In this document: positions 1 to 64,000 of the stretch, piece by piece
Position numbering within the stretch: the first letter of the stretch is position 1
How the letters are laid out: every line of letters starts with the position of its first letter
Origin: a virus
Length of the DNA stretch: 64,000 nucleotides
Reading direction: 5' to 3' (one strand)
Virus record (IMG/VR): IMGVR_UViG_3300045988_174371
Span: 160,001-224,000 of that record
Position numbers and translations under genes: made by a program
The notes under the pieces: model-generated
What the model was told of the DNA's origin: nothing
The model's input: the letters and a program-made list of their open reading frames with translations, nothing else
The model's database searches: none

Positions 1-2
1 TG

Positions 3-143
3 TGGTTGTGCACTGATGACCGTATGGTGATGAGAGTGAATGAGTGGGCGGAGGCGAACGGGTGTGCTGAGCGTATTCGCGCTGTTCGTTTGTGTCGCCC
101 TGATGGGTCGGTGTTTGAGGGTATCTCGTCGTTTGAGTTTTAG
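3..143 (+). CDS. 3' end of an unidentified + strand gene (partial, runs off left edge)
   Basis: Frame open from window edge to TAG 141-143 (...RVNEWAEANGCAERIRAVRLCRPDGSVFEGISSFEF*). T/G-ending codons like other + strand genes. A strong terminator follows. Too short for the ORF track. Confidence 0.3.
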   Translation, partial: WLCTDDRMVMRVNEWAEANGCAERIRAVRLCRPDGSVFEGISSFEF

Positions 144-158
144 TGTGTCGAGGTAAAC

Positions 159-209
159 AAAAAAGCGAAGCCCTGAACCATTGATGAAGGTTCAGGGCTT
201 CGCTTTTTT
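159..209. terminator. bidirectional rho-independent terminator
   Basis: Perfect 15-bp stem GCGAAGCCCTGAACC (165-179) / GGTTCAGGGCTTCGC (189-203), 9-nt loop, A-run 159-164 and T-run 204-209. Confidence 0.7.
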
Positions 210-305
210 GTTTTGGGTGCAATGCCTCAATGTCCTTAGGGTTTGGCGCTCGAATCCTTACCCATTGGGAGCCTGCCTAGTGGCGCTGGTGAGGTTTTAA
301 TTGTC
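159..305 (-). ncRNA. candidate small transcript (promoter-like motif to terminator, ~145 nt)
   Basis: The TCTGATATAC motif at 313-322 (minus) points leftward into the hairpin + U-run at 203-159. Only a 9-codon ORF lies inside. Confidence 0.2.
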
Positions 306-312
306 TTTGTTG

Positions 313-322
313 GTATATCAGA
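313..322 (-). promoter_or_regulatory. extended -10-like motif TCTGATATAC
   Basis: Variant of the TCTGCTATA motif that recurs in this window. Lies downstream of the 369-419 hairpin. Confidence 0.3.
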
Positions 323-368
323 GGTTACTGAATTTCAAGGCGGCTTAGAGGGGTGTTTTGGGGCGCGT

Positions 369-419
369 GTAAAGGTGGTATCCATACCAAATTTTGGTTA
401 GAGTGGATACCACCTTTAC
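369..419 (-). terminator. hairpin downstream of the PilT-like gene
   Basis: 16-bp inverted repeat GTAAAGGTGGTATCCA / TGGATACCACCTTTAC starting 11 nt after the stop at 430. No clear U-run. Confidence 0.45.
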
Positions 420-429
420 TTATGAGGTG

Positions 430-1989
430 CTAGATTTTCTCTAGCTCCTCCGGCGGGTAGTTGAACTGCTCACCGTTTGCCTCTGCTGTGCGAATGAGGG
501 TCATGAACCTGTGGGGGTCAGGGGCGTGCTCTAGGGCATCCTTGACGTAGCAGGGACCTGTTTCTGCGCGGCAAAGTTCCATTAGGATAGAGCACATGTC
601 TTTACCTACAGATTGTAGGTCTCGGCGGATGTACTCGAAGTTTCCAGTCTTAATTGCTTCGATGAGCTCCCTGTCGGATTGTAGAATTTCCAGCACTTCG
701 TGGGCGGGAATCATTCCGCCGTCCATGCGCTTCACCAAGGCTTGCGTCATGAAGACTCGTCCCACGGACGCGATGGATGAGAGTGAGTTCATTCGGAGTG
801 TACCGTCGTCGTTGGTAGCGAGACGTTCCACAATACCTGCGCAGTCCTGAGCGTGAACGGTGGTTAGGGTGAGGTGCCCGGTTTCAGCCGCACGAATGGA
901 TGCTTGAATTTCCTGCTCGGTACGAACCTCACCAATAAGGATGATGTTAGGGTTCTGGCGCATTGCGGACTTAATGCCATTAAGGAATGAGAAGGTGTCG
1001 GTATTTACCTCACGCTGAATGAAAAGGGTTCCGTTGCCGCGCGGGTTGTTACTATCGAAAAGGTATTCGATAGGCTGTTCGATGGTTACGATGGTCATAC
1101 CCATAGGTTCGCCGGTTACAGGGTGCGGCGTTGTAATGTGAAGCTGTATATGCAGGAGGCAAGCCGCCATTGTGGTTGATTTACCACTGCCGGTTACACC
1201 CCCGATGACGAGCATACCTGACTTCTGCCTAAGCGCCGCGATGAACGCTTCGGGGATGTTGTAGTTCTCAGGCTCCAAGATGTCTGTTGCCAGGAGACGG
1301 AAAACCAAGTTGATGCTGTCGCCAGGAGACACGTAGGTTACGCTGAGGCGGCAACGTCTGCCGGTGTACTTTCCTTTGGGGATGGTGTACGAGATGTCTA
1401 GTTCTCGGTCTGCCATGAACGTAGTCTTGGATGCGGTGATGGTTGCCGCCGTGAGGATTCTACCGAGGTCGCTACGGCTAGGTTCTGGTAGCTGTCGGTA
1501 AGGCATAAGTCCGTTATTGATTTTAAATCGGATAGCGGTCTCTGGCTGAATGTATACGTCACTAGCACCCATGTCGTATGCGTCGCTGAGGATACTACTA
1601 AGCGGGAAGCCGGGAGCTTCTTCATGGCTAACGGGTATGGACTTGCGAAGGTTGCTACGTTCCCCTTCACGCTCAACTGCCCCATATTTATCAATGGTTG
1701 CGGCGGCGATGTCTTTACTGGTTACGACGCTTACCTTCGCCTGAGATGAGGTTTCCTGCTTTACTTTCTGGAGGATTTCTTCAAGGAGCGCTTCGTGGTC
1801 GATGGGAGTGGCGACCACCTCCGCGCTTTCGGCAGAGCTAGGCTCTTCGGCAGGCGGAGGGGTGGGGTCTTCAGCGTATTGGGAGATAGTGGAGCTGAGG
1901 TTTTTAAGGCGTGCTTCCTCAGCGTTTGCGTCTCTTGAAGGGTTGAGATTATTCTGCTTGAGCGCAGATAGGGAGATGGGGGCAGGCAT
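430..1989 (-). CDS. PilT/GspE-family (T2SSE, VirB11-like) secretion ATPase
   Basis: 519 aa. Walker A GGVTGSGKSTT, then EQPIEY, IQREV, ILIGEVR, AAETGHL, TTVHA in the PilT order. Disordered P/E-rich N-terminus. Confidence 0.85.
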   Translation of the reverse strand: MPAPISLSALKQNNLNPSRDANAEEARLKNLSSTISQYAEDPTPPPAEEPSSAESAEVVATPIDHEALLEEILQKVKQETSSQAKVSVVTSKDIAAATIDKYGAVEREGERSNLRKSIPVSHEEAPGFPLSSILSDAYDMGASDVYIQPETAIRFKINNGLMPYRQLPEPSRSDLGRILTAATITASKTTFMADRELDISYTIPKGKYTGRRCRLSVTYVSPGDSINLVFRLLATDILEPENYNIPEAFIAALRQKSGMLVIGGVTGSGKSTTMAACLLHIQLHITTPHPVTGEPMGMTIVTIEQPIEYLFDSNNPRGNGTLFIQREVNTDTFSFLNGIKSAMRQNPNIILIGEVRTEQEIQASIRAAETGHLTLTTVHAQDCAGIVERLATNDDGTLRMNSLSSIASVGRVFMTQALVKRMDGGMIPAHEVLEILQSDRELIEAIKTGNFEYIRRDLQSVGKDMCSILMELCRAETGPCYVKDALEHAPDPHRFMTLIRTAEANGEQFNYPPEELEKI

Positions 1990-2116
1990 TGTCTGGCGTG
2001 TCCTTTCAGGCGGTGTGCAGGTGGTTAGTTTTCAGACCTACATAACGTATATCTGAACACTCTTTTTTGCTATGGCTTCCATGTAGGTTTCCGTCTAGTT
2101 TTGGGGGCGTTTCGGC

Positions 2117-2590
2117 ATGTTGAGCAGGTTTTTGGGGCTTTGGTGGGTGCGTTCTAGCGCCCTATTTTTTGTGCCTAAAGAGGGCGAGAAGTGGGGTACT
2201 TTCTGTGGGAGGGTAGGACTTATTGCAGGGCTAGGATTAAGTGTTGCTCTTGGGGGTTTGGGGAAGCTGTTGGGGATGTCTGGCTGGGTTGATGCTTGGG
2301 ACTTCTTGGGCGGCTGGAGTGTGGTATTTTTCGCTGTCGCTGTCGGGTTAATTGGCATTGGGGCGCTATTTAGCCCCGCTGAGGAAGCTATTGTTCCTTC
2401 TAGCGGGGCTAAATCTGCGGGCAATACTGCGCGGAAGCGTAAGAAGAGCCGCAAAGTTCCGCCTCAGCAAGCACAAGTTGTTCCTCCGCACAGCATTGCT
2501 GATGACGAACCTACTATTCCGCTAATGTATGGCGAGGTGGATGCAACTATCCCTCTTCCTGCGAACTATAGGTTTGACATGCTGAAATAG
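2117..2590 (+). CDS. hypothetical two-TM protein (uncertain; competes with antisense ORF 2095-2454)
   Basis: 157 aa. T/G-ending codons like the other + strand genes, non-repetitive basic C-terminus, GGGGG 8 nt upstream of the ATG, TTTTTGCTATGG motif ~45 nt upstream. Confidence 0.3.
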   Translation: MLSRFLGLWWVRSSALFFVPKEGEKWGTFCGRVGLIAGLGLSVALGGLGKLLGMSGWVDAWDFLGGWSVVFFAVAVGLIGIGALFSPAEEAIVPSSGAKSAGNTARKRKKSRKVPPQQAQVVPPHSIADDEPTIPLMYGEVDATIPLPANYRFDMLK

Positions 2591-4311
2591 TCTTCCAGCT
2601 CTTTAGTGGTTTCTGGGCTGAATAGGTTGTACCCTGTCCCCCGTACAATGTCGTATGCGAGGATGGACATGCCCTCAGAGTAGCCCTTATTATTCAGCAG
2701 GTAATTGAATCCACCGGGTAGGCTGACGTTCACAGCGTCGAGGGCGGCTTCATGCAGGTAGGGCACGCCTGTGAGCACGGGGATTCCGTTGATACTGTAG
2801 TCGGCTACCTGCCAGAATCCGAGCGCAGAGCCTTTCTTGACGATATGGTCTGGCTCTATCTTGTTCACGAAGATTCTTATACGGCGCGGGTTCATGCCAC
2901 CACCGCCACGTTTTACCGACCCTAACCCATAGGTGAACTGCCTTTTCATGGTGTCCAGCGGGATAGGGTATGGTTCTGCAACATAGAACAGCTTATGCGT
3001 GAGTGGGTATGCGCACAGCGTCATGTAAGGGTCTGCAAGTTGCACTGACGTGTCAATGATGACTACATCATAATGCTCTCTGAGGATGCTGATGATGGCG
3101 CGGTAGAAGTTTGGGTCTAGGTCGTTGAGGTCGCGAGGGTCTTCAGGAGCGAGTAGCGTATCATACCCTACTCGCTCATTCTGAACGATGTACTTCTCAA
3201 TGATGCGCCAGTCCTTCTCCTTATCTTCCCCTAGAGCCCTATGCTCACCGTTCATAGTCGCTTCGTACAGCTCATTGAAGATGCCCACTACTGTCTTGCT
3301 TTGGTCACTAGTATTGAAGCCTACCTGACCGTCTTGCAGGTCGAGGTCTACTACGATAACTTTCAATGCGTGTTTAGCGTATCCGTAAGCTTCCGCTTCT
3401 TTACCCCATGTGGTGAGGGCGTGGGCGATACCTAGCGATGTGGTAGTTTTACCTGTACCACCCTTCTTAGATGTTACGGTGATGACTCGCCCAAGATAGG
3501 GGGAACCGTCGATGTGCGTCTCATCAGGGTCTATTTCGTCCTGGATAGCCGCCAAGTCTGGATTGGTACGGGACTCTAGGATGCCTCGGAACGCTAGTAC
3601 GGGGTCTGCGTAAGAGGGCGGGTTTGCGAGAAACAGCTGAAGCATCTCGTAGAATTGCATTGCGATGTAGCTCTCAGGGACGCTCTCCCAGGGTGCTTCA
3701 GGGTTACCGGGAACCATGCGCGTCATTTCGATGTTGTACGTGGTGTAGGGTAGACCTTCGTTGTACAGCATGTTCTTCACGGCAGTGTTGATGGCGTAAA
3801 GCTGGCTGTGTTCGTTTGCGTCGCTAGGCTCTTCAAGCACGAATATTGGTGTTTCTACCATGATGTCTGCCATGATGCGTAGAACATTAGGCACCTGCTG
3901 AGGGTTGCGGAGACTGTTTCGGCGTAGTTCGATGTAGTAATCCGAATGCACAACAATAGCGTCCATAGTGTTAGAGATTGACGGCAATTCGGAGTGAATA
4001 TCGTTCCAGAGGTATTCAATGGTAGGGCATACACCAATGATTTCAGGGAACAGCAACTTATCCACGTCTTCAGGAGTTACCCCATAGAGGCTTGGTGAGT
4101 CTTTCAAGGGCGCTAGAGGTCCTTCGCCAGGGACAACCGGAGGCATTAGGAGCTTCAGCGTCTCACGGTAGAAAGCGGCATCTAGAACTTCGTCGGAGGC
4201 TTCAGAATCTAGCGGCTTGCGTGGGTTCTTGAGCTTGCTAAACTGTTCCGTACCAGAGATGTAGACAATGTTTGGCTTCTGGTAAAGCTTACGATTGGTG
4301 TTCGTCGCCAT
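2566..4311 (-). CDS. ParA/MinD-fold ATPase with long N-terminal extension (TadZ/CpaE-like)
   Basis: 581 aa. Deviant Walker A TSKKGGTGKTTTS, VVDLDLQ, VVIIDTS. The ~270-aa N-terminal domain and the adjacency to the PilT-like ATPase suggest a TadZ-type role (inference). Confidence 0.6.
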   Translation of the reverse strand: MATNTNRKLYQKPNIVYISGTEQFSKLKNPRKPLDSEASDEVLDAAFYRETLKLLMPPVVPGEGPLAPLKDSPSLYGVTPEDVDKLLFPEIIGVCPTIEYLWNDIHSELPSISNTMDAIVVHSDYYIELRRNSLRNPQQVPNVLRIMADIMVETPIFVLEEPSDANEHSQLYAINTAVKNMLYNEGLPYTTYNIEMTRMVPGNPEAPWESVPESYIAMQFYEMLQLFLANPPSYADPVLAFRGILESRTNPDLAAIQDEIDPDETHIDGSPYLGRVITVTSKKGGTGKTTTSLGIAHALTTWGKEAEAYGYAKHALKVIVVDLDLQDGQVGFNTSDQSKTVVGIFNELYEATMNGEHRALGEDKEKDWRIIEKYIVQNERVGYDTLLAPEDPRDLNDLDPNFYRAIISILREHYDVVIIDTSVQLADPYMTLCAYPLTHKLFYVAEPYPIPLDTMKRQFTYGLGSVKRGGGGMNPRRIRIFVNKIEPDHIVKKGSALGFWQVADYSINGIPVLTGVPYLHEAALDAVNVSLPGGFNYLLNNKGYSEGMSILAYDIVRGTGYNLFSPETTKELEDYFSMSNL

Positions 4312-4335
4312 GTGGTTCTCCTGAAATGGTTAGTT

Positions 4336-5610
4336 CTAGGTAATCTGTTGCTGGTGGGCTTCGTCGTAGGGGTTGGAGCTGAATGCCTTCACTAGGCTTG
4401 GTAGCCAGACTACGATTTGGACGTATCCACGCCGCTTTCTCATATCCTGCATGATGCAACTGCCTTTACCTGGCAAGTTTGCTATCGCATCGATGACTTG
4501 GCGGGCATCGTCGCTCAGCTCCTTCCCGTCAGTTTTGAGACCCATAGCTCTTGCGCCTACCTTTGCGTCGTCGCGCGAGTTTGCGAACGCGAAGTGGGTG
4601 CTAATGAGGGATACGTCGAGTCCGGTTGAGGCATTGAAGATATGGGCGTAGCTCTGAGTTCCAAGGACTAGCGCTAGGTTATTGGAACGCCCGAGAAGTG
4701 CCGTTGATTTGATGAGGTTAGCCCCCGACTGATTGGCAATAATTGACCACGCCTCATCGATTGCTACAACCTTCTTGATGTTCTTGGGCATCCTTGACAT
4801 GCTTTGCCTGACCAGTAGGGTAATCATGGTTAGGATTGCCTGCCCCACTGCCTTGCTTGGGTCTTTGAGGTCTACAATGGTTTTCGGAAGCTCATTGAGG
4901 CGAGAGAGGTCGATGACGGTGACACCGGGAGCGAACTTGAAGTATCGGGCAGGCTTACGGTCTGGCTCTGAAAGCAGGGTAACTCCTGCGCCTTCACTCA
5001 GAGTGTTGATGAGGGTTAGCGCGATGCCTTTCAGTTGCTCGTTGCCCGTGTCACTTGCAACCTTAATGAGCATGTTCAAGAAGACATCCATGCTTTTATC
5101 GTGCGGGCGTGACTTAATTACGTCTGTTATGGTTGCTTCTACCCAAGGGCGAACCGCATTGTCAGAGAGAGCATCTGGGACAATTGCGTGCATCATTGCG
5201 TGGACTGCGTTGCGTATGTCTGCTTTTGCATCCTCGGGTTTTTCTGCATTGTCGAAGATGACGAATGGGTCTAGGATGCCGACATTATTGGGGTCACTAG
5301 GGTCAATAGTCTTGATATTGCATGGCACGCCTAGGGTGTCTTCAATATTGATAATCTTGAGTAGGTCACCCTTCCAGTCGATGCCCACCACAGCGGCTCC
5401 TTGCAGGGCGGCAAGTGAAAGTATCCAAAGCATCCCGAAGGTTTTACCGCTACCTGGCTGTCCCGTGAATAGAGTTACGGGCGGCTTGTCGTTCAGGTTG
5501 GCGGCGTGTAGGTCGAAGAACACTGGGATGTCAGCTCTGAGGTTTGCACCAATTGCGTTAGGCTGTCCATACTTGTAGCTGTTGGTGCTCGCTTCTTCGT
5601 TGGTGCTCAT
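4336..5610 (-). CDS. VirB4/TraC-type ATPase, C-terminal (motor) domain only
   Basis: 424 aa. FTGQPGSGKTF (Walker A), VVAIDEAWS (Walker B), LVLGTQS. 4-nt overlap with the upstream VirB3-like gene. Confidence 0.65.
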   Translation of the reverse strand: MSTNEEASTNSYKYGQPNAIGANLRADIPVFFDLHAANLNDKPPVTLFTGQPGSGKTFGMLWILSLAALQGAAVVGIDWKGDLLKIINIEDTLGVPCNIKTIDPSDPNNVGILDPFVIFDNAEKPEDAKADIRNAVHAMMHAIVPDALSDNAVRPWVEATITDVIKSRPHDKSMDVFLNMLIKVASDTGNEQLKGIALTLINTLSEGAGVTLLSEPDRKPARYFKFAPGVTVIDLSRLNELPKTIVDLKDPSKAVGQAILTMITLLVRQSMSRMPKNIKKVVAIDEAWSIIANQSGANLIKSTALLGRSNNLALVLGTQSYAHIFNASTGLDVSLISTHFAFANSRDDAKVGARAMGLKTDGKELSDDARQVIDAIANLPGKGSCIMQDMRKRRGYVQIVVWLPSLVKAFSSNPYDEAHQQQIT

Positions 5611-6116
5611 TTTTTGGGCTCCCCCTTATTCTTCCGTGGTTGCGCCTTCTTCTTAGGCTTATATTTCTTCTCGGTCTGCTGTAGCTCGTAAAGAGCGTCG
5701 TATGAGCGGTTAGATACCTGAACCATGCTTGAGATGCGGTATACTCGCTTCGCGTTGGGGTCGTATTCAATGCCGTCTAGGTAGCCGCGCGCTTGCTTCT
5801 TCCATTGGCGCTTAGCAAGCAGGTATTTACCTGCTGTCATGCCGTCAAACTTTTCGGAAGTGTCACCTAGCTTCTTGCCTGCGTAGATACCAATTACTAG
5901 CGCGGGTGCCCATGCCCAGAGTAGGGTGATGATGATAGCTATCCCGAAGAGGATGAGTAGAAGAACTGCGAGTCCTACATATATGCCGAGTGCCAAACAT
6001 GCAATCCAAATGAACTGCGTCTGAGAGATGGGCTTACTGAACGTGTAGCCGCCAAATTCCCAGAACTGGTTGTCGCGCGCGAACACTTCGGTCGCGTTAT
6101 CGATTCGAATACTCAC
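5607..6116 (-). CDS. VirB3/PrgI/TcpE-like small membrane protein
   Basis: 169 aa. GTG start with GAGGGGG RBS, two adjacent TM helices, basic tail. Sits immediately upstream of the VirB4-type ATPase. Confidence 0.4.
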   Translation of the reverse strand: MSIRIDNATEVFARDNQFWEFGGYTFSKPISQTQFIWIACLALGIYVGLAVLLLILFGIAIIITLLWAWAPALVIGIYAGKKLGDTSEKFDGMTAGKYLLAKRQWKKQARGYLDGIEYDPNAKRVYRISSMVQVSNRSYDALYELQQTEKKYKPKKKAQPRKNKGEPKK

Positions 6117-6199
6117 AAGAGCGCCCCCTCAGGCATGTAGTACGGATGATTATAAAGGCATCACATATTACATAGCTGAGAGGGCGCTCTTTAAGAGGT

Positions 6200-6919
6200 C
6201 TACCACTTGAGCTCTACTGGCTCTGGTGTGGGGTCGTCTGGTGATGGGATGTGCACTTCTAGCGGGTAATCTGGCTCTTGTTCTGCTGTCGGGAGCAGTT
6301 TTGCGGCGGCGGTTTTAGCTTTCTTCGCCTCTGCTTTGCGCTCTTCACGGGCGATAAGCTTATAGTATTGGGTTACGCCGTCGTTGGGGTCGGTCTTACC
6401 GTCCTGGGGAACGATAGGGATTTTGTGGTCGGGGTCGATTTGCCATTGCTCGGCAATTTCTTCCAGCTCAGGTCGTTCTACTGCCTTGGTGATGTATCCT
6501 GCGGGGTCTACTTCGGTTATGGTGAGGTGGAAGCGGCGGTATCGGGTGAGGGCTCCGGGCGGGTTCTTCCACACCCCTCCGTAGGCGAAGGTGGTCTCTA
6601 CTAGGTGTTTCGCATCGTCGTCTTCCCACCAGCGCCCGGTGAAGCCGTCGAGTATTGGCTTTAGTACAGGGGCGTAGTTTGCGGGGTCTAGGTGCGTACC
6701 GCCACCCATGCCTAGTACCTCGAATCGGGCGGTATAGTGTTTCAGCGGCGTGAAGTCTGGGTGTTTCTCTAGGTACTGTGAGGCATGGTTAGAAGCGATA
6801 CCTCGTAATGCTTTGAATGCGGCGGCACGGACGAATGGGGAGATGCGCGCGTTCTCTGTAATAACCATGTGCGTTGGTATGTCGAGTACCATGTCGATTA
6901 CTTGTGGCTTGCGAGGCAT
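6200..6919 (-). CDS. RusA-like Holliday junction resolvase domain protein
   Basis: 239 aa. DPANYAPVLKPILDGF...WWEDDDAKHL resembles the RusA D-x-x-N...K...D...DD pattern. C-terminal half is unrelated and acidic/P-rich. Confidence 0.4.
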   Translation of the reverse strand: MPRKPQVIDMVLDIPTHMVITENARISPFVRAAAFKALRGIASNHASQYLEKHPDFTPLKHYTARFEVLGMGGGTHLDPANYAPVLKPILDGFTGRWWEDDDAKHLVETTFAYGGVWKNPPGALTRYRRFHLTITEVDPAGYITKAVERPELEEIAEQWQIDPDHKIPIVPQDGKTDPNDGVTQYYKLIAREERKAEAKKAKTAAAKLLPTAEQEPDYPLEVHIPSPDDPTPEPVELKW

Positions 6920-6985
6920 TTCACTCCTTAATATGAGAGGGAGGTGAGAAGCATTAGGTAACAGCTTCCCACCTCCCTGTTGTGG

Positions 6986-7627
6986 CTATAGCGCGTCAAG
7001 CGATACAGCGGAAATTGGCTTGTAGTTGTAGTCGTTGATGTCCTGCGAAAACTCTTCGTAATGCTGAGCGTTTTCGCCAGTATAGTACCCTTCAGGGGGT
7101 TGCGGCACCCCGGCGATAGTGTAGATGAAGTTCTGCGCTATTCTACGAAGAGCAGTGTTTGCGCGAGACTTAATGTCTTGCACCCATGAGTCGATGGCTT
7201 GCGAGTCGCCATCTTCAATATGTGGCTTAATGATGTCGTAAGTTAGCGGGTGGAATAGTTCTTGGGTCTGCCTTACGACATGTTGGATGCGCATACTGGA
7301 TGCGGAGTTCTTGAGATTACGTAGTTGCGCTTCATCTAGGGGCAGGGTAACACGCTGGTTGATGTAGAACATGTAGCCCAGCTGAAGTTCAGCGATAACT
7401 CGGATAAACTCGTTGGTCATATGGTAGACGGTAGAGTCCGGGAAGTTATCAATGGTTTTCAGGTCGTCGGGTAGCAATTCGAAGACCTTCCGTTCAAGGT
7501 CACTTCCGGTATATAGGGCAGTGGATGCGTGACCGGCGGCGGCGTTCCATGTGTCGTCGCGGTTGAATACAGAGTAGACGGGTGCTTCGTATTCTTTCAT
7601 GAAGGGTTTATGCATTAGGTTCCCCAT
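6986..7627 (-). CDS. hypothetical protein
   Basis: 213-aa ORF with ATG at 7627, preceded by the cassette at 7651-7690. No motif recognised. Confidence 0.55.
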   Translation of the reverse strand: MGNLMHKPFMKEYEAPVYSVFNRDDTWNAAAGHASTALYTGSDLERKVFELLPDDLKTIDNFPDSTVYHMTNEFIRVIAELQLGYMFYINQRVTLPLDEAQLRNLKNSASSMRIQHVVRQTQELFHPLTYDIIKPHIEDGDSQAIDSWVQDIKSRANTALRRIAQNFIYTIAGVPQPPEGYYTGENAQHYEEFSQDINDYNYKPISAVSLDAL

Positions 7628-7650
7628 GTTCTATAGGTGGGTTATTACCC

Positions 7651-7690
7651 CATAATGATAGCACACCAGATACGTATCTGGTGTGCTATC
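7651..7690 (-). promoter_or_regulatory. terminator hairpin fused to extended -10-like motif
   Basis: 34-nt perfect palindrome GATAGCACACCAGATAC/GTATCTGGTGTGCTATC (7657-7690). On the minus strand its 3' end reads TGCTATCATTATGG, ~25 nt before ATG 7627. Confidence 0.5.
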
Positions 7691-7707
7691 ATTTGCCGTT
7701 TAGAGGC

Positions 7708-7842
7708 TTATACGTTAGTGTTTCCCAGTACGGCGAGAAGGCTTTGGAGGAAGTCGTGCCCTGGGGGAGTAATTAGAAGTACCGCCACTATCACCACCAG
7801 CACGAATCCGAAGATGATAACGTTCATCAGTTCGTCGTTCAT
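7708..7842 (-). CDS. small membrane peptide (44 aa), not in ORF track
   Basis: MNDELMNVIIFGFVLVVIVAVLLITPPGHDFLQSLLAVLGNTNV. AGGAGG 10 nt upstream of ATG 7842, 5 nt after the upstream stop. One TM helix. Followed by the 7657-7690 palindrome. Confidence 0.45.
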   Translation of the reverse strand: MNDELMNVIIFGFVLVVIVAVLLITPPGHDFLQSLLAVLGNTNV

Positions 7843-7847
7843 TTGTG

Positions 7848-8462
7848 TTATGCCTCCTGGTATGCCTTACCTGTTTTACGAGCCTTCTCAGCCTTTGCGA
7901 TGGTTGCCTTACCATCTTTAGCCTTGCTCTCCATCCTTAGCCAGTGCTTATACTCCTCGTTATCGAGTGCTTCTAGCTCTGCCTGACTCATCTTTGCGGC
8001 GGCTTCCTGCTCCGCTCTCTGTTCTTCCTGGAACGCGGCAAGCTCCTCAGGGGTGTACGACTCTTGCAGGTGAGCTAGGTAGATGGATGCGGCGGCTTCC
8101 AACCCGCCTTCAGCAATAAGGTTCGTGCTAATGGTGACATTGCTGTGCCCGGTACTGCGCACCTTTGATGCTGAGATGGGGATTTCGATACGGTTCTTGC
8201 GGGTGTTGTAGAGGACGGGTGCCCCTGCTTTCAAGAGTCTGAGTAGGTTGTCTACTGCTTCTTGGTTTAGCGCCTGGGTTCGTTTGAATCGGCGGATAGC
8301 GTTGAGTTTCGCCAGCTTTGAGAGACTTGAGAACTCTACCAGGTCGGGGTTTCTTTCAAGGGCGGCTTCTACGTCGGATTGGTCGATGTAGTCGCTGTAA
8401 TAAGCGCGCTGTGGCGGTTTTTTACTCGCCTTTCCTGCTTGTCGTTTCGTTGATTGAGCCAT
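7848..8462 (-). CDS. hypothetical protein (basic N-terminus, E/A/K-rich C-terminus)
   Basis: 204-aa ORF in the operon. No motif recognised. Confidence 0.55.
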   Translation of the reverse strand: MAQSTKRQAGKASKKPPQRAYYSDYIDQSDVEAALERNPDLVEFSSLSKLAKLNAIRRFKRTQALNQEAVDNLLRLLKAGAPVLYNTRKNRIEIPISASKVRSTGHSNVTISTNLIAEGGLEAAASIYLAHLQESYTPEELAAFQEEQRAEQEAAAKMSQAELEALDNEEYKHWLRMESKAKDGKATIAKAEKARKTGKAYQEA

Positions 8463-8484
8463 AGGTTGTTGCCCCTTTTTCTGG

Positions 8485-8985
8485 TTAGTATTTCTGGGTG
8501 ATGAACGGCTGTGGAAGATGCTCTACGACCTTACCTAGGATAGGGTCGTTACTTAGGATTAGAGTCATTTGGTCGCGGCGTTCTACGACTTCCCGCAATT
8601 CCCTCAGTGTTGGCTCAAGCTTCTCCTCGAACCAACGGCGGGTTTCGAAGTCCAGACCTTCAGAGGTGAAGCCCCATACGGCTTCCTCCACGGAGCTTCT
8701 AAGTACCTCATACCCATTTGATAGCGTTGCTCCACTGAACTTTTCTGAGTAAAGAGGGCATTCGTCGCTTTGGTACCATTTCGGGCGCTCTCCCTCATTG
8801 ACCGCTGGCAGGTTAGAGTGAGCATCAGCGAAGATTTTGCAGAGTTTAGCAACAATCTCGTTGTCTTTCTGCGAAATCATTCGTAGGGTAGTATTAAGCC
8901 TCTGTATCTTTGCGTAGGTAATGTATAGAGCCGCTAGGGATGCTACCACGATAGCGATTAGAATTACTCCACTGAAGAGGTTCAT
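8485..8985 (-). CDS. hypothetical membrane-anchored protein
   Basis: 166 aa. N-terminal TM helix VILIAIVVASLAALYITY. Confidence 0.5.
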   Translation of the reverse strand: MNLFSGVILIAIVVASLAALYITYAKIQRLNTTLRMISQKDNEIVAKLCKIFADAHSNLPAVNEGERPKWYQSDECPLYSEKFSGATLSNGYEVLRSSVEEAVWGFTSEGLDFETRRWFEEKLEPTLRELREVVERRDQMTLILSNDPILGKVVEHLPQPFITQKY

Positions 8986-8994
8986 AATGTCTCC

Positions 8995-9909
8995 TTATAG
9001 TCGTTGCAGTAGTATGAGTGATGAGATGACGATGACAGCTACACTCCCCCATAGAACTCCACTGTTCAGGGCTTCGCTTTTAGCCTCAAAGGTCGCAAAG
9101 CGGTAGGTGTACCACAGCTTACCTTTTCGAGGGATGATTGGGGAGAAGAGGGGGACTCCAGCTTTGGTAAATGCGTCACCGATGATGTGGACTACCGCAC
9201 CAATACCTAGGCTATATCCTAGCCAAGTGTACTGCCCCGCCGGGATAGCGTTAAAGAATAGCAGTGTCACGGCAACTGATACGAGGAACATTAGCGTGGA
9301 GCCGATGTTCTTAACGCCCTTAACGGCTTTCAATGCTCCTACATTTAGACCTGACATGGCGATATGCATAGCCGCTAAACATAGTGTGGCGGCTATGAGT
9401 GCCCCCAGGTTGCTGATGCCTACGAACCCGAACGGCAATAGTACTGCCGTTGTGAGGGGGTTGCTGGTTAGGAAGTTCACGATGAGAGCGAGCGCACCAG
9501 CGCCAACTAGGGAATGCCAGAATCCGCGATGCACTACGTCATGTGCTTTAGCGCGGGACTTCGCATCTTGCTTAGTGTGAATGGTCTGGACAAGCCGTGA
9601 GCTTTCACGGAACGCAAAGGTGATGGGCTCACCGAAGATACCCATTGACGACTTTGCGGTTGATGAGGTGTTATCGAAGTCGGGGATAAGCGCGCCTGCC
9701 ACAAACGCAACAGCAGAGAGAACATATAGCCCCATACTTGGGCTGTTGCCCAGTACGAAGTTAATGGAGCTACTTCCGGCGAAGGCGAGAAACGCGAGGA
9801 AAGCCGCAAGACCTGTGGATGCGTGAGCTTGCCCCATGAGCGCGTCATCTTGTTCACCTATGGTATGGGTTATGCCGTGAGTCCAGCAGACGTGTTGCGG
9901 TGGTGCCAA
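8995..9909 (-). CDS. YdjM/DUF457-like membrane-bound metal-dependent hydrolase
   Basis: 304 aa, TTG start. HGITHT, IPDFDN, HRGFWHS, HIIGDAFTKAGVPLFSP in the family order. Multiple TM helices. Confidence 0.55.
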   Translation of the reverse strand: MAPPQHVCWTHGITHTIGEQDDALMGQAHASTGLAAFLAFLAFAGSSSINFVLGNSPSMGLYVLSAVAFVAGALIPDFDNTSSTAKSSMGIFGEPITFAFRESSRLVQTIHTKQDAKSRAKAHDVVHRGFWHSLVGAGALALIVNFLTSNPLTTAVLLPFGFVGISNLGALIAATLCLAAMHIAMSGLNVGALKAVKGVKNIGSTLMFLVSVAVTLLFFNAIPAGQYTWLGYSLGIGAVVHIIGDAFTKAGVPLFSPIIPRKGKLWYTYRFATFEAKSEALNSGVLWGSVAVIVISSLILLQRL

Positions 9910-9960
9910 TGTGGTGGTTCTCCTGTGTAGATAAGCGGGTAAGTATCAATCTATACATTA

Positions 9961-10015
9961 GATATAGCGAGAGCGTGTGAGTCCCTAGATACTCTAAGGT
10001 TTCACACGCTCTCGC
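9961..10015 (-). promoter_or_regulatory. terminator hairpin fused to extended -10-like motif
   Basis: 14-bp stem GCGAGAGCGTGTGA / TCACACGCTCTCGC (9967-9980, 10002-10015). The minus strand then reads CTCGCTATATCTAATG. Confidence 0.45.
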
Positions 10016-10025
10016 AGGTATTCAG

Positions 10026-10724
10026 CTATTCTGCTTCAGGTTCACTTTCAGGCTTTACGCCTAGCAGTCTATCCCTGAAGGAGGGTTTCGATGCGGCGGC
10101 TTTGCGCGCCTCTTCTTTCCGTTCAGCTACATTCGCTGAGTACGCCTCTTTCCGTTCGTCATACTTGCGTGTACGCCCATCACGCACACCAAATTCCTCT
10201 GCTTCCTTCTCTTCTTCCGTCTTATGTAGGAAGGGTAGGGAAGCGAAGAGGAACGCTATCGTGGCGTATGTAATGAATGAGCCTGCGAACATGTTTGATG
10301 ATGACATTAGTGTCACCAAAGCAACGACAAAAACGTTGGTCAGACATACAGCCCAGATGCGCACCTTGCGACTGAAAAACTCACGGTCTTTAATGGGAAC
10401 CCATGTCCCGCCGCTCTTCTCGGTAAGGTACTCCCCTGCGGCGTATGATGCCATATACATAAGCGAAGCACCAGTATAGACAGCGGGAATGCCAGCTATA
10501 AGCCATTTCGCGGTAGTCCAGAGCCGCGTATGCGGTAGCAGGAAGTCCGCGAGGGTGGTTACGACAATAGCGGCGACTAGCACAGCACCCCAGGTGAAGA
10601 TGCGTTTCTTGTCACGCGAGTTCCATGTTGCACGGATGAGGCTCACGTGGGTTCTTCCGTGGTCGTCGGCGTTGGCTCCCAGGTAATTAAGGAAGTCCTT
10701 TACTTGTATTAGCGCTTTGCCCAT
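10026..10724 (-). CDS. hypothetical polytopic membrane protein
   Basis: 232 aa, about four TM helices, K/E-rich C-terminal tail. Confidence 0.5.
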   Translation of the reverse strand: MGKALIQVKDFLNYLGANADDHGRTHVSLIRATWNSRDKKRIFTWGAVLVAAIVVTTLADFLLPHTRLWTTAKWLIAGIPAVYTGASLMYMASYAAGEYLTEKSGGTWVPIKDREFFSRKVRIWAVCLTNVFVVALVTLMSSSNMFAGSFITYATIAFLFASLPFLHKTEEEKEAEEFGVRDGRTRKYDERKEAYSANVAERKEEARKAAASKPSFRDRLLGVKPESEPEAE

Positions 10725-10751
10725 GAGGGCTCCTTTCGTGATGTGCTACAC

Positions 10752-13475
10752 CTATTGCATATCGTCAAAGAACTTTCGTGCGTCTTGCAAGGCAACATTA
10801 TTATATTTCGGGTCACTAATGATGCTCTCTGCATGGCTAATCGCACTGGAGATAATGTGTCGATGCTTACTAAGGCGCAGGAACCTGTTGCGGGTGATGC
10901 CATGCTGGTTACTGGTAAGGACATCACCTTCACCGCGTGTCATAGTGTCTGCCTCAGCGATTGCGAAGCCGTCATCATGCGCCACGAGTGCTTCCATGCG
11001 CGCTTGAGCACTCGGGGTTTCTGCCGGGCTAACAAGCCAGCACTTAGCGTGCAGTTCATTGCGTCCAACACGCCCTCGGAGCTGGTGGAGAGAGGATGCA
11101 CCTAGACGCTCAGCACCCATAATGACGATTCGGGTCGCATTAGGAATGTCTACACCCACTTCTACGATGGTAGATGCTACGAGGACATCAGTTTCACCGT
11201 CGCGGAATGCGCGCATGGCTTCTTCCTGCTCTTTAGCCTTCATTTTGCCATGTAGCACCCCAATTCGAGCTTCGGTGAGCACATGAGTCAGGTCTTTCGC
11301 AAGTTCCTTCACGCTTGGCGCTTCAAGGTCGCTGTTCTCTTCAACTAGAGGGGCAACGATGAATGCCTGGTGTCCAGCTTTAATTTCCTTATGGAGGTCA
11401 TGCCAGACAGCGTGTTTGGGGTGGTTAAGTAGGTGGTCGTATTTCGCTTCCACCCACTCAGTTTCAACAGGCTTACGTCCAGCAGGTTTTTCCTTCATTT
11501 GAATAAAATCAACTTCGCCGTATTCAATCTGGGCGATGGTTCGAGGGATGGGGGTTGCGGTTGCCAGCAGGAAGTCTGGGGTGGCGTTATCCTTTCGGAT
11601 GCCCAATAGTCGTGAGCGCTGTTCAACGCCGAATTTCTGTTGCTCGTCAAAGCAGACAAACCCAAGGTCGTTAAATTCGGTAGCGTTCAAGAGTGTGTGG
11701 GTTCCGATGATGAGCTTTGCGGCACCTTCCTTAATGGATTTGGTGGTAGCGCTTCGCTCTGCCGCTTTCATAGAGCCAGACATGTACGTAGGCTCCAAGT
11801 CCACGTCTTTTAGCGCGGTCTGCGCGGCACTGTAAATTTGGCGTGCCAAGATTTCCGTGGGCGCTACAATTACCGCCTGCCTACCTGAGTCAATGGCTGT
11901 AAGGGCGGCTAGAATTTGGACAATGGTCTTTCCTGCACCCACATCTGCCGATAGAAGCGCATCCATAGGCTTACGCCCACTCATGCGCTTCTTAATGGTC
12001 TTGTACGCAGTCTGCTGGTCGCCAGTTAGCGTGTATGGAAGTGAATCGATAACCTTCTTCACGTAATCGGTCGCATCTCCCTTGTTCTGCACGCCCTTTG
12101 CATCTTTTCCCGCTACCTGCGAGTCTTTGATGAGAACCTGCATAAGTACTAGCTCATACCAGGCTAGAGACTCTACCGCTTTCTCAACGTCTTCCGGCTT
12201 AGTAGGGAAGTGTAGGTAGATTAGCGCCTCCTGTAGCGTGAGGATGCCTTCAGGTAGAGCTTCTTCCGTCCAGTACTCATTCTGCTTAATGCCTGGGTTG
12301 CCTTCTACGGTGAGGCGGGTCAGGGCTTCTCGAACAAGGTTAGAGATAATGTTCGTCATGATGCCGCGCGACGGAGACTGCGCATAAATGGGCACGTAGG
12401 GGTTATCCGTTGAGGAGACATCTAGCGTGTCGATAAAATCGGCAGTGAGGGTGAGCCCATTGTAGAACGTAACTTTACCGCCAACGATAACTTCAGTACC
12501 CACGGGGTACTTTTTCTCGCGCCACTGGTAGGGTCCCCAGAACGCAGTTTTAAGGCTACGCTCGGAGGTTTTGATGGTGCACCATGCGCCTTTATTCCCC
12601 TTCATAGGGTGCCAGTTACTTACTCTGCCTACGATGTAGGCGGTTTCGCCTGCATCAAGACCGTGGAGGGATGACACGGGGTTGCTGAGGTCAAGGTATC
12701 GACGCGGCATATTGTAGAGCACATCGAAAATGCTCTTGTACCCGAATCCTGCAAGGCTTTCAGCGAGCGTCTTACCCTTCTCACGCTTACTGTTCTGAGG
12801 TCGAGTGTCATACTTAGCGAAATGCAGTTCACTGATAGGAGTGTCTTTAAGGCTAAGGACTTCCCCGTCGAATGGCTCACCGATAGGCTCCACTAGGATG
12901 TTCGCTAGGGAGCGGGTGATGGCGATACCACGGTCGCCTGGGGTGTTACTCTGAATGAACTTGAATAGCTTGTTCATGGGGACGCGCCAGGTGTTGTCGT
13001 CCGCAGACTTCCAGCCACCTAGATGCCGCAGGTATTTAAACGTCTCATCATTCACACCCCAGGGGTTCAGGGGAGCGATTTTGAAGAAGCTTGCGCCATT
13101 CTTATTGCCTGTGGACGGCATGTAGTATGCGGCGGCTTTCCACGGCATCACGTTAAACAGCGCTTTCGAATCGCCTGTAAGTCGGATAGCGGGGATTGAT
13201 AGCGTGTAGCTCAGAAGCTCTGCCAGTGCGTGCATGGTCGGCGCGTGGGTCGCTGTAGTGGATAGCCTGATGATGCTTCCAGTGGTGGACACTTGCATAG
13301 TGTCGGGGGTGTAGGCGCGACGGTATAGGGCGCGTAGAAAATCCGCGCCCGTATAGTTGGTCTCTGAGGATGCGGTGAAGTGTATGTCTGACCCGTCTAC
13401 AACGACATAGACATCATAAGGTGCAAGTGTTGCAGGGTTTACGGCAGGTAGGTTCTTAGGAGATTCTGAGGTCAT
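10752..13475 (-). CDS. recG: RecG-like ATP-dependent DNA helicase with ~240-aa N-terminal extension
   Basis: 907 aa. PRRYLD, LLSADVGAGKT, APTEILARQ, FDEQQKFGVEQR, ATATPIPRT, VGVDIPNAT, HQLRGRVGR. Confidence 0.85.
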   Translation of the reverse strand: MTSESPKNLPAVNPATLAPYDVYVVVDGSDIHFTASSETNYTGADFLRALYRRAYTPDTMQVSTTGSIIRLSTTATHAPTMHALAELLSYTLSIPAIRLTGDSKALFNVMPWKAAAYYMPSTGNKNGASFFKIAPLNPWGVNDETFKYLRHLGGWKSADDNTWRVPMNKLFKFIQSNTPGDRGIAITRSLANILVEPIGEPFDGEVLSLKDTPISELHFAKYDTRPQNSKREKGKTLAESLAGFGYKSIFDVLYNMPRRYLDLSNPVSSLHGLDAGETAYIVGRVSNWHPMKGNKGAWCTIKTSERSLKTAFWGPYQWREKKYPVGTEVIVGGKVTFYNGLTLTADFIDTLDVSSTDNPYVPIYAQSPSRGIMTNIISNLVREALTRLTVEGNPGIKQNEYWTEEALPEGILTLQEALIYLHFPTKPEDVEKAVESLAWYELVLMQVLIKDSQVAGKDAKGVQNKGDATDYVKKVIDSLPYTLTGDQQTAYKTIKKRMSGRKPMDALLSADVGAGKTIVQILAALTAIDSGRQAVIVAPTEILARQIYSAAQTALKDVDLEPTYMSGSMKAAERSATTKSIKEGAAKLIIGTHTLLNATEFNDLGFVCFDEQQKFGVEQRSRLLGIRKDNATPDFLLATATPIPRTIAQIEYGEVDFIQMKEKPAGRKPVETEWVEAKYDHLLNHPKHAVWHDLHKEIKAGHQAFIVAPLVEENSDLEAPSVKELAKDLTHVLTEARIGVLHGKMKAKEQEEAMRAFRDGETDVLVASTIVEVGVDIPNATRIVIMGAERLGASSLHQLRGRVGRNELHAKCWLVSPAETPSAQARMEALVAHDDGFAIAEADTMTRGEGDVLTSNQHGITRNRFLRLSKHRHIISSAISHAESIISDPKYNNVALQDARKFFDDMQ

Positions 13476-13525
13476 AGCTTTTCGTTTCAGGTAGAGGGTA
13501 TTTTGTATTGCTGGTTATCCTATCT

Positions 13526-13583
13526 ATTGTAGCAAAAATTGGGGGTAACAGCCAAGTTTCGTCATGGCTGTTACCCCCAATTT
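13526..13583 (-). promoter_or_regulatory. terminator hairpin fused to extended -10-like motif
   Basis: 18-bp stem AAATTGGGGGTAACAGCC / GGCTGTTACCCCCAATTT (13536-13553, 13566-13583). The minus strand continues TTGCTACAAT. Confidence 0.5.
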
Positions 13584-13593
13584 CAGGCGGGTT

Positions 13594-14613
13594 TTATGGG
13601 ATGAGGTTGTTGATAAGTTCAGCTACGCCAAATACGGTGGCTGGGGTGCTTGCGAGGGTGGTTGCGAGTGCTTCCACGATGTCCTCGGTCGCGGTTTCAT
13701 CCGTGATGGCTTCTACCCCAAGTACGGTTGCAAGGTTTCGCAGTGCGTCATCTTCGTATTTGAAGAGAAGCATTGTGTAGCGGACGGCGGCTTTAGTGCT
13801 GTCTGAGGTGTCCACAGTGGCAAGCTGTACTACCGTTTCCAGCAAGTCCTTAGTCTGTGCGGTGTCATTTACGATACCGCTAATGACTTCTGCAATGGAG
13901 CTGTCAGTATGGTTGCCAAGTAGCACCTTCAGCGATTCCATGTCGTCTTCGTTAAGCGGATGAATTGCCTCATAGAGGCTGATTACCAGCTCAACTGAAC
14001 TTGTGTCCATTGCGGCAGTTTGCGTGGCGCTAACAGCCTCATATGAGGTCTCAGAGGTGCCACGCGGAGCGCTCTCTACTTCAATTTTTGCCTCTTCCGC
14101 TTCTACCGCGTACTCGTCATAGCCTTCTTCCTCGAACTCTTCATCTTCGGGAACTTCGCTAGGCTCTTCAGAGGGCGACGTTACTTCCTCGTCTTCAAGC
14201 CCTTCTTCATCTGCCTCTTCAAACGGCTCAGGCGCACTGTAGCTGACTTCTTCGCCCTCTTCAACGAATCCAGGGTCGTACCCATATTCAATGGGAACTT
14301 CTTCGGGTGCTTCTTCCTGAACGGGTTCATCATCGTCATCTTCTTCCTCCTCATCGGGTTCCACTACGGCAGGTGCTACTGATGCGGTGTTCAGCTTGCT
14401 TTGTAGCGCCGCCAAAATTTCGTCTTGGCTTGCTTCCTGAGCAGGTTCAGCAGTTACGTCAGCAGAGGCAGTCTCGACGGGTTCTAGAAGCTCCTGCACC
14501 TCTTCAACCGCATCTTCAACAGAGGCTTCACTCTCCGCGTATGACCCCATGTTGTTGAATAGGGCTCCATAGCGTCCGGCGGGCTTATCGCCGCCAAATT
14601 TCATTCGTGGCAT
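13594..14613 (-). CDS. highly acidic hypothetical protein
   Basis: 339 aa. The central ~150 aa are almost pure D/E/P/V (e.g. DEEEEDDDDEPVQEE). Confidence 0.5.
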   Translation of the reverse strand: MPRMKFGGDKPAGRYGALFNNMGSYAESEASVEDAVEEVQELLEPVETASADVTAEPAQEASQDEILAALQSKLNTASVAPAVVEPDEEEEDDDDEPVQEEAPEEVPIEYGYDPGFVEEGEEVSYSAPEPFEEADEEGLEDEEVTSPSEEPSEVPEDEEFEEEGYDEYAVEAEEAKIEVESAPRGTSETSYEAVSATQTAAMDTSSVELVISLYEAIHPLNEDDMESLKVLLGNHTDSSIAEVISGIVNDTAQTKDLLETVVQLATVDTSDSTKAAVRYTMLLFKYEDDALRNLATVLGVEAITDETATEDIVEALATTLASTPATVFGVAELINNLIP

Positions 14614-14629
14614 GGTTATGTGGCTCTCC

Positions 14630-15532
14630 TTAGTTGCTCATAGTGTTACGTAGGATACTATTTCCATAGCGTGACTCGATAGCTACAAGAATGTCGTGGA
14701 CTTTCTGCTCCAGCTCTGAAAGCTCCGCATGAGTTTTGTTGATTCGTTCCTGAGGGATGACTTCCAACGCTTCCTCTGCATCTGGCAGGGTGCTTGCCTT
14801 ACTGAGCGTAGTGTAAAGGTTTCGGAGGGTCGTTGCTTTGCGTTCTGTGACCTCTTCCAGCGCGTAGTCGTCTTCCTCGTCTAGCGAGTATTCGTATTCA
14901 GGCTCACTGCTGGGCTCTTCCATGCCCTCTACCGTGTACATGCCATGCTCAGCTTCGGCTTGGCGGATAATCTCGGTAGCGGCATCTTCGTACATCTGCT
15001 GTTCGGTTTCGAGCTTCTTCTGCTCTTCTGCCTTTTTAGCCTTTTCTGCTTCCTTCTGAGCGTTAATCTCTTCCAGCTTCTCATCTACGGTTTCGCGGAT
15101 GATTTCTTCGGCTTCTTCGGGGCTTTTACCGGCAGTTCGTTCAGCCACAACTGTAGCAACTTCCTCAATGACCTTCTTTAGGTCACGCGCCTGTGCCTGA
15201 GTGATGTGGATGTCCACGCCTTCGGGTGCGGCTTGGGTGATGCCTTCAATGACTGCGCCCTGTGTGACTAGTGCGTTGGCGGCGGAGCGAGAGATGCTGA
15301 AGTTCTTGTCGATGTAGTCTTTCCAGGTCTTAAACCCTTGTTTCTTGTAAACCTCGGTACTGTGAGCAATATATAGGAGTTTCCATAGCGCCTCTGAGGT
15401 TGCTGAGATGGCTTTGGTGAGTTTAGCTCCGTCGTCAGCGGTGAGCTCCTTCCCCTTGTAATAGAGCTCTACTGCGTCACTGTTTTCGCCGTTGCTGACG
15501 ACTTCAATTTCCTCGGTGGGCACTTCAACCAT
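14630..15532 (-). CDS. hypothetical protein, HTH-like N-terminal half, E/K-rich coiled-coil C-terminal half
   Basis: 300 aa. The segment FSISRSAANALVTQGAVI looks like a helix-turn-helix. Confidence 0.45.
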   Translation of the reverse strand: MVEVPTEEIEVVSNGENSDAVELYYKGKELTADDGAKLTKAISATSEALWKLLYIAHSTEVYKKQGFKTWKDYIDKNFSISRSAANALVTQGAVIEGITQAAPEGVDIHITQAQARDLKKVIEEVATVVAERTAGKSPEEAEEIIRETVDEKLEEINAQKEAEKAKKAEEQKKLETEQQMYEDAATEIIRQAEAEHGMYTVEGMEEPSSEPEYEYSLDEEDDYALEEVTERKATTLRNLYTTLSKASTLPDAEEALEVIPQERINKTHAELSELEQKVHDILVAIESRYGNSILRNTMSN

Positions 15533-15554
15533 GCGTCGTTCGTCCTTAGTGTGG

Positions 15555-16217
15555 TTAGCGGATATACATTTCTCCCATAGCAGGGAGGACGGCGTATAGG
15601 GCAGGCACCAAGAGGAATGGAGCTAGTGCGATAGGAATGAGCGGCACCTTGATAGGCTTCTTACTGGAGGTTAGAACCGCTGTGGTAATGGCTGTGACTA
15701 GGACGAAAACCATAGAGCCAATGAAGGCTGTTGATGCTTCCGGGTGTGCTATCTGTATGGGTGTGACACATGATACGGCGACGCATAGGGCTGTGGCATC
15801 TCCTGCCCACCAGCGGCGCGTTACGGCGGTTAGGACCAGTATTACGAGAGCCGCCGCCACAACCTGTGTATCGTTATTCATGGCGGCGGAGAGGACAAAT
15901 AGAGCCCACCCATACATAAGGTGTGGCTCGCTGGCTTTCCTGTACTGCAAATCCGTGTAGGACGCTTGTGTGTATACGTAGGTGAGCATCGTTGCTCCTG
16001 TCAATGCGACCACCTGACCTGAATACCAGGGGTGAGTGAGGAGCAGGACGCTGATAAGTGAGGCTATAACGACGGCGATAATGTGGCTTTGCACCCAGAC
16101 TTTGCGGGCGTGTCGCTTCGGTTTAACCCACTCCGGCGGCTGGGTTATTGCTATTGCACTCAAACAAAAAAGACACCAAGGGAAGATGATGGGTAGATAA
16201 GGGGTTATCTCATGCAT
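15555..16217 (-). CDS. A24-type prepilin peptidase-like membrane protein
   Basis: 220 aa, 6-7 TM helices. SYTDLQYRKASEP (first Asp context), WWAGDATAL (G-x-GD-like second Asp), KVPLIPIALAPFLL C-terminal motif. Confidence 0.4.
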   Translation of the reverse strand: MHEITPYLPIIFPWCLFCLSAIAITQPPEWVKPKRHARKVWVQSHIIAVVIASLISVLLLTHPWYSGQVVALTGATMLTYVYTQASYTDLQYRKASEPHLMYGWALFVLSAAMNNDTQVVAAALVILVLTAVTRRWWAGDATALCVAVSCVTPIQIAHPEASTAFIGSMVFVLVTAITTAVLTSSKKPIKVPLIPIALAPFLLVPALYAVLPAMGEMYIR

Positions 16218-16236
16218 CGTCTTCCCTTGGTGTCTT
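16170..16236 (-). promoter_or_regulatory. hairpin enclosing the RBS/start codon of 15555-16217, followed by a U-run
   Basis: 17-bp perfect arms AAGACACCAAGGGAAGA (16170-16186) / TCTTCCCTTGGTGTCTT (16220-16236). ATG 16217 lies in the loop. On the minus strand the 3' arm is followed by TTTTTTGTTTG. Confidence 0.45.
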
Positions 16237-16255
16237 AGGTACTAGATGTACTTCT

Positions 16256-17482
16256 TTAGAGGTCTGCAACCTCGTGGCACTGGCACACTACGAAGAGTGA
16301 GCCGCCACCATCAGTAGAGGTGTGGATAGCCAAGTCCTTGATGTCTTCAATCTCGGAAATGGGCTGGAAACCGATAGTTGCAGTCCTGCTCGTCCTTGCG
16401 GTAACAAACTGGGTAAACGCTCGGTAGTCCACTCGGGCAGTAATACTCTTGGGGTTCTTGTCCTGGTTGGTTGCGGTCAGCTCGGTAACCCAGCCGCCTA
16501 GATTAACTAGGACTTTCCCAGTCTCCAGCATGTCAATGTCAGCTTCGGTTACGTCGCTATTGACGGAGGACATGGTGAGCAGGGTCTCTTTGAGGTTTAC
16601 CATGTCGATTTCAAGCTTGCGGGAAAGCTCGATAGCGCTTAGGTTCGTGAAGAAGCTTCGGAAGGACTTGATAGCTTCCGGCTTCACATCGCGGTCGGTA
16701 TAGAGTGCGATAGCGCCGGTGTTGGTATCCCGGAACCCGAAGGCGGTGAAGTTGCCGCTTTCGCCACGGATGAGCTCGGTGTGCTCGGCGGTGAAGTGGT
16801 GAAGTTCCGGGGTGATGGAGATGCCGGTTTTCAGGCTGTTGAACGCGAAGCGGCTTTCTTCGTCCATGTCTAGCTGACTGATGAACGGAGCAGTGTAGAT
16901 GAGCGCCACTGCGTTCATGGGCACACTCGCTGAGGTCATAACTTCCAGCTGGTTAGAGTCATTGAGCTTGAAGATGACATAGCGCCCGGATGGGTCGTCC
17001 CTATGGTTAATTGAACGCGCGATACGGATACCGTTGTTAATATTCTCGCTTGGGACGCTACCGATAGTGGAGATATTCGGCTTTGCGGAGCGTGAGAGCT
17101 TGGAAGTGTCGAGAATTGCGTTGTTTGCACCGGCGGTCATGCGGACAGACTGCACAGAGCCAGTGTCGCTTAGGGTGACGGTGATAGTGCAGGTCTTATC
17201 GGCGGTCTTCTCGATGTCTGCCAGTTTCAGTGCTTTACTGAGCTGGTCGGGGCTGTCAAGGTATACGGAGACCTTGCGGGGACCCTTGGTGCCTTCGCAG
17301 ATGATGGGGTGCTCACGGTAGCCGGGGATAAGCTCACCCATCTTGCTACTATGGCGAAACTCAGCCGTATTGTTTTCCGGGTCGATGGTGAGGGTTACAC
17401 TGGTAGCCTTCATGTCCAGAATCCATTTGAGGGCTACTGAGACGTTCTTAACGGTTGCGGTGAGTGAAATTTTCTGAGACAC
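16256..17482 (-). CDS. possible sliding-clamp (DnaN-like) protein
   Basis: 408 aa, clamp-sized, GTG start. N-terminus ISLTATVKNVSVALKWI...VTLTIDPENN resembles the clamp domain I pattern. Sits among replication genes. Weak call. Confidence 0.25.
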   Translation of the reverse strand: MSQKISLTATVKNVSVALKWILDMKATSVTLTIDPENNTAEFRHSSKMGELIPGYREHPIICEGTKGPRKVSVYLDSPDQLSKALKLADIEKTADKTCTITVTLSDTGSVQSVRMTAGANNAILDTSKLSRSAKPNISTIGSVPSENINNGIRIARSINHRDDPSGRYVIFKLNDSNQLEVMTSASVPMNAVALIYTAPFISQLDMDEESRFAFNSLKTGISITPELHHFTAEHTELIRGESGNFTAFGFRDTNTGAIALYTDRDVKPEAIKSFRSFFTNLSAIELSRKLEIDMVNLKETLLTMSSVNSDVTEADIDMLETGKVLVNLGGWVTELTATNQDKNPKSITARVDYRAFTQFVTARTSRTATIGFQPISEIEDIKDLAIHTSTDGGGSLFVVCQCHEVADL

Positions 17483-17508
17483 TGGTCTGTCCTCCTATTG
17501 GTTAATAG

Positions 17509-18357
17509 CTATAGCCCAGCGAGGTACCTGTGGTTCGCTTGCTGGTCGGGTGTTGCGGAGCGGGCACCCCTGCGAGTGGGTGTTTTGCGTGGTGGTTCAA
17601 TAATGTTTCCCTCAAAGAGGGTTGCAATCATGGGCTGAACCTCACGCGGGAGTCGTTTGAGCCATAGTTCAAACGGTCTGGGTGAAACAAGGATGACAGC
17701 TGTCTCATTCTCCGCCCAATGCCTAAAGAGCATAGCTAGAGTAGCTGATTCGGTGGGGCTATATGCGTCCACATCGGCGGCAGAGAAAAGAACTACGTCG
17801 CTTTTAGTTGCACCAAGGTTGGCGTTCTCCTGAGTACCTGTAAAGCCTGAGCGGTTCTTGGTTAGAAGCTCGCTCTCATCTACCTTTACGAAGCGGGAGG
17901 CGATAAGTAGCCCTCGCGTAATGTATCGCATAACGACAGCCCATGCGTGTACGTTTGCGTCTACCATCACATCGGGGGTATGGATGAATAGGGGTACCCG
18001 TTTGTTGGGGTTTCTGTCGAGGGCTTCCATAAGTTTCTTAGCAAGCCCTGAAACGCCGGGGTTATCGCTGTTTGCCAGTAGGGGCATCTTGCTCTTGCCT
18101 CGGTAGAGCTTGGGGATAATCTCCGTCTCAAACTTACGCAGTGTTGCCTCAATAAGCTCTTGGTTATTCACCTCAATGCGTTTGCCGCCGCGCTCCCCCA
18201 TCTCAGTGACGACACTATTTAGCGCGTCATAGTCGATGGTGTTGTGCTTGTAGATGGGCTTCCCTAGAGCTTCGGGTTGCTGAGCTGAGTTCTTCAGCCC
18301 GGATGCCAGCGAGTCTGTCAGCTCTTGCAGGCTGAGTTTAGGTTTCCCAATCGCCAT
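17509..18357 (-). CDS. DnaA/Hda/DnaC-like AAA+ module with degenerate Walker motifs (possible helicase-loader-like protein)
   Basis: 282 aa. KRVPLFIHTPDVMVDANVHAWAV replaces the P-loop, DVVLFSAADVD replaces Walker B, and ESATLAMLFRHWAENETAVILVSPRPFELW resembles the DnaA box VII-VIII region. GGAGG RBS. Confidence 0.3.
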   Translation of the reverse strand: MAIGKPKLSLQELTDSLASGLKNSAQQPEALGKPIYKHNTIDYDALNSVVTEMGERGGKRIEVNNQELIEATLRKFETEIIPKLYRGKSKMPLLANSDNPGVSGLAKKLMEALDRNPNKRVPLFIHTPDVMVDANVHAWAVVMRYITRGLLIASRFVKVDESELLTKNRSGFTGTQENANLGATKSDVVLFSAADVDAYSPTESATLAMLFRHWAENETAVILVSPRPFELWLKRLPREVQPMIATLFEGNIIEPPRKTPTRRGARSATPDQQANHRYLAGL

Positions 18358-18697
18358 ATGTCACCTCCCTCTCACGTTTCTTCAAGTAGTCGTCTTGGAA
18401 CTTCTTGTAGGTGTGTTCGGTGACGAGCACACCTTTTTCGTACATGCTTTTAAGGATAGCGCAAAAGTCTTCAGGATTCACCTCATTTTGAGGCAGTATT
18501 TCCTTTTCGAAGATACGAAATACCGTTCCGAAGACACGCCCATGCCCCCACCTGTTGAAGTATGCAGGATGCTCTGCTTGGGGTCTAATCCTATCCGCAT
18601 AGACGGTTTTGAAAATAGCTAGGCGCTGTTCAGGGGTACGATACTTAGGGTCATCCAGCTCTTTAATGGGCTGGTAATCCAAGCCGGGCACTAGCAT
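18338..18697 (-). CDS. hypothetical protein
   Basis: 119-aa ORF between dnaB and the AAA+-like gene; 20-nt overlap with the latter. Confidence 0.45.
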   Translation of the reverse strand: MLVPGLDYQPIKELDDPKYRTPEQRLAIFKTVYADRIRPQAEHPAYFNRWGHGRVFGTVFRIFEKEILPQNEVNPEDFCAILKSMYEKGVLVTEHTYKKFQDDYLKKREREVTYGDWET

Positions 18698-18719
18698 TAC
18701 GTCGCTCCTTTCCTAATCG

Positions 18720-20156
18720 TTAGTAGTCGTTAATGCTGTATGACATTGACGGTTCGATAGCCGCCGGGTTAGCAATGTCTTCACGCCGCTGAGCCGCCAG
18801 AATCTCATTCATATCTTCAGCGAAGAAACAAATATTGAGAGCAGTATCTACAGGGATAGTGATGTCTGCGGGGCCTGAACGGTTCTTAAGGATGAGCATG
18901 TCGGTAGTGTCCGGCATTTCTTCACGGTCGCGGTGGAGCGCGATGAGGTGGTTAGCCGCCTGAAAGATAGCGTCAGAACCTCGGATGCTGGAAGCTGTGG
19001 GTGGCATCTCCCTTTCATTGGTTGTAGGACGTGCCAGCTGGCAGGTTGCCACGACGGGTACACCAAGCTCCATAGCTAGGAATTTCAGCTGATAGGTGAC
19101 GTAAGCCAAGTTATCCTGCGTAGTGCCGTTATCCTTGTCAGGCTTCACAATCTGGATGTAGTCTACAACGATAACATCTAGACCATCTTCGGACTCAGCC
19201 AGCTCTTTAGCTTTCTGGCTAATCTCCGCAACATTGATACCACTTTTCTCAACGGTGCGGAATTTCCAGTGCGAAATTTTAGGCTTGGCGGCATCAAAGA
19301 CTTCCTGCATTTGAGGGGTCAAGCCTTCTTCCTTATGGAAGTCAGGGCGGGGGATGCCGTACCTACATGAGAGGATGTTCTTCATAATTTCGGTGGAACC
19401 CATCTCGATTGAGAAGAACTGTACGCTGAGACCCGCCTCGCATAGTGGCGCGATGATGTTACAGCAGAACGTCGTCTTGCCGATTGCTGGTCGGGCGGCG
19501 ACCACCGTTAGGTTACCCGGCTGTAGACCGCCAATGTATTTGCTTAGACGAGGGAAGTTTCTAAGCGGGATACCTAGTTGCTTCTCCCCATTCTTAATGT
19601 CGTCCAGCTCTTTGGAGAGTTGTTCCATAATCTCTGCCGCCGTGTGGGTGTAATCATCCACGTTTGAGGAGTATGACACTCTGAGGTCTTGGAGCCCCTG
19701 AATAGCGTTCTCTGCGTAGTTCTGAAGTTCACTGTACGGCACAGATTCGACAGTGTTGTAGAAGCGGCTAGAGAACTCCTGCATCGCTGAATGGAACGCG
19801 GCGGCATTAAGCGTCTCATGGATGATAGAAATGTTGTTATGTTCGACAATCGCTTCTTCCCCCATGTCCACAAGGTGAGCGATGCCTTCTTCGCCACCAA
19901 CAGCTTTATACCCTTCAGCATCATTGTTCTGTAGCCAAAGAGCGATGTCTGAGCCTGTAGGGGGGTTTCCGCCATCCTCAAGAATCTGTTTAATCGCGGC
20001 ACTAATAGGCTTTAGGGAGGGCTCCTGTATGGCTTTGGGGTGAACAATGTTCACTAGTGCCCGCGCATGGTTCTCAGGGTCAGCTAGGGTGACTCCAATA
20101 ACCCAGTGCTGGAGCTCCACGTACCTTTTCTGTAGGTCATTACCTTGGCTACGCAT
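18720..20156 (-). CDS. dnaB: replicative DNA helicase DnaB
   Basis: 478 aa. VVAARPAIGKTTF (Walker A), VIVVDYIQIV, QLARP, RGSDAIFQAANHLIALHR. Confidence 0.9.
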   Translation of the reverse strand: MRSQGNDLQKRYVELQHWVIGVTLADPENHARALVNIVHPKAIQEPSLKPISAAIKQILEDGGNPPTGSDIALWLQNNDAEGYKAVGGEEGIAHLVDMGEEAIVEHNNISIIHETLNAAAFHSAMQEFSSRFYNTVESVPYSELQNYAENAIQGLQDLRVSYSSNVDDYTHTAAEIMEQLSKELDDIKNGEKQLGIPLRNFPRLSKYIGGLQPGNLTVVAARPAIGKTTFCCNIIAPLCEAGLSVQFFSIEMGSTEIMKNILSCRYGIPRPDFHKEEGLTPQMQEVFDAAKPKISHWKFRTVEKSGINVAEISQKAKELAESEDGLDVIVVDYIQIVKPDKDNGTTQDNLAYVTYQLKFLAMELGVPVVATCQLARPTTNEREMPPTASSIRGSDAIFQAANHLIALHRDREEMPDTTDMLILKNRSGPADITIPVDTALNICFFAEDMNEILAAQRREDIANPAAIEPSMSYSINDY

Positions 20157-20182
20157 CTTATCCTTTAGCGGTCGGTCGTATC

Positions 20183-20233
20183 TTATCTAGCAGAGACAAG
20201 TCTAGCACATGACTTATGGTGCCATGTGCTAGA
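20183..20233 (-). promoter_or_regulatory. terminator hairpin plus extended -10-like motif upstream of dnaB
   Basis: 11-bp stem TCTAGCACATG / CATGTGCTAGA (20201-20211, 20223-20233). The minus strand then reads CTTGTCTCTGCTAGATAAGA, ~30 nt before ATG 20156. Confidence 0.45.
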
Positions 20234-20242
20234 TTTGGGGTA

Positions 20243-21175
20243 CTAATTTGGGAGCTCAATACTTGGCATTTCGAACCCGTTGCCGCCTTCTTCAGCTATC
20301 TTGTAGAGTTCATGTAGCTCTGCTACCGTGGTGACGTGACCAATTTCAATGCCTCCGTAGTTGTATCGGGAGGGGTTTGTGTACCAGTACCAGGGAAGCT
20401 TCTTGCCGTATTTCTTCGCGTACTTTCGCGTGTTCAAAAGTAGTAGGAGTTGTTGTGCGGCAAGCTGGGTGTTGTACCTGTGTTCTACCTCGGTGACGGA
20501 TGTTTCGAGGGGGTTTTCCTCGGCATCTAGCGTCTCGGGGAAGAAGATTGAGGCGAAGTCTCGGTATTTGACGGTATCCTCGGTGACGGGGCCGATAGCT
20601 TCAAGTACTCTGTTAATTGTGATGCGGAGCGCTTGAATGTCTTCAGTGTCCCCTCTACCATCCCAGGGGAGGTTCCTCCAAGTGTGGGGGGACAATGCCA
20701 TGAAGAGGTTATGTGCCGTGCAAGGGGGGTTCTTATCTGCGGGCAGGTCAGCCATATACTCCAGTACACTGATGGATTTCTTTGTGAGCTTCTTGAGCGC
20801 TCGGCGGGAATGTTTCAGCCTTTGGTGGAATAGTCTGCGGTCTGACTCTAGGATGTATTCGACAAGGTGGGTGTCGCCGTAGCTACCTACTGCGCCGTTG
20901 ATGAGCTTAACCTTGAACTGACGGGCGGGGGTATGGATAGGGAAGAGGTGGAGGATGGGTTGGATGTTATTGTCATCATCGAGTATCCAGTCGCCTTTTT
21001 CCAGGTCGCCTACGGTGACGACTTCGGTGGACTTATGAATCTCATACTTTTGGGGTAGCTTATTCAGCTCTTCCCAGGTGATGCGTGGCGGCTTACTTGC
21101 GTCGCTATTCTCTGTAGCGGAGGGCTCTTCAGGGGTGGCGGTAGTGGTGGTTGGGTTAGTGTTTTCGTGGCTCAT
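20243..21175 (-). CDS. hypothetical protein with Hint/intein-like N-terminal segment
   Basis: 310 aa. VVTVGDLEKGDWILDDDNNIQPILHLF...FKVKLINGAVGSYGDTHLVEY resembles the Hint beta-strand pattern. No N-terminal nucleophile. Confidence 0.25.
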   Translation of the reverse strand: MSHENTNPTTTTATPEEPSATENSDASKPPRITWEELNKLPQKYEIHKSTEVVTVGDLEKGDWILDDDNNIQPILHLFPIHTPARQFKVKLINGAVGSYGDTHLVEYILESDRRLFHQRLKHSRRALKKLTKKSISVLEYMADLPADKNPPCTAHNLFMALSPHTWRNLPWDGRGDTEDIQALRITINRVLEAIGPVTEDTVKYRDFASIFFPETLDAEENPLETSVTEVEHRYNTQLAAQQLLLLLNTRKYAKKYGKKLPWYWYTNPSRYNYGGIEIGHVTTVAELHELYKIAEEGGNGFEMPSIELPN

Positions 21176-21193
21176 CGTGTGACTTCCCTGTGG

Positions 21194-22240
21194 TTAGTAG
21201 TCGCCGGTGTTGATGGTGGACAAGAAACTGTCCCACACCTCACGGTTATGGTTCTTCGTCTCTTGAATTTGCAGTGCTTTGAGTGAGATGCCGTGCCCTT
21301 TGCGGGTGTAGAGGGATGCGAGCTGGAAGGTTCCTTTTTTCTGGCTCCACACCGGCTCGTACCCTAGTGGGTATCTTCCTGCGATGGTGTCAATGACACG
21401 CACTGGTTTGCCTGTCGAGTCTTGCACTAGCGCGTCCATAACCTCGTGTATGTACGCCTTATTGCTTTCGCCTAGGAATATTGCGCGTGAGAGCATCTTC
21501 ACGAAGGTATCGGCTTTACGGGCTTCCCCTAGCACGATAAAGATGACTGGTAGGTGCATTGTACCACCATTGTCAGCGACATACTCGACTAGTTCGGGGT
21601 GATGTACGGCTAGGTTCTCCGCCTGCTCGTCTGTTAGCCAGATGAGCATGAGGTCATAATGCCTATTGATAGGGGCTGTAGCGCCTTGTGCCCGGCTCCT
21701 ATCAGCTATCTGGCGTATTGCATGGGCGATGTGCTTTAGCACGTCCACTTCTCGGTTTGCGGCTTCGGTATAGTAGGTGTTGCTGACTATTGGGCGAGGA
21801 AAATCTCTGCGTTTAAACTCGCCAGTTGGGGTGCAATCAACGATTCGCACAGGTGCTTGCCAGACACTAGCGCCATGCCTTGCGTCAGTGTCATAGGTAA
21901 GGTTCCCCATCATTTCCAGCAGTTGCTCTTCCTCGCCATCAATGAAGATGCCATAGTGAGGGTCAATGCTTGGGGTGAAGATGCTTGCTCCACCCCAAGA
22001 GGACTTTGCCACTTCTACCCCAAACCCGGCAGGCGCGACTTTCCCGGTGTTGATGCGCAGGTCAAGGTCTAGCGCACTGCCGGGGATGTGGGTGTACTTC
22101 TTCGGTGGTTTAGGCTTGCGGCGTTGTTTCACCGTGAAGGTGCGGTTGCCGATAGTGATTACTTCACCCGGCTTCACCTTCTTCTTCGGGTTGCCCCTGT
22201 GACCATTTGGGTTGGGGACGTTCTGGGTTATCTGGGTCAT
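21194..22240 (-). CDS. FtsK/SpoIIIE-like ATPase, Walker B side (separate ORF or frameshifted continuation of 22164-23351)
   Basis: HYDLMLIWLTDEQ (Walker B-like), MHLPVIFIVLGEARKAD and RAIFLGESNKAYIHEVMD follow the FtsK motor motif order. ATG 22240 has GGAG 10 nt upstream. The track ORF extends to TTG 22258. Confidence 0.35.
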   Translation of the reverse strand: MTQITQNVPNPNGHRGNPKKKVKPGEVITIGNRTFTVKQRRKPKPPKKYTHIPGSALDLDLRINTGKVAPAGFGVEVAKSSWGGASIFTPSIDPHYGIFIDGEEEQLLEMMGNLTYDTDARHGASVWQAPVRIVDCTPTGEFKRRDFPRPIVSNTYYTEAANREVDVLKHIAHAIRQIADRSRAQGATAPINRHYDLMLIWLTDEQAENLAVHHPELVEYVADNGGTMHLPVIFIVLGEARKADTFVKMLSRAIFLGESNKAYIHEVMDALVQDSTGKPVRVIDTIAGRYPLGYEPVWSQKKGTFQLASLYTRKGHGISLKALQIQETKNHNREVWDSFLSTINTGDY

Positions 22241-23351
22241 AAGGCATGTTCTCCACAATGGTCTTTACGCCGTCGATGTATACGTAGAACTGGGTGCGCT
22301 CGATGAGGTCGGTAATTGCTTGCGCCTTACCGGAACCAGTGGGACCCATAATGAGAACCATTGGCGTTGGCGGAGCAATCATGATTAGACCATGCTTACT
22401 CGCGTACTTCTCAGCTTCACCGGACACATTTACGAAGATGACCTGAACCATAGTCTCGCTACCCTCCTTAATGGGTAGCTGTGCGCCGCCAGAGTCACCC
22501 AAACCGATAGCGAATGCGCCAGACTCGATGCCGGGAGCGAAGATATAGTACGGGTCGAAAGTTGCCATGCGAGGCATGGGCGGCTTCGCGCGGACTCTGA
22601 ATATGCCGTCCTTCTGGTCGATAGGGTTCTTGCCGTCTTCGTCATCTAGGACATAGGTGCGGGTGTTAGTTAGAACCGCGTTCAAGTTCTTGAGGAGCGC
22701 CTGGTCGGTACCTTCCGTGAAGCCGGAGCTAATGTCGAAGGTTATTCTGGTTGGCTCTAGGTTCGTCTCATCATCCCAAGATATGATAGTCCAACAGGTA
22801 GGTGCCTTATCTTTAGGGATTTTAAGTTTCTTCTCAGCCGCGTCAGTAAGTTTCTGGTTCACTTTAGCTCGTTCACCCAAGAACCATTTAGGCGAGATGA
22901 GCGACACGATTACATAGATACCTAGGAAGATAAAAGATGCGACGATAAGCGGGTATGGGATTGGTGTAAGTGGCGCAACAAAAATAGCTATCGCACCGAG
23001 AAGAAAAGCCCCTAGCGTAACCATTCGTCGTTGTACTTGTGGCAACTCGAAGGTATCCTGAGGCTCTTCTTTTCCCTCTTCCTCACTATCAGGCTTAGGC
23101 ATCATCTTCTGAATCAGCGGGTGGATTTTAAAAGCGACGTGACGCTTGTCGCTATTGGCGTATTTCAGTCGCTCTTTCCACACTGGACGCACAGGCTTGT
23201 ACACCTGCTGACTGTCCTTTTTCAGGTTCTTGTTCGCAAGAAGGACCTTGTACTCACGACTAGTATCCCACCGCTTCAAGATGAAAGATACGGTGGGTAG
23301 GATTAGCAAATATATGCATACTAGAATCGTTGGTACAGTGTAATTTCCCAT
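22164..23351 (-). CDS. membrane-anchored FtsK/SpoIIIE (TraB-like) ATPase, Walker A side
   Basis: N-terminal TM helices, then PMVLIMGPTGSGKAQA. Start moved to ATG 23351 (MGNYTVP) because the track's TTG at 23381 lies inside the upstream hairpin. Confidence 0.5.
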   Translation of the reverse strand: MGNYTVPTILVCIYLLILPTVSFILKRWDTSREYKVLLANKNLKKDSQQVYKPVRPVWKERLKYANSDKRHVAFKIHPLIQKMMPKPDSEEEGKEEPQDTFELPQVQRRMVTLGAFLLGAIAIFVAPLTPIPYPLIVASFIFLGIYVIVSLISPKWFLGERAKVNQKLTDAAEKKLKIPKDKAPTCWTIISWDDETNLEPTRITFDISSGFTEGTDQALLKNLNAVLTNTRTYVLDDEDGKNPIDQKDGIFRVRAKPPMPRMATFDPYYIFAPGIESGAFAIGLGDSGGAQLPIKEGSETMVQVIFVNVSGEAEKYASKHGLIMIAPPTPMVLIMGPTGSGKAQAITDLIERTQFYVYIDGVKTIVENMPYDPDNPERPQPKWSQGQPEEEGEAG

Positions 23352-23357
23352 AGAGTA

Positions 23358-23408
23358 GATATAGCAAGCCCCGGCAACCAAGTTTTCTGGTTTGCCGGGG
23401 CTTGCTAT
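23358..23408 (-). promoter_or_regulatory. terminator hairpin fused to extended -10-like motif (near-leaderless start)
   Basis: 17-bp stem ATAGCAAGCCCCGGCAA / TTGCCGGGGCTTGCTAT (23361-23377, 23392-23408). Minus strand reads TGCTATATC, then 6 nt, then ATG 23351. Confidence 0.5.
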
Positions 23409-23434
23409 CTATGGTATCCGTCTAAACATATGGC

Positions 23435-23986
23435 TTAGAACGGAGGGGCGTCTTCACCTACAGGGGCTCCCCACTGCTCATTGTAGTTAGGCTGAGGCTG
23501 TGCCTGCTGGTAGCCACCTGCCTGCTGGTACTGAGCTTGGTTCTGGTAGCCACCTGCCCCCTGCTGATACTGACCCTGTGCCGCCTGCTGGTAGCCACCT
23601 GCCTGCTGTGCATTAAGGGCAACGTTTACAGTCTGGCGACGGTTGAGGCGGGGCGCGATGAGTGCGTTCTCAAGGTTGTAGCTTCGCCCGATAGTGCCGG
23701 GGTTCTTCTTGCTCTCGTACTCGTTAATCACCAAGTCGCCCATAAGGATAACGGAGAGACCCTTCTGGGTAAAGGTCTTGGCGACTAGTTCCGCGTCGTC
23801 GTCCCAGAAGGTTGCGGTGTAGAACTGGGATACACCCTTGTCCTTCCATACGCCGTTGTCCTTAGTGCCAGGGGTAGTTGCGACGGTGACATCCGCAACG
23901 CGCCTGCCGTCGGGAAGAGTTCGCAGTGTTGCAGGGTTCGTAGTGTTGCCGTTGATGGTGACGGAGGGTGCGCTGAAAAACTTCAT
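23435..23986 (-). CDS. ssb: single-stranded DNA-binding protein
   Basis: 183 aa. OB-fold N-terminus, G/Q/Y-rich linker (GGYQQ repeats), acidic tip GEDAPPF. Confidence 0.9.
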   Translation of the reverse strand: MKFFSAPSVTINGNTTNPATLRTLPDGRRVADVTVATTPGTKDNGVWKDKGVSQFYTATFWDDDAELVAKTFTQKGLSVILMGDLVINEYESKKNPGTIGRSYNLENALIAPRLNRRQTVNVALNAQQAGGYQQAAQGQYQQGAGGYQNQAQYQQAGGYQQAQPQPNYNEQWGAPVGEDAPPF

Positions 23987-24065
23987 CTGAAGCCTCTTTC
24001 TGTAGTCGTAATGTCCTTAACTAGTGTAGCGTATTGGTGCCGGGTGGTCTAACGAGTTTCGGCTT

Positions 24066-27000
24066 TTATTTGCTTTGCTCATCGTCGTTACCGCGCTTGG
24101 CGTTGGGGTCTAGCTTCCACCAAGGACTATAGCCGTCGCTGGTGCGAACAATGTCATTGAGCGTTTCTTCCGGGGTGCGGTTAATCTTGTACCCTAGCTC
24201 ATTCTCAATGTACTTGTGAATAGCAAGCCCCCAATGTCGGTGCATCTTTTCGAAGTTGTCACTGTCGCGAGCAACATTGAACGCATCAACGTTGAAGTAT
24301 GGCTTAAATGCTTCGGGTAGCTCATAGACGATGACGCTCTGCTGTCGCTCGTCTAGTGCGCTTCGGTGATGCCTTGCCATACTGTCTGCCGCCGCTGTGG
24401 TTAGCGCCTTGTAAGCGGTTAATGCGTCTGCTTCGCTCTTGACGTTCTCACGCTGAAGCTCAGGCTGTGCTAGAGCCATTGTGAGGTATGTGTCCTTGAT
24501 AGGCTTCATGCGCGGCTTAGCTTTCTTCTCGTCAGCCTTATTCTTGATAGGCTTAAGCAGTTCGCTATCCGGTACGAGCCCGTCTGACTTGCACCTCTGG
24601 CAGTACATGCGGTTAGTGAGCGAGTCTACAAACATGTTTATTTCACCGTGTTTGTAGGTGCGCTTACAGTTGGAGCATACTAGCAGGTCTGGTTCATCCG
24701 CAGTAGGCGTGTGTCCTTGCGGTTTGAGCAGCCTGCTGGGAGCGAACTCGTTCGCCTTATTGGATGCGCGGGTGGTGAAGCGACCGAACTTGGACTCGTT
24801 GGCAATGTCTCGCTTCTTGTCGGCGGCGGCGCTACTAGCCGCCTTGAGGAAGGAGCCACCGGCACGTTTCGCAGTCACACCGCTAACAACGGATGCGGTA
24901 CCGATACCTGTTACACGTTTGGTAGCCAACCCAATCCTGTTGAGTACACCAACAGGCTTGGACACAAGACCGCCCGCGTAGGTCTCTGCAAGAGCCAGAA
25001 CGCGGTTCTTCATCTTCCACAAAGCGAAAGACAGGAGAGCCAACACGACAACCCCCCACCAGAAACCGGAGCTTGCCATAATCTTGTAGCCCCACAGCAC
25101 GAATACGACCGATAGGGTCAGCAGTAGACCTAGTGCTATTCGTGCGAAATACAGGTAGAGTGCCATCTTCCCGTATTTCTTGGCGAAGCTAATACCTTGG
25201 TGAGTTGAGGTCATCAAGGCGATTGCGGCGAAGGGAACGATGAGGATGTACAGCTGTAGTACTACGCTAAGGATTGCGGTCAGTAGCGCGAGGATACCGG
25301 GGACAGTGAGCGCAATAAGAGCGACGATGAGGGAAGATAGACCCACTCCAATTCGTGCACCACTTGAAGCGCCTACCCAGGTGTTCCAAGACTCAAGAGG
25401 CTTGGAGTTCATGTCCTGCGCGCCGCGAGTAATCTCTACTGCTGAGCTGGAGTTACCAGTGCTCACAGCGGCGGCATGAGGGGAAAGTCCGTCTTTCTCC
25501 TTGGTTACGTCAATATTGCGTTCTTTAAGCCACGCTTGAGGGTCAGTAACGTTGTCCTGGTTACCCCAGTCGGTGCCAGGGCGGACTTCGAAGTGAAGGT
25601 GGCAACCGTATGCGTGTCCGGTGTCGCCGCTGGAGGCAATTTCTTGTCCAGCCTTAACCTCGTCGCCAACCTTGACGCGCAGAGAGCCATCTTGCATGTG
25701 CCAGTACATCGTGCTAACGCCGTCATGCTGGATAATGATACCGTTTGCCCCGTCAGATGCTTTCTGTGCAAACACAACTTTACCGTTACCAGCGGCATAG
25801 ATAGGTGCCCCGCACTGTGCACCAAAGTCTATACCCTTGTGTACGTCACCGAGCTCTGGGCGGTTTCCATAGGGTGAAGTCATTGCGGCTTCGGCAGGTC
25901 GCGCCCATTCGCCATTGGAAACATTGCTTGGCAGGTCGCGAGCTTGCGGAACCTTAATCTCAACGTCTTTCTCGTTGTAGTTGCTGAGGGCATCTACAAC
26001 GCGCCACCAGTCAGTAGAGACACCTTGGGCTTCACGTGACTTACCGGCGGTCTCGTTGCCGGTTTGCAAGTGATTGGTGGTTTGGGTAGAGAGCTGATAA
26101 ATAGCCCAGTTGTTCAGGGTGGTTTCCGCGCCCATTGGGACAGATGCGTCCCCTACCCATTTACCGTTACTGTTGCCTAGCTTCTTGCCATCTTTCGCCC
26201 ATTCGGGTATGTCTTTACCCTCAGCCCAGAGATTATTCGGGTTCGTGCCGAACTGTCCCTGTACCCAGGGGTCAAACACGAACAGTTTCGTGAAGGTACA
26301 GGATAGCTGAGAGGCTACAATTTCACTGTAGTTCTCACTGACAACTTGAGCTACCTCGTCACCGATTACCTTTACAGGGTCTTTACCATCTTCCTTGGTA
26401 GCCTTGTAGGTGCTCTTCTTATTACCAACTTCAGTTGAACACCATTCACCCATGCTGGTAAGCTCTTCCGTGGTCGCCTTGATGGTGATGCTTTGAATCC
26501 ACGCGGCGGCACGGTTTGGTAGAGGTAGAAGCTTGGGTGATAGCGCAATAAACGACACCGCAAACAAGCCGGTAAAGAGCGCAATGGAGAAGCGCTTCCA
26601 CTTCTCCCTAGCCTGGTCGCCGGTCACGATACCCTTCACTAGGAACAGTAGACCACCGAGCACGATAAGTGAAGCGAGGGGGATAAGGAAATTATCCTGA
26701 AGGAAGCGGAGGATGCCGCCTAGTGCGTCGGGGTTGTTGCCTACAAGGATGTTAGTTAGACCCATCAGCTTAGCAATGTCCTTGAAGCTGAGGACAAGTA
26801 GGGCGAGGAAGAATCCGAGTACCCAGGTGGTTGCGCCAAGGAGAATGTTGCCAATGTAGGTACCTGCGGCAGATGCGTATCGGACACCCTGACCGTTGGC
26901 GTAAATCTGAGTTCGCGGGTCGAGGCTGGAGCTTGCCCTATCCCAGGTTGCGGTGGGGTCGAGGCGAGTCTCATAATAATGGTTCGCCTTCGGGTCTTTA

Positions 27001-27542
27001 GCTTCAGGCTTATCGGCACATGCGTCAATTCGCAAGTAGTTCCACTCGCCGGTATATGCGGTGAACTGGTAGCCGCCAAGCCCGAACCTGTCAAAGAAAT
27101 TCAGCTTATTGCCTTTGTTGAACCCTGCGCCGTTGGTCGCGTCAGTGCCGCCAATGACAAGCTGTTGGTTATTCTTCTCAATATCGACACCTACAACCTT
27201 AAGCAACATGTTAGCGCCACTTTCAGGGTTGGAGCGCCCACTTGTAGCGGCTGATTTACTGTACGCCATGAATTGCAAGTCGTTGCTCTGGCTGTACTGA
27301 TAAAGGCGTGCGGGGAGGCTGTCTTTTCCGAAAGCATCGCACATCACCCATTTATTCACGTCGAGTGCGTGGGCGGGCTGAGCTTTCCCACTATTCACGC
27401 TGAACGCAGGGTACAAGCTGAATGCTAGGAGTGTTGCAGTTAGGAGAGCGATAAGGGCGCGCCACGCCCCCCTAACGCCTTTCCTGTTGGTGTTAGGGGG
27501 GTTCACTGCTGGTGTAGCTGTGAGTCTGGTTTTTGCGCGCAT
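24066..27542 (-). CDS. polytopic VirB6/TrbL-like membrane protein fused to an M23 peptidase and a C-terminal zinc ribbon
   Basis: 1158 aa. HKGIDFGAQCGAPIYAAGNGKV...GDTGHAYGCHLHFEV (M23), two TM clusters, CSNCK...CQRCK. Shares CTFTKLFVFDPWVQGQFG and NNWAIYQL modules with 27563-31585. Confidence 0.8.
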   Translation of the reverse strand: MRAKTRLTATPAVNPPNTNRKGVRGAWRALIALLTATLLAFSLYPAFSVNSGKAQPAHALDVNKWVMCDAFGKDSLPARLYQYSQSNDLQFMAYSKSAATSGRSNPESGANMLLKVVGVDIEKNNQQLVIGGTDATNGAGFNKGNKLNFFDRFGLGGYQFTAYTGEWNYLRIDACADKPEAKDPKANHYYETRLDPTATWDRASSSLDPRTQIYANGQGVRYASAAGTYIGNILLGATTWVLGFFLALLVLSFKDIAKLMGLTNILVGNNPDALGGILRFLQDNFLIPLASLIVLGGLLFLVKGIVTGDQAREKWKRFSIALFTGLFAVSFIALSPKLLPLPNRAAAWIQSITIKATTEELTSMGEWCSTEVGNKKSTYKATKEDGKDPVKVIGDEVAQVVSENYSEIVASQLSCTFTKLFVFDPWVQGQFGTNPNNLWAEGKDIPEWAKDGKKLGNSNGKWVGDASVPMGAETTLNNWAIYQLSTQTTNHLQTGNETAGKSREAQGVSTDWWRVVDALSNYNEKDVEIKVPQARDLPSNVSNGEWARPAEAAMTSPYGNRPELGDVHKGIDFGAQCGAPIYAAGNGKVVFAQKASDGANGIIIQHDGVSTMYWHMQDGSLRVKVGDEVKAGQEIASSGDTGHAYGCHLHFEVRPGTDWGNQDNVTDPQAWLKERNIDVTKEKDGLSPHAAAVSTGNSSSAVEITRGAQDMNSKPLESWNTWVGASSGARIGVGLSSLIVALIALTVPGILALLTAILSVVLQLYILIVPFAAIALMTSTHQGISFAKKYGKMALYLYFARIALGLLLTLSVVFVLWGYKIMASSGFWWGVVVLALLSFALWKMKNRVLALAETYAGGLVSKPVGVLNRIGLATKRVTGIGTASVVSGVTAKRAGGSFLKAASSAAADKKRDIANESKFGRFTTRASNKANEFAPSRLLKPQGHTPTADEPDLLVCSNCKRTYKHGEINMFVDSLTNRMYCQRCKSDGLVPDSELLKPIKNKADEKKAKPRMKPIKDTYLTMALAQPELQRENVKSEADALTAYKALTTAAADSMARHHRSALDERQQSVIVYELPEAFKPYFNVDAFNVARDSDNFEKMHRHWGLAIHKYIENELGYKINRTPEETLNDIVRTSDGYSPWWKLDPNAKRGNDDEQSK

Positions 27543-27562
27543 TAGGTTGCTGTCCTTCTTCT

Positions 27563-30500
27563 TTACCTATGCATCTTATAGCTGATAAGCTTCTCCACCA
27601 TTTCGAGAAGAAGCTTGTGCTCTTCGGGCGCGTGGCTGGTGTTGTGGTTGGTCAGCCATTTCCTGATGAGTTCAAGCTCTTCAAGTGAGCGTTCGTTGAG
27701 CTGTTCCTCAGTGAGGGTAAGGGCGTTCTTCACCTCGTCCGGGATGTCGTTGAGGGTTCCGCCGTTCATTGCTTCCATTGTGCGTTCCGCTTGCATGTTG
27801 CGGAAGAATCGCTCTTGGAACCTGTTGGCGGCTTGAGCCCCCACCGACTTTGCGGCGTACTTGAGGGTGTTTTCCTTGCCTGTTACCTTATGGATTGCCC
27901 GCTCTTCTGGTGTGAATCGAACGTCATTCTGCACGTCGAAGCGTTCGGACTTTGGGATAGCTTTCTGGTTGGATTGCTTCTCCACGGTTTCCTGTACCAT
28001 GCTGTGTGCGGCTTCGGCTGAACGTTTACGCTCTTCAAGGGCGGCTTGGACGTTCGCGGCATGAGCTTCACCTTCAGGTGCTTCCCATTTGCCGCCGAGC
28101 TGTTCGACATAGTTTTTCTGTGCTTCGTAGCGTTCCTGCACGGTCGCTTCGGCATGTGCACGTTCCTTTGCTTTAGCTTCCTGTAGGGCGGTGACAGTCT
28201 TCTTAGCGCTACGGATGTCCTTGGGGCTTCGGAGCCTATCGATGCTTGTGTCGGTTGCCTTAACGCCGTGTTCTGCGGCGTTAATTTCGTTGAGGTTGCG
28301 TGCGATGTCCTTTGCTTCGTTGAACCCTTCCATGTCCTGTACGCTCTTACGGGCTGTTTCCAGACCTGTTGCATGGGCTGTAAGTACAGTTCGTACAGCA
28401 CCCTTGCGGTTGTGCGGGTTGAACTGAGGTAGCTCAGTGGCGGACTTTGCCGCTGTGATGAAGCCGCCACGCAAACCGTTCTCAGCATAGCCGGTTGCAA
28501 AGCCACGCTTTGCCTTGCTAGGTGCCATCTCCACGAAACGGACGACGCTCTTGCCAACCTTGGTCTTAGACAGGATAGCCTTACTGTCGGTCATGTTCAT
28601 CGTTCCGGCGATGCCGTGACCTGCCATGATGCGCTTCATAATCTTACGAGCACCCAAGAGTATAAGGAGCGACATGAGCGCCTGAGCGATAAACACGTAG
28701 ATGTACTCGCTCACCGAACTTGTGAGGTTGATGAGTAGCACAGACATGAGGCATAGCAGGAAGGTCAGAATTGCAGACTGAGCGTACAGACCAAGGATGT
28801 TGGTCACGTACTTGAGGGTTGCAGTCTTAGTCTTCTTACCGAGAAGCGCCATTAGCAGGATGAATGGCAATATGACGAGCATCAGTAGCAGGATTGCTTT
28901 GATGATTGCCTTGTATATTGCGAAGTACCCTACCGTGATGCCGGTGATGCCAGCGGCTATAGGGGCGAGTGCCCCTACTGATGCGCGAGACATGGGTTCG
29001 CGCCCTGCCCAGTATTTGAGGTAGCGGGAGTCTGTGCCAGCACCGTTGTCAATTCCTGCTTGAACATCTACTATTCGGTACATGTCACGGCTGGTAATTC
29101 CAGCAGGGCGGTTGGGGTTATCTGCGGTGGTGGTGCCAGTACTCATGAGGTCTAGCTGATAGAGCGCCCAGTTGTTCACCGTGATACCTGCGCCCATCTG
29201 TACGGGTGCGCGGCTCACCTGTGCACTGTTGGTGTTGGTGAGGGTGTGCGCTGTTACAGGGCGCTTAGCGTCTACAGCGTACAAGTTGTTGTATCCGGTT
29301 CCCCATTGTGCGTAGCTCCACGGGGTGAGGACGTTCATGCGCCATACCTCGCACATTAGGGTTCGGGTTGCCGGGTCTGCGTCGGTTCGCTTAGCGGCGT
29401 ATTTGATGACTCCTGTGTTGCCGGTGGCGCTACAGATTTCGTCCCCTAGCGTGTTGGTTACTAGCGCGTCAGCGATAGCGCTGTCGAGTACGTTCACGCT
29501 CCTGTCCACGAATTTAATGGTTTCGTGGGGCTTGTTGAGCATGAGCGTGGCAGTGGTGGAGATAGCTAGGATACCTACGATGAATACGGCGATTGAGCGG
29601 ATGCCGCGCTTGCCGGTCGTGATAGTTTCGCGCGTCAGCAGTAGAACGCCTACGAATGCTACAGTGATGGCAAACGGGTAGAAAGCATTATTAGTGAATA
29701 GGGTGATGAGGTCGGCAATGAGGTTGTCTATACCGAAGGTCTGTAGAATCGGTGACATGCCGATGTTGAGGGCGGCGTTGGCGAAGCGAGTGATTCCAGA
29801 TGCGGACAGGATGCCTGCATTGGCGAAATCGGTAAATACGCCGTCTGAGCTGAACAGCATAGATGCCATGTTGGATTCGTATAGCTCACGGCGGGTATCG
29901 TTCATGATGCCGTCGCCCGTGCCGTAGATGCCGCCCTTGATGGGTGCGCGGGTGTGGGCGCAGTCGGAGTTGTATTTGCCGTCTGCGTTGAACAGCTTCA
30001 TGGGCTTGCCGTTGCCGTCCAGCTTATCGGTGCCGTCTGCGTTAAGGCAGTAGTACTGGTTGGTGGGGCTGTTGAAGTTTGCGGCAATGTTCTTCCTGAG
30101 GAAGTCTTGGAAGAACCCTGGCTGGTTTAGCTGTTCTGCGAGTTTCTTCCCTGCTTCACCTTCCTTATCCTTGGTGTACTTCTGTACGGCGGTGGTGTAG
30201 GCGTTAGGGACGCAGGAGTAGAAAGCGCTGATGGTTTCATCGCGCTTAGCTTCGTCTTCGTCTACGTTACAGGTGAGGTTGTACTTTTGGGCGGATTCGA
30301 ACCATCCCTTGTTGTGTTCCTTCCAGTCTTTGATGGTCTCAGCTTGCTTGTCGGTTGCGTCCCATTGGTAGTCGGGGTGCTCCATGTTGGCGGTCTTTGC
30401 CGCTTCAGAACATGCGTTTTCGTCAGCAAGCTTAGAGATGGTGTTCTTTGAGCCGTCGGGGTTGGTGACGATACAGGTAGTGCCGCCAGCTACAGGTTGT

Positions 30501-31585
30501 GTTGGCGGGGTTTGGAGCTTCTTCAGGTCGTCAGGGAGGCGTACTTCCTCGGGGGTTTTGCCAGCGATTGCCGCCGCGAGGGTGTTGATGATTTCCTGTT
30601 CCATTTCCGCGTTGGTTGCGGCGCGGGCGTTGTACAGGGTGTTGTCGAAGCCTACGCGAGTGTACCCGCGTGTAGCCATGACGTTAGCGTCTGAGGTGTC
30701 TAGGATGGTCTCGATGGCGGCGGCGGCTGACGATTGGGTGCTGGCTGTGAATGCGGCGGCGATTGAACCTAGCGGGTTGCCTTTAGCCCATTCTGCTTTG
30801 AAGGCGGCTACAGCACCACTAGCGCCCTCGGTGATGCCGTTAAAGATTGCTGATACGCCTAGTGCAAGGGTTTGTGATGCGCCGAAGTTAGTCATTAGGC
30901 GCGCTTGGGTTTGAACCTGAATGTGGTCGAACTCGCCATTGTAGTAGGTTACTCTGAGGTTGTAGCCGTAAAGCTCCATTGCCGTGTACTTTTCGACTCG
31001 GGCGCTGGCGGTTGCGGGCACGTTTTTAACCCCGGTGGGAAGTCCCAGCCAGGGCATATCGAGCTTATTGGACTGTGCGCCGCCGCCCTGGATACCTCCT
31101 GGAGCTACGGCGCTGTATAGGTTCTGTCCAAGGTCAGCAATGTAGTTAGGCACGTCACAGTTGTGGTACGTTAGCAACCCTCGGTTGGGGTCATTCACAT
31201 CGCATGACCATTTCTTGTTGTCATGGTAGTAGCCGTCGGTGCTGGACTTTGGGTGTTCGTAGATGTAGCCAGGAGTTAGCACGCGGGTGAGGACTTTTGC
31301 GAAGGGGGTCTTTGAGCCATCTTTCTTCGCTTTGTCTAGGGTCTGGGTGAAACCTTTGTCGCCGGTTTCAGTTACGCCTAGTTCCTTTTGTGCTTTCTGG
31401 AGCTTTTCGATGGTCTTCTTGTCACCATCGTCTGCGAAAGCTAGGTTTACGCCAGTGGGGATGAAGCTGGAAACAATAATGAGGGCAAGCATGATGGAAG
31501 CAACGAGCCTCAGAAGGAGGTTATCGTTGCTTTTAGCTCGGCTTATTGAAGGGGTTTCACCCCATGTGGTGTATGTACGTGCCAT
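27563..31585 (-). CDS. giant polytopic VirB6/TrbL-like T4SS membrane protein (paralog 2)
   Basis: 1340 aa. N-terminal TM, ~600-aa exo-domain, TM clusters, coiled-coil tail. MCEVWRMNVLTPWSYAQWG and NNWALYQL modules. Confidence 0.55.
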   Translation of the reverse strand: MARTYTTWGETPSISRAKSNDNLLLRLVASIMLALIIVSSFIPTGVNLAFADDGDKKTIEKLQKAQKELGVTETGDKGFTQTLDKAKKDGSKTPFAKVLTRVLTPGYIYEHPKSSTDGYYHDNKKWSCDVNDPNRGLLTYHNCDVPNYIADLGQNLYSAVAPGGIQGGGAQSNKLDMPWLGLPTGVKNVPATASARVEKYTAMELYGYNLRVTYYNGEFDHIQVQTQARLMTNFGASQTLALGVSAIFNGITEGASGAVAAFKAEWAKGNPLGSIAAAFTASTQSSAAAAIETILDTSDANVMATRGYTRVGFDNTLYNARAATNAEMEQEIINTLAAAIAGKTPEEVRLPDDLKKLQTPPTQPVAGGTTCIVTNPDGSKNTISKLADENACSEAAKTANMEHPDYQWDATDKQAETIKDWKEHNKGWFESAQKYNLTCNVDEDEAKRDETISAFYSCVPNAYTTAVQKYTKDKEGEAGKKLAEQLNQPGFFQDFLRKNIAANFNSPTNQYYCLNADGTDKLDGNGKPMKLFNADGKYNSDCAHTRAPIKGGIYGTGDGIMNDTRRELYESNMASMLFSSDGVFTDFANAGILSASGITRFANAALNIGMSPILQTFGIDNLIADLITLFTNNAFYPFAITVAFVGVLLLTRETITTGKRGIRSIAVFIVGILAISTTATLMLNKPHETIKFVDRSVNVLDSAIADALVTNTLGDEICSATGNTGVIKYAAKRTDADPATRTLMCEVWRMNVLTPWSYAQWGTGYNNLYAVDAKRPVTAHTLTNTNSAQVSRAPVQMGAGITVNNWALYQLDLMSTGTTTADNPNRPAGITSRDMYRIVDVQAGIDNGAGTDSRYLKYWAGREPMSRASVGALAPIAAGITGITVGYFAIYKAIIKAILLLMLVILPFILLMALLGKKTKTATLKYVTNILGLYAQSAILTFLLCLMSVLLINLTSSVSEYIYVFIAQALMSLLILLGARKIMKRIMAGHGIAGTMNMTDSKAILSKTKVGKSVVRFVEMAPSKAKRGFATGYAENGLRGGFITAAKSATELPQFNPHNRKGAVRTVLTAHATGLETARKSVQDMEGFNEAKDIARNLNEINAAEHGVKATDTSIDRLRSPKDIRSAKKTVTALQEAKAKERAHAEATVQERYEAQKNYVEQLGGKWEAPEGEAHAANVQAALEERKRSAEAAHSMVQETVEKQSNQKAIPKSERFDVQNDVRFTPEERAIHKVTGKENTLKYAAKSVGAQAANRFQERFFRNMQAERTMEAMNGGTLNDIPDEVKNALTLTEEQLNERSLEELELIRKWLTNHNTSHAPEEHKLLLEMVEKLISYKMHR

Positions 31586-31628
31586 TGGCGTACCTGTTCA
31601 TTTCTCAGAGTATTTTTCAGCTGGATTG

Positions 31629-31677
31629 TATATAGCAGAAAAGCGGCGTGCCATTGAGACACGCCGCTTTTCTGCTA
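31629..31677 (-). promoter_or_regulatory. terminator hairpin fused to extended -10-like motif
   Basis: 18-bp perfect stem TAGCAGAAAAGCGGCGTG / CACGCCGCTTTTCTGCTA (31633-31650, 31660-31677). Minus strand continues TTTTCTGCTATATACAAT, ~45 nt before ATG 31585. Confidence 0.55.
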
Positions 31678-31727
31678 GGAGAACCGGGCGATTAAGCCTG
31701 CCCTACCCACCAAAGGGGGAACTAACC
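31633..31727 (-). ncRNA. candidate ~95-nt transcript between tandem promoter-like motifs
   Basis: The TCTGCTATATA motif at 31734-31744 points into the terminator at 31677-31633. No ORF in between. Confidence 0.2.
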
Positions 31728-31733
31728 ACTTAC

Positions 31734-31744
31734 TATATAGCAGA
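31734..31744 (-). promoter_or_regulatory. extended -10-like motif TCTGCTATATA
   Basis: Lies in the loop of the short inverted repeat CTAACC...GGTTAG, just after the stop at 31764. Confidence 0.35.
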
Positions 31745-31763
31745 GGTTAGACGCATCTGCCGG

Positions 31764-32399
31764 TTAGCGGCTATTGAGCTTCTGTTCTGCTTGGCGACGG
31801 ATAAGCTCTTTCGGTGGCACTGGCGCGCCTGTCTTAAGGTCGTTGAGAGCTTCAGCATAGGTTCGTGCGTTACGGCGATGGGGAACCCCGGCGGCACGCT
31901 CTTCGTCGTACCGCTTGTAGTCCCAGCCTGGAGTTTTGCGGATATGGGACCCATGCTCAAAAAGCTGTACGTACCAGTTTCTTGGGGTGATTGGTAGGTC
32001 TGGTCGTTCTTCGGCAAGTCGCATGAGCCCAAGGAGCCATGCCTTGACCTTGGTGGTGAGTCGTTTATTCCCTCCGGTATTTGGGTAGAGGTCTACCATT
32101 CCCATAAGGTCTACGCTTATGCCGTTGCCTACTAGCGAGGTTGCGACGTTCCTGTAGGCGCTAATGGCATTGATTGCGTCTTCTTTGCTGACCCCGGCGA
32201 CGCGGCGCGCTTCATTTGCGGCGACATCCATTAAGTCGTCATGCTTGATGCGGTAGTATTCGCCGCGCTGTTTCGTGTTCATCTTGTAGATGCGCAGAGG
32301 AAGTTCCATCTCTTCGGGCTCGGGCTCCCATCTGTGCTGGTTGTTTAGGAGCGCGTTCTCTACGATGGTATACCCGTAGGGGTTTCGTTTGCGTGGCAT
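31764..32399 (-). CDS. hypothetical protein
   Basis: 211-aa ORF. No motif recognised. Confidence 0.5.
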   Translation of the reverse strand: MPRKRNPYGYTIVENALLNNQHRWEPEPEEMELPLRIYKMNTKQRGEYYRIKHDDLMDVAANEARRVAGVSKEDAINAISAYRNVATSLVGNGISVDLMGMVDLYPNTGGNKRLTTKVKAWLLGLMRLAEERPDLPITPRNWYVQLFEHGSHIRKTPGWDYKRYDEERAAGVPHRRNARTYAEALNDLKTGAPVPPKELIRRQAEQKLNSR

Positions 32400-32420
32400 A
32401 ATAGGTTTCCTGTCCGTCGG

Positions 32421-33014
32421 CTAGTGGTGCTGGTCAAGTATCTTGTAGGAGGTGATTCCGTACTTGATGGCGCAGTCGATAGCGTCTATGACCCTGTTTT
32501 CGATGAATTGCTCTACTTCTTCGGCGGGGGTTACGAGTTTCTTCCCGCGTTCCGGCTTGTCCTTGGTCAGGTTGAGAGTGTTATGGTTCCAGTGAATCCA
32601 TTGCCCCTTGGTAAGTTTCTGCCACTGCTTGATGGTTGGGACGATGTATTTCGTTCCGTCGTGTTCGTAGGTGGGCTCTTCTAGACCTGGGAGGGATAGC
32701 GGGGCGGGTTGCCCGCTGGTATCTTGCTTCCCTACTGGGGATTCTGTTGCGAACCGGACATGGACGTTTTTGGAGTTGGCGGTAAGGTTAGGGTCATTAC
32801 TGTAGATGCGCAGAGCTTCAAGAGCTTGCGCTTGCGCGTCTTTCTTAAGTTTCTTCATTCGAAGGATTTGTTCGTGCTGTGGGTCGTCACTCTTAGCACT
32901 TGGGGGCAAGAGGTTGTAGATGCTTTCCTTGTGGTGCGCGAAAAGTCGGTCAAAGGTTGCCTCTAGGGTGTCTTTGATGGGGGTAATGCGGAGCGTTAGC
33001 GTGGTGGTAGTCAT
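32421..33014 (-). CDS. hypothetical protein
   Basis: 197-aa ORF with ATG at 33014. No motif recognised. Confidence 0.5.
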   Translation of the reverse strand: MTTTTLTLRITPIKDTLEATFDRLFAHHKESIYNLLPPSAKSDDPQHEQILRMKKLKKDAQAQALEALRIYSNDPNLTANSKNVHVRFATESPVGKQDTSGQPAPLSLPGLEEPTYEHDGTKYIVPTIKQWQKLTKGQWIHWNHNTLNLTKDKPERGKKLVTPAEEVEQFIENRVIDAIDCAIKYGITSYKILDQHH

Positions 33015-33116
33015 GCCTGCCTTGTGCCTTATCTTTTGTGTGGGGCTAGTATTGCTGTAACAGGTACATTCTAATGTGTCGCAGGTTATAGTTCAAGGCG
33101 GTTTGGGCATAGTTTA

Positions 33117-33148
33117 GGGGACGCGCAAGAATTTTCTTGCGCGTCCCC
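33117..33148. other. GC-rich hairpin in a long leader/intergenic region
   Basis: GGGGACGCGCAAG AATTTT CTTGCGCGTCCCC, 13-bp stem. No U-run on either strand. Confidence 0.5.
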
Positions 33149-33332
33149 TAAGGTGCAGTTTCGGATGACCTGCTTTTCAGCTTTGCTGTGTGCTCTTAGT
33201 GCTTAGCGGGTTGTTGCATTGATGCTATTTCTATTCCCCAGGTACGAGCTTGTCGTTCTTGCGGGGCTTGGTTGGCAACTTTCCCGTTTGTATCTGATGA
33301 GCCGCTTTGTAGGTTTCATCCTGTATGCATTT

Positions 33333-33343
33333 ATTATAGCAGA
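33333..33343 (-). promoter_or_regulatory. extended -10 TCTGCTATAAT
   Basis: Perfect TGnTATAAT on the minus strand, 4 nt after the SbcC-like stop and ~320 nt upstream of the next start (33014). Confidence 0.4.
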
Positions 33344-33346
33344 GTG

Positions 33347-35617
33347 TTAGCCAAGTTCCACTCGGTAGTCTGCTACAGCGTCCACCGTGTCGTTGTGCGC
33401 GATGATAAGAATCTGTTGCGCGTTCATGATGCTACGGATGGTTTTAATGGTGGCATCCATGTTCCTTGGGTCGTATGCGGTGAATGCTTCGTCCAGGATT
33501 AGGGTGCTGGTTGTTCCGCCGAACACCTTTGCGATTCCCAAGCCGATTGCCAGCGATACTGCGGACAGCTCGCCGCCGGAGAGTAGTTGAACTTCGCGAG
33601 TCTTGCCGTTGGCAAAGTGTGCGAGGATTTTAAACTCTTCGGTTATGGTGATACCGATAATTGTTCCGTTGGTGAAGCCAGCGATGAGCTCGGATGCGAA
33701 CTGGGTTAGTCGCGGGATGGCGGTGGCGGTGACTGCTTTGCGGAACTCTTTGAGGGTAGCCTCGGCATAGTGGATGCTTTCCTTCTCTAGGAGGAGGGAA
33801 GCATATGCTACTGCGTCTTCCTCTTCTTGCTTGAGCTGGGTTGCTAGTCTTGCATGTTCAGTTGCAACACGGGTATGTTCCGTGTTGGTATTCTGACCGT
33901 TAGAGGTGTTTTCGGCTATCTTCTTGTCCAGGGTGGCGAGTTGTTCCTTGGCGTTGGCTAGGGCGTGCTCGGTGACGTTTGGGGTGTTTGTAATGGTTTC
34001 CTTGAGGGAGTTCATCTTGTCGTTGAGCGAGGCGATGGAGTTCAACATCTGTTGTTTCACCTGGTTCTGGTTGCCCAGTTCGCGGGTGAGGTTTTCAATT
34101 TCCTTAGCGTCATTGTAGACGTTAAGGGCTGAGTTGTATTCTTCCTCCGCCTTGGCATAGTTCCGCTTAGCCTTGGTGAGTTGCCTCTTTGTGGTTTTAA
34201 GGCTCTCGGTTGCCTCCTTTTCTGCTTGGTAGGCATCTAGAATGTCTAGCGCTTGTGCGATGGAGCCGGTTAGCGCGGTTAGACTCTCTTGTGCAACTTC
34301 GCGGGCTTCCAGCTTTTCCGCCAGCTCATCCTTTAGGGAGGCTATAGTCTCAGCCAGCGGCTTGAGAACTGCTTCCTTGTTCTTGATGATTTGCTGGCAG
34401 GTGGGGCAGGTTCCACTGAGATTAGCTATTTCATTGTAGCTACGCTCAGCTTCAGGTAGTTTAGCCTGCTGGATGATGCTAATACGCTCATTGAGGGAGT
34501 GGACTGCGCTTTTGAGCTGTACTTCCTGCTCGGATTGCTCCCTGTGGGCATCCTGCGCCTCCTCCGCACTCTTATACGGGTTATTCTCAGTGAGAGTGTT
34601 TTTCGCACGGTTGAGCTTGTCCTCCAGGGAGGCTATGGCACTCTCTAGAGTGGTTTGATTCACACGGGCATCTTGTAGTGCTTCAAGCTTCTGCTGGTAT
34701 GCGGCTTCTACAAGCTGGTAATCTAACGCTACACCCTTACCGCCTGTGATACGCAGTTCCAGCTCCTCAGCGGCTTTCTGAGCCTGCTTGAGGCGTTCCT
34801 TGGCTTCGTTGCGGCGCTCCTCTACATTGGCGAGGTTCGACTTGGCGGTAGTTAGGGTCATGTAGTTCTGTTGAAGCTCAGAAACCTTAGCAGTAAGAGC
34901 TGTCCTTTGAGCCATTAGGCTCCTATACATCTCCCGCTGAGCGGTTAGGGACTCAAACAGCTTCAACTCTCGCTCCGCAAGGTCGGCTACGATTTTCCTG
35001 TGCGCGTCAAGACCTGCCCTGTCCACAGTTTTGCTGTCAAGCTCACGCTTGTTAATGCGACGGTGGATGCCACATTCTTCTAGCGCTTGAGAGTTAGCGG
35101 TAATGCCTGTGAGCTGTTCGATGATGTCGCGTCGAACTTCCGGCTTGGAATTGATGAATCTATCCGTTTCTTTCTGACGGAAGAAGACGGTGTTCATAAA
35201 GATGCTTTCGCCTACACCGAGGGTGCGGATGATTGCCTTGGTACCGTCACCTACGGAAGGTCCTGCAATATGGTGAGTGGAACCGTTATCTTCAATCTTC
35301 TCTAGGGTGACCTGCGTAGTACCCCTATAGTTCATAGTTCGGGTGGCAGTGTATGTTTCGCCGTCTACTTTGTAGGTTACTTTGACGGAGGTGGGCTCAT
35401 TTTTCGGGGTACCTTCTCTTCGAAGGTCGAGGTTACGGGTGATGTCTGCTGGGCGGGTTCCGTATAGAGCCCAAGGTACAGCATTGACGATAGTTGATTT
35501 CCCTGCGCCGTTGCCGCCGGTAATATGAGTGATACCGCTTTCCGGGAACGTTTCCGTGAAGTATTTGTGACTACGGAGGTTATGGATTTCTATCGTCTTA
35601 ATGGTTAGTGAAGTCAA
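33347..35617 (-). CDS. SbcC/Rad50-like SMC-family ATPase (orphan, no SbcD partner seen)
   Basis: 756 aa, TTG start. ITGGNGAGKST, long coiled coil with central CPTCQQ hook-like motif, LSGGELSAVSLAIGLG, LILDEAFTAYD. Confidence 0.8.
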   Translation of the reverse strand: MTSLTIKTIEIHNLRSHKYFTETFPESGITHITGGNGAGKSTIVNAVPWALYGTRPADITRNLDLRREGTPKNEPTSVKVTYKVDGETYTATRTMNYRGTTQVTLEKIEDNGSTHHIAGPSVGDGTKAIIRTLGVGESIFMNTVFFRQKETDRFINSKPEVRRDIIEQLTGITANSQALEECGIHRRINKRELDSKTVDRAGLDAHRKIVADLAERELKLFESLTAQREMYRSLMAQRTALTAKVSELQQNYMTLTTAKSNLANVEERRNEAKERLKQAQKAAEELELRITGGKGVALDYQLVEAAYQQKLEALQDARVNQTTLESAIASLEDKLNRAKNTLTENNPYKSAEEAQDAHREQSEQEVQLKSAVHSLNERISIIQQAKLPEAERSYNEIANLSGTCPTCQQIIKNKEAVLKPLAETIASLKDELAEKLEAREVAQESLTALTGSIAQALDILDAYQAEKEATESLKTTKRQLTKAKRNYAKAEEEYNSALNVYNDAKEIENLTRELGNQNQVKQQMLNSIASLNDKMNSLKETITNTPNVTEHALANAKEQLATLDKKIAENTSNGQNTNTEHTRVATEHARLATQLKQEEEDAVAYASLLLEKESIHYAEATLKEFRKAVTATAIPRLTQFASELIAGFTNGTIIGITITEEFKILAHFANGKTREVQLLSGGELSAVSLAIGLGIAKVFGGTTSTLILDEAFTAYDPRNMDATIKTIRSIMNAQQILIIAHNDTVDAVADYRVELG

Positions 35618-35640
35618 GTGACGCTCCTATTAGCTGTTTC

Positions 35641-35695
35641 GGGTATAAGAAACCCCCTATGCGCTTTCCATTGTATCGCATAGGGGGTTTCTTAT
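35641..35695 (-). promoter_or_regulatory. terminator hairpin plus weak -10-like TTTCTTATAC
   Basis: 19-bp perfect stem ATAAGAAACCCCCTATGCG / CGCATAGGGGGTTTCTTAT (35645-35663, 35677-35695). Confidence 0.45.
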
Positions 35696-35702
35696 GGTAG
35701 CT

Positions 35703-36413
35703 CTACTGGGCGGGTGATGCAGTGGGGGTTGCGGTGGCGTTTAGCGCCTGGTTAATTTGGGCAAGCATGAGCACCTGAGTCACAAGGGGGTAGCCGTCAA
35801 TCTTCCACGTCTTAGACTCGTCGTCGTATGCCATCGTGACGGTCACGTCGTGGTTAGTCTTGGTGTAGATGCTCTGGGGGATGTGGACAATTCCTCGCTC
35901 AGTAACAGCTTCAGTCGAGCTGATGACCGCTTGTTCACTGATGGGCTTGATGTTGTCCGCCCCGCCGACGGAGTTACCTATCCCAGCCGAGAGGTAAATC
36001 ATTGCAACCATAGTTGCCCGGCGAGTCTCTTCGCTACCTGATACGACAGAGTTCTTGAGGATTTCAGGAGCCCTATCGTAGTTGCCTTCGGCTACTTCAG
36101 CGGCGATTGAGTTGGGGTCTGCGGTCTGAGCAATTGCTTTGTGAATTTCGGTAAGCTTTGCGACTGCTTCCCGCTTATCTGTGTCTGCGTCATTGCCGGT
36201 GAAAGTGCGGGTGACTTTCTGCAATGTAGCCTGAGAAGTGGGCGCACCGTTGTTACTGTTGGGTGCGGGTAGGACACCACCATAGACTAGTCCTGCGAGA
36301 GTGCTTGCACCCAGGATGAATGCGAGTAGGAGGAAGCCGATGGTTCGGATGAGTGGCGGTTTTGTCGCAGTGACAGGAGTAACGTAAGGGCTGTCTTCGG
36401 TCTTGTTAGCCAT
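35703..36413 (-). CDS. membrane-anchored extracytoplasmic protein
   Basis: 236 aa. N-terminal TM IGFLLLAFILGASTLAGLVYG. Confidence 0.5.
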   Translation of the reverse strand: MANKTEDSPYVTPVTATKPPLIRTIGFLLLAFILGASTLAGLVYGGVLPAPNSNNGAPTSQATLQKVTRTFTGNDADTDKREAVAKLTEIHKAIAQTADPNSIAAEVAEGNYDRAPEILKNSVVSGSEETRRATMVAMIYLSAGIGNSVGGADNIKPISEQAVISSTEAVTERGIVHIPQSIYTKTNHDVTVTMAYDDESKTWKIDGYPLVTQVLMLAQINQALNATATPTASPAQ

Positions 36414-36729
36414 GTGGGTTAGTTTCCTTCCGTGGTCTGGTGGCTAGGGTTGTTATGAGGGGGATGAGTGTCCAACAGGTTAGGAACACTGCTCCTATTA
36501 TGACATACCTTATGTCGTAAATCTCCTGAAATGGCATGTGGGTTGGGTTCTCACCGTATGCGGACGATACAGCGAGGAGCCCGCTTGCGCGCAGGTTCTC
36601 ATAGCGCTGTGCGATATTCAGGATAATGCTGGTGACGATGATGGGAATGAAGAATAAGGCGATGATGCTTGTCAGGGCTATTTTCCCCATTCGGCGGTAT
36701 GTTTTCGGTGGCGGCTGTTGCACTCTCAT
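36406..36729 (-). CDS. small two-TM membrane protein
   Basis: 107 aa. Overlaps the downstream gene by 8 nt. Confidence 0.5.
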   Translation of the reverse strand: MRVQQPPPKTYRRMGKIALTSIIALFFIPIIVTSIILNIAQRYENLRASGLLAVSSAYGENPTHMPFQEIYDIRYVIIGAVFLTCWTLIPLITTLATRPRKETNPHG

Positions 36730-36753
36730 TTTCCCCCTCTTTCCTGGTGTTAG

Positions 36754-38118
36754 CTAGTGGCGGTTGATGCTCTCTGAGCGGCGCACCCGGTAGTTTTCCG
36801 CAAGCTTCTTCTTGTAGCTATTGGGGATGTCGCGCAGGGCAATGAGGTCTGCGGTAGCTCCGCTGGTTACAAGGGCTGAGAGGCAGTCTTCCGTCGTATT
36901 GATGTCGTCTAGCTGGATGCCGGTGTCGAGGATAGCTAGAAGCATGTCTGTTGCCGCTTCCATATCTCGAACGTTGGACTTGGCTGGGTCTAGATGATGC
37001 GTGATACGCTCTTGCCCGTTATCTTTCCAGGTGAGCTCTTCCACTGTCCGCATTTTCACCCAGTTTTCGTTGGATTCCTTGTGGCTGAGGTATTCAGCCA
37101 ATGGTATCTCCATCTGCTGAGCGAGCTCTTCGTCGGTGTACCTGTGACCTTGGGGGTTGCCGTGCTTCTGGTTAAGCTCTTTGATTGCGCGTTTTCGGTT
37201 GCGCTGGAAGTTTGCCAGTGGCGCACCTAGGATATGCGTGGGCAGGTCGTTTACCCAGTTTGGGGCTGAGGATGCTAGGTAAGCGGCATAGGGTACGCCG
37301 CCAGACTCGTTGTACTTTGCGTATCCTTCGGCGGCGATTCCCACGTAGTAGGCGGCTTGCTCTTCAGGGTTCTTCCCTAGTAGTACGTTTACTGTCTCGC
37401 GGTGGCTGGGTGAGATTAGCCCCTGCACGAACATGCCGTAGAACTCGATAAGTCCGCCGTAGAACTCTTGAGGAACGTCGGTACCTTCGCGGCGGAATAC
37501 TGGGTATGCGACGCGGACAGGTTCGGGGGCGTTGTGCGCTTCGGCAATGTCTTTCATGATGGTGTACGCGGGTTCGGGAGTTGCGGCGCGTACAACGATT
37601 CGCCCGTCTCGCCCGGTGGTAACGATGCCAATTCCGGCGAGAGCTTCTTGAAGCTCCTTATATACACCGTTCGCGTCCTTGAGCGTCAGGTTTGCGACTG
37701 GGCGTAGGGGGGCGAGCTGAAAGCCTTCCGTTTCGGTTAGTCCACCGTAGAGGCGGGTGGGTAGGTTTTTGTCGATGAGCTTTAGCCCTAGCCGTAGCTT
37801 AGGCTCATCTTTTTGTCGCTCTGTAAACCACTCTTCGATTGCTTTACCTGTCATTGCGTAGGAGCTTCCGTTTGGGGACTTGTACGCTTTTTTCTCAGCA
37901 ACGAGGCTTTCTAGCCAACTGGTAGCTTCATCCAAGATGTTCGGATTGGCTTTCAACTCCTTCTTGGTGAGGGTTGTTTCGATAAGCTTTTCTGGGGTTA
38001 TCCAGATGCCGTCGCTGACGCGGATAGCCCATCTTTCTTGGATGGGGAATGCGTAGAACTGCGCATTAGTGTAGTAGGGCTTGAGATTAACGAGGCAGTG
38101 GTTGTACTTTTCTACCAT
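36754..38118 (-). CDS. hypothetical protein (weak sigma-70 region 2/3-like stretch)
   Basis: 454 aa. ...YVGIAAEGYAKYNESGGVPYAAYLASSAPNWV...RKRAIKELNQKHGNPQGHRYTDEELAQQMEIPLAEY... The similarity is judged by eye only. Confidence 0.3.
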   Translation of the reverse strand: MVEKYNHCLVNLKPYYTNAQFYAFPIQERWAIRVSDGIWITPEKLIETTLTKKELKANPNILDEATSWLESLVAEKKAYKSPNGSSYAMTGKAIEEWFTERQKDEPKLRLGLKLIDKNLPTRLYGGLTETEGFQLAPLRPVANLTLKDANGVYKELQEALAGIGIVTTGRDGRIVVRAATPEPAYTIMKDIAEAHNAPEPVRVAYPVFRREGTDVPQEFYGGLIEFYGMFVQGLISPSHRETVNVLLGKNPEEQAAYYVGIAAEGYAKYNESGGVPYAAYLASSAPNWVNDLPTHILGAPLANFQRNRKRAIKELNQKHGNPQGHRYTDEELAQQMEIPLAEYLSHKESNENWVKMRTVEELTWKDNGQERITHHLDPAKSNVRDMEAATDMLLAILDTGIQLDDINTTEDCLSALVTSGATADLIALRDIPNSYKKKLAENYRVRRSESINRH

Positions 38119-38133
38119 TGGGATGGACGTTCC

Positions 38134-38487
38134 TTATGGGTTGAGCGGGGTGAACGTGGATAGGGTGTCTTCACTCGTGACGGAGACATTGTAGCCGCAT
38201 AGTCGAAGGTCTTCTACGATGTCTTTTAGTGCCGCGAGGCTGGCTGTTCCTCGGGGTTTCCCAGCAAGGTGGTATGGGCGGGTTATCTGCAAGGTGTCCT
38301 GCTCCTCATTGAGTGCAAGTGCGCCCAGCTCACCCAGCGGGTTTCTGGGTGCGTCTTTAAGACTCTCGATAGTGGAGAGGATGCACGCCTTGACGGTTGC
38401 GTAGGGAGTATCGTATGGGCTTGCGTGGGTAATCGCTAGGTATAGCGTGGGGGGTTCTGTATTGTTATCCATTTCATCATTATGCAA
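38134..38487 (-). CDS. hypothetical protein
   Basis: 117-aa ORF from TTG 38487; an ATG five codons later is an alternative start. Confidence 0.45.
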   Translation of the reverse strand: MHNDEMDNNTEPPTLYLAITHASPYDTPYATVKACILSTIESLKDAPRNPLGELGALALNEEQDTLQITRPYHLAGKPRGTASLAALKDIVEDLRLCGYNVSVTSEDTLSTFTPLNP

Positions 38488-38627
38488 CCGTAGTGTGGTG
38501 TACGCAACTCGTTTTAGGGAACTTTTTGCGTGACTAGCGGGGTTATTGGTGTTCAGCCTTGAATTTCCGGGGGTTCCGTTTCGAAATTTCTATCCGTCAA
38601 TGAATATTTATGCCACGAATTGTTGCA

Positions 38628-38638
38628 GTATATAGCCA
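38628..38638 (-). promoter_or_regulatory. extended -10-like motif TGGCTATATAC
   Basis: Lies in the 257-nt intergenic region, ~140 nt upstream of the 38134-38487 start. Confidence 0.3.
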
Positions 38639-38683
38639 CCTATGCAATCTTTCGCTGGGTTGATATGTGGGTTAGTTGGACAG

Positions 38684-38732
38684 AGTGTTGCCGGGCAGAG
38701 CTCCTTAGTTGGGAGTTCTGCCCGGCAACACT
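38684..38732 (-). terminator. hairpin after 38745-39725
   Basis: 21-bp stem (one G-T pair) AGTGTTGCCGGGCAGAGCTCC / GGAGTTCTGCCCGGCAACACT with a 7-nt loop. Confidence 0.5.
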
Positions 38733-38744
38733 GTTATTAGTTCT

Positions 38745-39725
38745 TTATGCGGTTGGGCTGGCTGTAGCGGCAGGCGCTACGGCGGATGAATTGTCGGTGG
38801 GGACAATCGTTCCGACCTTGGTGAAGCCTGTGTTCTGAGACTCTGCGTAGTCGCTGGATTTAAACTCTGCCCAGGTTGCCAGCAGGTATTGCTTAGTGCC
38901 GCTCTGAGAATAGAGATACCATTTGTCGTTCGACTCGACGAGCTCCATCTTAACCACGGCGGGGTGTTCCTTTTCTAGTACCGCAAAAGCCCCATCTGAC
39001 CCAACCCCATCTGCCTCCTGAATGCGGACAGTCTCTATTGAGGTGAAGTCCACTTCTACTGAGACGCGCCTGTGGGTTGTGCCGATACTGTCAATGTAAT
39101 AGGTGCCAGATGGCTCAAAGTGAACCTTCACTTCCCCTCGAACTTGGAACGTAGGCATACGTGCGTCTTCTAGGTAGGATTCTTTACTCCAACGTGAAAC
39201 TGTTTCAGCGTCGTAGTAGACGGGTGAGCCTTCCCAGATTGAACTTCTTACGCTTCGGTAAGCGTCAGCGCGTGTCCTCAAGTAGGCGTTGTAGCCGCTG
39301 TTCTTAGTTTTGACGAGGTATCGGACGTTTCGGATGGTAGCTGGAGTTAGCTTGCTGTCGTCTACGCCGAAGTTCCCGGCGGACTTCATGAATGATTCGA
39401 TGAAGTCCGAAATTTTTCGGGTGTCTTCCTCAGTTAGGGTGAATGATGCGGGTGCTGTTTCTTTCACCTTGTCTTCGGTTTTCCACGGCTGGGAGATGAA
39501 GATGGCTGGGACAGCGATAGCCGCCGCCACGCCACCCCCGAGCAGAAGCATCTCTCTGCGGGTAAGCTTCTGCTTTTTGGCAGGCTCCGTTTCAGGCTCC
39601 TGCTCCTTTTCCGCAGAGTTGTCAGGGGTGGGCGTTACGGGGACAGTATCTTTTGGGCGACCAAGGAGGCGAACGTAAGTGTTACCAGAAAGCTGGTCGT
39701 CAGCGTTGTTATTATCATTAGCCAT
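38745..39725 (-). CDS. membrane-anchored T4SS-associated protein (VirB8/TcpC-type role inferred)
   Basis: 326 aa. TM LLLGGGVAAAIAVPAIFI, then a ~250-aa exo-domain. First gene of the T4SS block. Confidence 0.3.
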   Translation of the reverse strand: MANDNNNADDQLSGNTYVRLLGRPKDTVPVTPTPDNSAEKEQEPETEPAKKQKLTRREMLLLGGGVAAAIAVPAIFISQPWKTEDKVKETAPASFTLTEEDTRKISDFIESFMKSAGNFGVDDSKLTPATIRNVRYLVKTKNSGYNAYLRTRADAYRSVRSSIWEGSPVYYDAETVSRWSKESYLEDARMPTFQVRGEVKVHFEPSGTYYIDSIGTTHRRVSVEVDFTSIETVRIQEADGVGSDGAFAVLEKEHPAVVKMELVESNDKWYLYSQSGTKQYLLATWAEFKSSDYAESQNTGFTKVGTIVPTDNSSAVAPAATASPTA

Positions 39726-39779
39726 ACGTCTATACTACCCTCCTTTTCTGTTTTTCGCTGTCTGGTTTGGGTGTGTTCA

Positions 39780-41267
39780 TTACGCCTTGTCGGTAGGGGT
39801 TCCACTATTCGCGCCCACGTATCGGTATACCTTGTACTTCTGCCCGAGCAGGTCAGTAAGGTCTTCCGACCAGCGGTATTCGATGGGGTGGATAGCGCCT
39901 ACTTCGTTGCGCCATGAGCCCTGCGCCACTGAGGGCTTGCCGTCATGGTCGCCAATGAATATGGCGGTATGACCGGCTGTGCCGCCGGGTCCACCTGCGA
40001 TGAGGATGTCGCCGGGTTGCAGGTCGGAACGTTTGCCGGTTACGTCTTTCCAGTCCGAAGACTGTGCGTAGTATTCCGCCTGTTGCCCAGTTGCACCCCA
40101 AGGAACCTTAGGGTCTACCGTGTTCTTCACGACGGTTGCGACGAAGCGGTCGCATGAGGCGTATAGGGCTTCCGCTCCAGGGCGTTCAGTGTGGGTGTCC
40201 TTGCCGCCCTTTTCTTCTGCCTTTTTCTTGGCTTCTTTGTAGGCTGGCTTTGCATTTTCTACCCCGTCGGGGTCTGCGTCGGAGACCGGGATTCGCTTTG
40301 CTTCGTCTGGCTTGTTGGAGTCCCATGCGATGCTCTTTGCGAGTTCTACGATGCCGGACATGTCTGCGCTGGATTCGCCGCCGAGGAAGCATGAGCCGCC
40401 GCCCTTGGAGAGGGAGGAGCTACCGCTAGACTTCATGCCGGGCTTGAAGTCCTTGATGAAGTCTTCACCGAAGGCGATACGGCGAGGCATGTTGGGGTGA
40501 CCTGAGCGTTCGAACTTGTTGTTGAAGATGGCGACAAGTTCAGCTACGCTCTTGGAGTCGTCTGCGAAGCCGCTTGCGATGAGGTTTGCGCCTTCGCCGC
40601 CTTCGAGCTCCTGCTTCAGGAAGTCCATCTGCGTACCAAGGTCAGACCAGTGGGAGTTATTAGCTTTGGCGAAATTTACAAGGTTGATGCGGCGGTCGCC
40701 GTCCCACTGCGCAAAACCAATAGCTTTACCGGAAACGTTACCTTGCGCAAGAATTTCGTCATTGCTCATTTTGGAGTTCAGCCCGGAGCCGCCCTGAGTG
40801 AGTTCGGAGTTGAACCCGGACTCCTGCCCAAAGTTTCCCATTAGCCCGGCTATCATTTTGGTGGTGAATGGTTTGTTTCCCCATTCACCACCGAAGGTGG
40901 TTGATGATAGCCAGGTTGCGACGTTTTGGACATTTTCGGCTGGGTCTTCGCTGTGTTTCAGCCCCGATTTGCTTTTGCCGCTGTTCTGGCTGATGCCGTA
41001 GCACCCGTCAGCATTATCATTTTTACCCCACACCTGGGCGGCTGGGATGCCGGTGACCAGGAGTAGGATGAAGAGTGCGATAATGCCTAGGATTACCCAT
41101 GTGGCTGGGTTGGTGAGGGTGGATACGGTTGCTGTGGTTGCGGCACTAACGTTCTTTGCCGTCTTGACGGCTTTCTGTGCTGTTTCTGCGGTCTTCACAG
41201 CCTTGTCTGCCACTGTTTCCCGTGCTGGGGTATTTGGCGGCTGTGTGGGTTCGTTATTGGCTGTCAT
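39780..41267 (-). CDS. two-domain cell-wall hydrolase (tail-lysozyme-like + NlpC/P60- or CHAP-like)
   Basis: 495 aa, N-terminal TM. MGNFGQESGF...IGFAQWDGDRRINL...MDFLKQELEG (phage tail-tip lysozyme-type). C-terminal CDRFV...GDILIAGGPGGTAGHTAIFIG (Cys/His peptidase). Confidence 0.7.
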   Translation of the reverse strand: MTANNEPTQPPNTPARETVADKAVKTAETAQKAVKTAKNVSAATTATVSTLTNPATWVILGIIALFILLLVTGIPAAQVWGKNDNADGCYGISQNSGKSKSGLKHSEDPAENVQNVATWLSSTTFGGEWGNKPFTTKMIAGLMGNFGQESGFNSELTQGGSGLNSKMSNDEILAQGNVSGKAIGFAQWDGDRRINLVNFAKANNSHWSDLGTQMDFLKQELEGGEGANLIASGFADDSKSVAELVAIFNNKFERSGHPNMPRRIAFGEDFIKDFKPGMKSSGSSSLSKGGGSCFLGGESSADMSGIVELAKSIAWDSNKPDEAKRIPVSDADPDGVENAKPAYKEAKKKAEEKGGKDTHTERPGAEALYASCDRFVATVVKNTVDPKVPWGATGQQAEYYAQSSDWKDVTGKRSDLQPGDILIAGGPGGTAGHTAIFIGDHDGKPSVAQGSWRNEVGAIHPIEYRWSEDLTDLLGQKYKVYRYVGANSGTPTDKA

Positions 41268-44200
41268 CTACCCTCCTAGTGGGTGTCTCGTTTTTAGGTG
41301 GCGTGTTGATGGGGCTTCCCTGCGGTTGGCGGATTGGTTGAGGCGCTTTTTTGAAGAACTTCTTGCCGCCGGTAGCTGGTTCTGCCTGATTGTTGAGGGG
41401 GTTTCTGCGGGGTTGCGCCTCCTGAGCTTTCTTAGGGCTTGGTGTGACGGTGGGGATGGGTGCAGTTTTCGCCTCAGCAGGAACAGGCTTGGGGACTTCC
41501 ACCTTCGGCTTTTCGGGCTGAGGTGGTGCCTGTTTTGTCTCAGTCTTTGCCGTGGGGTTGGGGGTTACCTCTGTTTTCGCTGACGGGGTGCCTGCTGGCT
41601 TAGGTGCCGCTACCGGCTTTTGGGCGGTGGCGGGTGCCTGCTGGTCGTTTGCGGTAGTTGGAGGTACTTCCTTTTTCACGGGTGGCTGAGGTTTCGGTAG
41701 AGTGTTTCCTTCCTGTTTGTTTAGCGGCGGGGTTGCGGGCTTGGGCTGAGTTGCCTGTGGTTGAGGCTGTTCAGTTTTCGGCTCGGAGTTTCCGCTGTTG
41801 GGGTTGGTGCTATTACCCAGCTTTTGTTCGAATTTCGGCTGGATGGGCGGGGTGAACGTGCGGACAGGTTCCTCAGTCTGCTGTTGTGAGCCTGTTGAGT
41901 TGTCGGTGTGGGTGGATTGGTTTCCGGGGTTGCCGTCGTTGCCTTGATGAGTCAGAGGGTTCTTTGGAAGGTTGCTAAATGCTTCATCCCACTCGTCGTT
42001 TTCCTGCTGTCGGCGGCGTTCTTCCTCCTCACGTTTACGACGCTCTTCCTCTTCCTTCTTACGACGTTCCTCCTCTTCGCGCTTGCGGCGCTCTTCCTCC
42101 TTAAGACGCTCTTGTTCATCGAGCAGGCGTTGCTTGTGCTCTTCAGGTGTGGATAGGGTTTGGAGCGGCGTTTCGAGGCGGTTAAGCTGAGGCATCTTGA
42201 GAGCCAGACCTTCGCGCTCTTCGATTTCGTTCTCTGCCAAGTATTTCTTGATAGCGGCATTTTCTGCCTTGTCGAGGAACGCGAGAGCTTCAGCCTTGCC
42301 CATCTTCTTCACCTCAGGGTTGTTCTGAGCCAGAGCGCGGGCGCGCTGACCTGCAAGCTGTGCCTGCTCCTGGTGTTCCTTCTCCAACAGACCGTCAAGC
42401 GACTTGTTGGCGTTGGTGGATGCGCGGTAGGTTTCCATACCTGCCTGGGTTGCTTGCAAATCGAGGGCGCGTGCCTGTGCGAACTCGTCTTCGATAGCGG
42501 ATTTGTTCTTTGCCAGTAGCGGGTCTGCTTGGAAGAGGCGGTTGAGCTCTTCGCCGTATGCATTGCGCTGTTCCATAGTGAGGCTTTCCTCGTACATGCC
42601 CTTGAGGGCGCGTGCCTGGTTGTATTCGGCGCGTGCCTGCGTTGCGGCATATTCGTCGCCAACAACTTCAGCGAGTTTACGCTTGTGGCTGGCGGTTTGC
42701 ATTGCCTGCTCTGCACGGAAGATGTCTGCGAAGGTTTCGCGGTAGAAGCGGTCGGTGCCGTCGCCGCTGTTAGCAAATTCGAGTACCAAACGCTGAACGT
42801 TCTCGGTGGTTCGGCGCATGGTGTTTGCGGCGTTGTTTGCGTTGGACGCGACAACTTGTTCGAGGTTTGCTTGTGCGGTGGTGGCGTTCTGACCGTACTG
42901 GACGGTGTTGGATGCGAGTTCTCGGTCGCTCCTGACGTTTTCCATCTCGCTCTTCTTCGCGGTTTCGTAGCGCTGTAGCTCTTCCATCTTTTCAGCTTCG
43001 AGCTTGCGGCGCGTGCTGAGGGCGACTGCCGCCATGCTGTTAGGCTTCTTGCTGAGGATGCTCTGCTCTGCGGCAAGCTTACCTGCGTCTTGCATGTTCT
43101 CGCGGACTGCGCGGAGGAAGCCGGAACGTTCACCTGCTTCGTTCACGTGGTTGCGGTTGCGCCATGCGCTACGGAAGTTAGCGCCACTGACGGCACCCAC
43201 GACGCTGTTGCGGAGGGTGTTAGCAGAGTTGGAGCGGTCGAGAACGTTGCCGATGGCGTTACCGACGTAGTTGTTGCTGAACGGGTTTGACCTTTCTGCT
43301 AGGGTGAGAATCTGACGGCGTTGCTTCCAGAGTGCGGCGGCAACGATAATGTTGAAGACCATGACGAGTGCAAGGTCTGCTACAGTATCGATGATTGCCG
43401 ATAGGATAATGACACCGACCGCGAGGAGGGTGCTGTATAGAATGAAGCTGAGGATTGCGCCCAGCATGAAGCCGCCATAGCGCTTTGCGATGGACAGACC
43501 TCTCTGCTTATCCAGCAGGCAGAGCATGATGAACGGCAGGAGAATCATCATGAGTACGACGGTGAACAGCTGAATAATAGATGCGATTGAGAATAGGAGC
43601 ATCACAATAGCGATGGGCACAAAGGAGAGCATGGCGACGGTGGTCACCATGAATCGGTTGCTTGCGGAAGTCCAGCTGTATGACCAGTTGTCCCACAGCC
43701 TGTCGTCTGCGTGGGCTACAGCAACGACGTTGTACCAGCGGGGGTCTACGCCGTGCTTGCGTTCGTTCGCCTTGTCGCCTAGTTGCGCGTCAGTCTGTAG
43801 GTACATCTGATATGCGGCTAGGTTGCAGACCTTATGGTTACTTTCCTCTAGCTTGAGGGTCTTGTTGCGGTGCTCTGCGGGGGTGCCTACTACCTTAAGG
43901 GGTACACAGAAGGTGTTGGGGTCTACTTCAGCCTTCTTGATGATTTCTGCCATTGCTGGGTCTTTTACGTCCAGCTGTGCGAAGGGTCGCCCAAATTGGG
44001 CGCGGGCGTAGGGGTCTAGCCTTACGACGCGCCAAATGGTGCAGGTCATGGAGTTAATGCTGAGGACAGTCTTCTCGGAGTTGCTGAGGTTGTCAGCGGT
44101 AGACTTACAGATGGCGGATGCGCTGGAGGTGTTTCCATCTTTGCTTGCGCCTGTTTCTTCGTTGCCTGCGCTGGTGCTGATGCTCATTGCCGCGCCACCC

Positions 44201-45117
44201 ATTTCCTGCATGACCTTGATGGGTAGGCTGGTGAACATGCCTGCGTTCATGAGGATTGCGAAGCCTGCCAGACCTGCACCTACAACGTAGAGGGCGTTGA
44301 TAGCGCCGCGCATGAGGCTCTTGTTCTTAAAGCCGAAGAAGTAAATACCTACTAGGATGATGATAAGCGCAATGGGGCCTACAAAGGGGTAATAGGCGCT
44401 GTTGGTGACCGCCCCTATAAGGCCCTTGTCATCCTTGCCGTCACCTGAGACTAGCTTGGTGACGTTGAATACACAGTCTTTGTCCTTGGGGTCAGAGCAC
44501 ACAGTGTGCGGGTTGAATGCGGCGGTTACGAAGTTCTGCGTCAGGTCGTATGCAAGACCAGTTACACCGTTGAGAGTGTCCGCGATACCGTTAAGTGCGC
44601 CGCCCACGAGGATAGTGCCCACTGAGCGTAGCTTAGTGAGCTTTTCGGAGTCTTTATTGATGGTTTTGGGTGCGCCTTCCATACGGTTGGGGTCGGCGGC
44701 TACCACGCCGTCTTCACCTTCGCCTTCACCTTCGTAGTTGGTGAATTTAATGTTGCCACCTACGGCTTCTTTAAGGGTGAAAATACGTCCTGTCTTGTCT
44801 TGCAGTGGTATGTTACTGAAGCTGTTTTCCCAGGCGTTTGGGTTATTCATGCCATGCCCGAGGTTTTGGGCTCCACCAAAGATGCCGATACCGCCTGCGC
44901 GGGCGGTTTCGGTGATGGTGATGGCGGGGCTTGAGCTACCGCTGGGTATGGTGACGCTCTTGGTAGTATTTGAGCCGCCGGTGGCTAGGTATATGGTCAG
45001 CAGGAGAAGCGATATGATGGCGGCAATGAGCGCCGCCGGGGTGTATCGGCGGCGTTCTTTCGTGGCTCCCTCATCTGGTGTTGGAGCTGAGCTGAGTGAT
45101 GTCTTGTTGAGTGCCAT
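41254..45117 (-). CDS. giant polytopic VirB6/TrbL-like T4SS membrane protein (paralog 3) with coiled-coil and P-rich tail
   Basis: 1287 aa. MTCTIWRVVRLDPYARAQFG and AAYQMYL modules shared with the other two paralogs. TM clusters. EERRK repeats. ~200-aa P/Q/T/K-rich C-terminus. Confidence 0.55.
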   Translation of the reverse strand: MALNKTSLSSAPTPDEGATKERRRYTPAALIAAIISLLLLTIYLATGGSNTTKSVTIPSGSSSPAITITETARAGGIGIFGGAQNLGHGMNNPNAWENSFSNIPLQDKTGRIFTLKEAVGGNIKFTNYEGEGEGEDGVVAADPNRMEGAPKTINKDSEKLTKLRSVGTILVGGALNGIADTLNGVTGLAYDLTQNFVTAAFNPHTVCSDPKDKDCVFNVTKLVSGDGKDDKGLIGAVTNSAYYPFVGPIALIIILVGIYFFGFKNKSLMRGAINALYVVGAGLAGFAILMNAGMFTSLPIKVMQEMGGAAMSISTSAGNEETGASKDGNTSSASAICKSTADNLSNSEKTVLSINSMTCTIWRVVRLDPYARAQFGRPFAQLDVKDPAMAEIIKKAEVDPNTFCVPLKVVGTPAEHRNKTLKLEESNHKVCNLAAYQMYLQTDAQLGDKANERKHGVDPRWYNVVAVAHADDRLWDNWSYSWTSASNRFMVTTVAMLSFVPIAIVMLLFSIASIIQLFTVVLMMILLPFIMLCLLDKQRGLSIAKRYGGFMLGAILSFILYSTLLAVGVIILSAIIDTVADLALVMVFNIIVAAALWKQRRQILTLAERSNPFSNNYVGNAIGNVLDRSNSANTLRNSVVGAVSGANFRSAWRNRNHVNEAGERSGFLRAVRENMQDAGKLAAEQSILSKKPNSMAAVALSTRRKLEAEKMEELQRYETAKKSEMENVRSDRELASNTVQYGQNATTAQANLEQVVASNANNAANTMRRTTENVQRLVLEFANSGDGTDRFYRETFADIFRAEQAMQTASHKRKLAEVVGDEYAATQARAEYNQARALKGMYEESLTMEQRNAYGEELNRLFQADPLLAKNKSAIEDEFAQARALDLQATQAGMETYRASTNANKSLDGLLEKEHQEQAQLAGQRARALAQNNPEVKKMGKAEALAFLDKAENAAIKKYLAENEIEEREGLALKMPQLNRLETPLQTLSTPEEHKQRLLDEQERLKEEERRKREEEERRKKEEEERRKREEEERRRQQENDEWDEAFSNLPKNPLTHQGNDGNPGNQSTHTDNSTGSQQQTEEPVRTFTPPIQPKFEQKLGNSTNPNSGNSEPKTEQPQPQATQPKPATPPLNKQEGNTLPKPQPPVKKEVPPTTANDQQAPATAQKPVAAPKPAGTPSAKTEVTPNPTAKTETKQAPPQPEKPKVEVPKPVPAEAKTAPIPTVTPSPKKAQEAQPRRNPLNNQAEPATGGKKFFKKAPQPIRQPQGSPINTPPKNETPTRRVDDSQ
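42008..42112 (-). repeat. imperfect tandem coding repeats (EEEERRK units)
   Basis: Encodes KEEERRKREEEERRKKEEEERRKREEEERRR. The DNA shows reiterated CTCTTCCTC / ACGACG units. Confidence 0.5.
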
Positions 45118-45166
45118 TCGCTTCTCCGGGCTTATGTGGTGTGGACGTATTTTTGGGTTCTTTAGG

Positions 45167-45220
45167 TTATAGCAGAAGCACTGGAATCTACCGGCGTTTC
45201 GGGTGGATTCCAGTGCTTCT
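45167..45220 (-). promoter_or_regulatory. terminator hairpin fused to extended -10-like motif
   Basis: 15-bp stem AGAAGCACTGGAATC / GATTCCAGTGCTTCT (45174-45188, 45206-45220). Minus strand continues TTCTGCTATAAC, ~50 nt before ATG 45117. Confidence 0.5.
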
Positions 45221-45230
45221 TAGAAGGGAG

Positions 45231-46109
45231 TTAGCTGTTGCAGGTCTGAAGCCCCTTTTGCAGGGCGCTCTTGTCTGCTTGGGTGATGCTCAGGTCATAT
45301 TTGGTGGCGGTGTCTATCCACAGCTGGGAGTAGTGGCACTGCTCACTGCTCTGAGGCATATACCCGGCAGGGGACTTACCATCCTTAGCTTTCGCTGACT
45401 CAGCAGATACGACGAGTAGCTGGCTGGTGTCGTTGGCGAAAGCTTCCTTCTTCTCTGCGTCCCAGTCCTTTGCGCCGTGGGTGGCGGCGTATTTCGGTGA
45501 GATTACATGGTCTACGCTAATGTTCTTGCGTAGACCAGTAGGGTCTTCGCCTGGCTTTACGGAGAAGGTGGTTCCGTCATAGATGCCAGCCCAGTTGCCG
45601 CTGGTGATGTCGCATGATGCTGGGTCATTATCCTTAGTGGTGACATCCTTGCCTTGCGCTTTGAGGACTTCTGCGCGGGTGGTGCATCCGTTGTTGTTGG
45701 TTGCCCAGATGTTCCACTCTGCGGGGGTGTACTCTACGTCTTCGGCTTTAGCTACTTTAAGGTTGTCTAGTGCTTTGCCGTAGGCGGTAACGGCTTCAGC
45801 ATCCTTTTTAGCTGGCTTATTGGGAAGGGCTGGTTCGGATAGCGCGCCACCTGCGCCTGCGCCCGTGCCGCCAATTCCGGGTGCTGTCAGCTTACACTCT
45901 TTACTGCTGTCTACCACGCTTTCGATGCACCTACCCGCCGCATCACCGAAAGTTTTGAAGGTGTAGGGGTAGGCGACTAGGGGGCTGAGGTTCTTAGTGT
46001 GGCTGACCCCGTATAGGTAGGGTAGACCGAAGGTGGCGATAATGATGACGGAGGCGAGTATTGTTTTAAATACACCTTTCCTATTTCCGTCTTGCTGGGG
46101 TTTGGGCAT
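45231..46109 (-). CDS. membrane-anchored/secreted DUF1524 (GmrSD C-terminal, HNH-like) nuclease
   Basis: 292 aa. N-terminal TM, then NNNGCTTRAEVL...C.ITSGNW...ISVDHVISPKYAATHGAKDW...EAFANDTSQLLVVSAESAKAKDGKSPAGYMP...QCHYS... in the family order. Confidence 0.6.
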   Translation of the reverse strand: MPKPQQDGNRKGVFKTILASVIIIATFGLPYLYGVSHTKNLSPLVAYPYTFKTFGDAAGRCIESVVDSSKECKLTAPGIGGTGAGAGGALSEPALPNKPAKKDAEAVTAYGKALDNLKVAKAEDVEYTPAEWNIWATNNNGCTTRAEVLKAQGKDVTTKDNDPASCDITSGNWAGIYDGTTFSVKPGEDPTGLRKNISVDHVISPKYAATHGAKDWDAEKKEAFANDTSQLLVVSAESAKAKDGKSPAGYMPQSSEQCHYSQLWIDTATKYDLSITQADKSALQKGLQTCNS

Positions 46110-46135
46110 GGCGGCGGCTCCTTACATGGGTCGTT

Positions 46136-47644
46136 TTAGATGCGGGGGGCTGTACTGTCGCGTAGCGCGTTAGGTCGCAGGTCGTCTCCGAGGTTTGCGG
46201 CGAAGTTCAGACCCAGGTACCCGGTGAACTGGTTGGTGAGGATGTGGTTATTGGTCACGCCGCCCACGTACAGGCTTGAGCCGGGGAATGCAGACATGAA
46301 GAGCTCTAGCTGGTTATTGCGCGTCCAGCGCAGGTTGATGTTCTGCGAGCGGTATTCCTGCTTGAGCTTTTCAAACTGGGTTTCCAGGTCTTCGTAACTG
46401 TCGCCGTATACGCGGATGTGGATACTGCCACGAACCCAGGGCTCACCGATGGTATCGTTCGCTTCCATCAGCTCTTCGAGTCGGAGGTTGGACTTCTGAA
46501 GCTCAGTGATGCCTGCGTGACCATATTCCTGAATCTGTTCAGCGCTCTTCTTGAGGTCTTCAGCTTCAAGGATGTGTTGCTGGCGGACGAAGCTAAATGC
46601 TTCTTTCATAATGTTGTTGGGCACGATTGCTAGTCGCGCAAATACGCTTGCTTGAGAGACCGCTGAGTTAGCGACTTCCGCGAAGGGTGCGATGTTTGGG
46701 AACTCTAGCACCTCAGGTAGCTGTGAGACGGTGAATGTCGCCACGTATTTCTTGAGGGTTGCTTTAGTGTATTCCTGGGTGATGACTAGGCAGGTGTTGC
46801 GGGAGTTGTCAATGAGATGCGCGTACTCGTAGGCGATTTGGTGGCTTCCGATACGTCCACCGGGCTCAATCTCCAAAGGGGGAACTGGAACTCCGGGGTG
46901 TAGGAGGCTCTTGGTGGCGAGAAGGATTTCGTCACGTGTTAGGGGTTCGCAAGAGAGAGCGCTTTGGCGCAATGCGCGGCGAATGGTTCGTTCACGCTTG
47001 GCGGCGTTGCGCTCTTCAAGTTCGGAAACGTTCTCACTGTAAATGCCGAGGAATATCTTTGCGTGTTCGGCAAGGAAGGCGGAGCCTTTCTTCATGCCGC
47101 TCATAAAAGCTTTCTTCGCATCTTCAAGGCTTTCCTCTGGCTCTTCCGACTCGTCAGCAATCTGCGTCTTCTGGAATTTCTTTCGGTCGCCAAGAAGTAC
47201 TCCTAGGTATGCGTCCTGCATGGTAATTCTAGATTCCTTCAGGATGTTTGCCTGGTACTTCATGATGCTGTCGTATTGTGGGTTCACCATTGCTTGCGCG
47301 GGGCTGTACGAGGTGGCGAGGAATGCGTTTGCGTCTAGTGGCGTGGATAGCGTGAACGGGAAGATGTGGATGGGGCCTGTCTCGCCTTTTAGGTTTAGTA
47401 GGCTTGCGTATGCCGCTGATGACATGTGTAGGAGTGCCGATTTGATGTCGGTTGATTCGAAGTCGAACTGAGCGCTGGACATGCGGTAGAACGCCCACAC
47501 TTCGGAGTCGCTGAAGACCATGTTGCGGGCGATAGTTTTCTGTGGGATGTCCAGTTCTCGCGGCTTGGTTCGAGTTTCAGGGCGTGCCAGCTTCTTCTCG
47601 CCGGGGAATCCTTTAAGCGGGTTGAAGGGGAAAGTGCTTGCCAT
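46136..47644 (-). CDS. VirB4/TraC-type protein, N-terminal (non-ATPase) domain only
   Basis: 502 aa. IARNMVFSDSEVWAFYRMSSAQFDF and INLRWTRNNQLELFMSAFPGS match the N-domain pattern of actinobacterial VirB4-like proteins. No Walker A anywhere. Confidence 0.5.
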   Translation of the reverse strand: MASTFPFNPLKGFPGEKKLARPETRTKPRELDIPQKTIARNMVFSDSEVWAFYRMSSAQFDFESTDIKSALLHMSSAAYASLLNLKGETGPIHIFPFTLSTPLDANAFLATSYSPAQAMVNPQYDSIMKYQANILKESRITMQDAYLGVLLGDRKKFQKTQIADESEEPEESLEDAKKAFMSGMKKGSAFLAEHAKIFLGIYSENVSELEERNAAKRERTIRRALRQSALSCEPLTRDEILLATKSLLHPGVPVPPLEIEPGGRIGSHQIAYEYAHLIDNSRNTCLVITQEYTKATLKKYVATFTVSQLPEVLEFPNIAPFAEVANSAVSQASVFARLAIVPNNIMKEAFSFVRQQHILEAEDLKKSAEQIQEYGHAGITELQKSNLRLEELMEANDTIGEPWVRGSIHIRVYGDSYEDLETQFEKLKQEYRSQNINLRWTRNNQLELFMSAFPGSSLYVGGVTNNHILTNQFTGYLGLNFAANLGDDLRPNALRDSTAPRI

Positions 47645-47698
47645 CTGCGTCTATTTCCTTTGTGGTTCTCCGTAGGGGTGGTTAGTGTCTCTATATCT

Positions 47699-47746
47699 CA
47701 TAGCAGAAACCCCCTCTTGCTCTGTTTTCAGGTAAGAGGGGGTTTC
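47699..47746 (-). promoter_or_regulatory. terminator hairpin fused to extended -10-like motif
   Basis: 13-bp stem GAAACCCCCTCTT / AAGAGGGGGTTTC (47706-47718, 47734-47746). Minus strand continues TTTCTGCTATGAGATATAG. Confidence 0.5.
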
Positions 47747-47790
47747 GGGTGCCTATTTATGCGTTAGTGCACCTTTTTCTGGCTGGAGGC

Positions 47791-48075
47791 TTAGCCGTTG
47801 CCACTCAGAAGGTCGGTGCCCACCTTCTCACCTGTGCCCGCAACCGTTTGCACAAATGCGTTGTCGGGGATGAGCCAGTTCGATGCGGCATATACAGCGA
47901 CGGCGATAAGGAGGACGGCGACAACCAGCGCGAAGCCCTTCTTGAAGTCAGTCTGCTTGATAATGGGTACCGCAGGGATGAGGATGAGCACCGTCACAAC
48001 AATTGCGATAATGGTGCTGACCAGGTTCTTCGTAATCACAAGCGCGAAAGGAAGAAGAAGTGAAGAGCTAATCAA
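47791..48075 (-). CDS. small hydrophobic T4SS-block protein (VirB2/TrbC- or TcpE-like role possible)
   Basis: 94 aa. TTG start with GGAG RBS, three hydrophobic helices. Confidence 0.35.
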   Translation of the reverse strand: MISSSLLLPFALVITKNLVSTIIAIVVTVLILIPAVPIIKQTDFKKGFALVVAVLLIAVAVYAASNWLIPDNAFVQTVAGTGEKVGTDLLSGNG

Positions 48076-48116
48076 GGTATTTCTCCAAAAGTAATGTAAG
48101 CGTTAGCATTGTCCCT

Positions 48117-48130
48117 GTATATATATCAGA
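48117..48130 (-). promoter_or_regulatory. extended -10-like motif TCTGATATATATAC
   Basis: Starts 6 nt after the stop at 48136, ~40 nt upstream of TTG 48075. Confidence 0.3.
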
Positions 48131-48135
48131 GATTA

Positions 48136-49362
48136 TTACTCGCCAGTGCTTACTGTTCTAACAATGTCGGAAGAGTCGGTGTCGTAAATGTCCGGTTCCA
48201 TGTTCGACACCAGGAACTTCTTATTGGGTTGCTGAGAGAGCGTCACTTTATATGTAACCGGGTAGGTGATGCTCTGCTTAGCGCTTTCCTTTGTTTCTGT
48301 GTCGGTACTGCCTCCTAGCTCATCAACCAGTTCGAGGTTTACCTTGGCGATGATGTCGCCGTTAGACTGTCGGTAAGCTTCGTAGGTGATGCTGTTGGTA
48401 TTGACGGTGTACTGACCACCGAAGCCGATGGTAGCTACACTCGACTTCTTAATATCAACGACATACTGAGATAGGTCGCCCGGCTTCTCGGGGGTAGCCG
48501 CCACATATGCCTTGAAATAGCCTTGAATGACGCTATCAAGGTCTGCGCTAGGTTGAACCCTTTCACCAGGGATGGTCTTGCTCTTCACTAGCTCTTGTGA
48601 CTTGCCCATTGAGAGTGAGGGGACGATGGCGGGGTGTGGGGTTGCGACGTAGTACTTGGAAGTTTTCTCGTTGTACGCTACGGTTACGGACATTGAGATT
48701 TGCTTCAGCTCAGCATTCTGGTTGTTGTTCTTAGCCGCATCCTTCACGGTGGTGCCTGTGCCGGTTGCGGATGGCTTGACCAGCGCTACCACACGGTAGG
48801 TTGCCAATGCGGAGTTCTTGTGTACGGCGACTCGCGTTACTTGTGGTGTGCCGATGACCTGCTGGGCTGAGTTGGCGGTGCTTGAGCGGATGTTGCTTGC
48901 GCCGTTATTGTCAGATGCCGATGATAGGCTGTCTCCGGTGAGGTAGAAGGCGAGCTGTTTCTCGGCGGTTTCGTCGGTTTTAAGGCTAAGGTATGCCTTG
49001 ACATAGTTCACGGCTATCTCTTCGCCAGCGGCTTTATTGAACCCGGTTTCTCCGTTTGCCGCGCGTGCTTTTGCGGCGAACTCTGCGTCGCTGAGCGTTT
49101 TAGGTAGGGTGTATGGGTGGATGATAGCGCTTGCAACACATGCGGCGAGTAGACCGCACACGGCAAAGGCGGTGATTCGCCCACGGGTTGCCCAGTTCTT
49201 ACTCTCTTTATAGAGAGGGTCGCCCAGGAATGAGACAGCGCCTTTTTCATTGTTGTTGGCGTAGAGGGTTTCCTCTTCGTCTGCGTGGAATGTGATGGGC
49301 TGTTCGGTGGGCGGTGTGGGCTTTACCGTTCGTTTGGAGCTGTGCTGACGACTGATAGCCAT
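48136..49362 (-). CDS. membrane-anchored conjugal transfer protein (TcpC/VirB8-like, inferred)
   Basis: 408 aa. TM ITAFAVCGLLAACVASAII, then an exo-domain starting AAGEEIAVNYVKAYLSL. Start overlaps the coupling-protein stop. Confidence 0.35.
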   Translation of the reverse strand: MAISRQHSSKRTVKPTPPTEQPITFHADEEETLYANNNEKGAVSFLGDPLYKESKNWATRGRITAFAVCGLLAACVASAIIHPYTLPKTLSDAEFAAKARAANGETGFNKAAGEEIAVNYVKAYLSLKTDETAEKQLAFYLTGDSLSSASDNNGASNIRSSTANSAQQVIGTPQVTRVAVHKNSALATYRVVALVKPSATGTGTTVKDAAKNNNQNAELKQISMSVTVAYNEKTSKYYVATPHPAIVPSLSMGKSQELVKSKTIPGERVQPSADLDSVIQGYFKAYVAATPEKPGDLSQYVVDIKKSSVATIGFGGQYTVNTNSITYEAYRQSNGDIIAKVNLELVDELGGSTDTETKESAKQSITYPVTYKVTLSQQPNKKFLVSNMEPDIYDTDSSDIVRTVSTGE

Positions 49363-51953
49363 TAGGGGGTGCCTTCCTTTGGTGTGCTTTGGTCTTTGCG
49401 GGTTTGGACGCTTTCAGAGATGACTCCGCTCATGTTTCGCGGCTGGAATTTGACGGGCGGTAGTTGCTCTGATGCCGGTTTAGCGGGTTGGGTTAGTCGC
49501 GGCTTTTTGGGTGTTTGCGGGGGTGTTCCTTTCGGAGCTTGAACGATTTTAGGTTTCTTCACCTTGTTCATAGCGCCTGCGGGGGTACTTGGGCGAGGTG
49601 GTGCCACCGGGGGCGTTACGGGAACTGCTACCTGCGGAGCTACCGGGGGCTTGCTCTTCGGTGCTTGAGCCTTGCTTACAGTGGGTTTGGTTCGCGCTGT
49701 GGTCGGCTTGCTCTCCCTACGCTTAGGCGTTGTGGTACCCTCTTGGGTCTGTGCCTTAACGCGGGGCTTTGGGTAGCGTTTCGGGGTGGTTGTTGTGGTG
49801 GGCGGGGTGACGGGTTCAGATGGTACGCGGGGGAGCTTGGTGAGTACCTGTTCGGGGAGGATGATGTGGGTGAGCGTACCGTCCATCCTTTCGCGTATTT
49901 CCTTGGTGATGGGGTCAGTGTAGGGGGTTTTGCGGATTATCATGCCTTCGGTGTAGAAGGAGCCCTTGTCTGGGTTTGGGCGGCGGAGGTTGATGAGCTG
50001 TTCCTCAGACACGCGGGGCACGATAGCCTTTTCGGAGGACTTGTAGTAGCGTCGGTTGTCGTCCCACTGGAGGAGGTTCTTCCAGATAACACGCTCTCGC
50101 TTTGAGTCCACCTTGTAGCGCCTGATTTCTTTGGTTCCAACGAGGGAGACGATTCGCTTTGCGGTTTCGCCGCCCTTCATGCCACCGAGCACTACTAGGG
50201 TATCTGCGTTTACGAGGAGGCTGTTCACTGCCGCAGGGTCGTTTTTCTCGTAGAGCTGTTCAAGGTTCTGCTGTCCAAGAGAGATGCCGACGTTAGATGA
50301 GCGCGCTTTTTCGAGTAGACCTGCGATGCTGGTTAGCGGGATGGTCTGAAACTCGTCAAAGAATATTTGGATGACGTTGAGTTTCTGGGTGTCGTCGCGG
50401 CGGCGGTGGGATGACATGCTTGTTAGGAGGCTTGCGAGCATTTTGCCGAAGCCGGTACTGACTTCCACTTCGGAGTCCGCGTTGAAGTCGAGCAGGACAA
50501 TGGATGGCTTCGCGCCGGGTGCGACGATTTCGTCAAAGTTGATGTATGGCTCTCCATTCTGGGGCAGACCTAGCCAGCGTCCGTATGCTGAATTAAGCAT
50601 GATGCTGACGTTTCCTCGGGGAGTCTCCCAGGAGTTCTTGATGTTGCCGGATGCACCTTCTAGGATGCGGCGGCGGAGGTCTGCGCCGGTTTTATTGCCT
50701 TCGGGAAGGTGGTTGAGTATGGCTTCCGGGTGCATGAGAGCGCCGCAGAATCGACGGAACTCACCGTTATGCCAAGGGACACCTGCTTGTTCCAGTTCGT
50801 CTGCGATGAGTGCGTATTCTGCGGGGTTACTGCGTTCTTTGCGTTTCATGTACACTTCAAGCTCATCTAGTGAGTTGAGGAGTATTTGGAGGGTTGCCCA
50901 AACGTCGTTCTTATATTTCTGAGCGTCGTCTTGGTACTTCTGGAAGCCGATTGCGATGTCCAGCTTCTCGGAAGGCTTCAACCCTGCGAAGGGGTCTAGG
51001 AATGCTGGGCCATGTGGATTGTAGGCGTTGTCGTATTCGCCGGTTTCGGGGTTACCTTGGGTGAAGTGGTAGAAGTTAATGTCTTCTTCGGCGGCGTAGT
51101 TCGCAAGTTTTCGGGCAAGCGCGAGGTCTGCCTTCATGTTCACTAGGATGCTGGTAATGCCTAGCTTTGCGTTGGCGCGGATTTCGCTTTCGGTGGTGGC
51201 GGTCTTACCGCTACCTGGGGAGCCGACTTTGATGACGTGGCGGGGAATTTCGGGGACGGTAAACCATACGCCTTCGCCTGACTCTTCGTTAATACCGTAG
51301 GCTACACCGGGGGACATGTCAGAGCGTTCGCCGGGTAGGATGAAGTTAGCGCCGGAGACGATTTGAGCTTCGAGCTTGTCGCGCTTGCGGCGTTGGAATG
51401 GGGTTAGGCGGTATTTGAACTTCTTCTCGCTCATCCAGAGTGAGTCGTTGTATTTAATCTCTTCGTTGTGGTCGTAGTCGTATTGGATTCTTACGGCTAG
51501 GAGCCAGCCTAGGAGCGACCCGAGGATGATGCCGCCTATGGTGAATGGCGCGCTGAATGAGCCCACCAGGTCGAAGATACCTGAGGGGCTGAGAAGGTAG
51601 TTGCCGGGGTTCTTGGTGAAGGCTGAGAAGGCGGCTGAGAACTTTTGAGGGATGTTCAGGATGAACCATAGTGCCAGCCCGACAAGGGCTGTTCCTCCCA
51701 TATAGAGTCCCACCTCGGATGCCTGCATCATCTTTTTGCGGGTGAGGTAGTAGTATGACCAGCTCACAATGATGATTACAGCGAACAGGGCGGGGCTACA
51801 GAGCACGAGTGCAACCAAGATGAGCGCCCATTTGGTGAGGGTGTATAGCAGACCTGAGATGAGGTCGCCGCCGCTGGAGCTATTTGAGGGGGGTGAGGTG
51901 TCGTTAGGGACTTCGTTACCTTCGCGCTGGTAGTTCAACGCTTCCTGGTTCAT
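49362..51953 (-). CDS. type IV coupling protein (VirD4/TraG family)
   Basis: 863 aa. N-terminal TM helices, VIKVGSPGSGKTATT (Walker A), VIQIFFDEFQ (Walker B), ~170-aa P/T/K-rich tail. Confidence 0.85.
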   Translation of the reverse strand: MNQEALNYQREGNEVPNDTSPPSNSSSGGDLISGLLYTLTKWALILVALVLCSPALFAVIIIVSWSYYYLTRKKMMQASEVGLYMGGTALVGLALWFILNIPQKFSAAFSAFTKNPGNYLLSPSGIFDLVGSFSAPFTIGGIILGSLLGWLLAVRIQYDYDHNEEIKYNDSLWMSEKKFKYRLTPFQRRKRDKLEAQIVSGANFILPGERSDMSPGVAYGINEESGEGVWFTVPEIPRHVIKVGSPGSGKTATTESEIRANAKLGITSILVNMKADLALARKLANYAAEEDINFYHFTQGNPETGEYDNAYNPHGPAFLDPFAGLKPSEKLDIAIGFQKYQDDAQKYKNDVWATLQILLNSLDELEVYMKRKERSNPAEYALIADELEQAGVPWHNGEFRRFCGALMHPEAILNHLPEGNKTGADLRRRILEGASGNIKNSWETPRGNVSIMLNSAYGRWLGLPQNGEPYINFDEIVAPGAKPSIVLLDFNADSEVEVSTGFGKMLASLLTSMSSHRRRDDTQKLNVIQIFFDEFQTIPLTSIAGLLEKARSSNVGISLGQQNLEQLYEKNDPAAVNSLLVNADTLVVLGGMKGGETAKRIVSLVGTKEIRRYKVDSKRERVIWKNLLQWDDNRRYYKSSEKAIVPRVSEEQLINLRRPNPDKGSFYTEGMIIRKTPYTDPITKEIRERMDGTLTHIILPEQVLTKLPRVPSEPVTPPTTTTTPKRYPKPRVKAQTQEGTTTPKRRESKPTTARTKPTVSKAQAPKSKPPVAPQVAVPVTPPVAPPRPSTPAGAMNKVKKPKIVQAPKGTPPQTPKKPRLTQPAKPASEQLPPVKFQPRNMSGVISESVQTRKDQSTPKEGTP

Positions 51954-51998
51954 GGTGTCCTTTACTTTCGTGAGTGTTTAGGGTTTACGGTTACTTTT

Positions 51999-52007
51999 CC
52001 TATAGCG
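51999..52007 (-). promoter_or_regulatory. -10-like motif CGCTATAGG upstream of the coupling-protein gene
   Basis: Lies in the divergent region, ~45 nt upstream of ATG 51953. Confidence 0.25.
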
Positions 52008-52051
52008 TTTGTTGCGGGTGGGGCGTATTCCTCGATGTGCCCTGCGGCTGA

Positions 52052-52060
52052 TGGTAGAAT
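52052..52060 (+). promoter_or_regulatory. extended -10 TGGTAGAAT
   Basis: 38 nt upstream of ATG 52098. RBS GAAAGGA. Confidence 0.4.
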
Positions 52061-52097
52061 TACTTTTATCTACTACTTCTTTTGAAAGGATTGCGCA

Positions 52098-53303
52098 ATG
52101 ATTTACGATGCGTTGGATTGGGGTGGCTTCGAGTTTCCCAAGGTTGAGGATTTCTTGAGGTTGCGCTCGCTTGGCTTGAAGGATTGCAGGTCTAAGTGCG
52201 ACTTTGAGGATTACAATTCTGGGCTTATAACGGATGTTCTGGGCGTTCCGACTGATTGGTTTGGTTGGCGTGTCAGTAATGCCTTTGGTGGTGGCGCTGA
52301 TGGGTGGTATGACGATATGAGGTCTGAGTATGGTTTCAAGGTGTGTGATGTTGCTGAGTTCTCAGGTCTTTCAGAGGATAATGTGGTTCAGCTGTATCGG
52401 GAAGGATGCCTGCTCGCTGAGCGTTCGTTGAAGGATGGGGAGCTACTTTTCCCGCCTATTCAGTTTGAGGATGTGGATGAGACGCGGCGCATTTCGCCTG
52501 AGTTCTTTGAGTGTGCCAAGATTTTGACGCGAGGCGGTTTTGGTGGTGAGCGGAGCGTGCATTTCTTGTTCTTTCCCACCACTAATTACGGGCTACTTAC
52601 TGCCGCTGAGTTGTTGAAGACTGGTGATGACGGCTTGCGGGCAATGGTTATTGCGGACACTCATAATTATGTTCTGAACACTTATGTTGAGAAGAGCGCG
52701 AACGAGTGGGTTGAAGTGACGAAGGGTTCGGTGCCTAATCCTGCTGTGGTTCAGGCTTTTGCTGGGTCTGGGTTCTTGGATGATTCGATGGTGGGCGAGT
52801 CAGATGGTGAGTTCATGTTTTCGGATGTTAGTAGGGTGTTGAAGATGAGTGAGGGGTTGATGCTTGCTCGGTCGCAGAGGGGAAGATGGGGTTATTCGGC
52901 GCGCTGGGGGCATGGGCTGTGTCATACGAGTGTTGCGCGTGCTTTAGGTTTGCCTGCTGAGGATGTTGTTTCGCTCTGCAAAAGCGGGGAATTGGTGGTT
53001 CTAGATGTGCAGGATATAGATGATGATTTCGAAGAAGCCTCTAGCTTGGAGTACACGGTGGCTGACTTTCACCTGCTGAGGGAAGGCTCTTGGGAAGAGG
53101 GCATTAAGGTTAGCTTGTGCCCTGCTTCTGTGAGGTTGGGTAGGGCGCTTCGGGAGTTGGGATGGTCACCTAGAGGTATTGCAAGCTTTATGGATTCGCC
53201 TTCGCCGTGGTTTGGTGTTGTGCCTCCGATAAGGTATGCGCGTCTTGGTGAGGAGTATGAGGCGACTGTGATTGCGGTTGCCGCCGCTTTGCCTTGCAGG
53301 TAA
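52098..53303 (+). CDS. multi-HTH protein with a DUF2384/MbcA-ParS antitoxin-like segment
   Basis: 401 aa. HTH-like VCDVAEFSGLSEDNVVQLYREG, FSDVSRVLKMSEGLMLA and TSVARALGLPAEDVVSLCKSG. FLFFPTTNYGLLTAAELLKTGDDGLRAMV resembles DUF2384. Confidence 0.35.
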   Translation: MIYDALDWGGFEFPKVEDFLRLRSLGLKDCRSKCDFEDYNSGLITDVLGVPTDWFGWRVSNAFGGGADGWYDDMRSEYGFKVCDVAEFSGLSEDNVVQLYREGCLLAERSLKDGELLFPPIQFEDVDETRRISPEFFECAKILTRGGFGGERSVHFLFFPTTNYGLLTAAELLKTGDDGLRAMVIADTHNYVLNTYVEKSANEWVEVTKGSVPNPAVVQAFAGSGFLDDSMVGESDGEFMFSDVSRVLKMSEGLMLARSQRGRWGYSARWGHGLCHTSVARALGLPAEDVVSLCKSGELVVLDVQDIDDDFEEASSLEYTVADFHLLREGSWEEGIKVSLCPASVRLGRALRELGWSPRGIASFMDSPSPWFGVVPPIRYARLGEEYEATVIAVAAALPCR

Positions 53304-53320
53304 TTAGGAAGGTGCGCAGG

Positions 53321-53363
53321 GAAGAGCCCTCTACTTGGTTTTTTGCCAGGTAGAGGGCTCTTC
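53321..53363. terminator. bidirectional terminator between convergent genes
   Basis: 14-bp stem GAAGAGCCCTCTAC / GTAGAGGGCTCTTC, followed by a T-rich run. Confidence 0.65.
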
Positions 53364-53376
53364 TTGTGTTTTGGGG

Positions 53377-55131
53377 CTATCGGCGGTTGCGGCGGTTTGC
53401 GCGGGTTAGCATTTTGAGGGTTGTGTTGAACTCGCGGGTGACTTGTTCGGGGGTGAGAGTTGTGCTGTCCGCTTTGGTGGGGGTGATGAGTAGTTCTGCT
53501 AGGGGTGGGTTGGTGAAGTTGTCTGGGTGGAGGGTTTTACCGGCATGGGTGAGCTGTACGGCTTCGTTGTAGAGGTGCTGGATGGTGGCTGGTAGTTCGT
53601 TCCAGACTGGTAGTTCGATGAGTTGTGCGTATGCGCCGTAGTATAGGGCAAGATGAAGGAGTTTGCGGGCGGCGAGTAGTTGCCTGTTGCCTGCTTCTAT
53701 TAGGGCGAGGGTGTTTGTGTAGGTGACTTCATCTTGGGTGTTTGTCCATTGGCGGGTTAGTGTGGTTTTGTTGGTTCCTTGGTGTTGGGTTTGCTGGCTG
53801 GGTTTGCGGTGGGTGGTGGCGTGGTTCGTGAGGGCTCGCTCTGCTTGGTAGGTGTTGGTGTTGGTGTATTGGGCTGTGGTGGTGATGATGAGTTGTTGGA
53901 GGGAGGGGGTTGTGGTGTTGTTCAGCATTGTTGCCGCTTCGTTGAGGAATGCGGTTTGGGTGGTGAAGCTTTGGGGGTTGTAGATGTTTGCGTAGTAGTT
54001 GAGCGCGGCGATGGTTAGCGGCTGGATTGCGGTGTTGAGGTGGTTGGAGAAGTTGGCTTGCCCGTACTGTTGGAGGTAGTCGCATGGGTCGAGGTTTTCG
54101 GGCATGGCTACTGCCCACGACTGCGCTTGGGCTTGTGGGGCAGTGTGGTATGCGGCGGCGGTGGCTTTCATGCCTGCCTTGTCGCCGTCGAGGATGTAGA
54201 TGATGTTCCCAGTTTCTCCGATAAGTCGCTGGAGGATTTTGATGTGTTGGGCGGTGATTGCGGTACCGCTGGTGGCGTAGACGTTGGTGTACCCGTTGTC
54301 GTACATTGCGATGACATCGAATTGTCCTTCTACGATGTAGCAGATGTTTGTTTCACGGGTGCGCTGGTTTGCGTGGGAGATGTTGGGGTTGTATAGAAGC
54401 TTTTCTTTTTCGAATATTGGGGTTGCGCGACCGTTCACGTATTTGCGTTCTTCGTCGGGGTTGAGGGCACGTCCAGTGAACGATACGGGGGTTCCGTGCA
54501 TGTCGGTAATGGCAAACATGAGGCGGTCGCGCCAGAAGTCGTATAGTTCGCCGGTGTCTTTGTTCTGGGAGCAGACTCCGGCTAGGGTTAGTTCGTGGGG
54601 GGTGTAGGTTTGGGTGAGATGCTTGGTGAGTGCGTTGCCGCCGGGGGCGTACCCGTAGTGAGGCAGGTTTGGGTTGAGGGCGCGTTTGGTGACCTGAGCT
54701 TTCGCGGGGTGGTTCTCAGGGAGGTTATCGTATTGTGCGGTGTAGAAGTTCCATGCGGCTGTGGTGATTTCTTTGAGTCGGCGGTTGCTGGTGACGTTGC
54801 CTTCGTCGGGGTTTCTTTTGGGTAGTTCGATGGGCGGTTGCGCTGTCTCGGCTAGGTATTCGATAGCGTCGGTGAAGTTGCCGCCGTTGGTTTCCATTAC
54901 GAGGCTGATAACGTCGCCGGATTCGCCGCAACCGAAGCAGTGGTATGTTCCGGTGAGGGTGTTCAGGTTGAAGGATGGGGTGTTCTCGTCGTGGAAGGGG
55001 CAGAGGGCTTTGGCGTTTACGCCGCTGATTTGGACGGCGGTGTCTTTGGTGTCGCGGAAGGTTTGTTCGAACACGTCGATGATGTCGTGTGCTTCACGTA
55101 CTTTCTGGATTAGTTCTTGGCTGTAGCGCAT
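53377..55131 (-). CDS. dnaG: DNA primase DnaG
   Basis: 584 aa. CPFHDENTPSF...CFGCGESGD zinc finger, TOPRIM YIVEGQFDVIAMY and YILDGDKAGMKA. T/N/Q/H-rich C-terminal half. Confidence 0.9.
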   Translation of the reverse strand: MRYSQELIQKVREAHDIIDVFEQTFRDTKDTAVQISGVNAKALCPFHDENTPSFNLNTLTGTYHCFGCGESGDVISLVMETNGGNFTDAIEYLAETAQPPIELPKRNPDEGNVTSNRRLKEITTAAWNFYTAQYDNLPENHPAKAQVTKRALNPNLPHYGYAPGGNALTKHLTQTYTPHELTLAGVCSQNKDTGELYDFWRDRLMFAITDMHGTPVSFTGRALNPDEERKYVNGRATPIFEKEKLLYNPNISHANQRTRETNICYIVEGQFDVIAMYDNGYTNVYATSGTAITAQHIKILQRLIGETGNIIYILDGDKAGMKATAAAYHTAPQAQAQSWAVAMPENLDPCDYLQQYGQANFSNHLNTAIQPLTIAALNYYANIYNPQSFTTQTAFLNEAATMLNNTTTPSLQQLIITTTAQYTNTNTYQAERALTNHATTHRKPSQQTQHQGTNKTTLTRQWTNTQDEVTYTNTLALIEAGNRQLLAARKLLHLALYYGAYAQLIELPVWNELPATIQHLYNEAVQLTHAGKTLHPDNFTNPPLAELLITPTKADSTTLTPEQVTREFNTTLKMLTRANRRNRR

Positions 55132-55178
55132 CTGCGGTTCCTTTGTCTGAGTGGTGGGGTGCCGGTTACTGTGAGAGT

Positions 55179-55697
55179 TTAGTAGTACGTGCCGAAGTCG
55201 TGTTGTCGGCAGACGTAGCCGAATCGGGCGGGGAGACCGTCTTTCGTAACGGGTTTAGCTTTCTTTGTCTGTTCCCATTGTTCGACTGCTTGGCTCCATT
55301 CTTTGAAGATGTTGTCGTATTGGCTGTTGAGAGCCATGAGCTCTTCGATGGTTTCCTGAGGCTGTTCTTCGTTGGAGTGTTCTAGGTGCGCGCGCTGGGC
55401 GGCTTCGAGCCTGGGCTTTGCAACTTCCAGCAGGTTCCTCATCTTATTGGTGGCTTCAGTAGCGGCGGTGGCGATGGTGCGGCGGCTACTGTCTTTAGTT
55501 TTGGATGCCCAGGCTTCAATTTCTCGGTTGGTGACCGACATAGAGGTGAGGATGCTAGTGACGGAGTTGGTGAGGGCGGTGTATCCGACAAGGATAAGAG
55601 GCGGGACAGTACTCATGATGTGGGAGTCTTTCTTTTGGATGTGTTTAGAGAGTCGTGCGGCACCCCTGAAACCAGTAGGTAGACAGGGGTGCCGCAT
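55179..55697 (-). CDS. hypothetical protein
   Basis: 172 aa from ATG 55697, or 146 aa from ATG 55616. Lies between nrdH and dnaG. Confidence 0.45.
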   Translation of the reverse strand: MRHPCLPTGFRGAARLSKHIQKKDSHIMSTVPPLILVGYTALTNSVTSILTSMSVTNREIEAWASKTKDSSRRTIATAATEATNKMRNLLEVAKPRLEAAQRAHLEHSNEEQPQETIEELMALNSQYDNIFKEWSQAVEQWEQTKKAKPVTKDGLPARFGYVCRQHDFGTYY

Positions 55698-55715
55698 TTG
55701 TTGTGTGGGGAGCTG

Positions 55716-56033
55716 TTACTGCTCGCTGGATTCGCTGATTGCCACCTTGAGCACGTCGGGGATGAAACCTGAGAAGCAGATTTCGTTCTCGTCGCTTTCA
55801 TGCTGGCTCACTCCGGGGAGGCTGAGGTAGCGTTCGGGGTGTTCCGTGCGGATGGTCACGATAGGTGCCTGCATGATGTTCGGGTAGCGGCTCTTGATGT
55901 ATTCCAGCTTCTCGGGCTGTTCGTCTACCTTGTAGTTGTCGTAGGTGATGCCTGCGCCGTCTAGTACTCGTGCAGTCTGCTTGCACTGGATGCATTTGTT
56001 CTTGCTGTAGACGGTAATCGTCGGAGTAGCCAT
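55716..56033 (-). CDS. nrdH: NrdH-like glutaredoxin
   Basis: ITVYSKNKCIQCKQTARVL (CxxC), APIVTI. Start moved to ATG 56033 (GGGAGAG RBS). The track start 56069 would abut the -10 at 56074-56079. Confidence 0.7.
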   Translation of the reverse strand: MATPTITVYSKNKCIQCKQTARVLDGAGITYDNYKVDEQPEKLEYIKSRYPNIMQAPIVTIRTEHPERYLSLPGVSQHESDENEICFSGFIPDVLKVAISESSEQ

Positions 56034-56073
56034 CGGGTTTTCTCTCCCTGGTTGTAGTTGGTGGGACATTCAT

Positions 56074-56108
56074 ATTCTACGTGTTCCGCCTTGGGTTTCA
56101 CAAGGCGG
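56074..56108 (-). promoter_or_regulatory. hairpin plus -10 TAGAAT for the nrdH-dnaG operon
   Basis: 7-bp stem CCGCCTT / AAGGCGG (56086-56092, 56102-56108). Minus strand then reads AACACGTAGAATATG. Confidence 0.35.
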
Positions 56109-56205
56109 TTAGGTGGGGCGTAAGTATTTTTCTTCTAGCCCCAGTATGTCATAGCGGTTTCATTGTGGTTCTAAGGGGTGTTTGGGTGGGTCTCTGGTGT
56201 GCTCT

Positions 56206-56327
56206 GTGGCTATTTTGTGGGGAGAGTGGCTATTCGTGGTGCCTTAGGGACTTTTCGGGGTTATATGGATGGTTTTTCGGTAGTGGTTTTTTGGTAGGTT
56301 TTTGGGGTTTGGGTGGTTTTTCGGTAG
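56206..56327 (+). repeat. iteron-like direct repeats
   Basis: GTGGCTATT at 56206 and 56226. GGTTTTTCGGTAG at 56271 and 56315, plus the variant GGTTTTTTGGTAG at 56285. Confidence 0.5.
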
Positions 56328-56537
56328 CTGAGGGTAGGTGTGGGTGGCGTGTTGCGTGGCGTGTTTGCGGGGGTCGGGGTGTGTTGTGGGGTGGTTCTAC
56401 TATTGATTAGTGATAAGACTTATCCGGGGGTGGTGTTTTTGAGGCTGTTTAGGGCTTTGCGATGGTCGGCTTTGATGATTTGCGCTCTGCCGCTGTGGGG
56501 TTAGTTGATGCTAGGCGGAGCCGTTGGTCTGCTGACG

Positions 56538-56551
56538 TTTTTAAAAATAAA
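56538..56551. other. A/T-only block (possible unwinding element)
   Basis: TTTTTAAAAATAAA. It is the only pure A/T run in a G/T-rich 667-bp non-coding region. Confidence 0.3.
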
Positions 56552-56563
56552 GGCGCAAGGGGG

Positions 56564-56569
56564 TATAAT
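56564..56569 (+). promoter_or_regulatory. -10 TATAAT upstream of the Rep-like gene
   Basis: GGGTATAATGG, ~165 nt upstream of GTG 56737. Confidence 0.35.
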
Positions 56570-56736
56570 GGTGGTTGAGTTTTTGGGGCGACCGTCGGTA
56601 TCCTGTAGGTGAGGAAAAGCTGATGGTGAGTGAAAATGGTTTTGCCGTCCTATTGGTGGTGTGCTAGACTGTTCCCAATCACATGTTATGAAGTAATCTG
56701 TTTGTTTTAAGTACCTCGGAGAAAGGAGGGTCACTC

Positions 56737-59283
56737 GTGGCTATGTCAGCAGTACGTGATGAAGACGCGGTTATGGTTCCGGTGGAGCCTGAGTCCGCGT
56801 CTGTTTTTGTGCCTGTAAACTCTGCCAAGGCGTTCACGGGTGACTCACTGTATCTGCGTGCCCGCCGTGAGGCTGTCCTTGCTCATGCTGAGAATAGGCG
56901 TGAGCAGGGTGCTGGTTATAGCCCGTACAGTGTCGTGGACTCTGACGGGTGCCTACTTCCTGAGAACGTTTCTGCTGAAGATGCTTTTGGAATGTATGTT
57001 GAGCGTGAGGCGTGGGTTCTGCCGCTTGCTTATGTGCATGGCGGTTTGCCGGTGTCTGCGCGTTCTGTTTCGGCTGGCTCTGCGTTTAATGAGCAGGGCG
57101 TGTGGGAGCGTTCTTCGTTGGCGCGTGTCGTTCAGCATGTGCCCTCTCCTGTTCTTGGGCTGAGTGGCGTTGAGTTGCTGGAGATGCCTTCGGGTGTGAT
57201 GGCGCGTCGTGCTTTGGCGTTTATTGCTTCACGTGTTCTGGAGACTGGTGCACGTGAGTTTGTTGTGCCTTCTCAGCCGCGTGCTTTGGCGCGTGTTGCT
57301 GGTGTTCCGGCGCTTTCTGCTGACGGGTATCGCCGGTTTGCTGAGGTGTTCCGTATGTGCCTTGGATTGAGGACTGCTGTTTATGACCGTGCGGCTGATG
57401 GTGGGCGTGGGGAGCTTCTTCATGCGTTCAGTGTTGGCGCGGATGTCTCTGACTCTTCGATGGGTATCATGTACAGCTTGGAGGGTAACGACTCTGGGTT
57501 CGCTGTGGTACGTGTTTCGGATGAGTTCTTTGATTACGTGAGCGGTAGCAATGTTGTGGCTATCCCTGCGTCTATGTGGGGTAGCCGGGTTGTGCGTTCT
57601 TCTGCTGTGGCGTTGGATGTTTTGGCGCTAGTTTTGGCGCGAGCTTCTGCCATGCGTGGCTCTTCTAAGGGCGGTAAGGCTTGGGTTGCTTGGTCGCATC
57701 TGGCGCGTCAGTTCGCTGTGTTCTCTTCCTCTGTACACAAGATGCATAGTGTGTACCGTAACGCGGTGAATGCTGTGCGTTCGCTGTTCGTACTGGAAGG
57801 CTCTGAGGACGTTGTTTCTCTTGTTGGTGGTAAGGGTAAGCGTGGTTTCTCTGGTTTCATGATTCAGGCGTACCGTTCTGCCCTGAAAGTTCTGCGCCCT
57901 CACGCCGTGAAGGTGGGCGATACGCTCTCTAAGCAGGTGCGTGGCGATGTTCAGAGGGAGACTTTGAATGAGTCTGCCGCTAAGGGTGAGCAGGTGCTTA
58001 TCCCTATCCGTGCACCCCGCAAGGGTAACATTTACCGTGCTGTAGACCTTGACCTGCTCTCTACCAAGATGAGCGGTAAGCTGGGCATTTACTTGCCTGC
58101 AATTAGCGAAGAATGGGAGCGTATTGTTGATACTGTTATCGACAGGTACGCCGCTTCCGCGCGCAACGGCAACCTCAAGAAGGTGAACAGCTGGCAGGCG
58201 TATGTTGAAGCGTCTATTAAGAACCAGCCCGCCCTCATGGACACCCCGAAGGAAGCGTCCACCCCTGTACGCCCCTCTCGCGCAATCCAGACCCCGAAGG
58301 TAACCGAAGACACTACCACTACCGAAAAGGCTGTCCAGGAGCCGCATGTAGCCGCTGACGGTCTACCGCGCCGCAACAGCGAGCAGACCCCGAAGACTTC
58401 CGCCGCTAAGCGTAAGGACAGCAACTTCGGTGCACCCTCACCCGTCTACATGTCCGAAGCGTTGGTGAAGAACTCCACCGTGAACACTTTCGACCTTCTC
58501 GATGAGAACTTCCTCAAGCAGTACATGAACGAAGACTGCATCATCACCCTTGACGTGGACACCCCCGAGTACTACGCATACTCTGACGCGCTACAGGCAG
58601 GAGCCGTGCCCGTAAATAACTACGAGCAGTGGAAGAAGGGCGTAAAGTTCCCCCCTGTCCGCGTGAAGCTCCCCTCCGGCGGCTACACCTACCTGAACGC
58701 CGGTAGCCGCTACACCAAGGGCGACGAATACTACTGCCGCGTCCTCCTCACCGAAGACTTCAGCAAGGACATCAAACGCACTATCTCCAACATCCGTGGA
58801 GACCGCCCTGTCACCCCCACCGAAGTTCCCATCCCCCCCGCGCCCGCCCCGGTTGCCCCTGTAGCGACTCCTGCACCCGTAACTCAGGTAGCAGAAACCA
58901 TTCCTCCGCGCCCTGAGTCGAAAAAGGAAGAGTCTGCTCCGGTATCTGAGCCTGCCGCACCCAAGAAGCGGAAGATTTGCTCCAACATGCCTAAGCATGT
59001 CGCTGAATCCCTCGCACCCTGGGACAAGGTGGACGCACACTACACCTACGTAGACGCGGAAGAAACCCTCGACGGCTACCTTGCGAACTTCAACGCTGAC
59101 CCGCTAGAGGCTGAAGTCATCAATGAGGCATCCCTGCCGCCTGTGGCTAACGAGGAGGAAGCAGAAGCTCGCGCCGCTATTCTGAAGTGGATTAACAACT
59201 CGAAGGACAGGAAGCCCCTACTGGATAGCATTATGAACCCCGCTCCTGAGCCTGACGACGAGTACCCCATCCTCAAGTACTAG
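56737..59283 (+). CDS. putative plasmid replication initiator (RepA-type winged-helix core) with long P/T/E-rich C-terminal half
   Basis: 848 aa. GTG with AGGAGG 7 nt upstream. ALDVLALVLARASAMRGSSKGGKAWVAWSHLARQFAV resembles the RepA_C-type core. Adjacent iteron-like repeats; a terminator follows. Confidence 0.45.
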   Translation: MAMSAVRDEDAVMVPVEPESASVFVPVNSAKAFTGDSLYLRARREAVLAHAENRREQGAGYSPYSVVDSDGCLLPENVSAEDAFGMYVEREAWVLPLAYVHGGLPVSARSVSAGSAFNEQGVWERSSLARVVQHVPSPVLGLSGVELLEMPSGVMARRALAFIASRVLETGAREFVVPSQPRALARVAGVPALSADGYRRFAEVFRMCLGLRTAVYDRAADGGRGELLHAFSVGADVSDSSMGIMYSLEGNDSGFAVVRVSDEFFDYVSGSNVVAIPASMWGSRVVRSSAVALDVLALVLARASAMRGSSKGGKAWVAWSHLARQFAVFSSSVHKMHSVYRNAVNAVRSLFVLEGSEDVVSLVGGKGKRGFSGFMIQAYRSALKVLRPHAVKVGDTLSKQVRGDVQRETLNESAAKGEQVLIPIRAPRKGNIYRAVDLDLLSTKMSGKLGIYLPAISEEWERIVDTVIDRYAASARNGNLKKVNSWQAYVEASIKNQPALMDTPKEASTPVRPSRAIQTPKVTEDTTTTEKAVQEPHVAADGLPRRNSEQTPKTSAAKRKDSNFGAPSPVYMSEALVKNSTVNTFDLLDENFLKQYMNEDCIITLDVDTPEYYAYSDALQAGAVPVNNYEQWKKGVKFPPVRVKLPSGGYTYLNAGSRYTKGDEYYCRVLLTEDFSKDIKRTISNIRGDRPVTPTEVPIPPAPAPVAPVATPAPVTQVAETIPPRPESKKEESAPVSEPAAPKKRKICSNMPKHVAESLAPWDKVDAHYTYVDAEETLDGYLANFNADPLEAEVINEASLPPVANEEEAEARAAILKWINNSKDRKPLLDSIMNPAPEPDDEYPILKY

Positions 59284-59292
59284 GCAGAGGCA

Positions 59293-59337
59293 CAGAAAAC
59301 CCCACCCACGCTTTCTATACGTGGGTGGGGTTTTCTG
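59293..59337 (+). terminator. rho-independent terminator of the Rep-like gene
   Basis: 18-bp perfect stem CAGAAAACCCCACCCACG / CGTGGGTGGGGTTTTCTG with a 9-nt loop. Confidence 0.65.
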
Positions 59338-59498
59338 TTGAGCCACGTACTGAAGGTATGCTCAGCTCAGGTTGGAGAAACACTTACGCCCCCAAACCTT
59401 AGGAAGGCTTGAGGGCGTAAGCTGTGAGAAGGCGGGGCACTCAACCCCTACCCAAACAATAGTTAAGCTATTGTCAGCTGTGTAATTATTATTCTACA

Positions 59499-60281
59499 CT
59501 AGCTTCCCGGAATGGTCAAGACCTGACCCGGAAAAATAAGATTCACATCGTAAATCACATCCACATTAGCGTCCGCAATAGCCTGATAGCCGCCTGCAAC
59601 ACCCAAACGGCTTGCAATGAGCGATAGCGTATCACCAGCAACAACCTGGTACGTGGAAGAAGCCGCAACCGGAGCCTTCACAGGGGCAACGGCAGGAGCC
59701 GGAGCCTCAGTAGCAACCGGGGCGACCGGAGCAGACTCAACAGCCGCAGTAGAAGCCGCATCTGCCGAAACAGCAGGAGCCTCAACAACAGGGGTAACTG
59801 GAGTAGCTACAGCAGGAGCCGCCGGAACGGTGGCAGGAGCCGGAGCTACCGGAGTCTGCACAGTGCCCTGAGGAGCAACTACCGTAGAAGTAGTAGCCGC
59901 CGGAGCAGACTGAACTGCACCAGAGTTAGAGTAGGTGGGGGTTGCCGCGCCAGACAAACCGTACTTGGCAGTACAAGCGGGCCATGCGCCCCAACCCTGC
60001 AAAGCTAGAAGACGCTCACCAGCTTCAATCTGAGCCTCCTTGGAAGCGGTGTGCGGAGAACCGCTCATACCTACACCATTCCAAGACTGCTGAGTGAACT
60101 GCAAACCGCCATAGAAACCGTTACCAGTATTGATAGACCAGTTACCACCCGACTCACACTGAGCGAGCTTTTCCCACGTAGCAAGGTCAGCGGCATTAGC
60201 CGAAGGAACCGCAAGTGCCCCAACGGAAAGACCACCAAGTGCAAGAGCTACAGCGGTACGACGAATGGAAGTGTTCTTCAT
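59499..60281 (-). CDS. rpf: resuscitation-promoting factor (Rpf transglycosylase-like domain + LysM)
   Basis: 260 aa. Signal peptide, CESGGNWSINTGNGFYGGLQFTQQSW, A/P/T linker, C-terminal LysM YQVVAGDTLSLIASRLG. Confidence 0.9.
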   Translation of the reverse strand: MKNTSIRRTAVALALGGLSVGALAVPSANAADLATWEKLAQCESGGNWSINTGNGFYGGLQFTQQSWNGVGMSGSPHTASKEAQIEAGERLLALQGWGAWPACTAKYGLSGAATPTYSNSGAVQSAPAATTSTVVAPQGTVQTPVAPAPATVPAAPAVATPVTPVVEAPAVSADAASTAAVESAPVAPVATEAPAPAVAPVKAPVAASSTYQVVAGDTLSLIASRLGVAGGYQAIADANVDVIYDVNLIFPGQVLTIPGS

Positions 60282-60613
60282 AATACTCCTTAGGGGTGCC
60301 CTCGCTCGCCCCGTCCCCAGGGCTCAAACGCGCCTCCGCCCGCCCCTCTTTGTTAAAGTGGGCTAAGTTTCTAGTTCAGCTTCGTGGGCGGCTCATCACC
60401 CCATCAAAATCACCTTTGAACAGTACCAGCCGTAAAGCGCGTGCTCTCAGCTAACACTAAGGTGACCATCCGGCGTGAGGGCGTGAAGAAGAACCGGGCA
60501 CCTTCACCATCTAACCAAACGGTATGTGGCGAAGATACGAGTAACTGCTAGTCAAAGCGGTTACCAGAAAACATGATACCTGGGTTACCTGCTAGAGGCA
60601 ACCCAGCTCTACA

Positions 60614-60657
60614 CATATAGCAAACGCCGGAAGCTCACAGGGAACTCCCAGCGTTTG
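60614..60657 (-). promoter_or_regulatory. weak hairpin plus extended -10-like TTTGCTATATG upstream of rpf
   Basis: 7-bp stem CAAACGC / GCGTTTG. The motif at 60614-60624 lies ~330 nt upstream of the rpf ATG. Confidence 0.35.
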
Positions 60658-60692
60658 AAGGTTCAAGTTTTTTCGGTGTGCCACGCGCCTGC

Positions 60693-62831
<2,139 letters not shown>

Positions 62832-62860
62832 CTATCCTACAAACCTCCTTCATAAATGCT

Positions 62861-62900
62861 GATGGTTCCCCGGCACTCCTAAAAGCACCAGGGAACCATC
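62861..62900 (-). terminator. hairpin after 62913-63791
   Basis: 10-bp stem GATGGTTCCC / GGGAACCATC with a 20-nt loop. Confidence 0.4.
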
Positions 62901-62912
62901 ACAAAACAATAC

Positions 62913-63791
62913 TTAGCCCAACACTCCAGCAGGAACCCTATCCACCCAACCAGAGCCAGAGAAGGCACCGGCGGGCAACCCGCAAGCAGACTCCAAAGCG
63001 CGAGCATACTCACGCCCCCTCAGCCTAGCAGACCGTGCGACATGAAGCATAGCCTGCACATCATTACGGGAATACGCCGCCCGCATCTTACGAACACACA
63101 TCTCCACATAATCATTAACATTGGGCTTCGGCGGCTCCACCCTAAAATCAAGCACCCTCACAAGCTCACAAGGAACCGGCGAACCTACCTGACCAGTAAA
63201 CGTCTTCATCACATGCCAAGCATCTACAGCCCACACCTGAGCCGTAGAGCCATCAGGAAGCTTCACCGGCACCTTCTTAGCGAAGCCACGGTCAATAACC
63301 CACTGACGCGGCTTCCCCAACTTCCGTTCCCGAGAACCACACGGCTGTTCACGGTCAATATGGAACCACCAACCACCATCAGCCATAAGCGCCCTAAAAG
63401 CCCCCGGCGACAAGTGAAAATAAGGTGCAATCATATGGGGCAACACAAATACGCCAGGCTTAACATTCGCAGGAATGGTCTGGTTCACTGGAATACGCTT
63501 CACATGCACCGGCGAGTTTACTTGCAGAACACGCAACAGCTCCTTCATGTTCCACAACTGCTGGCGGTCACAGAAAGCAACAATCTGAGAACGGCTCATC
63601 TTCTCAGTCGTCTTACCGCCCGCAAGGTAACCGCCACGGGTTAGTGCGGCAAGAACCTCATCCCGCCCAATGTTGAAGCCAGCGACCGCCTGCTGAGGCG
63701 GCAAATACATCGGCTTAGCCCCCGAAGTATGCAAAGCAATCGGCGTAGGAAGGGTCTTCACCTGCAACTCACGCTGAGACTTAGTGCGCAT
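62913..63791 (-). CDS. hypothetical protein
   Basis: 292 aa from ATG 63791 (GAGGAG 7 nt upstream). The track's TTG 63842 start is less likely. Confidence 0.5.
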   Translation of the reverse strand: MRTKSQRELQVKTLPTPIALHTSGAKPMYLPPQQAVAGFNIGRDEVLAALTRGGYLAGGKTTEKMSRSQIVAFCDRQQLWNMKELLRVLQVNSPVHVKRIPVNQTIPANVKPGVFVLPHMIAPYFHLSPGAFRALMADGGWWFHIDREQPCGSRERKLGKPRQWVIDRGFAKKVPVKLPDGSTAQVWAVDAWHVMKTFTGQVGSPVPCELVRVLDFRVEPPKPNVNDYVEMCVRKMRAAYSRNDVQAMLHVARSARLRGREYARALESACGLPAGAFSGSGWVDRVPAGVLG

Positions 63792-63887
63792 ATAGAATCT
63801 CCTCAATGTCTTTAATAACGAGTTATGGCAACTTCCAAACAAGCCCCCACATTTACAGACAATGGGACATTCACCAACCGCCGGTAT

Positions 63888-64000
63888 CTACGAGGTCTTG
63901 CTAGAAGAAAATACTCCCTCAATTATCGCATAAACCAGCTTGGAAAGCACACTAATCAGCAAGAAGACAGGAATGAGGACACCAGAAACCAACGAAGTCA
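63888..64000 (-). CDS. 3' end of a hydrophobic protein gene (partial, runs off right edge)
   Basis: Open frame ...TSLVSGVLIPVFLLISVLSKLVYAIIEGVFSSSKTS* ending at 63888. Confidence 0.3.
   Translation of the reverse strand, partial: TSLVSGVLIPVFLLISVLSKLVYAIIEGVFSSSKTS

Follow-up and report, generated by a model that had tools for sequence, protein, structure and literature searches.

Background

VirB11 ATPases are seldom found outside MPF_T type IV secretion systems (T4SS), and TraJ is nearer to PilT than to VirB11 (PMC4027160). DotB of the Legionella Dot/Icm system and TraJ of the IncI plasmid R64 are PilT-related hexameric ATPases encoded with a T4SS in place of VirB11. In Bacillota and Actinomycetota, the Tcp/MPF_FATA systems (TcpD/TcpE/TcpF of pCW3-like loci and PrgI/PrgJ of pCF10) have a VirB3-like TcpE/PrgI gene directly upstream of the VirB4 motor, together with a coupling protein, wall hydrolases and large polytopic proteins. 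Family PF13814 (Replic_Relax) is the MOB_C relaxase family (PMC5357655), and InoC, a PF13814 protein, is the universal single-copy marker of the Inocles of oral Streptococcus (PMC12340149). Inocles and the Hodors of gut Bacillota, the latter found in viral catalogues (PMC12934698), are elements of 200-400 kb from human-associated metagenomes that carry VirB4 and VirD4.

Plasmid-borne ATPases of the T2SSE family also occur in type IV pilus loci, namely the thin pilus of the conjugative plasmid R64 (PilQ, PilR, PilS, PilU, PilV) and the locus of the Gram-positive Pseudarthrobacter plasmid pPA-B-2242, which is typed as non-mobilizable. ATPases of the PilT type retract filaments and, as the only motor, are unable to assemble one.

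Element and gene layout

The DNA analysed here (the window) is a stretch of 64 kb with a GC content of 53% taken from a contig of a human oral metagenome. IMG/VR lists the element as a virus, but it looks like a megaplasmid from oral Actinomycetota. It is plasmid-like, with a size put at ~300 kb or ~310-380 kb, and comes from human oral Gram-positive (actinobacterial) bacteria. A PHROGs scan of 30 window proteins gave no match to a phage structural protein. The element carries a lysM-Actino RNA, an actinobacterial riboswitch-like RNA that points to Actinomycetota as the host. Also part of the T4SS context in the window are the coupling protein, wall hydrolases (lysozyme and M23) and large polytopic proteins that are VirB6-like candidates, the genes being spread over more than 50 kb with replication genes in between.

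Four minus-strand genes at 430-6116 encode a VirB3-like protein, a VirB4 motor domain, a MinD/ParA-fold ATPase and a PilT-class ATPase (Table 1). A preliminary description had placed these reading frames correctly, and its family assignments hold in Pfam, NCBIfam and PDB matches. It had also described three ATPases in a row. Their identities stand while their strict contiguity does not, as a conserved plus-strand gene for a two-TM protein intervenes between the MinD-like and PilT-like genes. It shares 25 nt with the 3' end of the MinD-like gene and is transcribed away from the PilT-like gene. Its product is 47% identical to a counterpart in the related locus L001 (E 7e-48), and opposite-strand equivalents are called in L001, L002-4 and L038. 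An open reading frame at 2095-2454 on the minus strand, almost wholly inside this gene and with no family match, was taken as spurious. The perfect 25-nt inverted repeat beyond the PilT-like gene looks like a bidirectional terminator, and the 26-nt imperfect repeat upstream of the VirB3-like gene may be a transcript boundary or operator.

Table 1 Coordinates of the features discussed, numbered from the first nucleotide of the window
Feature	Position	Strand	Basis or remark
wHTH and PD-(D/E)xK-like protein, last 47 codons of a 567-aa gene	3..143	+	starts outside the window (L031:11847-13550)
Perfect 25-nt inverted repeat, 9-nt loop, A/T-rich flanks	155..213		between two convergent genes
Perfect 16-nt inverted repeat	369..419		just 3' of the PilT-like stop codon
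Divergent PilT-class hexameric secretion ATPase, 519 aa	430..1989	-	Pfam, NCBIfam, PDB
Two-TM membrane protein, 157 aa, conserved	2117..2590	+	homology and TM scan
MinD/CpaE-class deviant-Walker-A ATPase, 581 aa	2566..4311	-	family models, AF2, Foldseek
C-terminal motor half of split TcpF/VirB4 ATPase, 424 aa	4336..5610	-	Pfam AAA_10 6.3e-32
TcpE/PrgI-type VirB3-like small membrane protein, 169 aa	5607..6116	-	PrgI 1.6e-4
26-nt inverted repeat, 85% complementary, 23 nt between arms	6117..6191		directly upstream of the VirB3-like start
Polytopic membrane protein, 220 aa, conserved, real	15555..16217	-	not counted in the module
N-terminal half of split VirB4, 502 aa, without P-loop	46136..47644	-	NCBIfam, tblastn, phmmer
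Type IV coupling protein (VirD4/TraG-like), 863 aa	49362..51953	-	Pfam, NCBIfam, TM scan

The Walker A, Walker B and Asp/His boxes are undamaged in all three ATPases, and the gene set is far beyond chance because relatives at 33-72% identity preserve its synteny. In three deep lineages of 220-380 kb elements the TcpE/PrgI, short AAA_10, AAA_31 and T2SSE genes are linked, and the linkage is kept in L039 and the P0175 lineage where the gene order is rearranged.

Split VirB4 and the coupling protein

The motor half of VirB4 retains its Walker A (GQPGSGKT) and Walker B (VVAIDEAW) motifs and matches the C-terminal half only of the TcpF, TraC and VirB4 models, aligning to residues 462-855 of Bacillus cereus TcpF and 459-824 of a Streptomycetaceae VirB4. 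The N-terminal half is encoded 40 kb away, ~1.7 kb downstream of the coupling-protein gene with a 408-aa gene in between. NCBIfam TcpF, TraC and CD1110 models match it in their N-terminal or middle parts only, tblastn aligned 86-89% of its length to the N-terminal ~420 aa of TcpF-like genes, and residues 277-459 align to TcpF 253-430 by phmmer. Matches to the two halves abut inside one gene of Nonomuraea (tblastn), and the best VirB4 matches overall were to Nonomuraea, Streptomycetaceae and Bacillus plasmids. An identical N-half protein is called from an intact gene in many independent assemblies. VirB4 is thus split in two, with halves colinear with those of single TcpF/VirB4 genes.

The small, hydrophobic VirB3-like protein, whose stop codon overlaps the start of the motor half, falls below the Pfam cut-off for PrgI. 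It is 27% identical (E 1.6e-4) to a TcpE-matching protein of L039, and a TcpE match occupies its position in the P0175 lineage. The coupling protein matched TraG-D_C (2.3e-9) and TrwB_AAD_bind (3.8e-8) and has hydrophobic N-terminal segments.

PilT-like ATPase and the proposed pilus reading

The PilT-like protein consists of a conserved N-terminal peptide and an acidic Pro-rich linker (~residues 1-125) followed by N2 and ATPase domains, with a Walker A of GVTGSGKS, an Asp box, a Walker B of ILIGE and a His box of TGHLTLTTVH. It matched Pfam T2SSE at 3.9e-32, and the best NCBIfam model was PilT/PilU (3.5e-56, VirB11 9e-12). The best PDB matches were PilT (1e-34) and DotB (7e-30). A grouping with the VirB11 proteins of ordinary T4SSs, which would have told against the preliminary description, was not seen, the scores being 44.6 bits for VirB11 and 190.9 bits for PilT and the two separate in the tree. 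DotB and TraJ were the next-best models and structures behind PilT and ComGA. The family is no closer to them than to PilT, its deep branching being unsettled in a crude NJ tree. The earlier remark that an ATPase of this class is uncommon in a monoderm T4SS agrees with the rarity of VirB11 outside MPF_T (PMC4027160).

The same description proposed that the PilT-like and TadZ/CpaE-like ATPases and an A24-like peptidase form a type IV (Tad/thin-pilus-like) filament system stabilising mating. The PilT class of the ATPase and the MinD-like protein's N-terminal alpha/beta domain fit such a system, as do the presence of TadZ among its Foldseek matches, weak matches of some family members to a CpaE-like model, and the invariant D89, G139-D140 and C-terminal P-L-x-P of the 220-aa membrane protein, which resemble the motifs of GxGD peptidases. 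An A24 assignment of this protein found no support, however, in a Pfam scan (none of 12 members matching at E<=10), in a PDB profile search or in a profile comparison with a genuine A24 peptidase (hhalign probability 0.14%). A fold search gave no match either, but was uninformative since its model was weak (pLDDT only 66). The match of the PilT-like protein to the Tad ATPase TadA is very poor at 28.7 bits. In agreement with the earlier statement that no platform protein or pilin is recognisable, no T2SSF platform, PilB/TadA-type assembly ATPase or pilin with a class-III signal was found in the DNA covered, namely the 64-kb window and 9.5 kb beyond it on a replicon of 307 kb, and the ~20-kb neighbourhoods of about ten relatives. 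Genuine plasmid loci, those of R64 and the Pseudarthrobacter plasmid, hold all parts side by side, and the PilT-type motor is one of retraction. A filament system is therefore not supported by the surveyed DNA and we regard it as highly improbable.

MinD-like ATPase

The ParA/MinD P-loop domain of the 581-aa ATPase spans residues 275 to ~500, with the deviant Walker A SKKGGTGKTT at residues 281-290, and is preceded by a 270-aa alpha/beta domain with no Pfam or NCBIfam match. In a Foldseek search with the AF2 model (pLDDT 89) the top matches were ParA, FlhG and MinD while TadZ (3fkq) was at rank 7. An actinobacterial CpaE-like model matched weakly in 13 of the 41 family members.

The adjacency of these genes could be incidental, with the ParA-like protein being the element's partition ATPase, the PilT-like protein cargo that for example manipulates host pili, and neither working with the T4SS. 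Such a reading would suit the ParA-family matches (NCBIfam ParA_partition 1.4e-6, PHROG 'ParA-like partition protein' 4e-12) and a PilT-like gene that forms its own transcription unit, set apart by the opposite-strand gene. It is made very unlikely by a linkage that persists down to 33-37% identity and through rearrangement, by MinD being the best-scoring model in 40 of 41 family members, by the unique 270-aa N-domain, and by the lack of any tblastn counterpart in 72,556 reference plasmids. ParB was not found within the window, nor was an obvious centromere-like repeat array nearby. The ATPase is thus not the ordinary partition protein that the preliminary description had named as an outcome against it, as its best match is MinD, the window has no ParB and the gene is linked to the VirB4 motor half in three deep lineages.

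Partner of the PilT-like gene

The gene convergent with the PilT-like gene, whose translation ends in GISSFEF at the stop codon as in L031, encodes a wHTH and PD-(D/E)xK-like protein. The two genes adjoin in all nine giant-element loci, and the C-terminal ~300 aa of the partner are homologous in 9/9 (E 1e-21 to 1e-58). No other gene accompanies the PilT-like gene as constantly, and its product is a predicted DNA-processing protein rather than a component of a pilus. The motif order is wHTH, then PD..ExE..K, with a weak MarR-like wHTH match in PDB. Pfam Replic_Relax was above the cut-off in one of eight members (1e-5) and reached 0.026 in another, and two hhalign profile comparisons with two annotated Replic_Relax members were not significant. 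The members are 540-1006 aa long and most have no Pfam match. The partner is possibly a Replic_Relax/MOB_C-type relaxase or initiator.

The block could instead serve a non-conjugative DNA transaction, such as a replication, segregation or DNA-uptake device of a very large replicon, in which the wHTH-nuclease would be a replication initiator and the ATPases would resemble pumps of the HerA/FtsK type or the Ced importer of archaea. Replication and repair genes surround the block in every lineage (RecG-like helicase, DnaB, RadA-like, RusA-like, YdjM, topoisomerase, RNR, ligase), and in L040, L049, L050 and L053 the PilT-like/partner pair occurs without T4SS genes nearby. The motor half has a weak match to CedB in the NCBIfam scan (1.4e-6). 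Replic_Relax is named for replication as well as relaxation, and its member InoC, as the marker of Inocles (PMC12340149), would also fit. However, the AAA_10 protein corresponds specifically to the C-half of a TcpF/VirB4, with a TcpE/VirB3-like gene before it and its N-half near the coupling protein, and the nearest strand-composition switch lies ~7 kb from the partner gene with none at the gene itself. Also, direct action on DNA is not known for any T2SSE-family ATPase. Overall we consider a non-conjugative role unlikely.

Proposed function of the block

We give about an even chance to the block being a sub-module for ATPase and DNA-processing functions within a conjugative T4SS of monoderm (Tcp/MPF_FATA-like) type. 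In it the PilT-like protein would act as DotB/TraJ do, a role for which TraJ and DotB are the supporting precedent (PMC4027160). Further points in favour are the family identities, the split VirB4, the T4SS genes elsewhere in the window, the conserved linkage of the four genes and the Replic_Relax-like partner in all nine loci. The most likely task of the three-motor set is to assist in driving DNA transfer, not in building a pilus, the function of every partner being predicted from homology and synteny. The PilT-like hexamer would be a cytoplasmic traffic ATPase, taking the part of DotB/TraJ (PilT-related) or VirB11 in diderm systems. It would dock at the base of the channel, on the VirB4 motor, and possibly pass on a relaxase-DNA substrate that the neighbouring MOB_C-like protein produces. 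The MinD-like ATPase would position or recruit that assembly or the relaxosome, as do VirC1, TadZ and FlhG, and no filament would be made by genes of the block.

Evidence against the sub-module includes the 30-45 kb that separate the four-gene block from the remaining T4SS genes, the replication and repair surroundings in all lineages, and three more distant giant-element lineages in which the PilT-like/partner pair has no AAA_10 or AAA_31 gene within 8-10 kb. The weak Replic_Relax assignment, with one member in eight above the cut-off and both hhalign tests negative, and a PilT-like family that is not nearer to DotB/TraJ than to PilT also count against it.

Comparison with known systems

Like R64 and pPA-B-2242, the element carries a T2SSE-family ATPase, whereas none of the assembly ATPase, T2SSF platform, pilins and A24 peptidase that lie together in those two loci was found here. 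The MinD-like protein resembles TadZ/CpaE, FlhG/MinD and VirC1 as a MinD-fold deviant-Walker-A ATPase of the positioning or recruiting type, and TadZ/CpaE of Tad pili in having an extra N-terminal alpha/beta domain and being encoded with a secretion ATPase. It differs from TadZ in having no TadZ_N match in Pfam, in its best structural matches being plain ParA, FlhG and MinD, and in an N-domain of ~270 aa by itself where the whole 3fkq chain has 354 residues. Unlike Tad pili, the locus is without TadA, TadB/C and Flp. VirC1, as annotated on pTiC58, is a plain 231-aa ParA without an N-domain.

The partner resembles MOB_C relaxases in its wHTH followed by PD..ExE..K and in the one member over the PF13814 cut-off, but the proteins are much longer and mostly without a Pfam match. 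MOB_C genes of ordinary plasmids adjoin the coupling ATPase. Inocles and Hodors share the size range, the human-associated setting and the VirB4 and VirD4 genes, and Inocles a PF13814-domain marker; an Inocle-like locus (L049, 30% GC) has the same PilT-like and Replic_Relax-like pair. A PilT-like ATPase is mentioned in neither the Inocle (PMC12340149) nor the Hodor (PMC12934698) paper, and Rep_3, ParB, ParM and HD-relaxase had no match in the 64 kb that hold VirD4 and VirB4. The GC content also differs (53% here, Inocles 32% or 24%, Hodors 47% or 45%), and the actinobacterial RNA of the present element points to Actinomycetota.

With DotB and TraJ the locus shares a PilT-related ATPase encoded with a T4SS, but the protein scores 107-109 bits, far under the family cut-offs of 463 and 368, is only ~24% identical and does not group with them in the tree. 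The host here is monoderm, the PilT-like protein has a 125-aa N-terminal extension, and it is accompanied by a split VirB4, a MinD-like ATPase and a MOB_C-like protein rather than by DotC, DotD or DotO. The Tcp/MPF_FATA systems are matched in the VirB3-like gene directly upstream of the VirB4 motor, the coupling protein, the wall hydrolases and the large polytopic proteins, while here VirB4 is two genes 40 kb apart, two extra ATPases are present and the gene set extends across more than 50 kb, interleaved with replication genes.

Organization of the gene set

The minus strand carried almost all genes in the window, including a set of four in the region 430-6116 encoding a TcpE/PrgI-type VirB3-like protein, a VirB4 motor half, a MinD-like ATPase and a PilT-like ATPase (see the table). 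Pfam, NCBIfam and PDB profile searches showed that these four ORFs, named in a preliminary description of the DNA, are real and had been assigned to the correct families. The three ATPases described there as lying in a row were all present, but a conserved gene on the plus strand separated the MinD-like from the PilT-like gene. This makes the PilT-like gene a transcription unit of its own, and hairpins were located downstream of it.

The order of a TcpE/PrgI-like gene, a short AAA_10 gene, an AAA_31 gene, small genes on the opposite strand and a T2SSE gene was kept in the related giant-element loci L001-L004 and L038, with 40-72% identity for the PilT-like proteins. The same four genes were still neighbours in the L039 and P0175 lineages, where the T2SSE gene was convergent with the other three and identity was 33-37% for the PilT-like protein and 37% for the MinD-like ATPase domain. 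It is very unlikely that this adjacency of the ATPases is incidental.

Features of the window and its left flank (L031, the same element beyond the left edge)
Feature	Position	Strand	Size	Remarks
wHTH plus PD-(D/E)xK-like gene (partner)	L031:11847-13550	+	567 aa	last 47 codons at window 3-143; convergent with PilT-like gene
PilT-like T2SSE-family ATPase	430-1989	-	519 aa	Pfam 3.9e-32
Conserved two-TM protein gene	2117-2590	+	157 aa	47% identical to counterpart in a relative, E 7e-48
Deviant-Walker-A MinD/ParA ATPase	2566-4311	-	581 aa	ATPase domain from residue 275
VirB4 motor half, AAA_10	4336-5610	-	424 aa	6.3e-32, 111.4 bits, cut-off 27.5
VirB3/TcpE/PrgI-like small membrane protein	5607-6116	-	169 aa	stop overlaps start of AAA_10 gene
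VirB4 N-half	46136-47644	-	502 aa	no P-loop; about 1.7 kb downstream of coupling-protein gene
lysM-Actino RNA, full-length	60282-60505	-		RF03090, 156.5 bits, E 1.5e-38

The small membrane protein gave a sub-threshold Pfam match to PrgI (22.6 bits, cut-off 27). Its hydrophobic stretch and its position directly upstream of VirB4 were as expected for a VirB3/TcpE/PrgI protein, and its homologues in two other lineages matched TcpE. A YdjM-family polytopic membrane protein (8995-9909, minus strand) occupied a conserved position in three deep lineages, a few genes upstream of TcpE and the VirB4 motor half, and may be part of the module. Just upstream of the module, a 239-aa protein (6200-6919, minus strand) matched RusA-like Holliday-junction resolvases (phrog_34, 2e-7).

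VirB4 divided between two genes

The motor half carried the GQPGSGKT and DEAW motifs of a VirB4/TcpF motor domain. It matched the TcpF, TraC and VirB4 models over their C-terminal half only, aligning to positions 462-855 of Bacillus cereus TcpF and 459-824 of a Streptomycetaceae VirB4. In the Bacillus cereus and Streptomycetaceae loci, a TcpE-like or small hypothetical gene was followed by a single gene of about 860 aa. The N-half is separated from the coupling-protein gene by a 408-aa gene, and its matches to the TcpF, TraC and CD1110 models were confined to their N-terminal and middle parts; 86-89% of its length aligned to the first ~420 aa encoded by TcpF-like genes, and phmmer placed its residues 277-459 on TcpF 253-430. 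The N-half match (11241332-11242549) and the C-half match (11240204-11241280) in Nonomuraea abut inside one gene. Neither protein alone contained both the N-terminal and the motor domain that a VirB4 polypeptide of about 800 aa has. Since both matched halves of single TcpF-like genes colinearly, the alignments show VirB4 to be split at its domain boundary, with the two genes lying 40 kb apart. Both halves were intact and conserved, the motor half being 409-431 aa in all relatives and the N-half gene being intact in many independent assemblies. Among the papers listed by a literature text search, no description of a split VirB4 turned up.

Three very large proteins of 1158, 1340 and 1287 aa were encoded on the minus strand at 24066-27542, 27563-31585 and 41254-45117, each with 5-8 predicted TM segments and one also with an M23 peptidase domain. 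These are candidate VirB6-like channel or wall-remodelling components.

The PilT-like ATPase

The best NCBIfam model for the PilT-like protein was PilT/PilU (TIGR01420, 3.5e-56), with a score of 190.9 bits that lies below the family cut-off of 319.1, followed by ComGA, TraJ and DotB at about 1e-31 and then GspE and PilB. It scored 80 bits against PilB and 28.7 bits (7e-7) against TadA, from which it is remote by these comparisons. The best solved structures were PilT (1e-34) and DotB (7e-30), and the catalytic Walker A, Asp, Walker B and His boxes were present. The protein has an extra N-terminal region of 125 aa. Residues 1-125 of the PilT-like proteins began with a short peptide conserved among them (M..PA..SL..L.), and the linker after it was acidic and rich in Pro/Thr; together they look like a tethered docking motif.

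A grouping with VirB11, the result that would have spoken against the preliminary description, was not seen, as the protein scored 44.6 bits against a cut-off of 249.95 (E 9e-12) and fell on a separate branch, with 18% identity to pTi VirB11 and 36.2 bits to TrbB. Scores for DotB and TraJ (107.3 and 108.8 bits) were likewise below the respective cut-offs (463 and 368). The protein was about 24% identical to R64 TraJ and to a DotB-like protein of Brucella, and neither DotC nor DotD was present. In a crude neighbour-joining tree of T2SSE ATPases, built with sequences from the loci fetched for the analysis and with its deep order unresolved, the family and the other giant-element PilT-like proteins formed their own clade outside canonical PilT (74% support), PilB/GspE/PilQ (87%) and VirB11/TraJ. 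Protein searches of PLSDB, INPHARED and GTDB representative genomes returned only ordinary PilT at ~30% identity, with no close relative and no cultured host.

Search for pilus genes

The PilT-like, MinD-like and A24-like genes had been read as parts of a type IV pilus or Tad module; in the DNA read, no assembly ATPase, T2SSF platform or pilin was found, and no A24 peptidase was supported. Among roughly 58 window ORFs scanned, the PilT-like gene was the one T2SSE member and none encoded a PilB/GspE- or TadA/CpaF-type assembly ATPase. T2SSF (PF00482; PilC/TadB/TadC) had no match in window ORFs or, by precomputed Pfam, in the flanking genes of related loci, the Pfam library gave no T2SSF, pilin or A24 family in the related neighbourhoods, and the 9.5 kb beyond the window held no pilus genes. 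Scanning the viral collection with a pattern from a three-sequence T2SSF alignment returned nothing and was uninformative. Class III signal prepilins (G/A, hydrophobic stretch, E+5) were sought by regular expression in ORFs of 40-350 aa on both strands, which gave only antisense or internal false positives and could miss Flp-type pilins without E+5. The plasmid type IV pilus locus of R64 and a Gram-positive Pseudarthrobacter megaplasmid carry the assembly ATPase, T2SSF platform, pilins and A24 peptidase side by side, whereas none were found here.

The family of the A24 candidate (15555-16217) occurs solely in these elements and has an invariant D89, G139-D140 and C-terminal P-L-x-P, which explain why the candidate had been taken for an A24 peptidase. 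Five tests gave no support for that assignment, one of them, the fold search, being uninformative. Peptidase_A24 had no Pfam match at E<=10 in 12 family members, a PDB profile search with the family found nothing, hhalign against genuine A24 gave a probability of 0.14%, and Foldseek found no match for a low-confidence model (pLDDT 66). Judged from the DNA read, a type IV pilus is a highly improbable explanation for the three genes.

The MinD-like ATPase

The 270-aa N-terminal region of the MinD-like protein matched no Pfam or NCBIfam family. The family with this long N-domain was restricted to these elements (7 clusters among 5.8 billion proteins), and tblastn found no match in 72,556 plasmids. 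An exhaustive HMMER search identified 346 relatives, mostly of 450-490 aa with a C-terminal ATPase domain. MinD was the best match for 40 of the 41 members scanned, while 28 matched ParA and 13 the actinobacterial CpaE-like/Ssd model, with all scores far below the cut-offs. A confident AlphaFold (AF2) model (pLDDT 89) had a two-domain architecture, and Foldseek placed ParA, FlhG and MinD first; TadZ (3fkq) ranked 7th (E 1.5e-8, TM 0.54 on target, rmsd 20 A), a comparison made with the full-length model. TadZ_N had no Pfam match in the protein and no TadA was nearby. The label 'TadZ/CpaE-like' is therefore fair for the two-domain architecture, but membership of that family is putative.

A plasmid partition ParA was also considered in the preliminary description as a competing identity, and the protein scored only 28 bits against the cut-off of 180. 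No window ORF had a ParB-family match, no repeat array was found near the gene, and its neighbours were the VirB4 motor half and a membrane protein.

A nuclease-like partner of the PilT-like gene

A gene convergent with the PilT-like gene and reaching across the left edge of the window encoded a protein whose C-terminal ~300 aa were homologous to a 540-1006-aa protein beside the PilT-like gene of other elements (27-36% identity, E 1e-21 to 1e-58). This partner adjoined the PilT-like gene in every giant-element locus read (L001, L002, L038, L039, L040, L049, L050, L053 and the window). The pair was thus constant in giant elements and extended to L049, an Inocle-like locus of 30% GC that also encodes an LPXTG adhesin and SecA2/SecY2, and may be a marker linking different families of giant Gram-positive elements.

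The partner alignment featured a winged-helix region and invariant SPE, GNE, PD(L/I)V..PR and A.E.E..K motifs, with the PD..ExE..K pattern kept in all members, and gave weak matches to MarR-type wHTH proteins in a PDB profile search. One of eight members was above the cut-off for Pfam Replic_Relax (PF13814; 26.1 bits vs 25.3, 1e-5) and another had E 0.026. MOB_C relaxases make up the family PF13814 (PMC5357655), whose domain is also present in the Inocle marker InoC (PMC12340149). Assignment of the partner to Replic_Relax/MOB_C is a lead rather than a result, because hhalign against two annotated replication-relaxation proteins was not significant. Searches of plasmids with the partner by tblastn gave nothing, or one weak match at E 0.04.

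A role of the genes in replication, segregation or another DNA transaction is the main rival to a role in conjugation. Replication and repair genes surrounded the module in all lineages, and the pair of PilT-like and partner genes was also found in loci with no AAA_10 or AAA_31 gene nearby, some elements thus having the pair without neighbouring T4SS genes. We nevertheless regard this rival as unlikely.

The element and its host

The source contig of 306,861 bp (IMGVR_UViG_3300045988_174689) is filed as a virus in IMG/VR. Identical or near-identical proteins were located on many contigs of 307-380 kb, one of which (360,715 bp) bears the record name 'human.oral.metagenome'. The window had no nucleotide match in reference plasmids or phages. 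Thirty window proteins were scanned against PHROGs without a phage structural or packaging family, except for a sub-threshold terminase-like P-loop match of the VirB4 motor half, and a phage identity was rejected in favour of a conjugative megaplasmid-like element. The window encodes a coupling protein, wall hydrolases (Phage_lysozyme2, M23) and large polytopic proteins, as well as DnaB, DnaG, SSB, an SbcC-like protein, a RecG-like helicase and a NAD ligase. A lysM-Actino RNA, located upstream of an Rpf-transglycosylase/LysM gene (59499-60281), points to an actinobacterial host, and the best VirB4 matches were in Nonomuraea and Streptomycetaceae. From the oral contig, the T4SS genes, the lack of phage genes in the scan, the RNA and the VirB4 matches, we concluded that the element is megaplasmid-like, conjugative and resident in oral Actinomycetota. 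It is likely that a megaplasmid was misfiled here as a virus, something that has been reported for Hodors. Within the limits of the literature searched, the element appears to be a giant actinobacterial element not described before.

Strand asymmetry was very strong. The plus strand of the window was G+T-rich throughout, its GC skew reaching +0.41 and its AT skew -0.42 at 52-58 kb; the sign flipped near 58 kb, and beyond the left edge the skews reached 0.69 and 0.86 before an abrupt flip at about 20.45 kb of L031. The skew followed a domain of ~66 kb rather than individual genes. An 848-aa ORF (56737-59283, plus strand) on the G+T-rich strand spanned the flip point, was called as a gene in two independent assemblies (L051 and L052) and had no family match. 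A 2.4-kb stretch at L031:18000-20400, 6-8.4 kb beyond window position 1, contained only 10-20 T per 500 nt. Read in one frame, it would encode a low-complexity polypeptide rich in Pro/Thr/Asn/Glu and lacking a start codon; on the other strand there was an open ORF of 771 aa, and gene callers chose that strand in L001 (723 aa).

Proposed function and comparison with known systems

We consider the chances about even that the four genes and the partner serve a conjugative T4SS, with the PilT-like protein in a DotB/TraJ-like role. The PilT-like hexamer would act like DotB, TraJ or VirB11 at the cytoplasmic face of the T4SS, a role suggested because TraJ is a PilT-related precedent (PMC4027160). 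It could possibly couple the neighbouring relaxase-like protein to the VirB4 motor, and the MinD-like ATPase would position or recruit the assembly.

A broader proposal is speculative and rather unlikely. The five linked genes (TcpE-like, detached VirB4 motor, MinD-like, PilT-class and MOB_C-like wHTH-nuclease) would form a previously undescribed cytoplasmic 'energy and relaxosome centre' of monoderm conjugation, in which a PilT-class hexamer obligatorily paired with a relaxase is stacked on a free-standing VirB4 motor, an arrangement that would enable transfer of replicons of ~300 kb. The pair of PilT-like ATPase and nuclease would then be an ancestral hallmark common to giant elements of Actinomycetota and Bacillota (Inocle-like).

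Two ATPases, VirB4 and the coupling protein, are believed to power monoderm T4SSs. What is new here is that the monoderm T4SS of a giant actinobacterial element has its VirB4 split and is joined by two further ATPases specific to the lineage: a deep and widespread giant-element lineage adds PilT-class and MinD-class ATPases and divides VirB4 at its domain boundary. If the parts work together, it would be possible to express and study the detached motor and its partners separately, and the system would offer a naturally occurring separation of N-domain and motor functions in VirB4. It would then also be a second and independent example, with DotB/TraJ as the first, of the recruitment of a pilus-retraction-type motor for the transfer of DNA or protein.

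The pairing of PilT-like and Replic_Relax-like genes would also be a simple marker for giant Gram-positive plasmid-like elements filed as viruses, and hints at an origin shared with the recently described Inocles. Identity with a Hodor was argued against by GC content and by Rep_3, ParB and ParM, none of which was found in the 64 kb holding VirD4 and VirB4. The element is of the same general kind as the Inocles of oral Streptococcus (PMC12340149) and the Hodors of gut Bacillota (PMC12934698) and is apparently distinct from both, with a GC content of 53% compared with 32% or 24% in Inocles and 47% or 45% in Hodors.

Follow-up and report, generated by a model that had tools for sequence, protein, structure and literature searches.

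Fixed termini and fork barriers that are placed asymmetrically are known from plasmids, and include ter/Tus of R6K and the EBNA1 repeats at oriP of EBV. Termination at a fixed site near the origin, or asymmetric to it, would give unequal arms and a sharp switch of terminus type. Vertebrate mitochondrial DNA, replicated by strand displacement, is enriched in G and T on one strand by two deamination-type transitions, C>T and A>G, with one sign throughout. More broadly, the GC and TA skews of bacterial origins and termini change sign sharply as one strand becomes richer in both G and T, and they are seen at synonymous sites independent of coding direction. On the leading strand of NucS-deficient Streptomyces lines, A>G exceeds T>C (1150 vs 412) and C>T exceeds G>A (715 vs 274); cleavage by NucS is limited to G/T, G/G, and T/T mismatches (PMC11109965). 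Inocles are giant (~350 kb) oral extrachromosomal elements with 24-32% GC and Streptococcus hosts, in which gene orientation switches at the skew-predicted origin and terminus (PMC12340149).

The locus described here has the sharp sign change, the joint rise of G and T, and the independence from coding direction of bacterial skew, and its C>T and A>G signature is that of the leading strand of mismatch-repair-deficient Actinobacteria (PMC11109965). Unlike bacterial skew, the change is local rather than replicon-wide and far stronger (four-fold skews of 0.56-0.61 vs about 0 in actinobacterial chromosomes), and its sign is of terminus type, yet it lies inside an initiator gene beside iterons. It resembles mitochondrial DNA in its two transitions, in magnitude (here the same or greater), in amino acid usage that is dragged along, and in a bias graded by position. 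Unlike mitochondrial DNA, it has boundaries of opposite polarity 66.7 kb apart and, in one clade of relatives (clade F), kb-scale blocks of both signs. In contrast to R6K and EBV oriP, no Ter-like motif or terminator protein was found, and the boundary lies in coding sequence without a conserved DNA motif.

The source is a conjugative plasmid-like element of 300-380 kb that is frequent in metagenomes from the human mouth, with a GC content of 0.51-0.54 and genes of actinobacterial type. Conjugation genes, including a T4CP gene, were identified with PHROGs and Pfam among the large proteins of the window (the whole 64,000-nt stretch analyzed), whose phage-like content is an M23 peptidase and a lysozyme domain only. 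A phage packaging end (pac or cos) was rejected as the origin of recurrent ends, as no terminase, portal, capsid, structural, or packaging gene was found among these proteins. Like Inocles, the element is giant, extrachromosomal, and recurrent in human oral metagenomes, but it is not an Inocle: its GC content is wrong (0.51-0.54 vs 24-32%), as is its gene organization, with no orientation switch at the flip (PMC12340149). It encodes an SbcC-like protein and helicases, and its close relatives are strongly mosaic, implying frequent recombination. No relative was found in 185,579 representative genomes, the phage and plasmid collections searched gave no match, and a search with LigA recovered only further copies of the element. 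We found no account in the literature of this element or of local bipolar bias zones. This giant oral element is undescribed.

In 2-kb sliding windows, the + strand has a GC skew of +0.28 to +0.41 and a TA skew of +0.25 to +0.42 from 51 to 58 kb, and from 58 kb on both drop to about -0.1 to -0.25 for the rest of the window. The original prediction had placed a sign change at 58.0-58.15 kb, inside a Rep-like gene. Sliding and cumulative skews contain that change, with cumulative maxima at 58,137 (TA) and 58,210 (GC), although the transition is slightly wider (~58.03-58.4 kb) than proposed. The base counts it gave by hand for 53401-53460 and 62101-62160 are exactly correct. The zones and genes concerned are as follows:

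49362-58030, + strand: left zone, with the + strand enriched in G/T and a four-fold keto (G/T) fraction of 0.74-0.83 regardless of coding strand
53377-55131, - strand: dnaG primase gene (Pfam), with the strongest left-side bias (third-position skews of the + strand +0.73 and +0.69)
56737-59283, + strand: rep, a Rep-like initiator gene of 848 aa, by fold match to iteron-type initiators
58030-58420, no strand: transition zone in which the G/T-favored strand passes from + to -, from skew and third positions
58420-64000, - strand: right zone, G/T-rich on the - strand, continuing at least 39 kb past rep
60693-62831, - strand: ligA, NAD-dependent DNA ligase gene (Pfam), with the opposite bias (third-position skews -0.35 and -0.70)

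The left zone spans the T4CP gene, the gene at 52098, dnaG, nrdH, and the first ~430 codons of rep. Four-fold sites of rep codons 1-493 end in T163 G85 C37 A18 (82% G/T) and those of codons 494-848 in C87 T44 G31 A28 (39% G/T; Fisher p = 8e-22 for the drop), and the change-point statistic is 102, compared with a maximum of 49 in 20,000 permutations. The sign of GC3 flips at codons ~421-440 (58.00-58.06 kb), and TA3 falls away at codons ~461-481. At codons ~440-560, third positions are approximately neutral (52% keto), and beyond that they are 15-38% keto. Part of the skew in the C-terminal region comes from codon position 2, because amino acid usage tracks the bias: residues of G/T type fall from 0.36 to 0.22 across rep and those of A/C type rise from 0.14 to 0.32. 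The mutation-bias switch in rep is real and abrupt.

That the bias belongs to the strand rather than to codon choice, as had been proposed, is borne out by the flanking genes. Four-fold keto is 0.80 in the + strand gene 52098-53303 and 0.83 in the adjoining minus-strand dnaG, and 0.22-0.26 in rpf, ligA, and the gene at 62913, all on the minus strand. In the right zone, values close to rep are 0.17-0.28, and farther out, to +39 kb, they are 0.31-0.44. Noncoding DNA is biased in the same way as four-fold sites. The further claim of a G/T-rich + strand everywhere left of ~58.0 kb holds near rep but not over 0-50 kb, where almost every gene is on the minus strand and the weaker + strand skew mostly reflects the preference of these genes for C-ending codons rather than strand asymmetry.

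The same switch occurs within the orthologous gene on 25 independent contigs from four clades (44-100% protein identity), and locally in a fifth clade. One Rep protein is identical on 5 contigs, and Rep homologues are conserved end to end (n=38). Codon comparison among these homologues puts the switch at the homologous position (window codons ~420-495) at loci of clades A, C, D, and E; in clade B it is more diffuse and reaches further 3'. Clades D and F keep the Rep-iteron module and the gene order without the full flip, and both have patchy blocks. In clade F, the blocks are sharp, saturated, and gene scale, and flips of both signs lie within leftward genes, unrelated to gene orientation. In a clade other than that of the window, there are whole genes in which 100% of synonymous (four-fold) sites are strand biased.

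Polarized recent substitutions, read on the + strand per 1000 four-fold sites, confirm that the flip is mutational, as predicted. Left of the switch, C>T outnumbers G>A (155 vs 91) and A>G outnumbers T>C (125 vs 77); right of it, G>A outnumbers C>T (124 vs 83) and T>C outnumbers A>G (108 vs 76). A mirrored process is thus still active, in which the strand favored for C>T and A>G is + on the left side and - on the right side. A 3:1 bias, about that of the NucS-deficient Streptomyces lines, predicts an equilibrium keto fraction of ~0.75, and 0.75-0.83 is observed beside the rep site. Neutral divergence beside the site gives no sign of elevation; divergence among relatives is dominated by mosaic recombination.

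The flip, which the original prediction took for a signal of replication-polarity type, is not a replicon-wide replichore switch. The asymmetry is concentrated at rep and decays with distance. In a strand-bias profile covering ~124 kb of the 307 kb IMG/VR contig, the strand component is ~0.25-0.3 within 10 kb of the switch, ~0.1 at 16-39 kb, and ~0 far away. On the right arm the sign is unchanged for at least 39 kb. On the left arm, the bias has faded by -30 kb to roughly the level given by codon preference, and it does not recover until close to a second boundary, 66.7 kb left of the rep switch and outside the window, whose sign is opposite (origin type). This boundary lies in a noncoding gap with a low-GC T-rich stretch and duplicated palindromes but no Rep iterons, and its noncoding DNA reaches ~90% G+T, far more extreme than at rep. 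Left of it the sign is negative for ~5 kb only, after which the strand component is ~0. Among dnaG, nrdH, the T4CP gene, and several genes near -67 kb, those on the minus strand have four-fold keto of 0.83-0.99. Overall, the pressure is very strong, anchored to sites, and of replication type.

The protein encoded by the gene containing the switch has no match in Pfam, PHROGs, NCBIfam, or a profile search of PDB sequences. Residues ~95-505 were modeled at a pTM of 0.60, and the best Foldseek match of the model is to RctB domains 2-3 (E=1.4e-5, prob 1.0, TMt 0.52); RepE54 was also matched, and the top 31 PDB matches are all RctB domains 2-3, RepE54, or Rep, which are iteron-type initiators. By its predicted fold, the ORF is an iteron-type initiator with tandem winged helices, similar to RctB and RepE, and the earlier Rep-like label stands at this level. 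As in RctB (Vibrio chromosome 2) and RepE (mini-F), short direct repeats lie upstream, and like RctB this is a large protein that has extra regions at both termini and is encoded on a large secondary replicon. Unlike in those systems, there is no detectable sequence similarity, the iterons are ~14 nt, neither an AT-rich unwinding element nor DnaA boxes were detected, and the origin is putative. The signals around rep are as follows:

56271-56327, + strand: three exact iterons, GGTTTTTYGGTAG, ~13-14 nt, the sole zero-mismatch copies in the window
56540-56569, + strand: promoter-like site for rep, TTTAAA-18-TATAAT, 10/12 matches
56720-56739, + strand: ribosome-binding site and start codon of rep, downstream of the promoter-like site
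59292-59338, no strand: perfect 19-bp inverted repeat just 3' of the rep stop, between the convergent rep and rpf

The iterons of the window lie 400-470 nt upstream of the rep start, and a related family occurs 300-580 nt 5' of rep in all six clades, so the iteron-like repeats of the original prediction are a conserved feature. The inverted repeat is probably a bidirectional terminator. Apart from 52098-53303, rep is the sole rightward gene in a long conserved leftward array, and dnaG, nrdH, and ligA are its neighbors.

One stretch at the switch has conserved synonymous positions:

58033-58050, + strand: TAC CGT GCN GTA GAC CTT, from synonymous identity

Its identity of 0.68-0.71, vs a median of 0.46-0.47, ranks ~6th of 150 windows and is not significant alone, making it a weak candidate for a cis site. 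No conserved cleavage site or significant synonymous constraint was found at the switch, and a large cis element embedded in rep was rejected, as synonymous divergence has no dip. The dif-like core ATAA-N6-TTAT is absent throughout the window, no 100-nt window in rep or its upstream region falls below 42% GC, and there is no DnaA-box cluster at the switch (a single 8/9 match at 58,136 is consistent with chance). No nuclease or relaxase gene was identified near rep. An inverted iteron inside rep (repeat I1) is conserved in 0 clades and is probably a by-product of the mirrored composition.

Our leading, still tentative, explanation is that replication forks converge and end inside rep, the flip being a fixed boundary in a mutation pressure that depends on replication direction. 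On each side, the strand running 5' to 3' toward the boundary gains G and T via C>T and A>G. The leftward fork would be co-directional with the long leftward gene array and would stall on the first head-on transcription, within rep; the rightward fork would get there by way of the Rep-iteron module. While a fork stalled or waited, its lagging-strand template (+ on the left, - on the right) would lie exposed over several kb, which would explain why the bias peaks beside the boundary. The position of the switch is conserved with no large conserved DNA element there, which suits a boundary placed by gene orientation rather than by a site.

Converging forks are favored by the sign of the switch, as the original prediction had reasoned from the usual rule. 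Along the + strand the change is from G/T-rich to C/A-rich (terminus type), not from C/A-rich to G/T-rich with a cumulative minimum (origin type), and the G/T-rich strands point toward the site, as expected also from the leading-strand polarity of NucS-deficient Actinobacteria. Further support comes from a process that is active and mirrored, with keto near the 3:1 prediction, from the orientation of rep in the conserved array, and from a right arm that keeps its sign for at least 39 kb together with an origin-type boundary 66.7 kb to the left. Against this, a Rep-iteron module would be expected to mark an origin rather than a terminus, and no dif-like or Ter-like motif or terminator protein accompanies it. 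A simple origin-terminus pair with uniform polarity does not fit, since the bias tracks distance to the rep site and not to the putative origin at -67 kb, and the strand component is ~0 beyond ~5 kb left of that boundary. Flips in clade F ignore gene orientation, and clades D and F have the same gene order without the full flip. Skew sign is also unreliable in Actinobacteria, so origin and terminus are unreadable from the sign alone.

A less likely alternative, and one we regard as doubtful, is that the rep site is a Rep-iteron origin with inverted polarity. Forks would depart from within or beside rep with the leading-strand template exposed or less repaired. The cause could be a late leading-strand start after helicase loading; or, given that NucS removes G/T but not A/C mispairs (it cuts G/T, G/G, and T/T mismatches only; PMC11109965), residual errors could reverse the usual sign. 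The RctB/RepE-like fold, the iterons kept within 2 kb in all clades, and the adjoining dnaG, nrdH, and ligA all suit an origin, as does a bias centered on the site that decays both ways (0.25-0.3, then ~0.1, then ~0). Skews of actinobacterial chromosomes are near zero, and two of these chromosomes have a leading-strand excess of C. However, the sign is contrary to the general rule and to the polarity of NucS-deficient Actinobacteria, and the switch is 1.7-2.1 kb from the iterons, in a gene, with neither an AT-rich unwinding element nor a DnaA-box cluster. The flip is absent from clade F, which nevertheless has Rep and iterons, and the opposite-sign boundary at -67 kb would need a separate explanation.

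Somewhat more doubtful is a broader reading in which ordinary fork polarity is not the cause. The element would have zones, anchored to sites, in which mutation is extreme and specific to a single strand. They would come in two opposite polarities, with C>T and A>G at or near saturation at synonymous and noncoding sites, and one would be centered in rep. Giant actinobacterial plasmids would then replicate in an unconventional way that the zones reflect, in which uncoupled or strand-displacement synthesis leaves DNA single-stranded for long periods, possibly along with escape from NucS repair.

It is improbable that the flip records a recurrent strand break in rep (either double-stranded or a fork-collapsing nick) followed by 5' to 3' resection and deamination of the exposed 3'-ended strands, a counterpart in evolution of the mutation clusters that switch strand at resected breaks. 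T and G are indeed gained by the strands whose 3' ends lie at the site, decay over kb to tens of kb suits resection tract lengths, the element encodes an SbcC-like protein and helicases, and its mosaic relatives point to frequent recombination. But there is neither a conserved cleavage site nor an identified nuclease or relaxase gene nearby, neutral divergence beside the site is not visibly elevated, and a right plateau of at least 39 kb is more like fork polarity.

Transcription-linked exposure is more improbable again. Deamination of the non-template strand would place the flip where rightward transcription of rep and 52098, with read-through, meets the leftward array, and R-loops formed by G-rich RNA could reinforce it. 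Consistent with this, rep is convergent with all downstream genes, shifts are larger in genes whose coding strand is the G/T-rich strand, and the saturated gene-scale blocks of clade F would suit a bistable, self-reinforcing process. Yet dnaG, nrdH, the T4CP gene, and several genes near -67 kb are biased against their own direction, which would need dominant antisense transcription; skews linked to transcription are small in bacteria generally and close to zero in Actinobacteria; and a strong terminator-like hairpin separates rep from rpf.

Despite the mosaic lineages and the patchy blocks of clades D and F, an artifact or relic is highly improbable: a chimeric join, a concern of the original prediction, is excluded by an identical protein on 5 contigs and by a junction shared among 25 loci from different samples, each assembled independently, with a continuous and conserved protein; an old inversion breakpoint, recombination relic, or junction of differently biased donors by a current substitution bias that agrees with the present sign on both sides and so is no decaying relic; and translational codon selection by opposite codon endings in opposite-strand neighbors and equally biased noncoding DNA.

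It is routine to call origins and termini from strand asymmetry, and here a terminus-type switch lies inside an initiator gene. Skew-based calls can therefore mislead on elements in which the bias is local, graded, and locally saturated. Mutation pressure can also reshape codon and amino acid usage inside one protein. The element is a natural system in which sequence can be related to the direction of forks, to single-stranded DNA, and to mismatch repair of the actinobacterial NucS type.

The + strand of the window changes composition within rep, the gene for a Rep-like initiator. Over 51-58 kb, sliding windows give a GC skew of +0.28 to +0.41 and a TA skew of +0.25 to +0.42; beyond 58 kb, as far as the window end, each lies at about -0.1 to -0.25. 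The cumulative maxima fall at 58,137 (TA) and 58,210 (GC). Features around this flip are:

52098-53303, + strand, gene
53377-55131, - strand, dnaG
56,271-56,327, three exact copies of the 13-mer GGTTTTTYGGTAG, with no other copies in the window
56737-59283, + strand, rep (848 codons)
58136-58144, TTATCGACA, an 8/9 match to the DnaA box
59292-59338, perfect 19-bp inverted repeat with a 9-nt loop
60693-62831, - strand, ligA

Four-fold-degenerate sites read T163 G85 C37 A18 in rep codons 1-493 and C87 T44 G31 A28 in codons 494-848 (Fisher p = 8e-22), and the change-point statistic of 102 compares with a maximum of 49 in 20,000 permutations. The sign change inside this gene, as originally noted, is thus very strongly supported, and both hand counts made at that time were matched exactly on recount. 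GC3 reverses at codons ~421-440, and TA3 falls sharply at ~461-481; third-position composition is neutral at codons ~440-560 and 15-38% keto (G or T on the + strand) thereafter. The transition therefore spans ~58.03-58.4 kb, near 58 kb as proposed but not confined to 58.0-58.15 kb. Four-fold keto is 0.80 in the + strand gene at 52098-53303 and 0.83 in the adjacent minus-strand dnaG, versus 0.22-0.26 in the minus-strand rpf, ligA, and 62913 gene. The DNA strand, not reading direction, sets the bias, in agreement with the claim that synonymous choice flips independently of coding direction; amino-acid usage shifts along with it. The lone DnaA-box match falls exactly on the peak of the cumulative TA skew; with 0.44 matches of this kind per kb of window, chance could account for it.

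The contig that contains the window is 360,715 bp long and comes from a human oral metagenome. The exact Rep protein is present on 5 contigs, and Rep homologues (n = 38, 38-97% identity) are collinear end to end. Related loci were retrieved from metagenome assemblies (n = 43), and 25 full-length loci in four clades switch keto skew within the gene, from +20 to +45% to -10 to -25%. Together these rule out an assembly artefact, and the chimeric join raised beforehand as a possible cause is contradicted. Protein identities of the four flipping clades are 97-100%, 75-76%, 55-59%, and 44-49%. The carrier element falls into six clades, A-F. Clades A, C, D, and E switch at homologous points of the gene (window codons ~420-495), and B does so more diffusely; the flip is local only in a fifth clade (D, ~47%), and the sixth (F, ~40%) has no flip in rep. 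Clade F, the one without the flip in rep, is also the one with two SocA/Panacea-domain genes and a small + strand gene inserted between rep and rpf (L006:12,156-13,603).

Singleton differences at four-fold sites were polarised among close relatives, with four clades pooled. Left of the flip, rates per 1000 sites are C>T 155 vs G>A 91, A>G 125 vs T>C 77, and G>T 61 vs C>A 20; right of it, G>A 124 vs C>T 83, T>C 108 vs A>G 76, and C>A 45 vs G>T 23. The mutational process is active and mirrored about the flip, bearing out its proposed mutational nature. Left and right of the flip, the equilibrium calculated from these rates agrees in sign with the skew that is seen, which therefore excludes both a decaying relic and codon selection.

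How far the asymmetry extends was followed over ~124 kb around the flip, covered by a 99%-identical 306,861-bp IMG/VR contig with the window's own contig in between. To the right, minus-strand genes have four-fold keto of 0.17-0.28 at 0-12 kb and 0.31-0.44 out to +39 kb. To the left it is 0.83 at -3 kb, 0.74 at -7 kb, ~0.65-0.7 at -10 to -30 kb, and ~0.55-0.6 beyond. The baseline without asymmetry (0.54-0.67 in minus genes, 0.34-0.52 in plus genes) is a coding-strand preference for C-ending codons, so much of the weak positive skew at 0-50 kb is not strand asymmetry. When opposite-strand genes are compared, the strand component comes to ~0.25-0.3 up to 10 kb either side of the flip, ~0.1 at +16 to +39 kb, ~+0.16 at window 2.3 kb (one gene only), and ~0 beyond -72 kb. 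The bias is therefore organised around the flip and not evenly over replichores; of the proposed replication-polarity signal, the sign and mutational nature hold and the replichore-wide spread does not.

No sequence-level family was found for rep by Pfam, PHROG, NCBIfam, and PDB-sequence profile searches. The predicted structure of residues ~95-505 (pTM 0.60) has its best match in RctB domains 2-3 (E=1.4e-5, prob 1.0, TMt 0.52), with RepE54 matched as well; iteron-type initiators make up all of the top 31 PDB hits, and an earlier full-length model gave the same answer. All six clades carry a repeat family related to the 13-mers, 300-580 nt upstream of rep, so a Rep-like gene with nearby iteron-like repeats was correctly recognized. 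There is also a good promoter match upstream. The inverted repeat right after the rep stop, between convergent rep and rpf, is probably a bidirectional terminator. Synonymous-divergence and motif searches found no conserved DNA element embedded in rep.

A second boundary, of opposite sign, lies 66.7 kb left of the flip, where + strand G+T rises from 20-25% to ~90% within ~300 bp:

window ~-8,600 (locus L058 ~20,300-20,600; locus L060 ~13,300; IMG/VR contig 174689 ~142,361), opposite boundary, origin-type sign

Adenine is 1-2% over 2.3 kb here, and nearby genes have four-fold keto of 0.94-0.99 or 0.07-0.15, whichever strand codes; recovery takes ~5 kb to the left and ~9 kb to the right. The jump is located in a ~1 kb non-coding gap with a low-GC, T-rich stretch. 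On the A/C-rich side, 250-550 bp away, a ~247-bp unit containing the palindrome AAAATCAACC-N6-GGTTGATTTT occurs twice, at a spacing of 245-247 bp. Boundary and units are kept in clades A and B; a search of this region found no Rep iterons or DnaA boxes. In L058:18,100-20,400 (window ~-8.4 to -6.1 kb), ~90% G+T, all six frames are nearly stop-free, with a G/V/W-rich gene call on one strand and a long P/T/K/N-rich low-complexity reading on the other.

Saturated blocks occur in clade F. The third positions of a 413-codon gene (L006:3206-4447, - strand) read A121 C284 G6 T3; G occurs only in ATG and TGG codons, and G/T is limited to these plus three other codons. Along a co-oriented kinase-PP2C-VWA-sortase row (L006:16,900-21,350), third-position keto goes from 0.93-1.00 to 0.00-0.07 and back, with polarity changing within ~300 bp inside genes (1.00 to 0.00 to 0.97). 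Recombination adds to the patchiness of such blocks, since close relatives are strongly mosaic, with four-fold divergence of 0.01-0.28 along a single pair. Swings of 0.01-0.28 between 2-kb bins, seen for L058 vs L059 and for L001 vs L010 and L051, indicate from sequence comparison frequent recombination between element lineages.

The flanking genes include ones of conjugation type (VirB4-like ATPase, T2SSE ATPase, TraG/TraD-type coupling protein, and TcpC in relatives). Also encoded there are a lysozyme, an M23 peptidase, and membrane proteins of CD3337/EF1877 type. Pfam and PHROG searches of the window's large proteins gave no phage structural genes. The element encodes its own DnaB, DnaG, LigA, NrdH, DEAD helicase, and SbcC-like protein for replication and repair. 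Two very large proteins without a Pfam family (27563-31585, 1340 aa; 41254-45117, 1287 aa) give weak matches to the model for mobilome membrane proteins (CD3337/EF1877) from Gram-positive conjugative elements. Overall, the carrier is a conjugative plasmid-like element of 300-380 kb. We infer a putative actinobacterial host because of the Rpf-type transglycosylase, kinase/PP2C/sortase genes, and GC content. Relatives occur on 230-440 kb contigs with varying rep placement, and >100 LigA variants, on contigs up to 380 kb, make the element very common in human oral metagenomes. IMG/VR files four such contigs as putative viruses; nothing similar is present in PLSDB, INPHARED, or 185,579 representative GTDB genomes. 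Identity with Inocle was rejected, as Inocle differs in GC (24-32%; PMC12340149). We found no description in the searchable literature, and the element appears undescribed.

As a general rule, the leading strand is the G/T-rich strand. We tentatively favor, at somewhat below even odds, forks that converge inside rep. The leading strand of NucS-deficient Streptomyces shows A>G 1150 vs T>C 412 and C>T 715 vs G>A 274, and strand bias is not detectable in the wild type (PMC11109965); paired C>T and A>G on one strand match this signature. A 3:1 bias predicts ~0.75 keto at equilibrium, and 0.75-0.83 is seen beside rep. With this calibration and the general rule, the G/T-rich strands would be leading strands. 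A leftward fork would first run into opposing transcription in rep, the sole rightward gene of a long leftward array; gene orientation could then place the boundary without a specific DNA site, in keeping with the absence of any conserved element embedded in rep, and fork stalling may account for the bias peak near the boundary. Several points speak against fork convergence: an origin would be expected at a Rep-iteron module, the profile has rep at its centre and does not scale with distance from the -67 kb site, negative sign extends only a short way to the left of the latter, and clade F flips inside leftward genes.

The main rival, which we consider doubtful, makes rep the origin, with inverted polarity. 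Late leading-strand starts could produce this, as could NucS, which removes G/T but not A/C mispairs (PMC11109965); actinobacterial skews are near zero and sometimes reversed. Recurrent breakage with 5'->3' resection would fit the polarity and length scale, but no supporting site or enzyme was found and we regard it as improbable. Slightly less credible still is a transcription/R-loop model, which suits the convergent gene arrangement and bistable blocks but needs dominant antisense transcription across dnaG, the coupling-protein gene, and other genes.

The flip is a member of replication-type strand asymmetry. Unlike known cases, it is local and graded, differs in magnitude, lies inside an initiator gene yet has terminus-type sign, and co-occurs with an opposite, near-saturated boundary.
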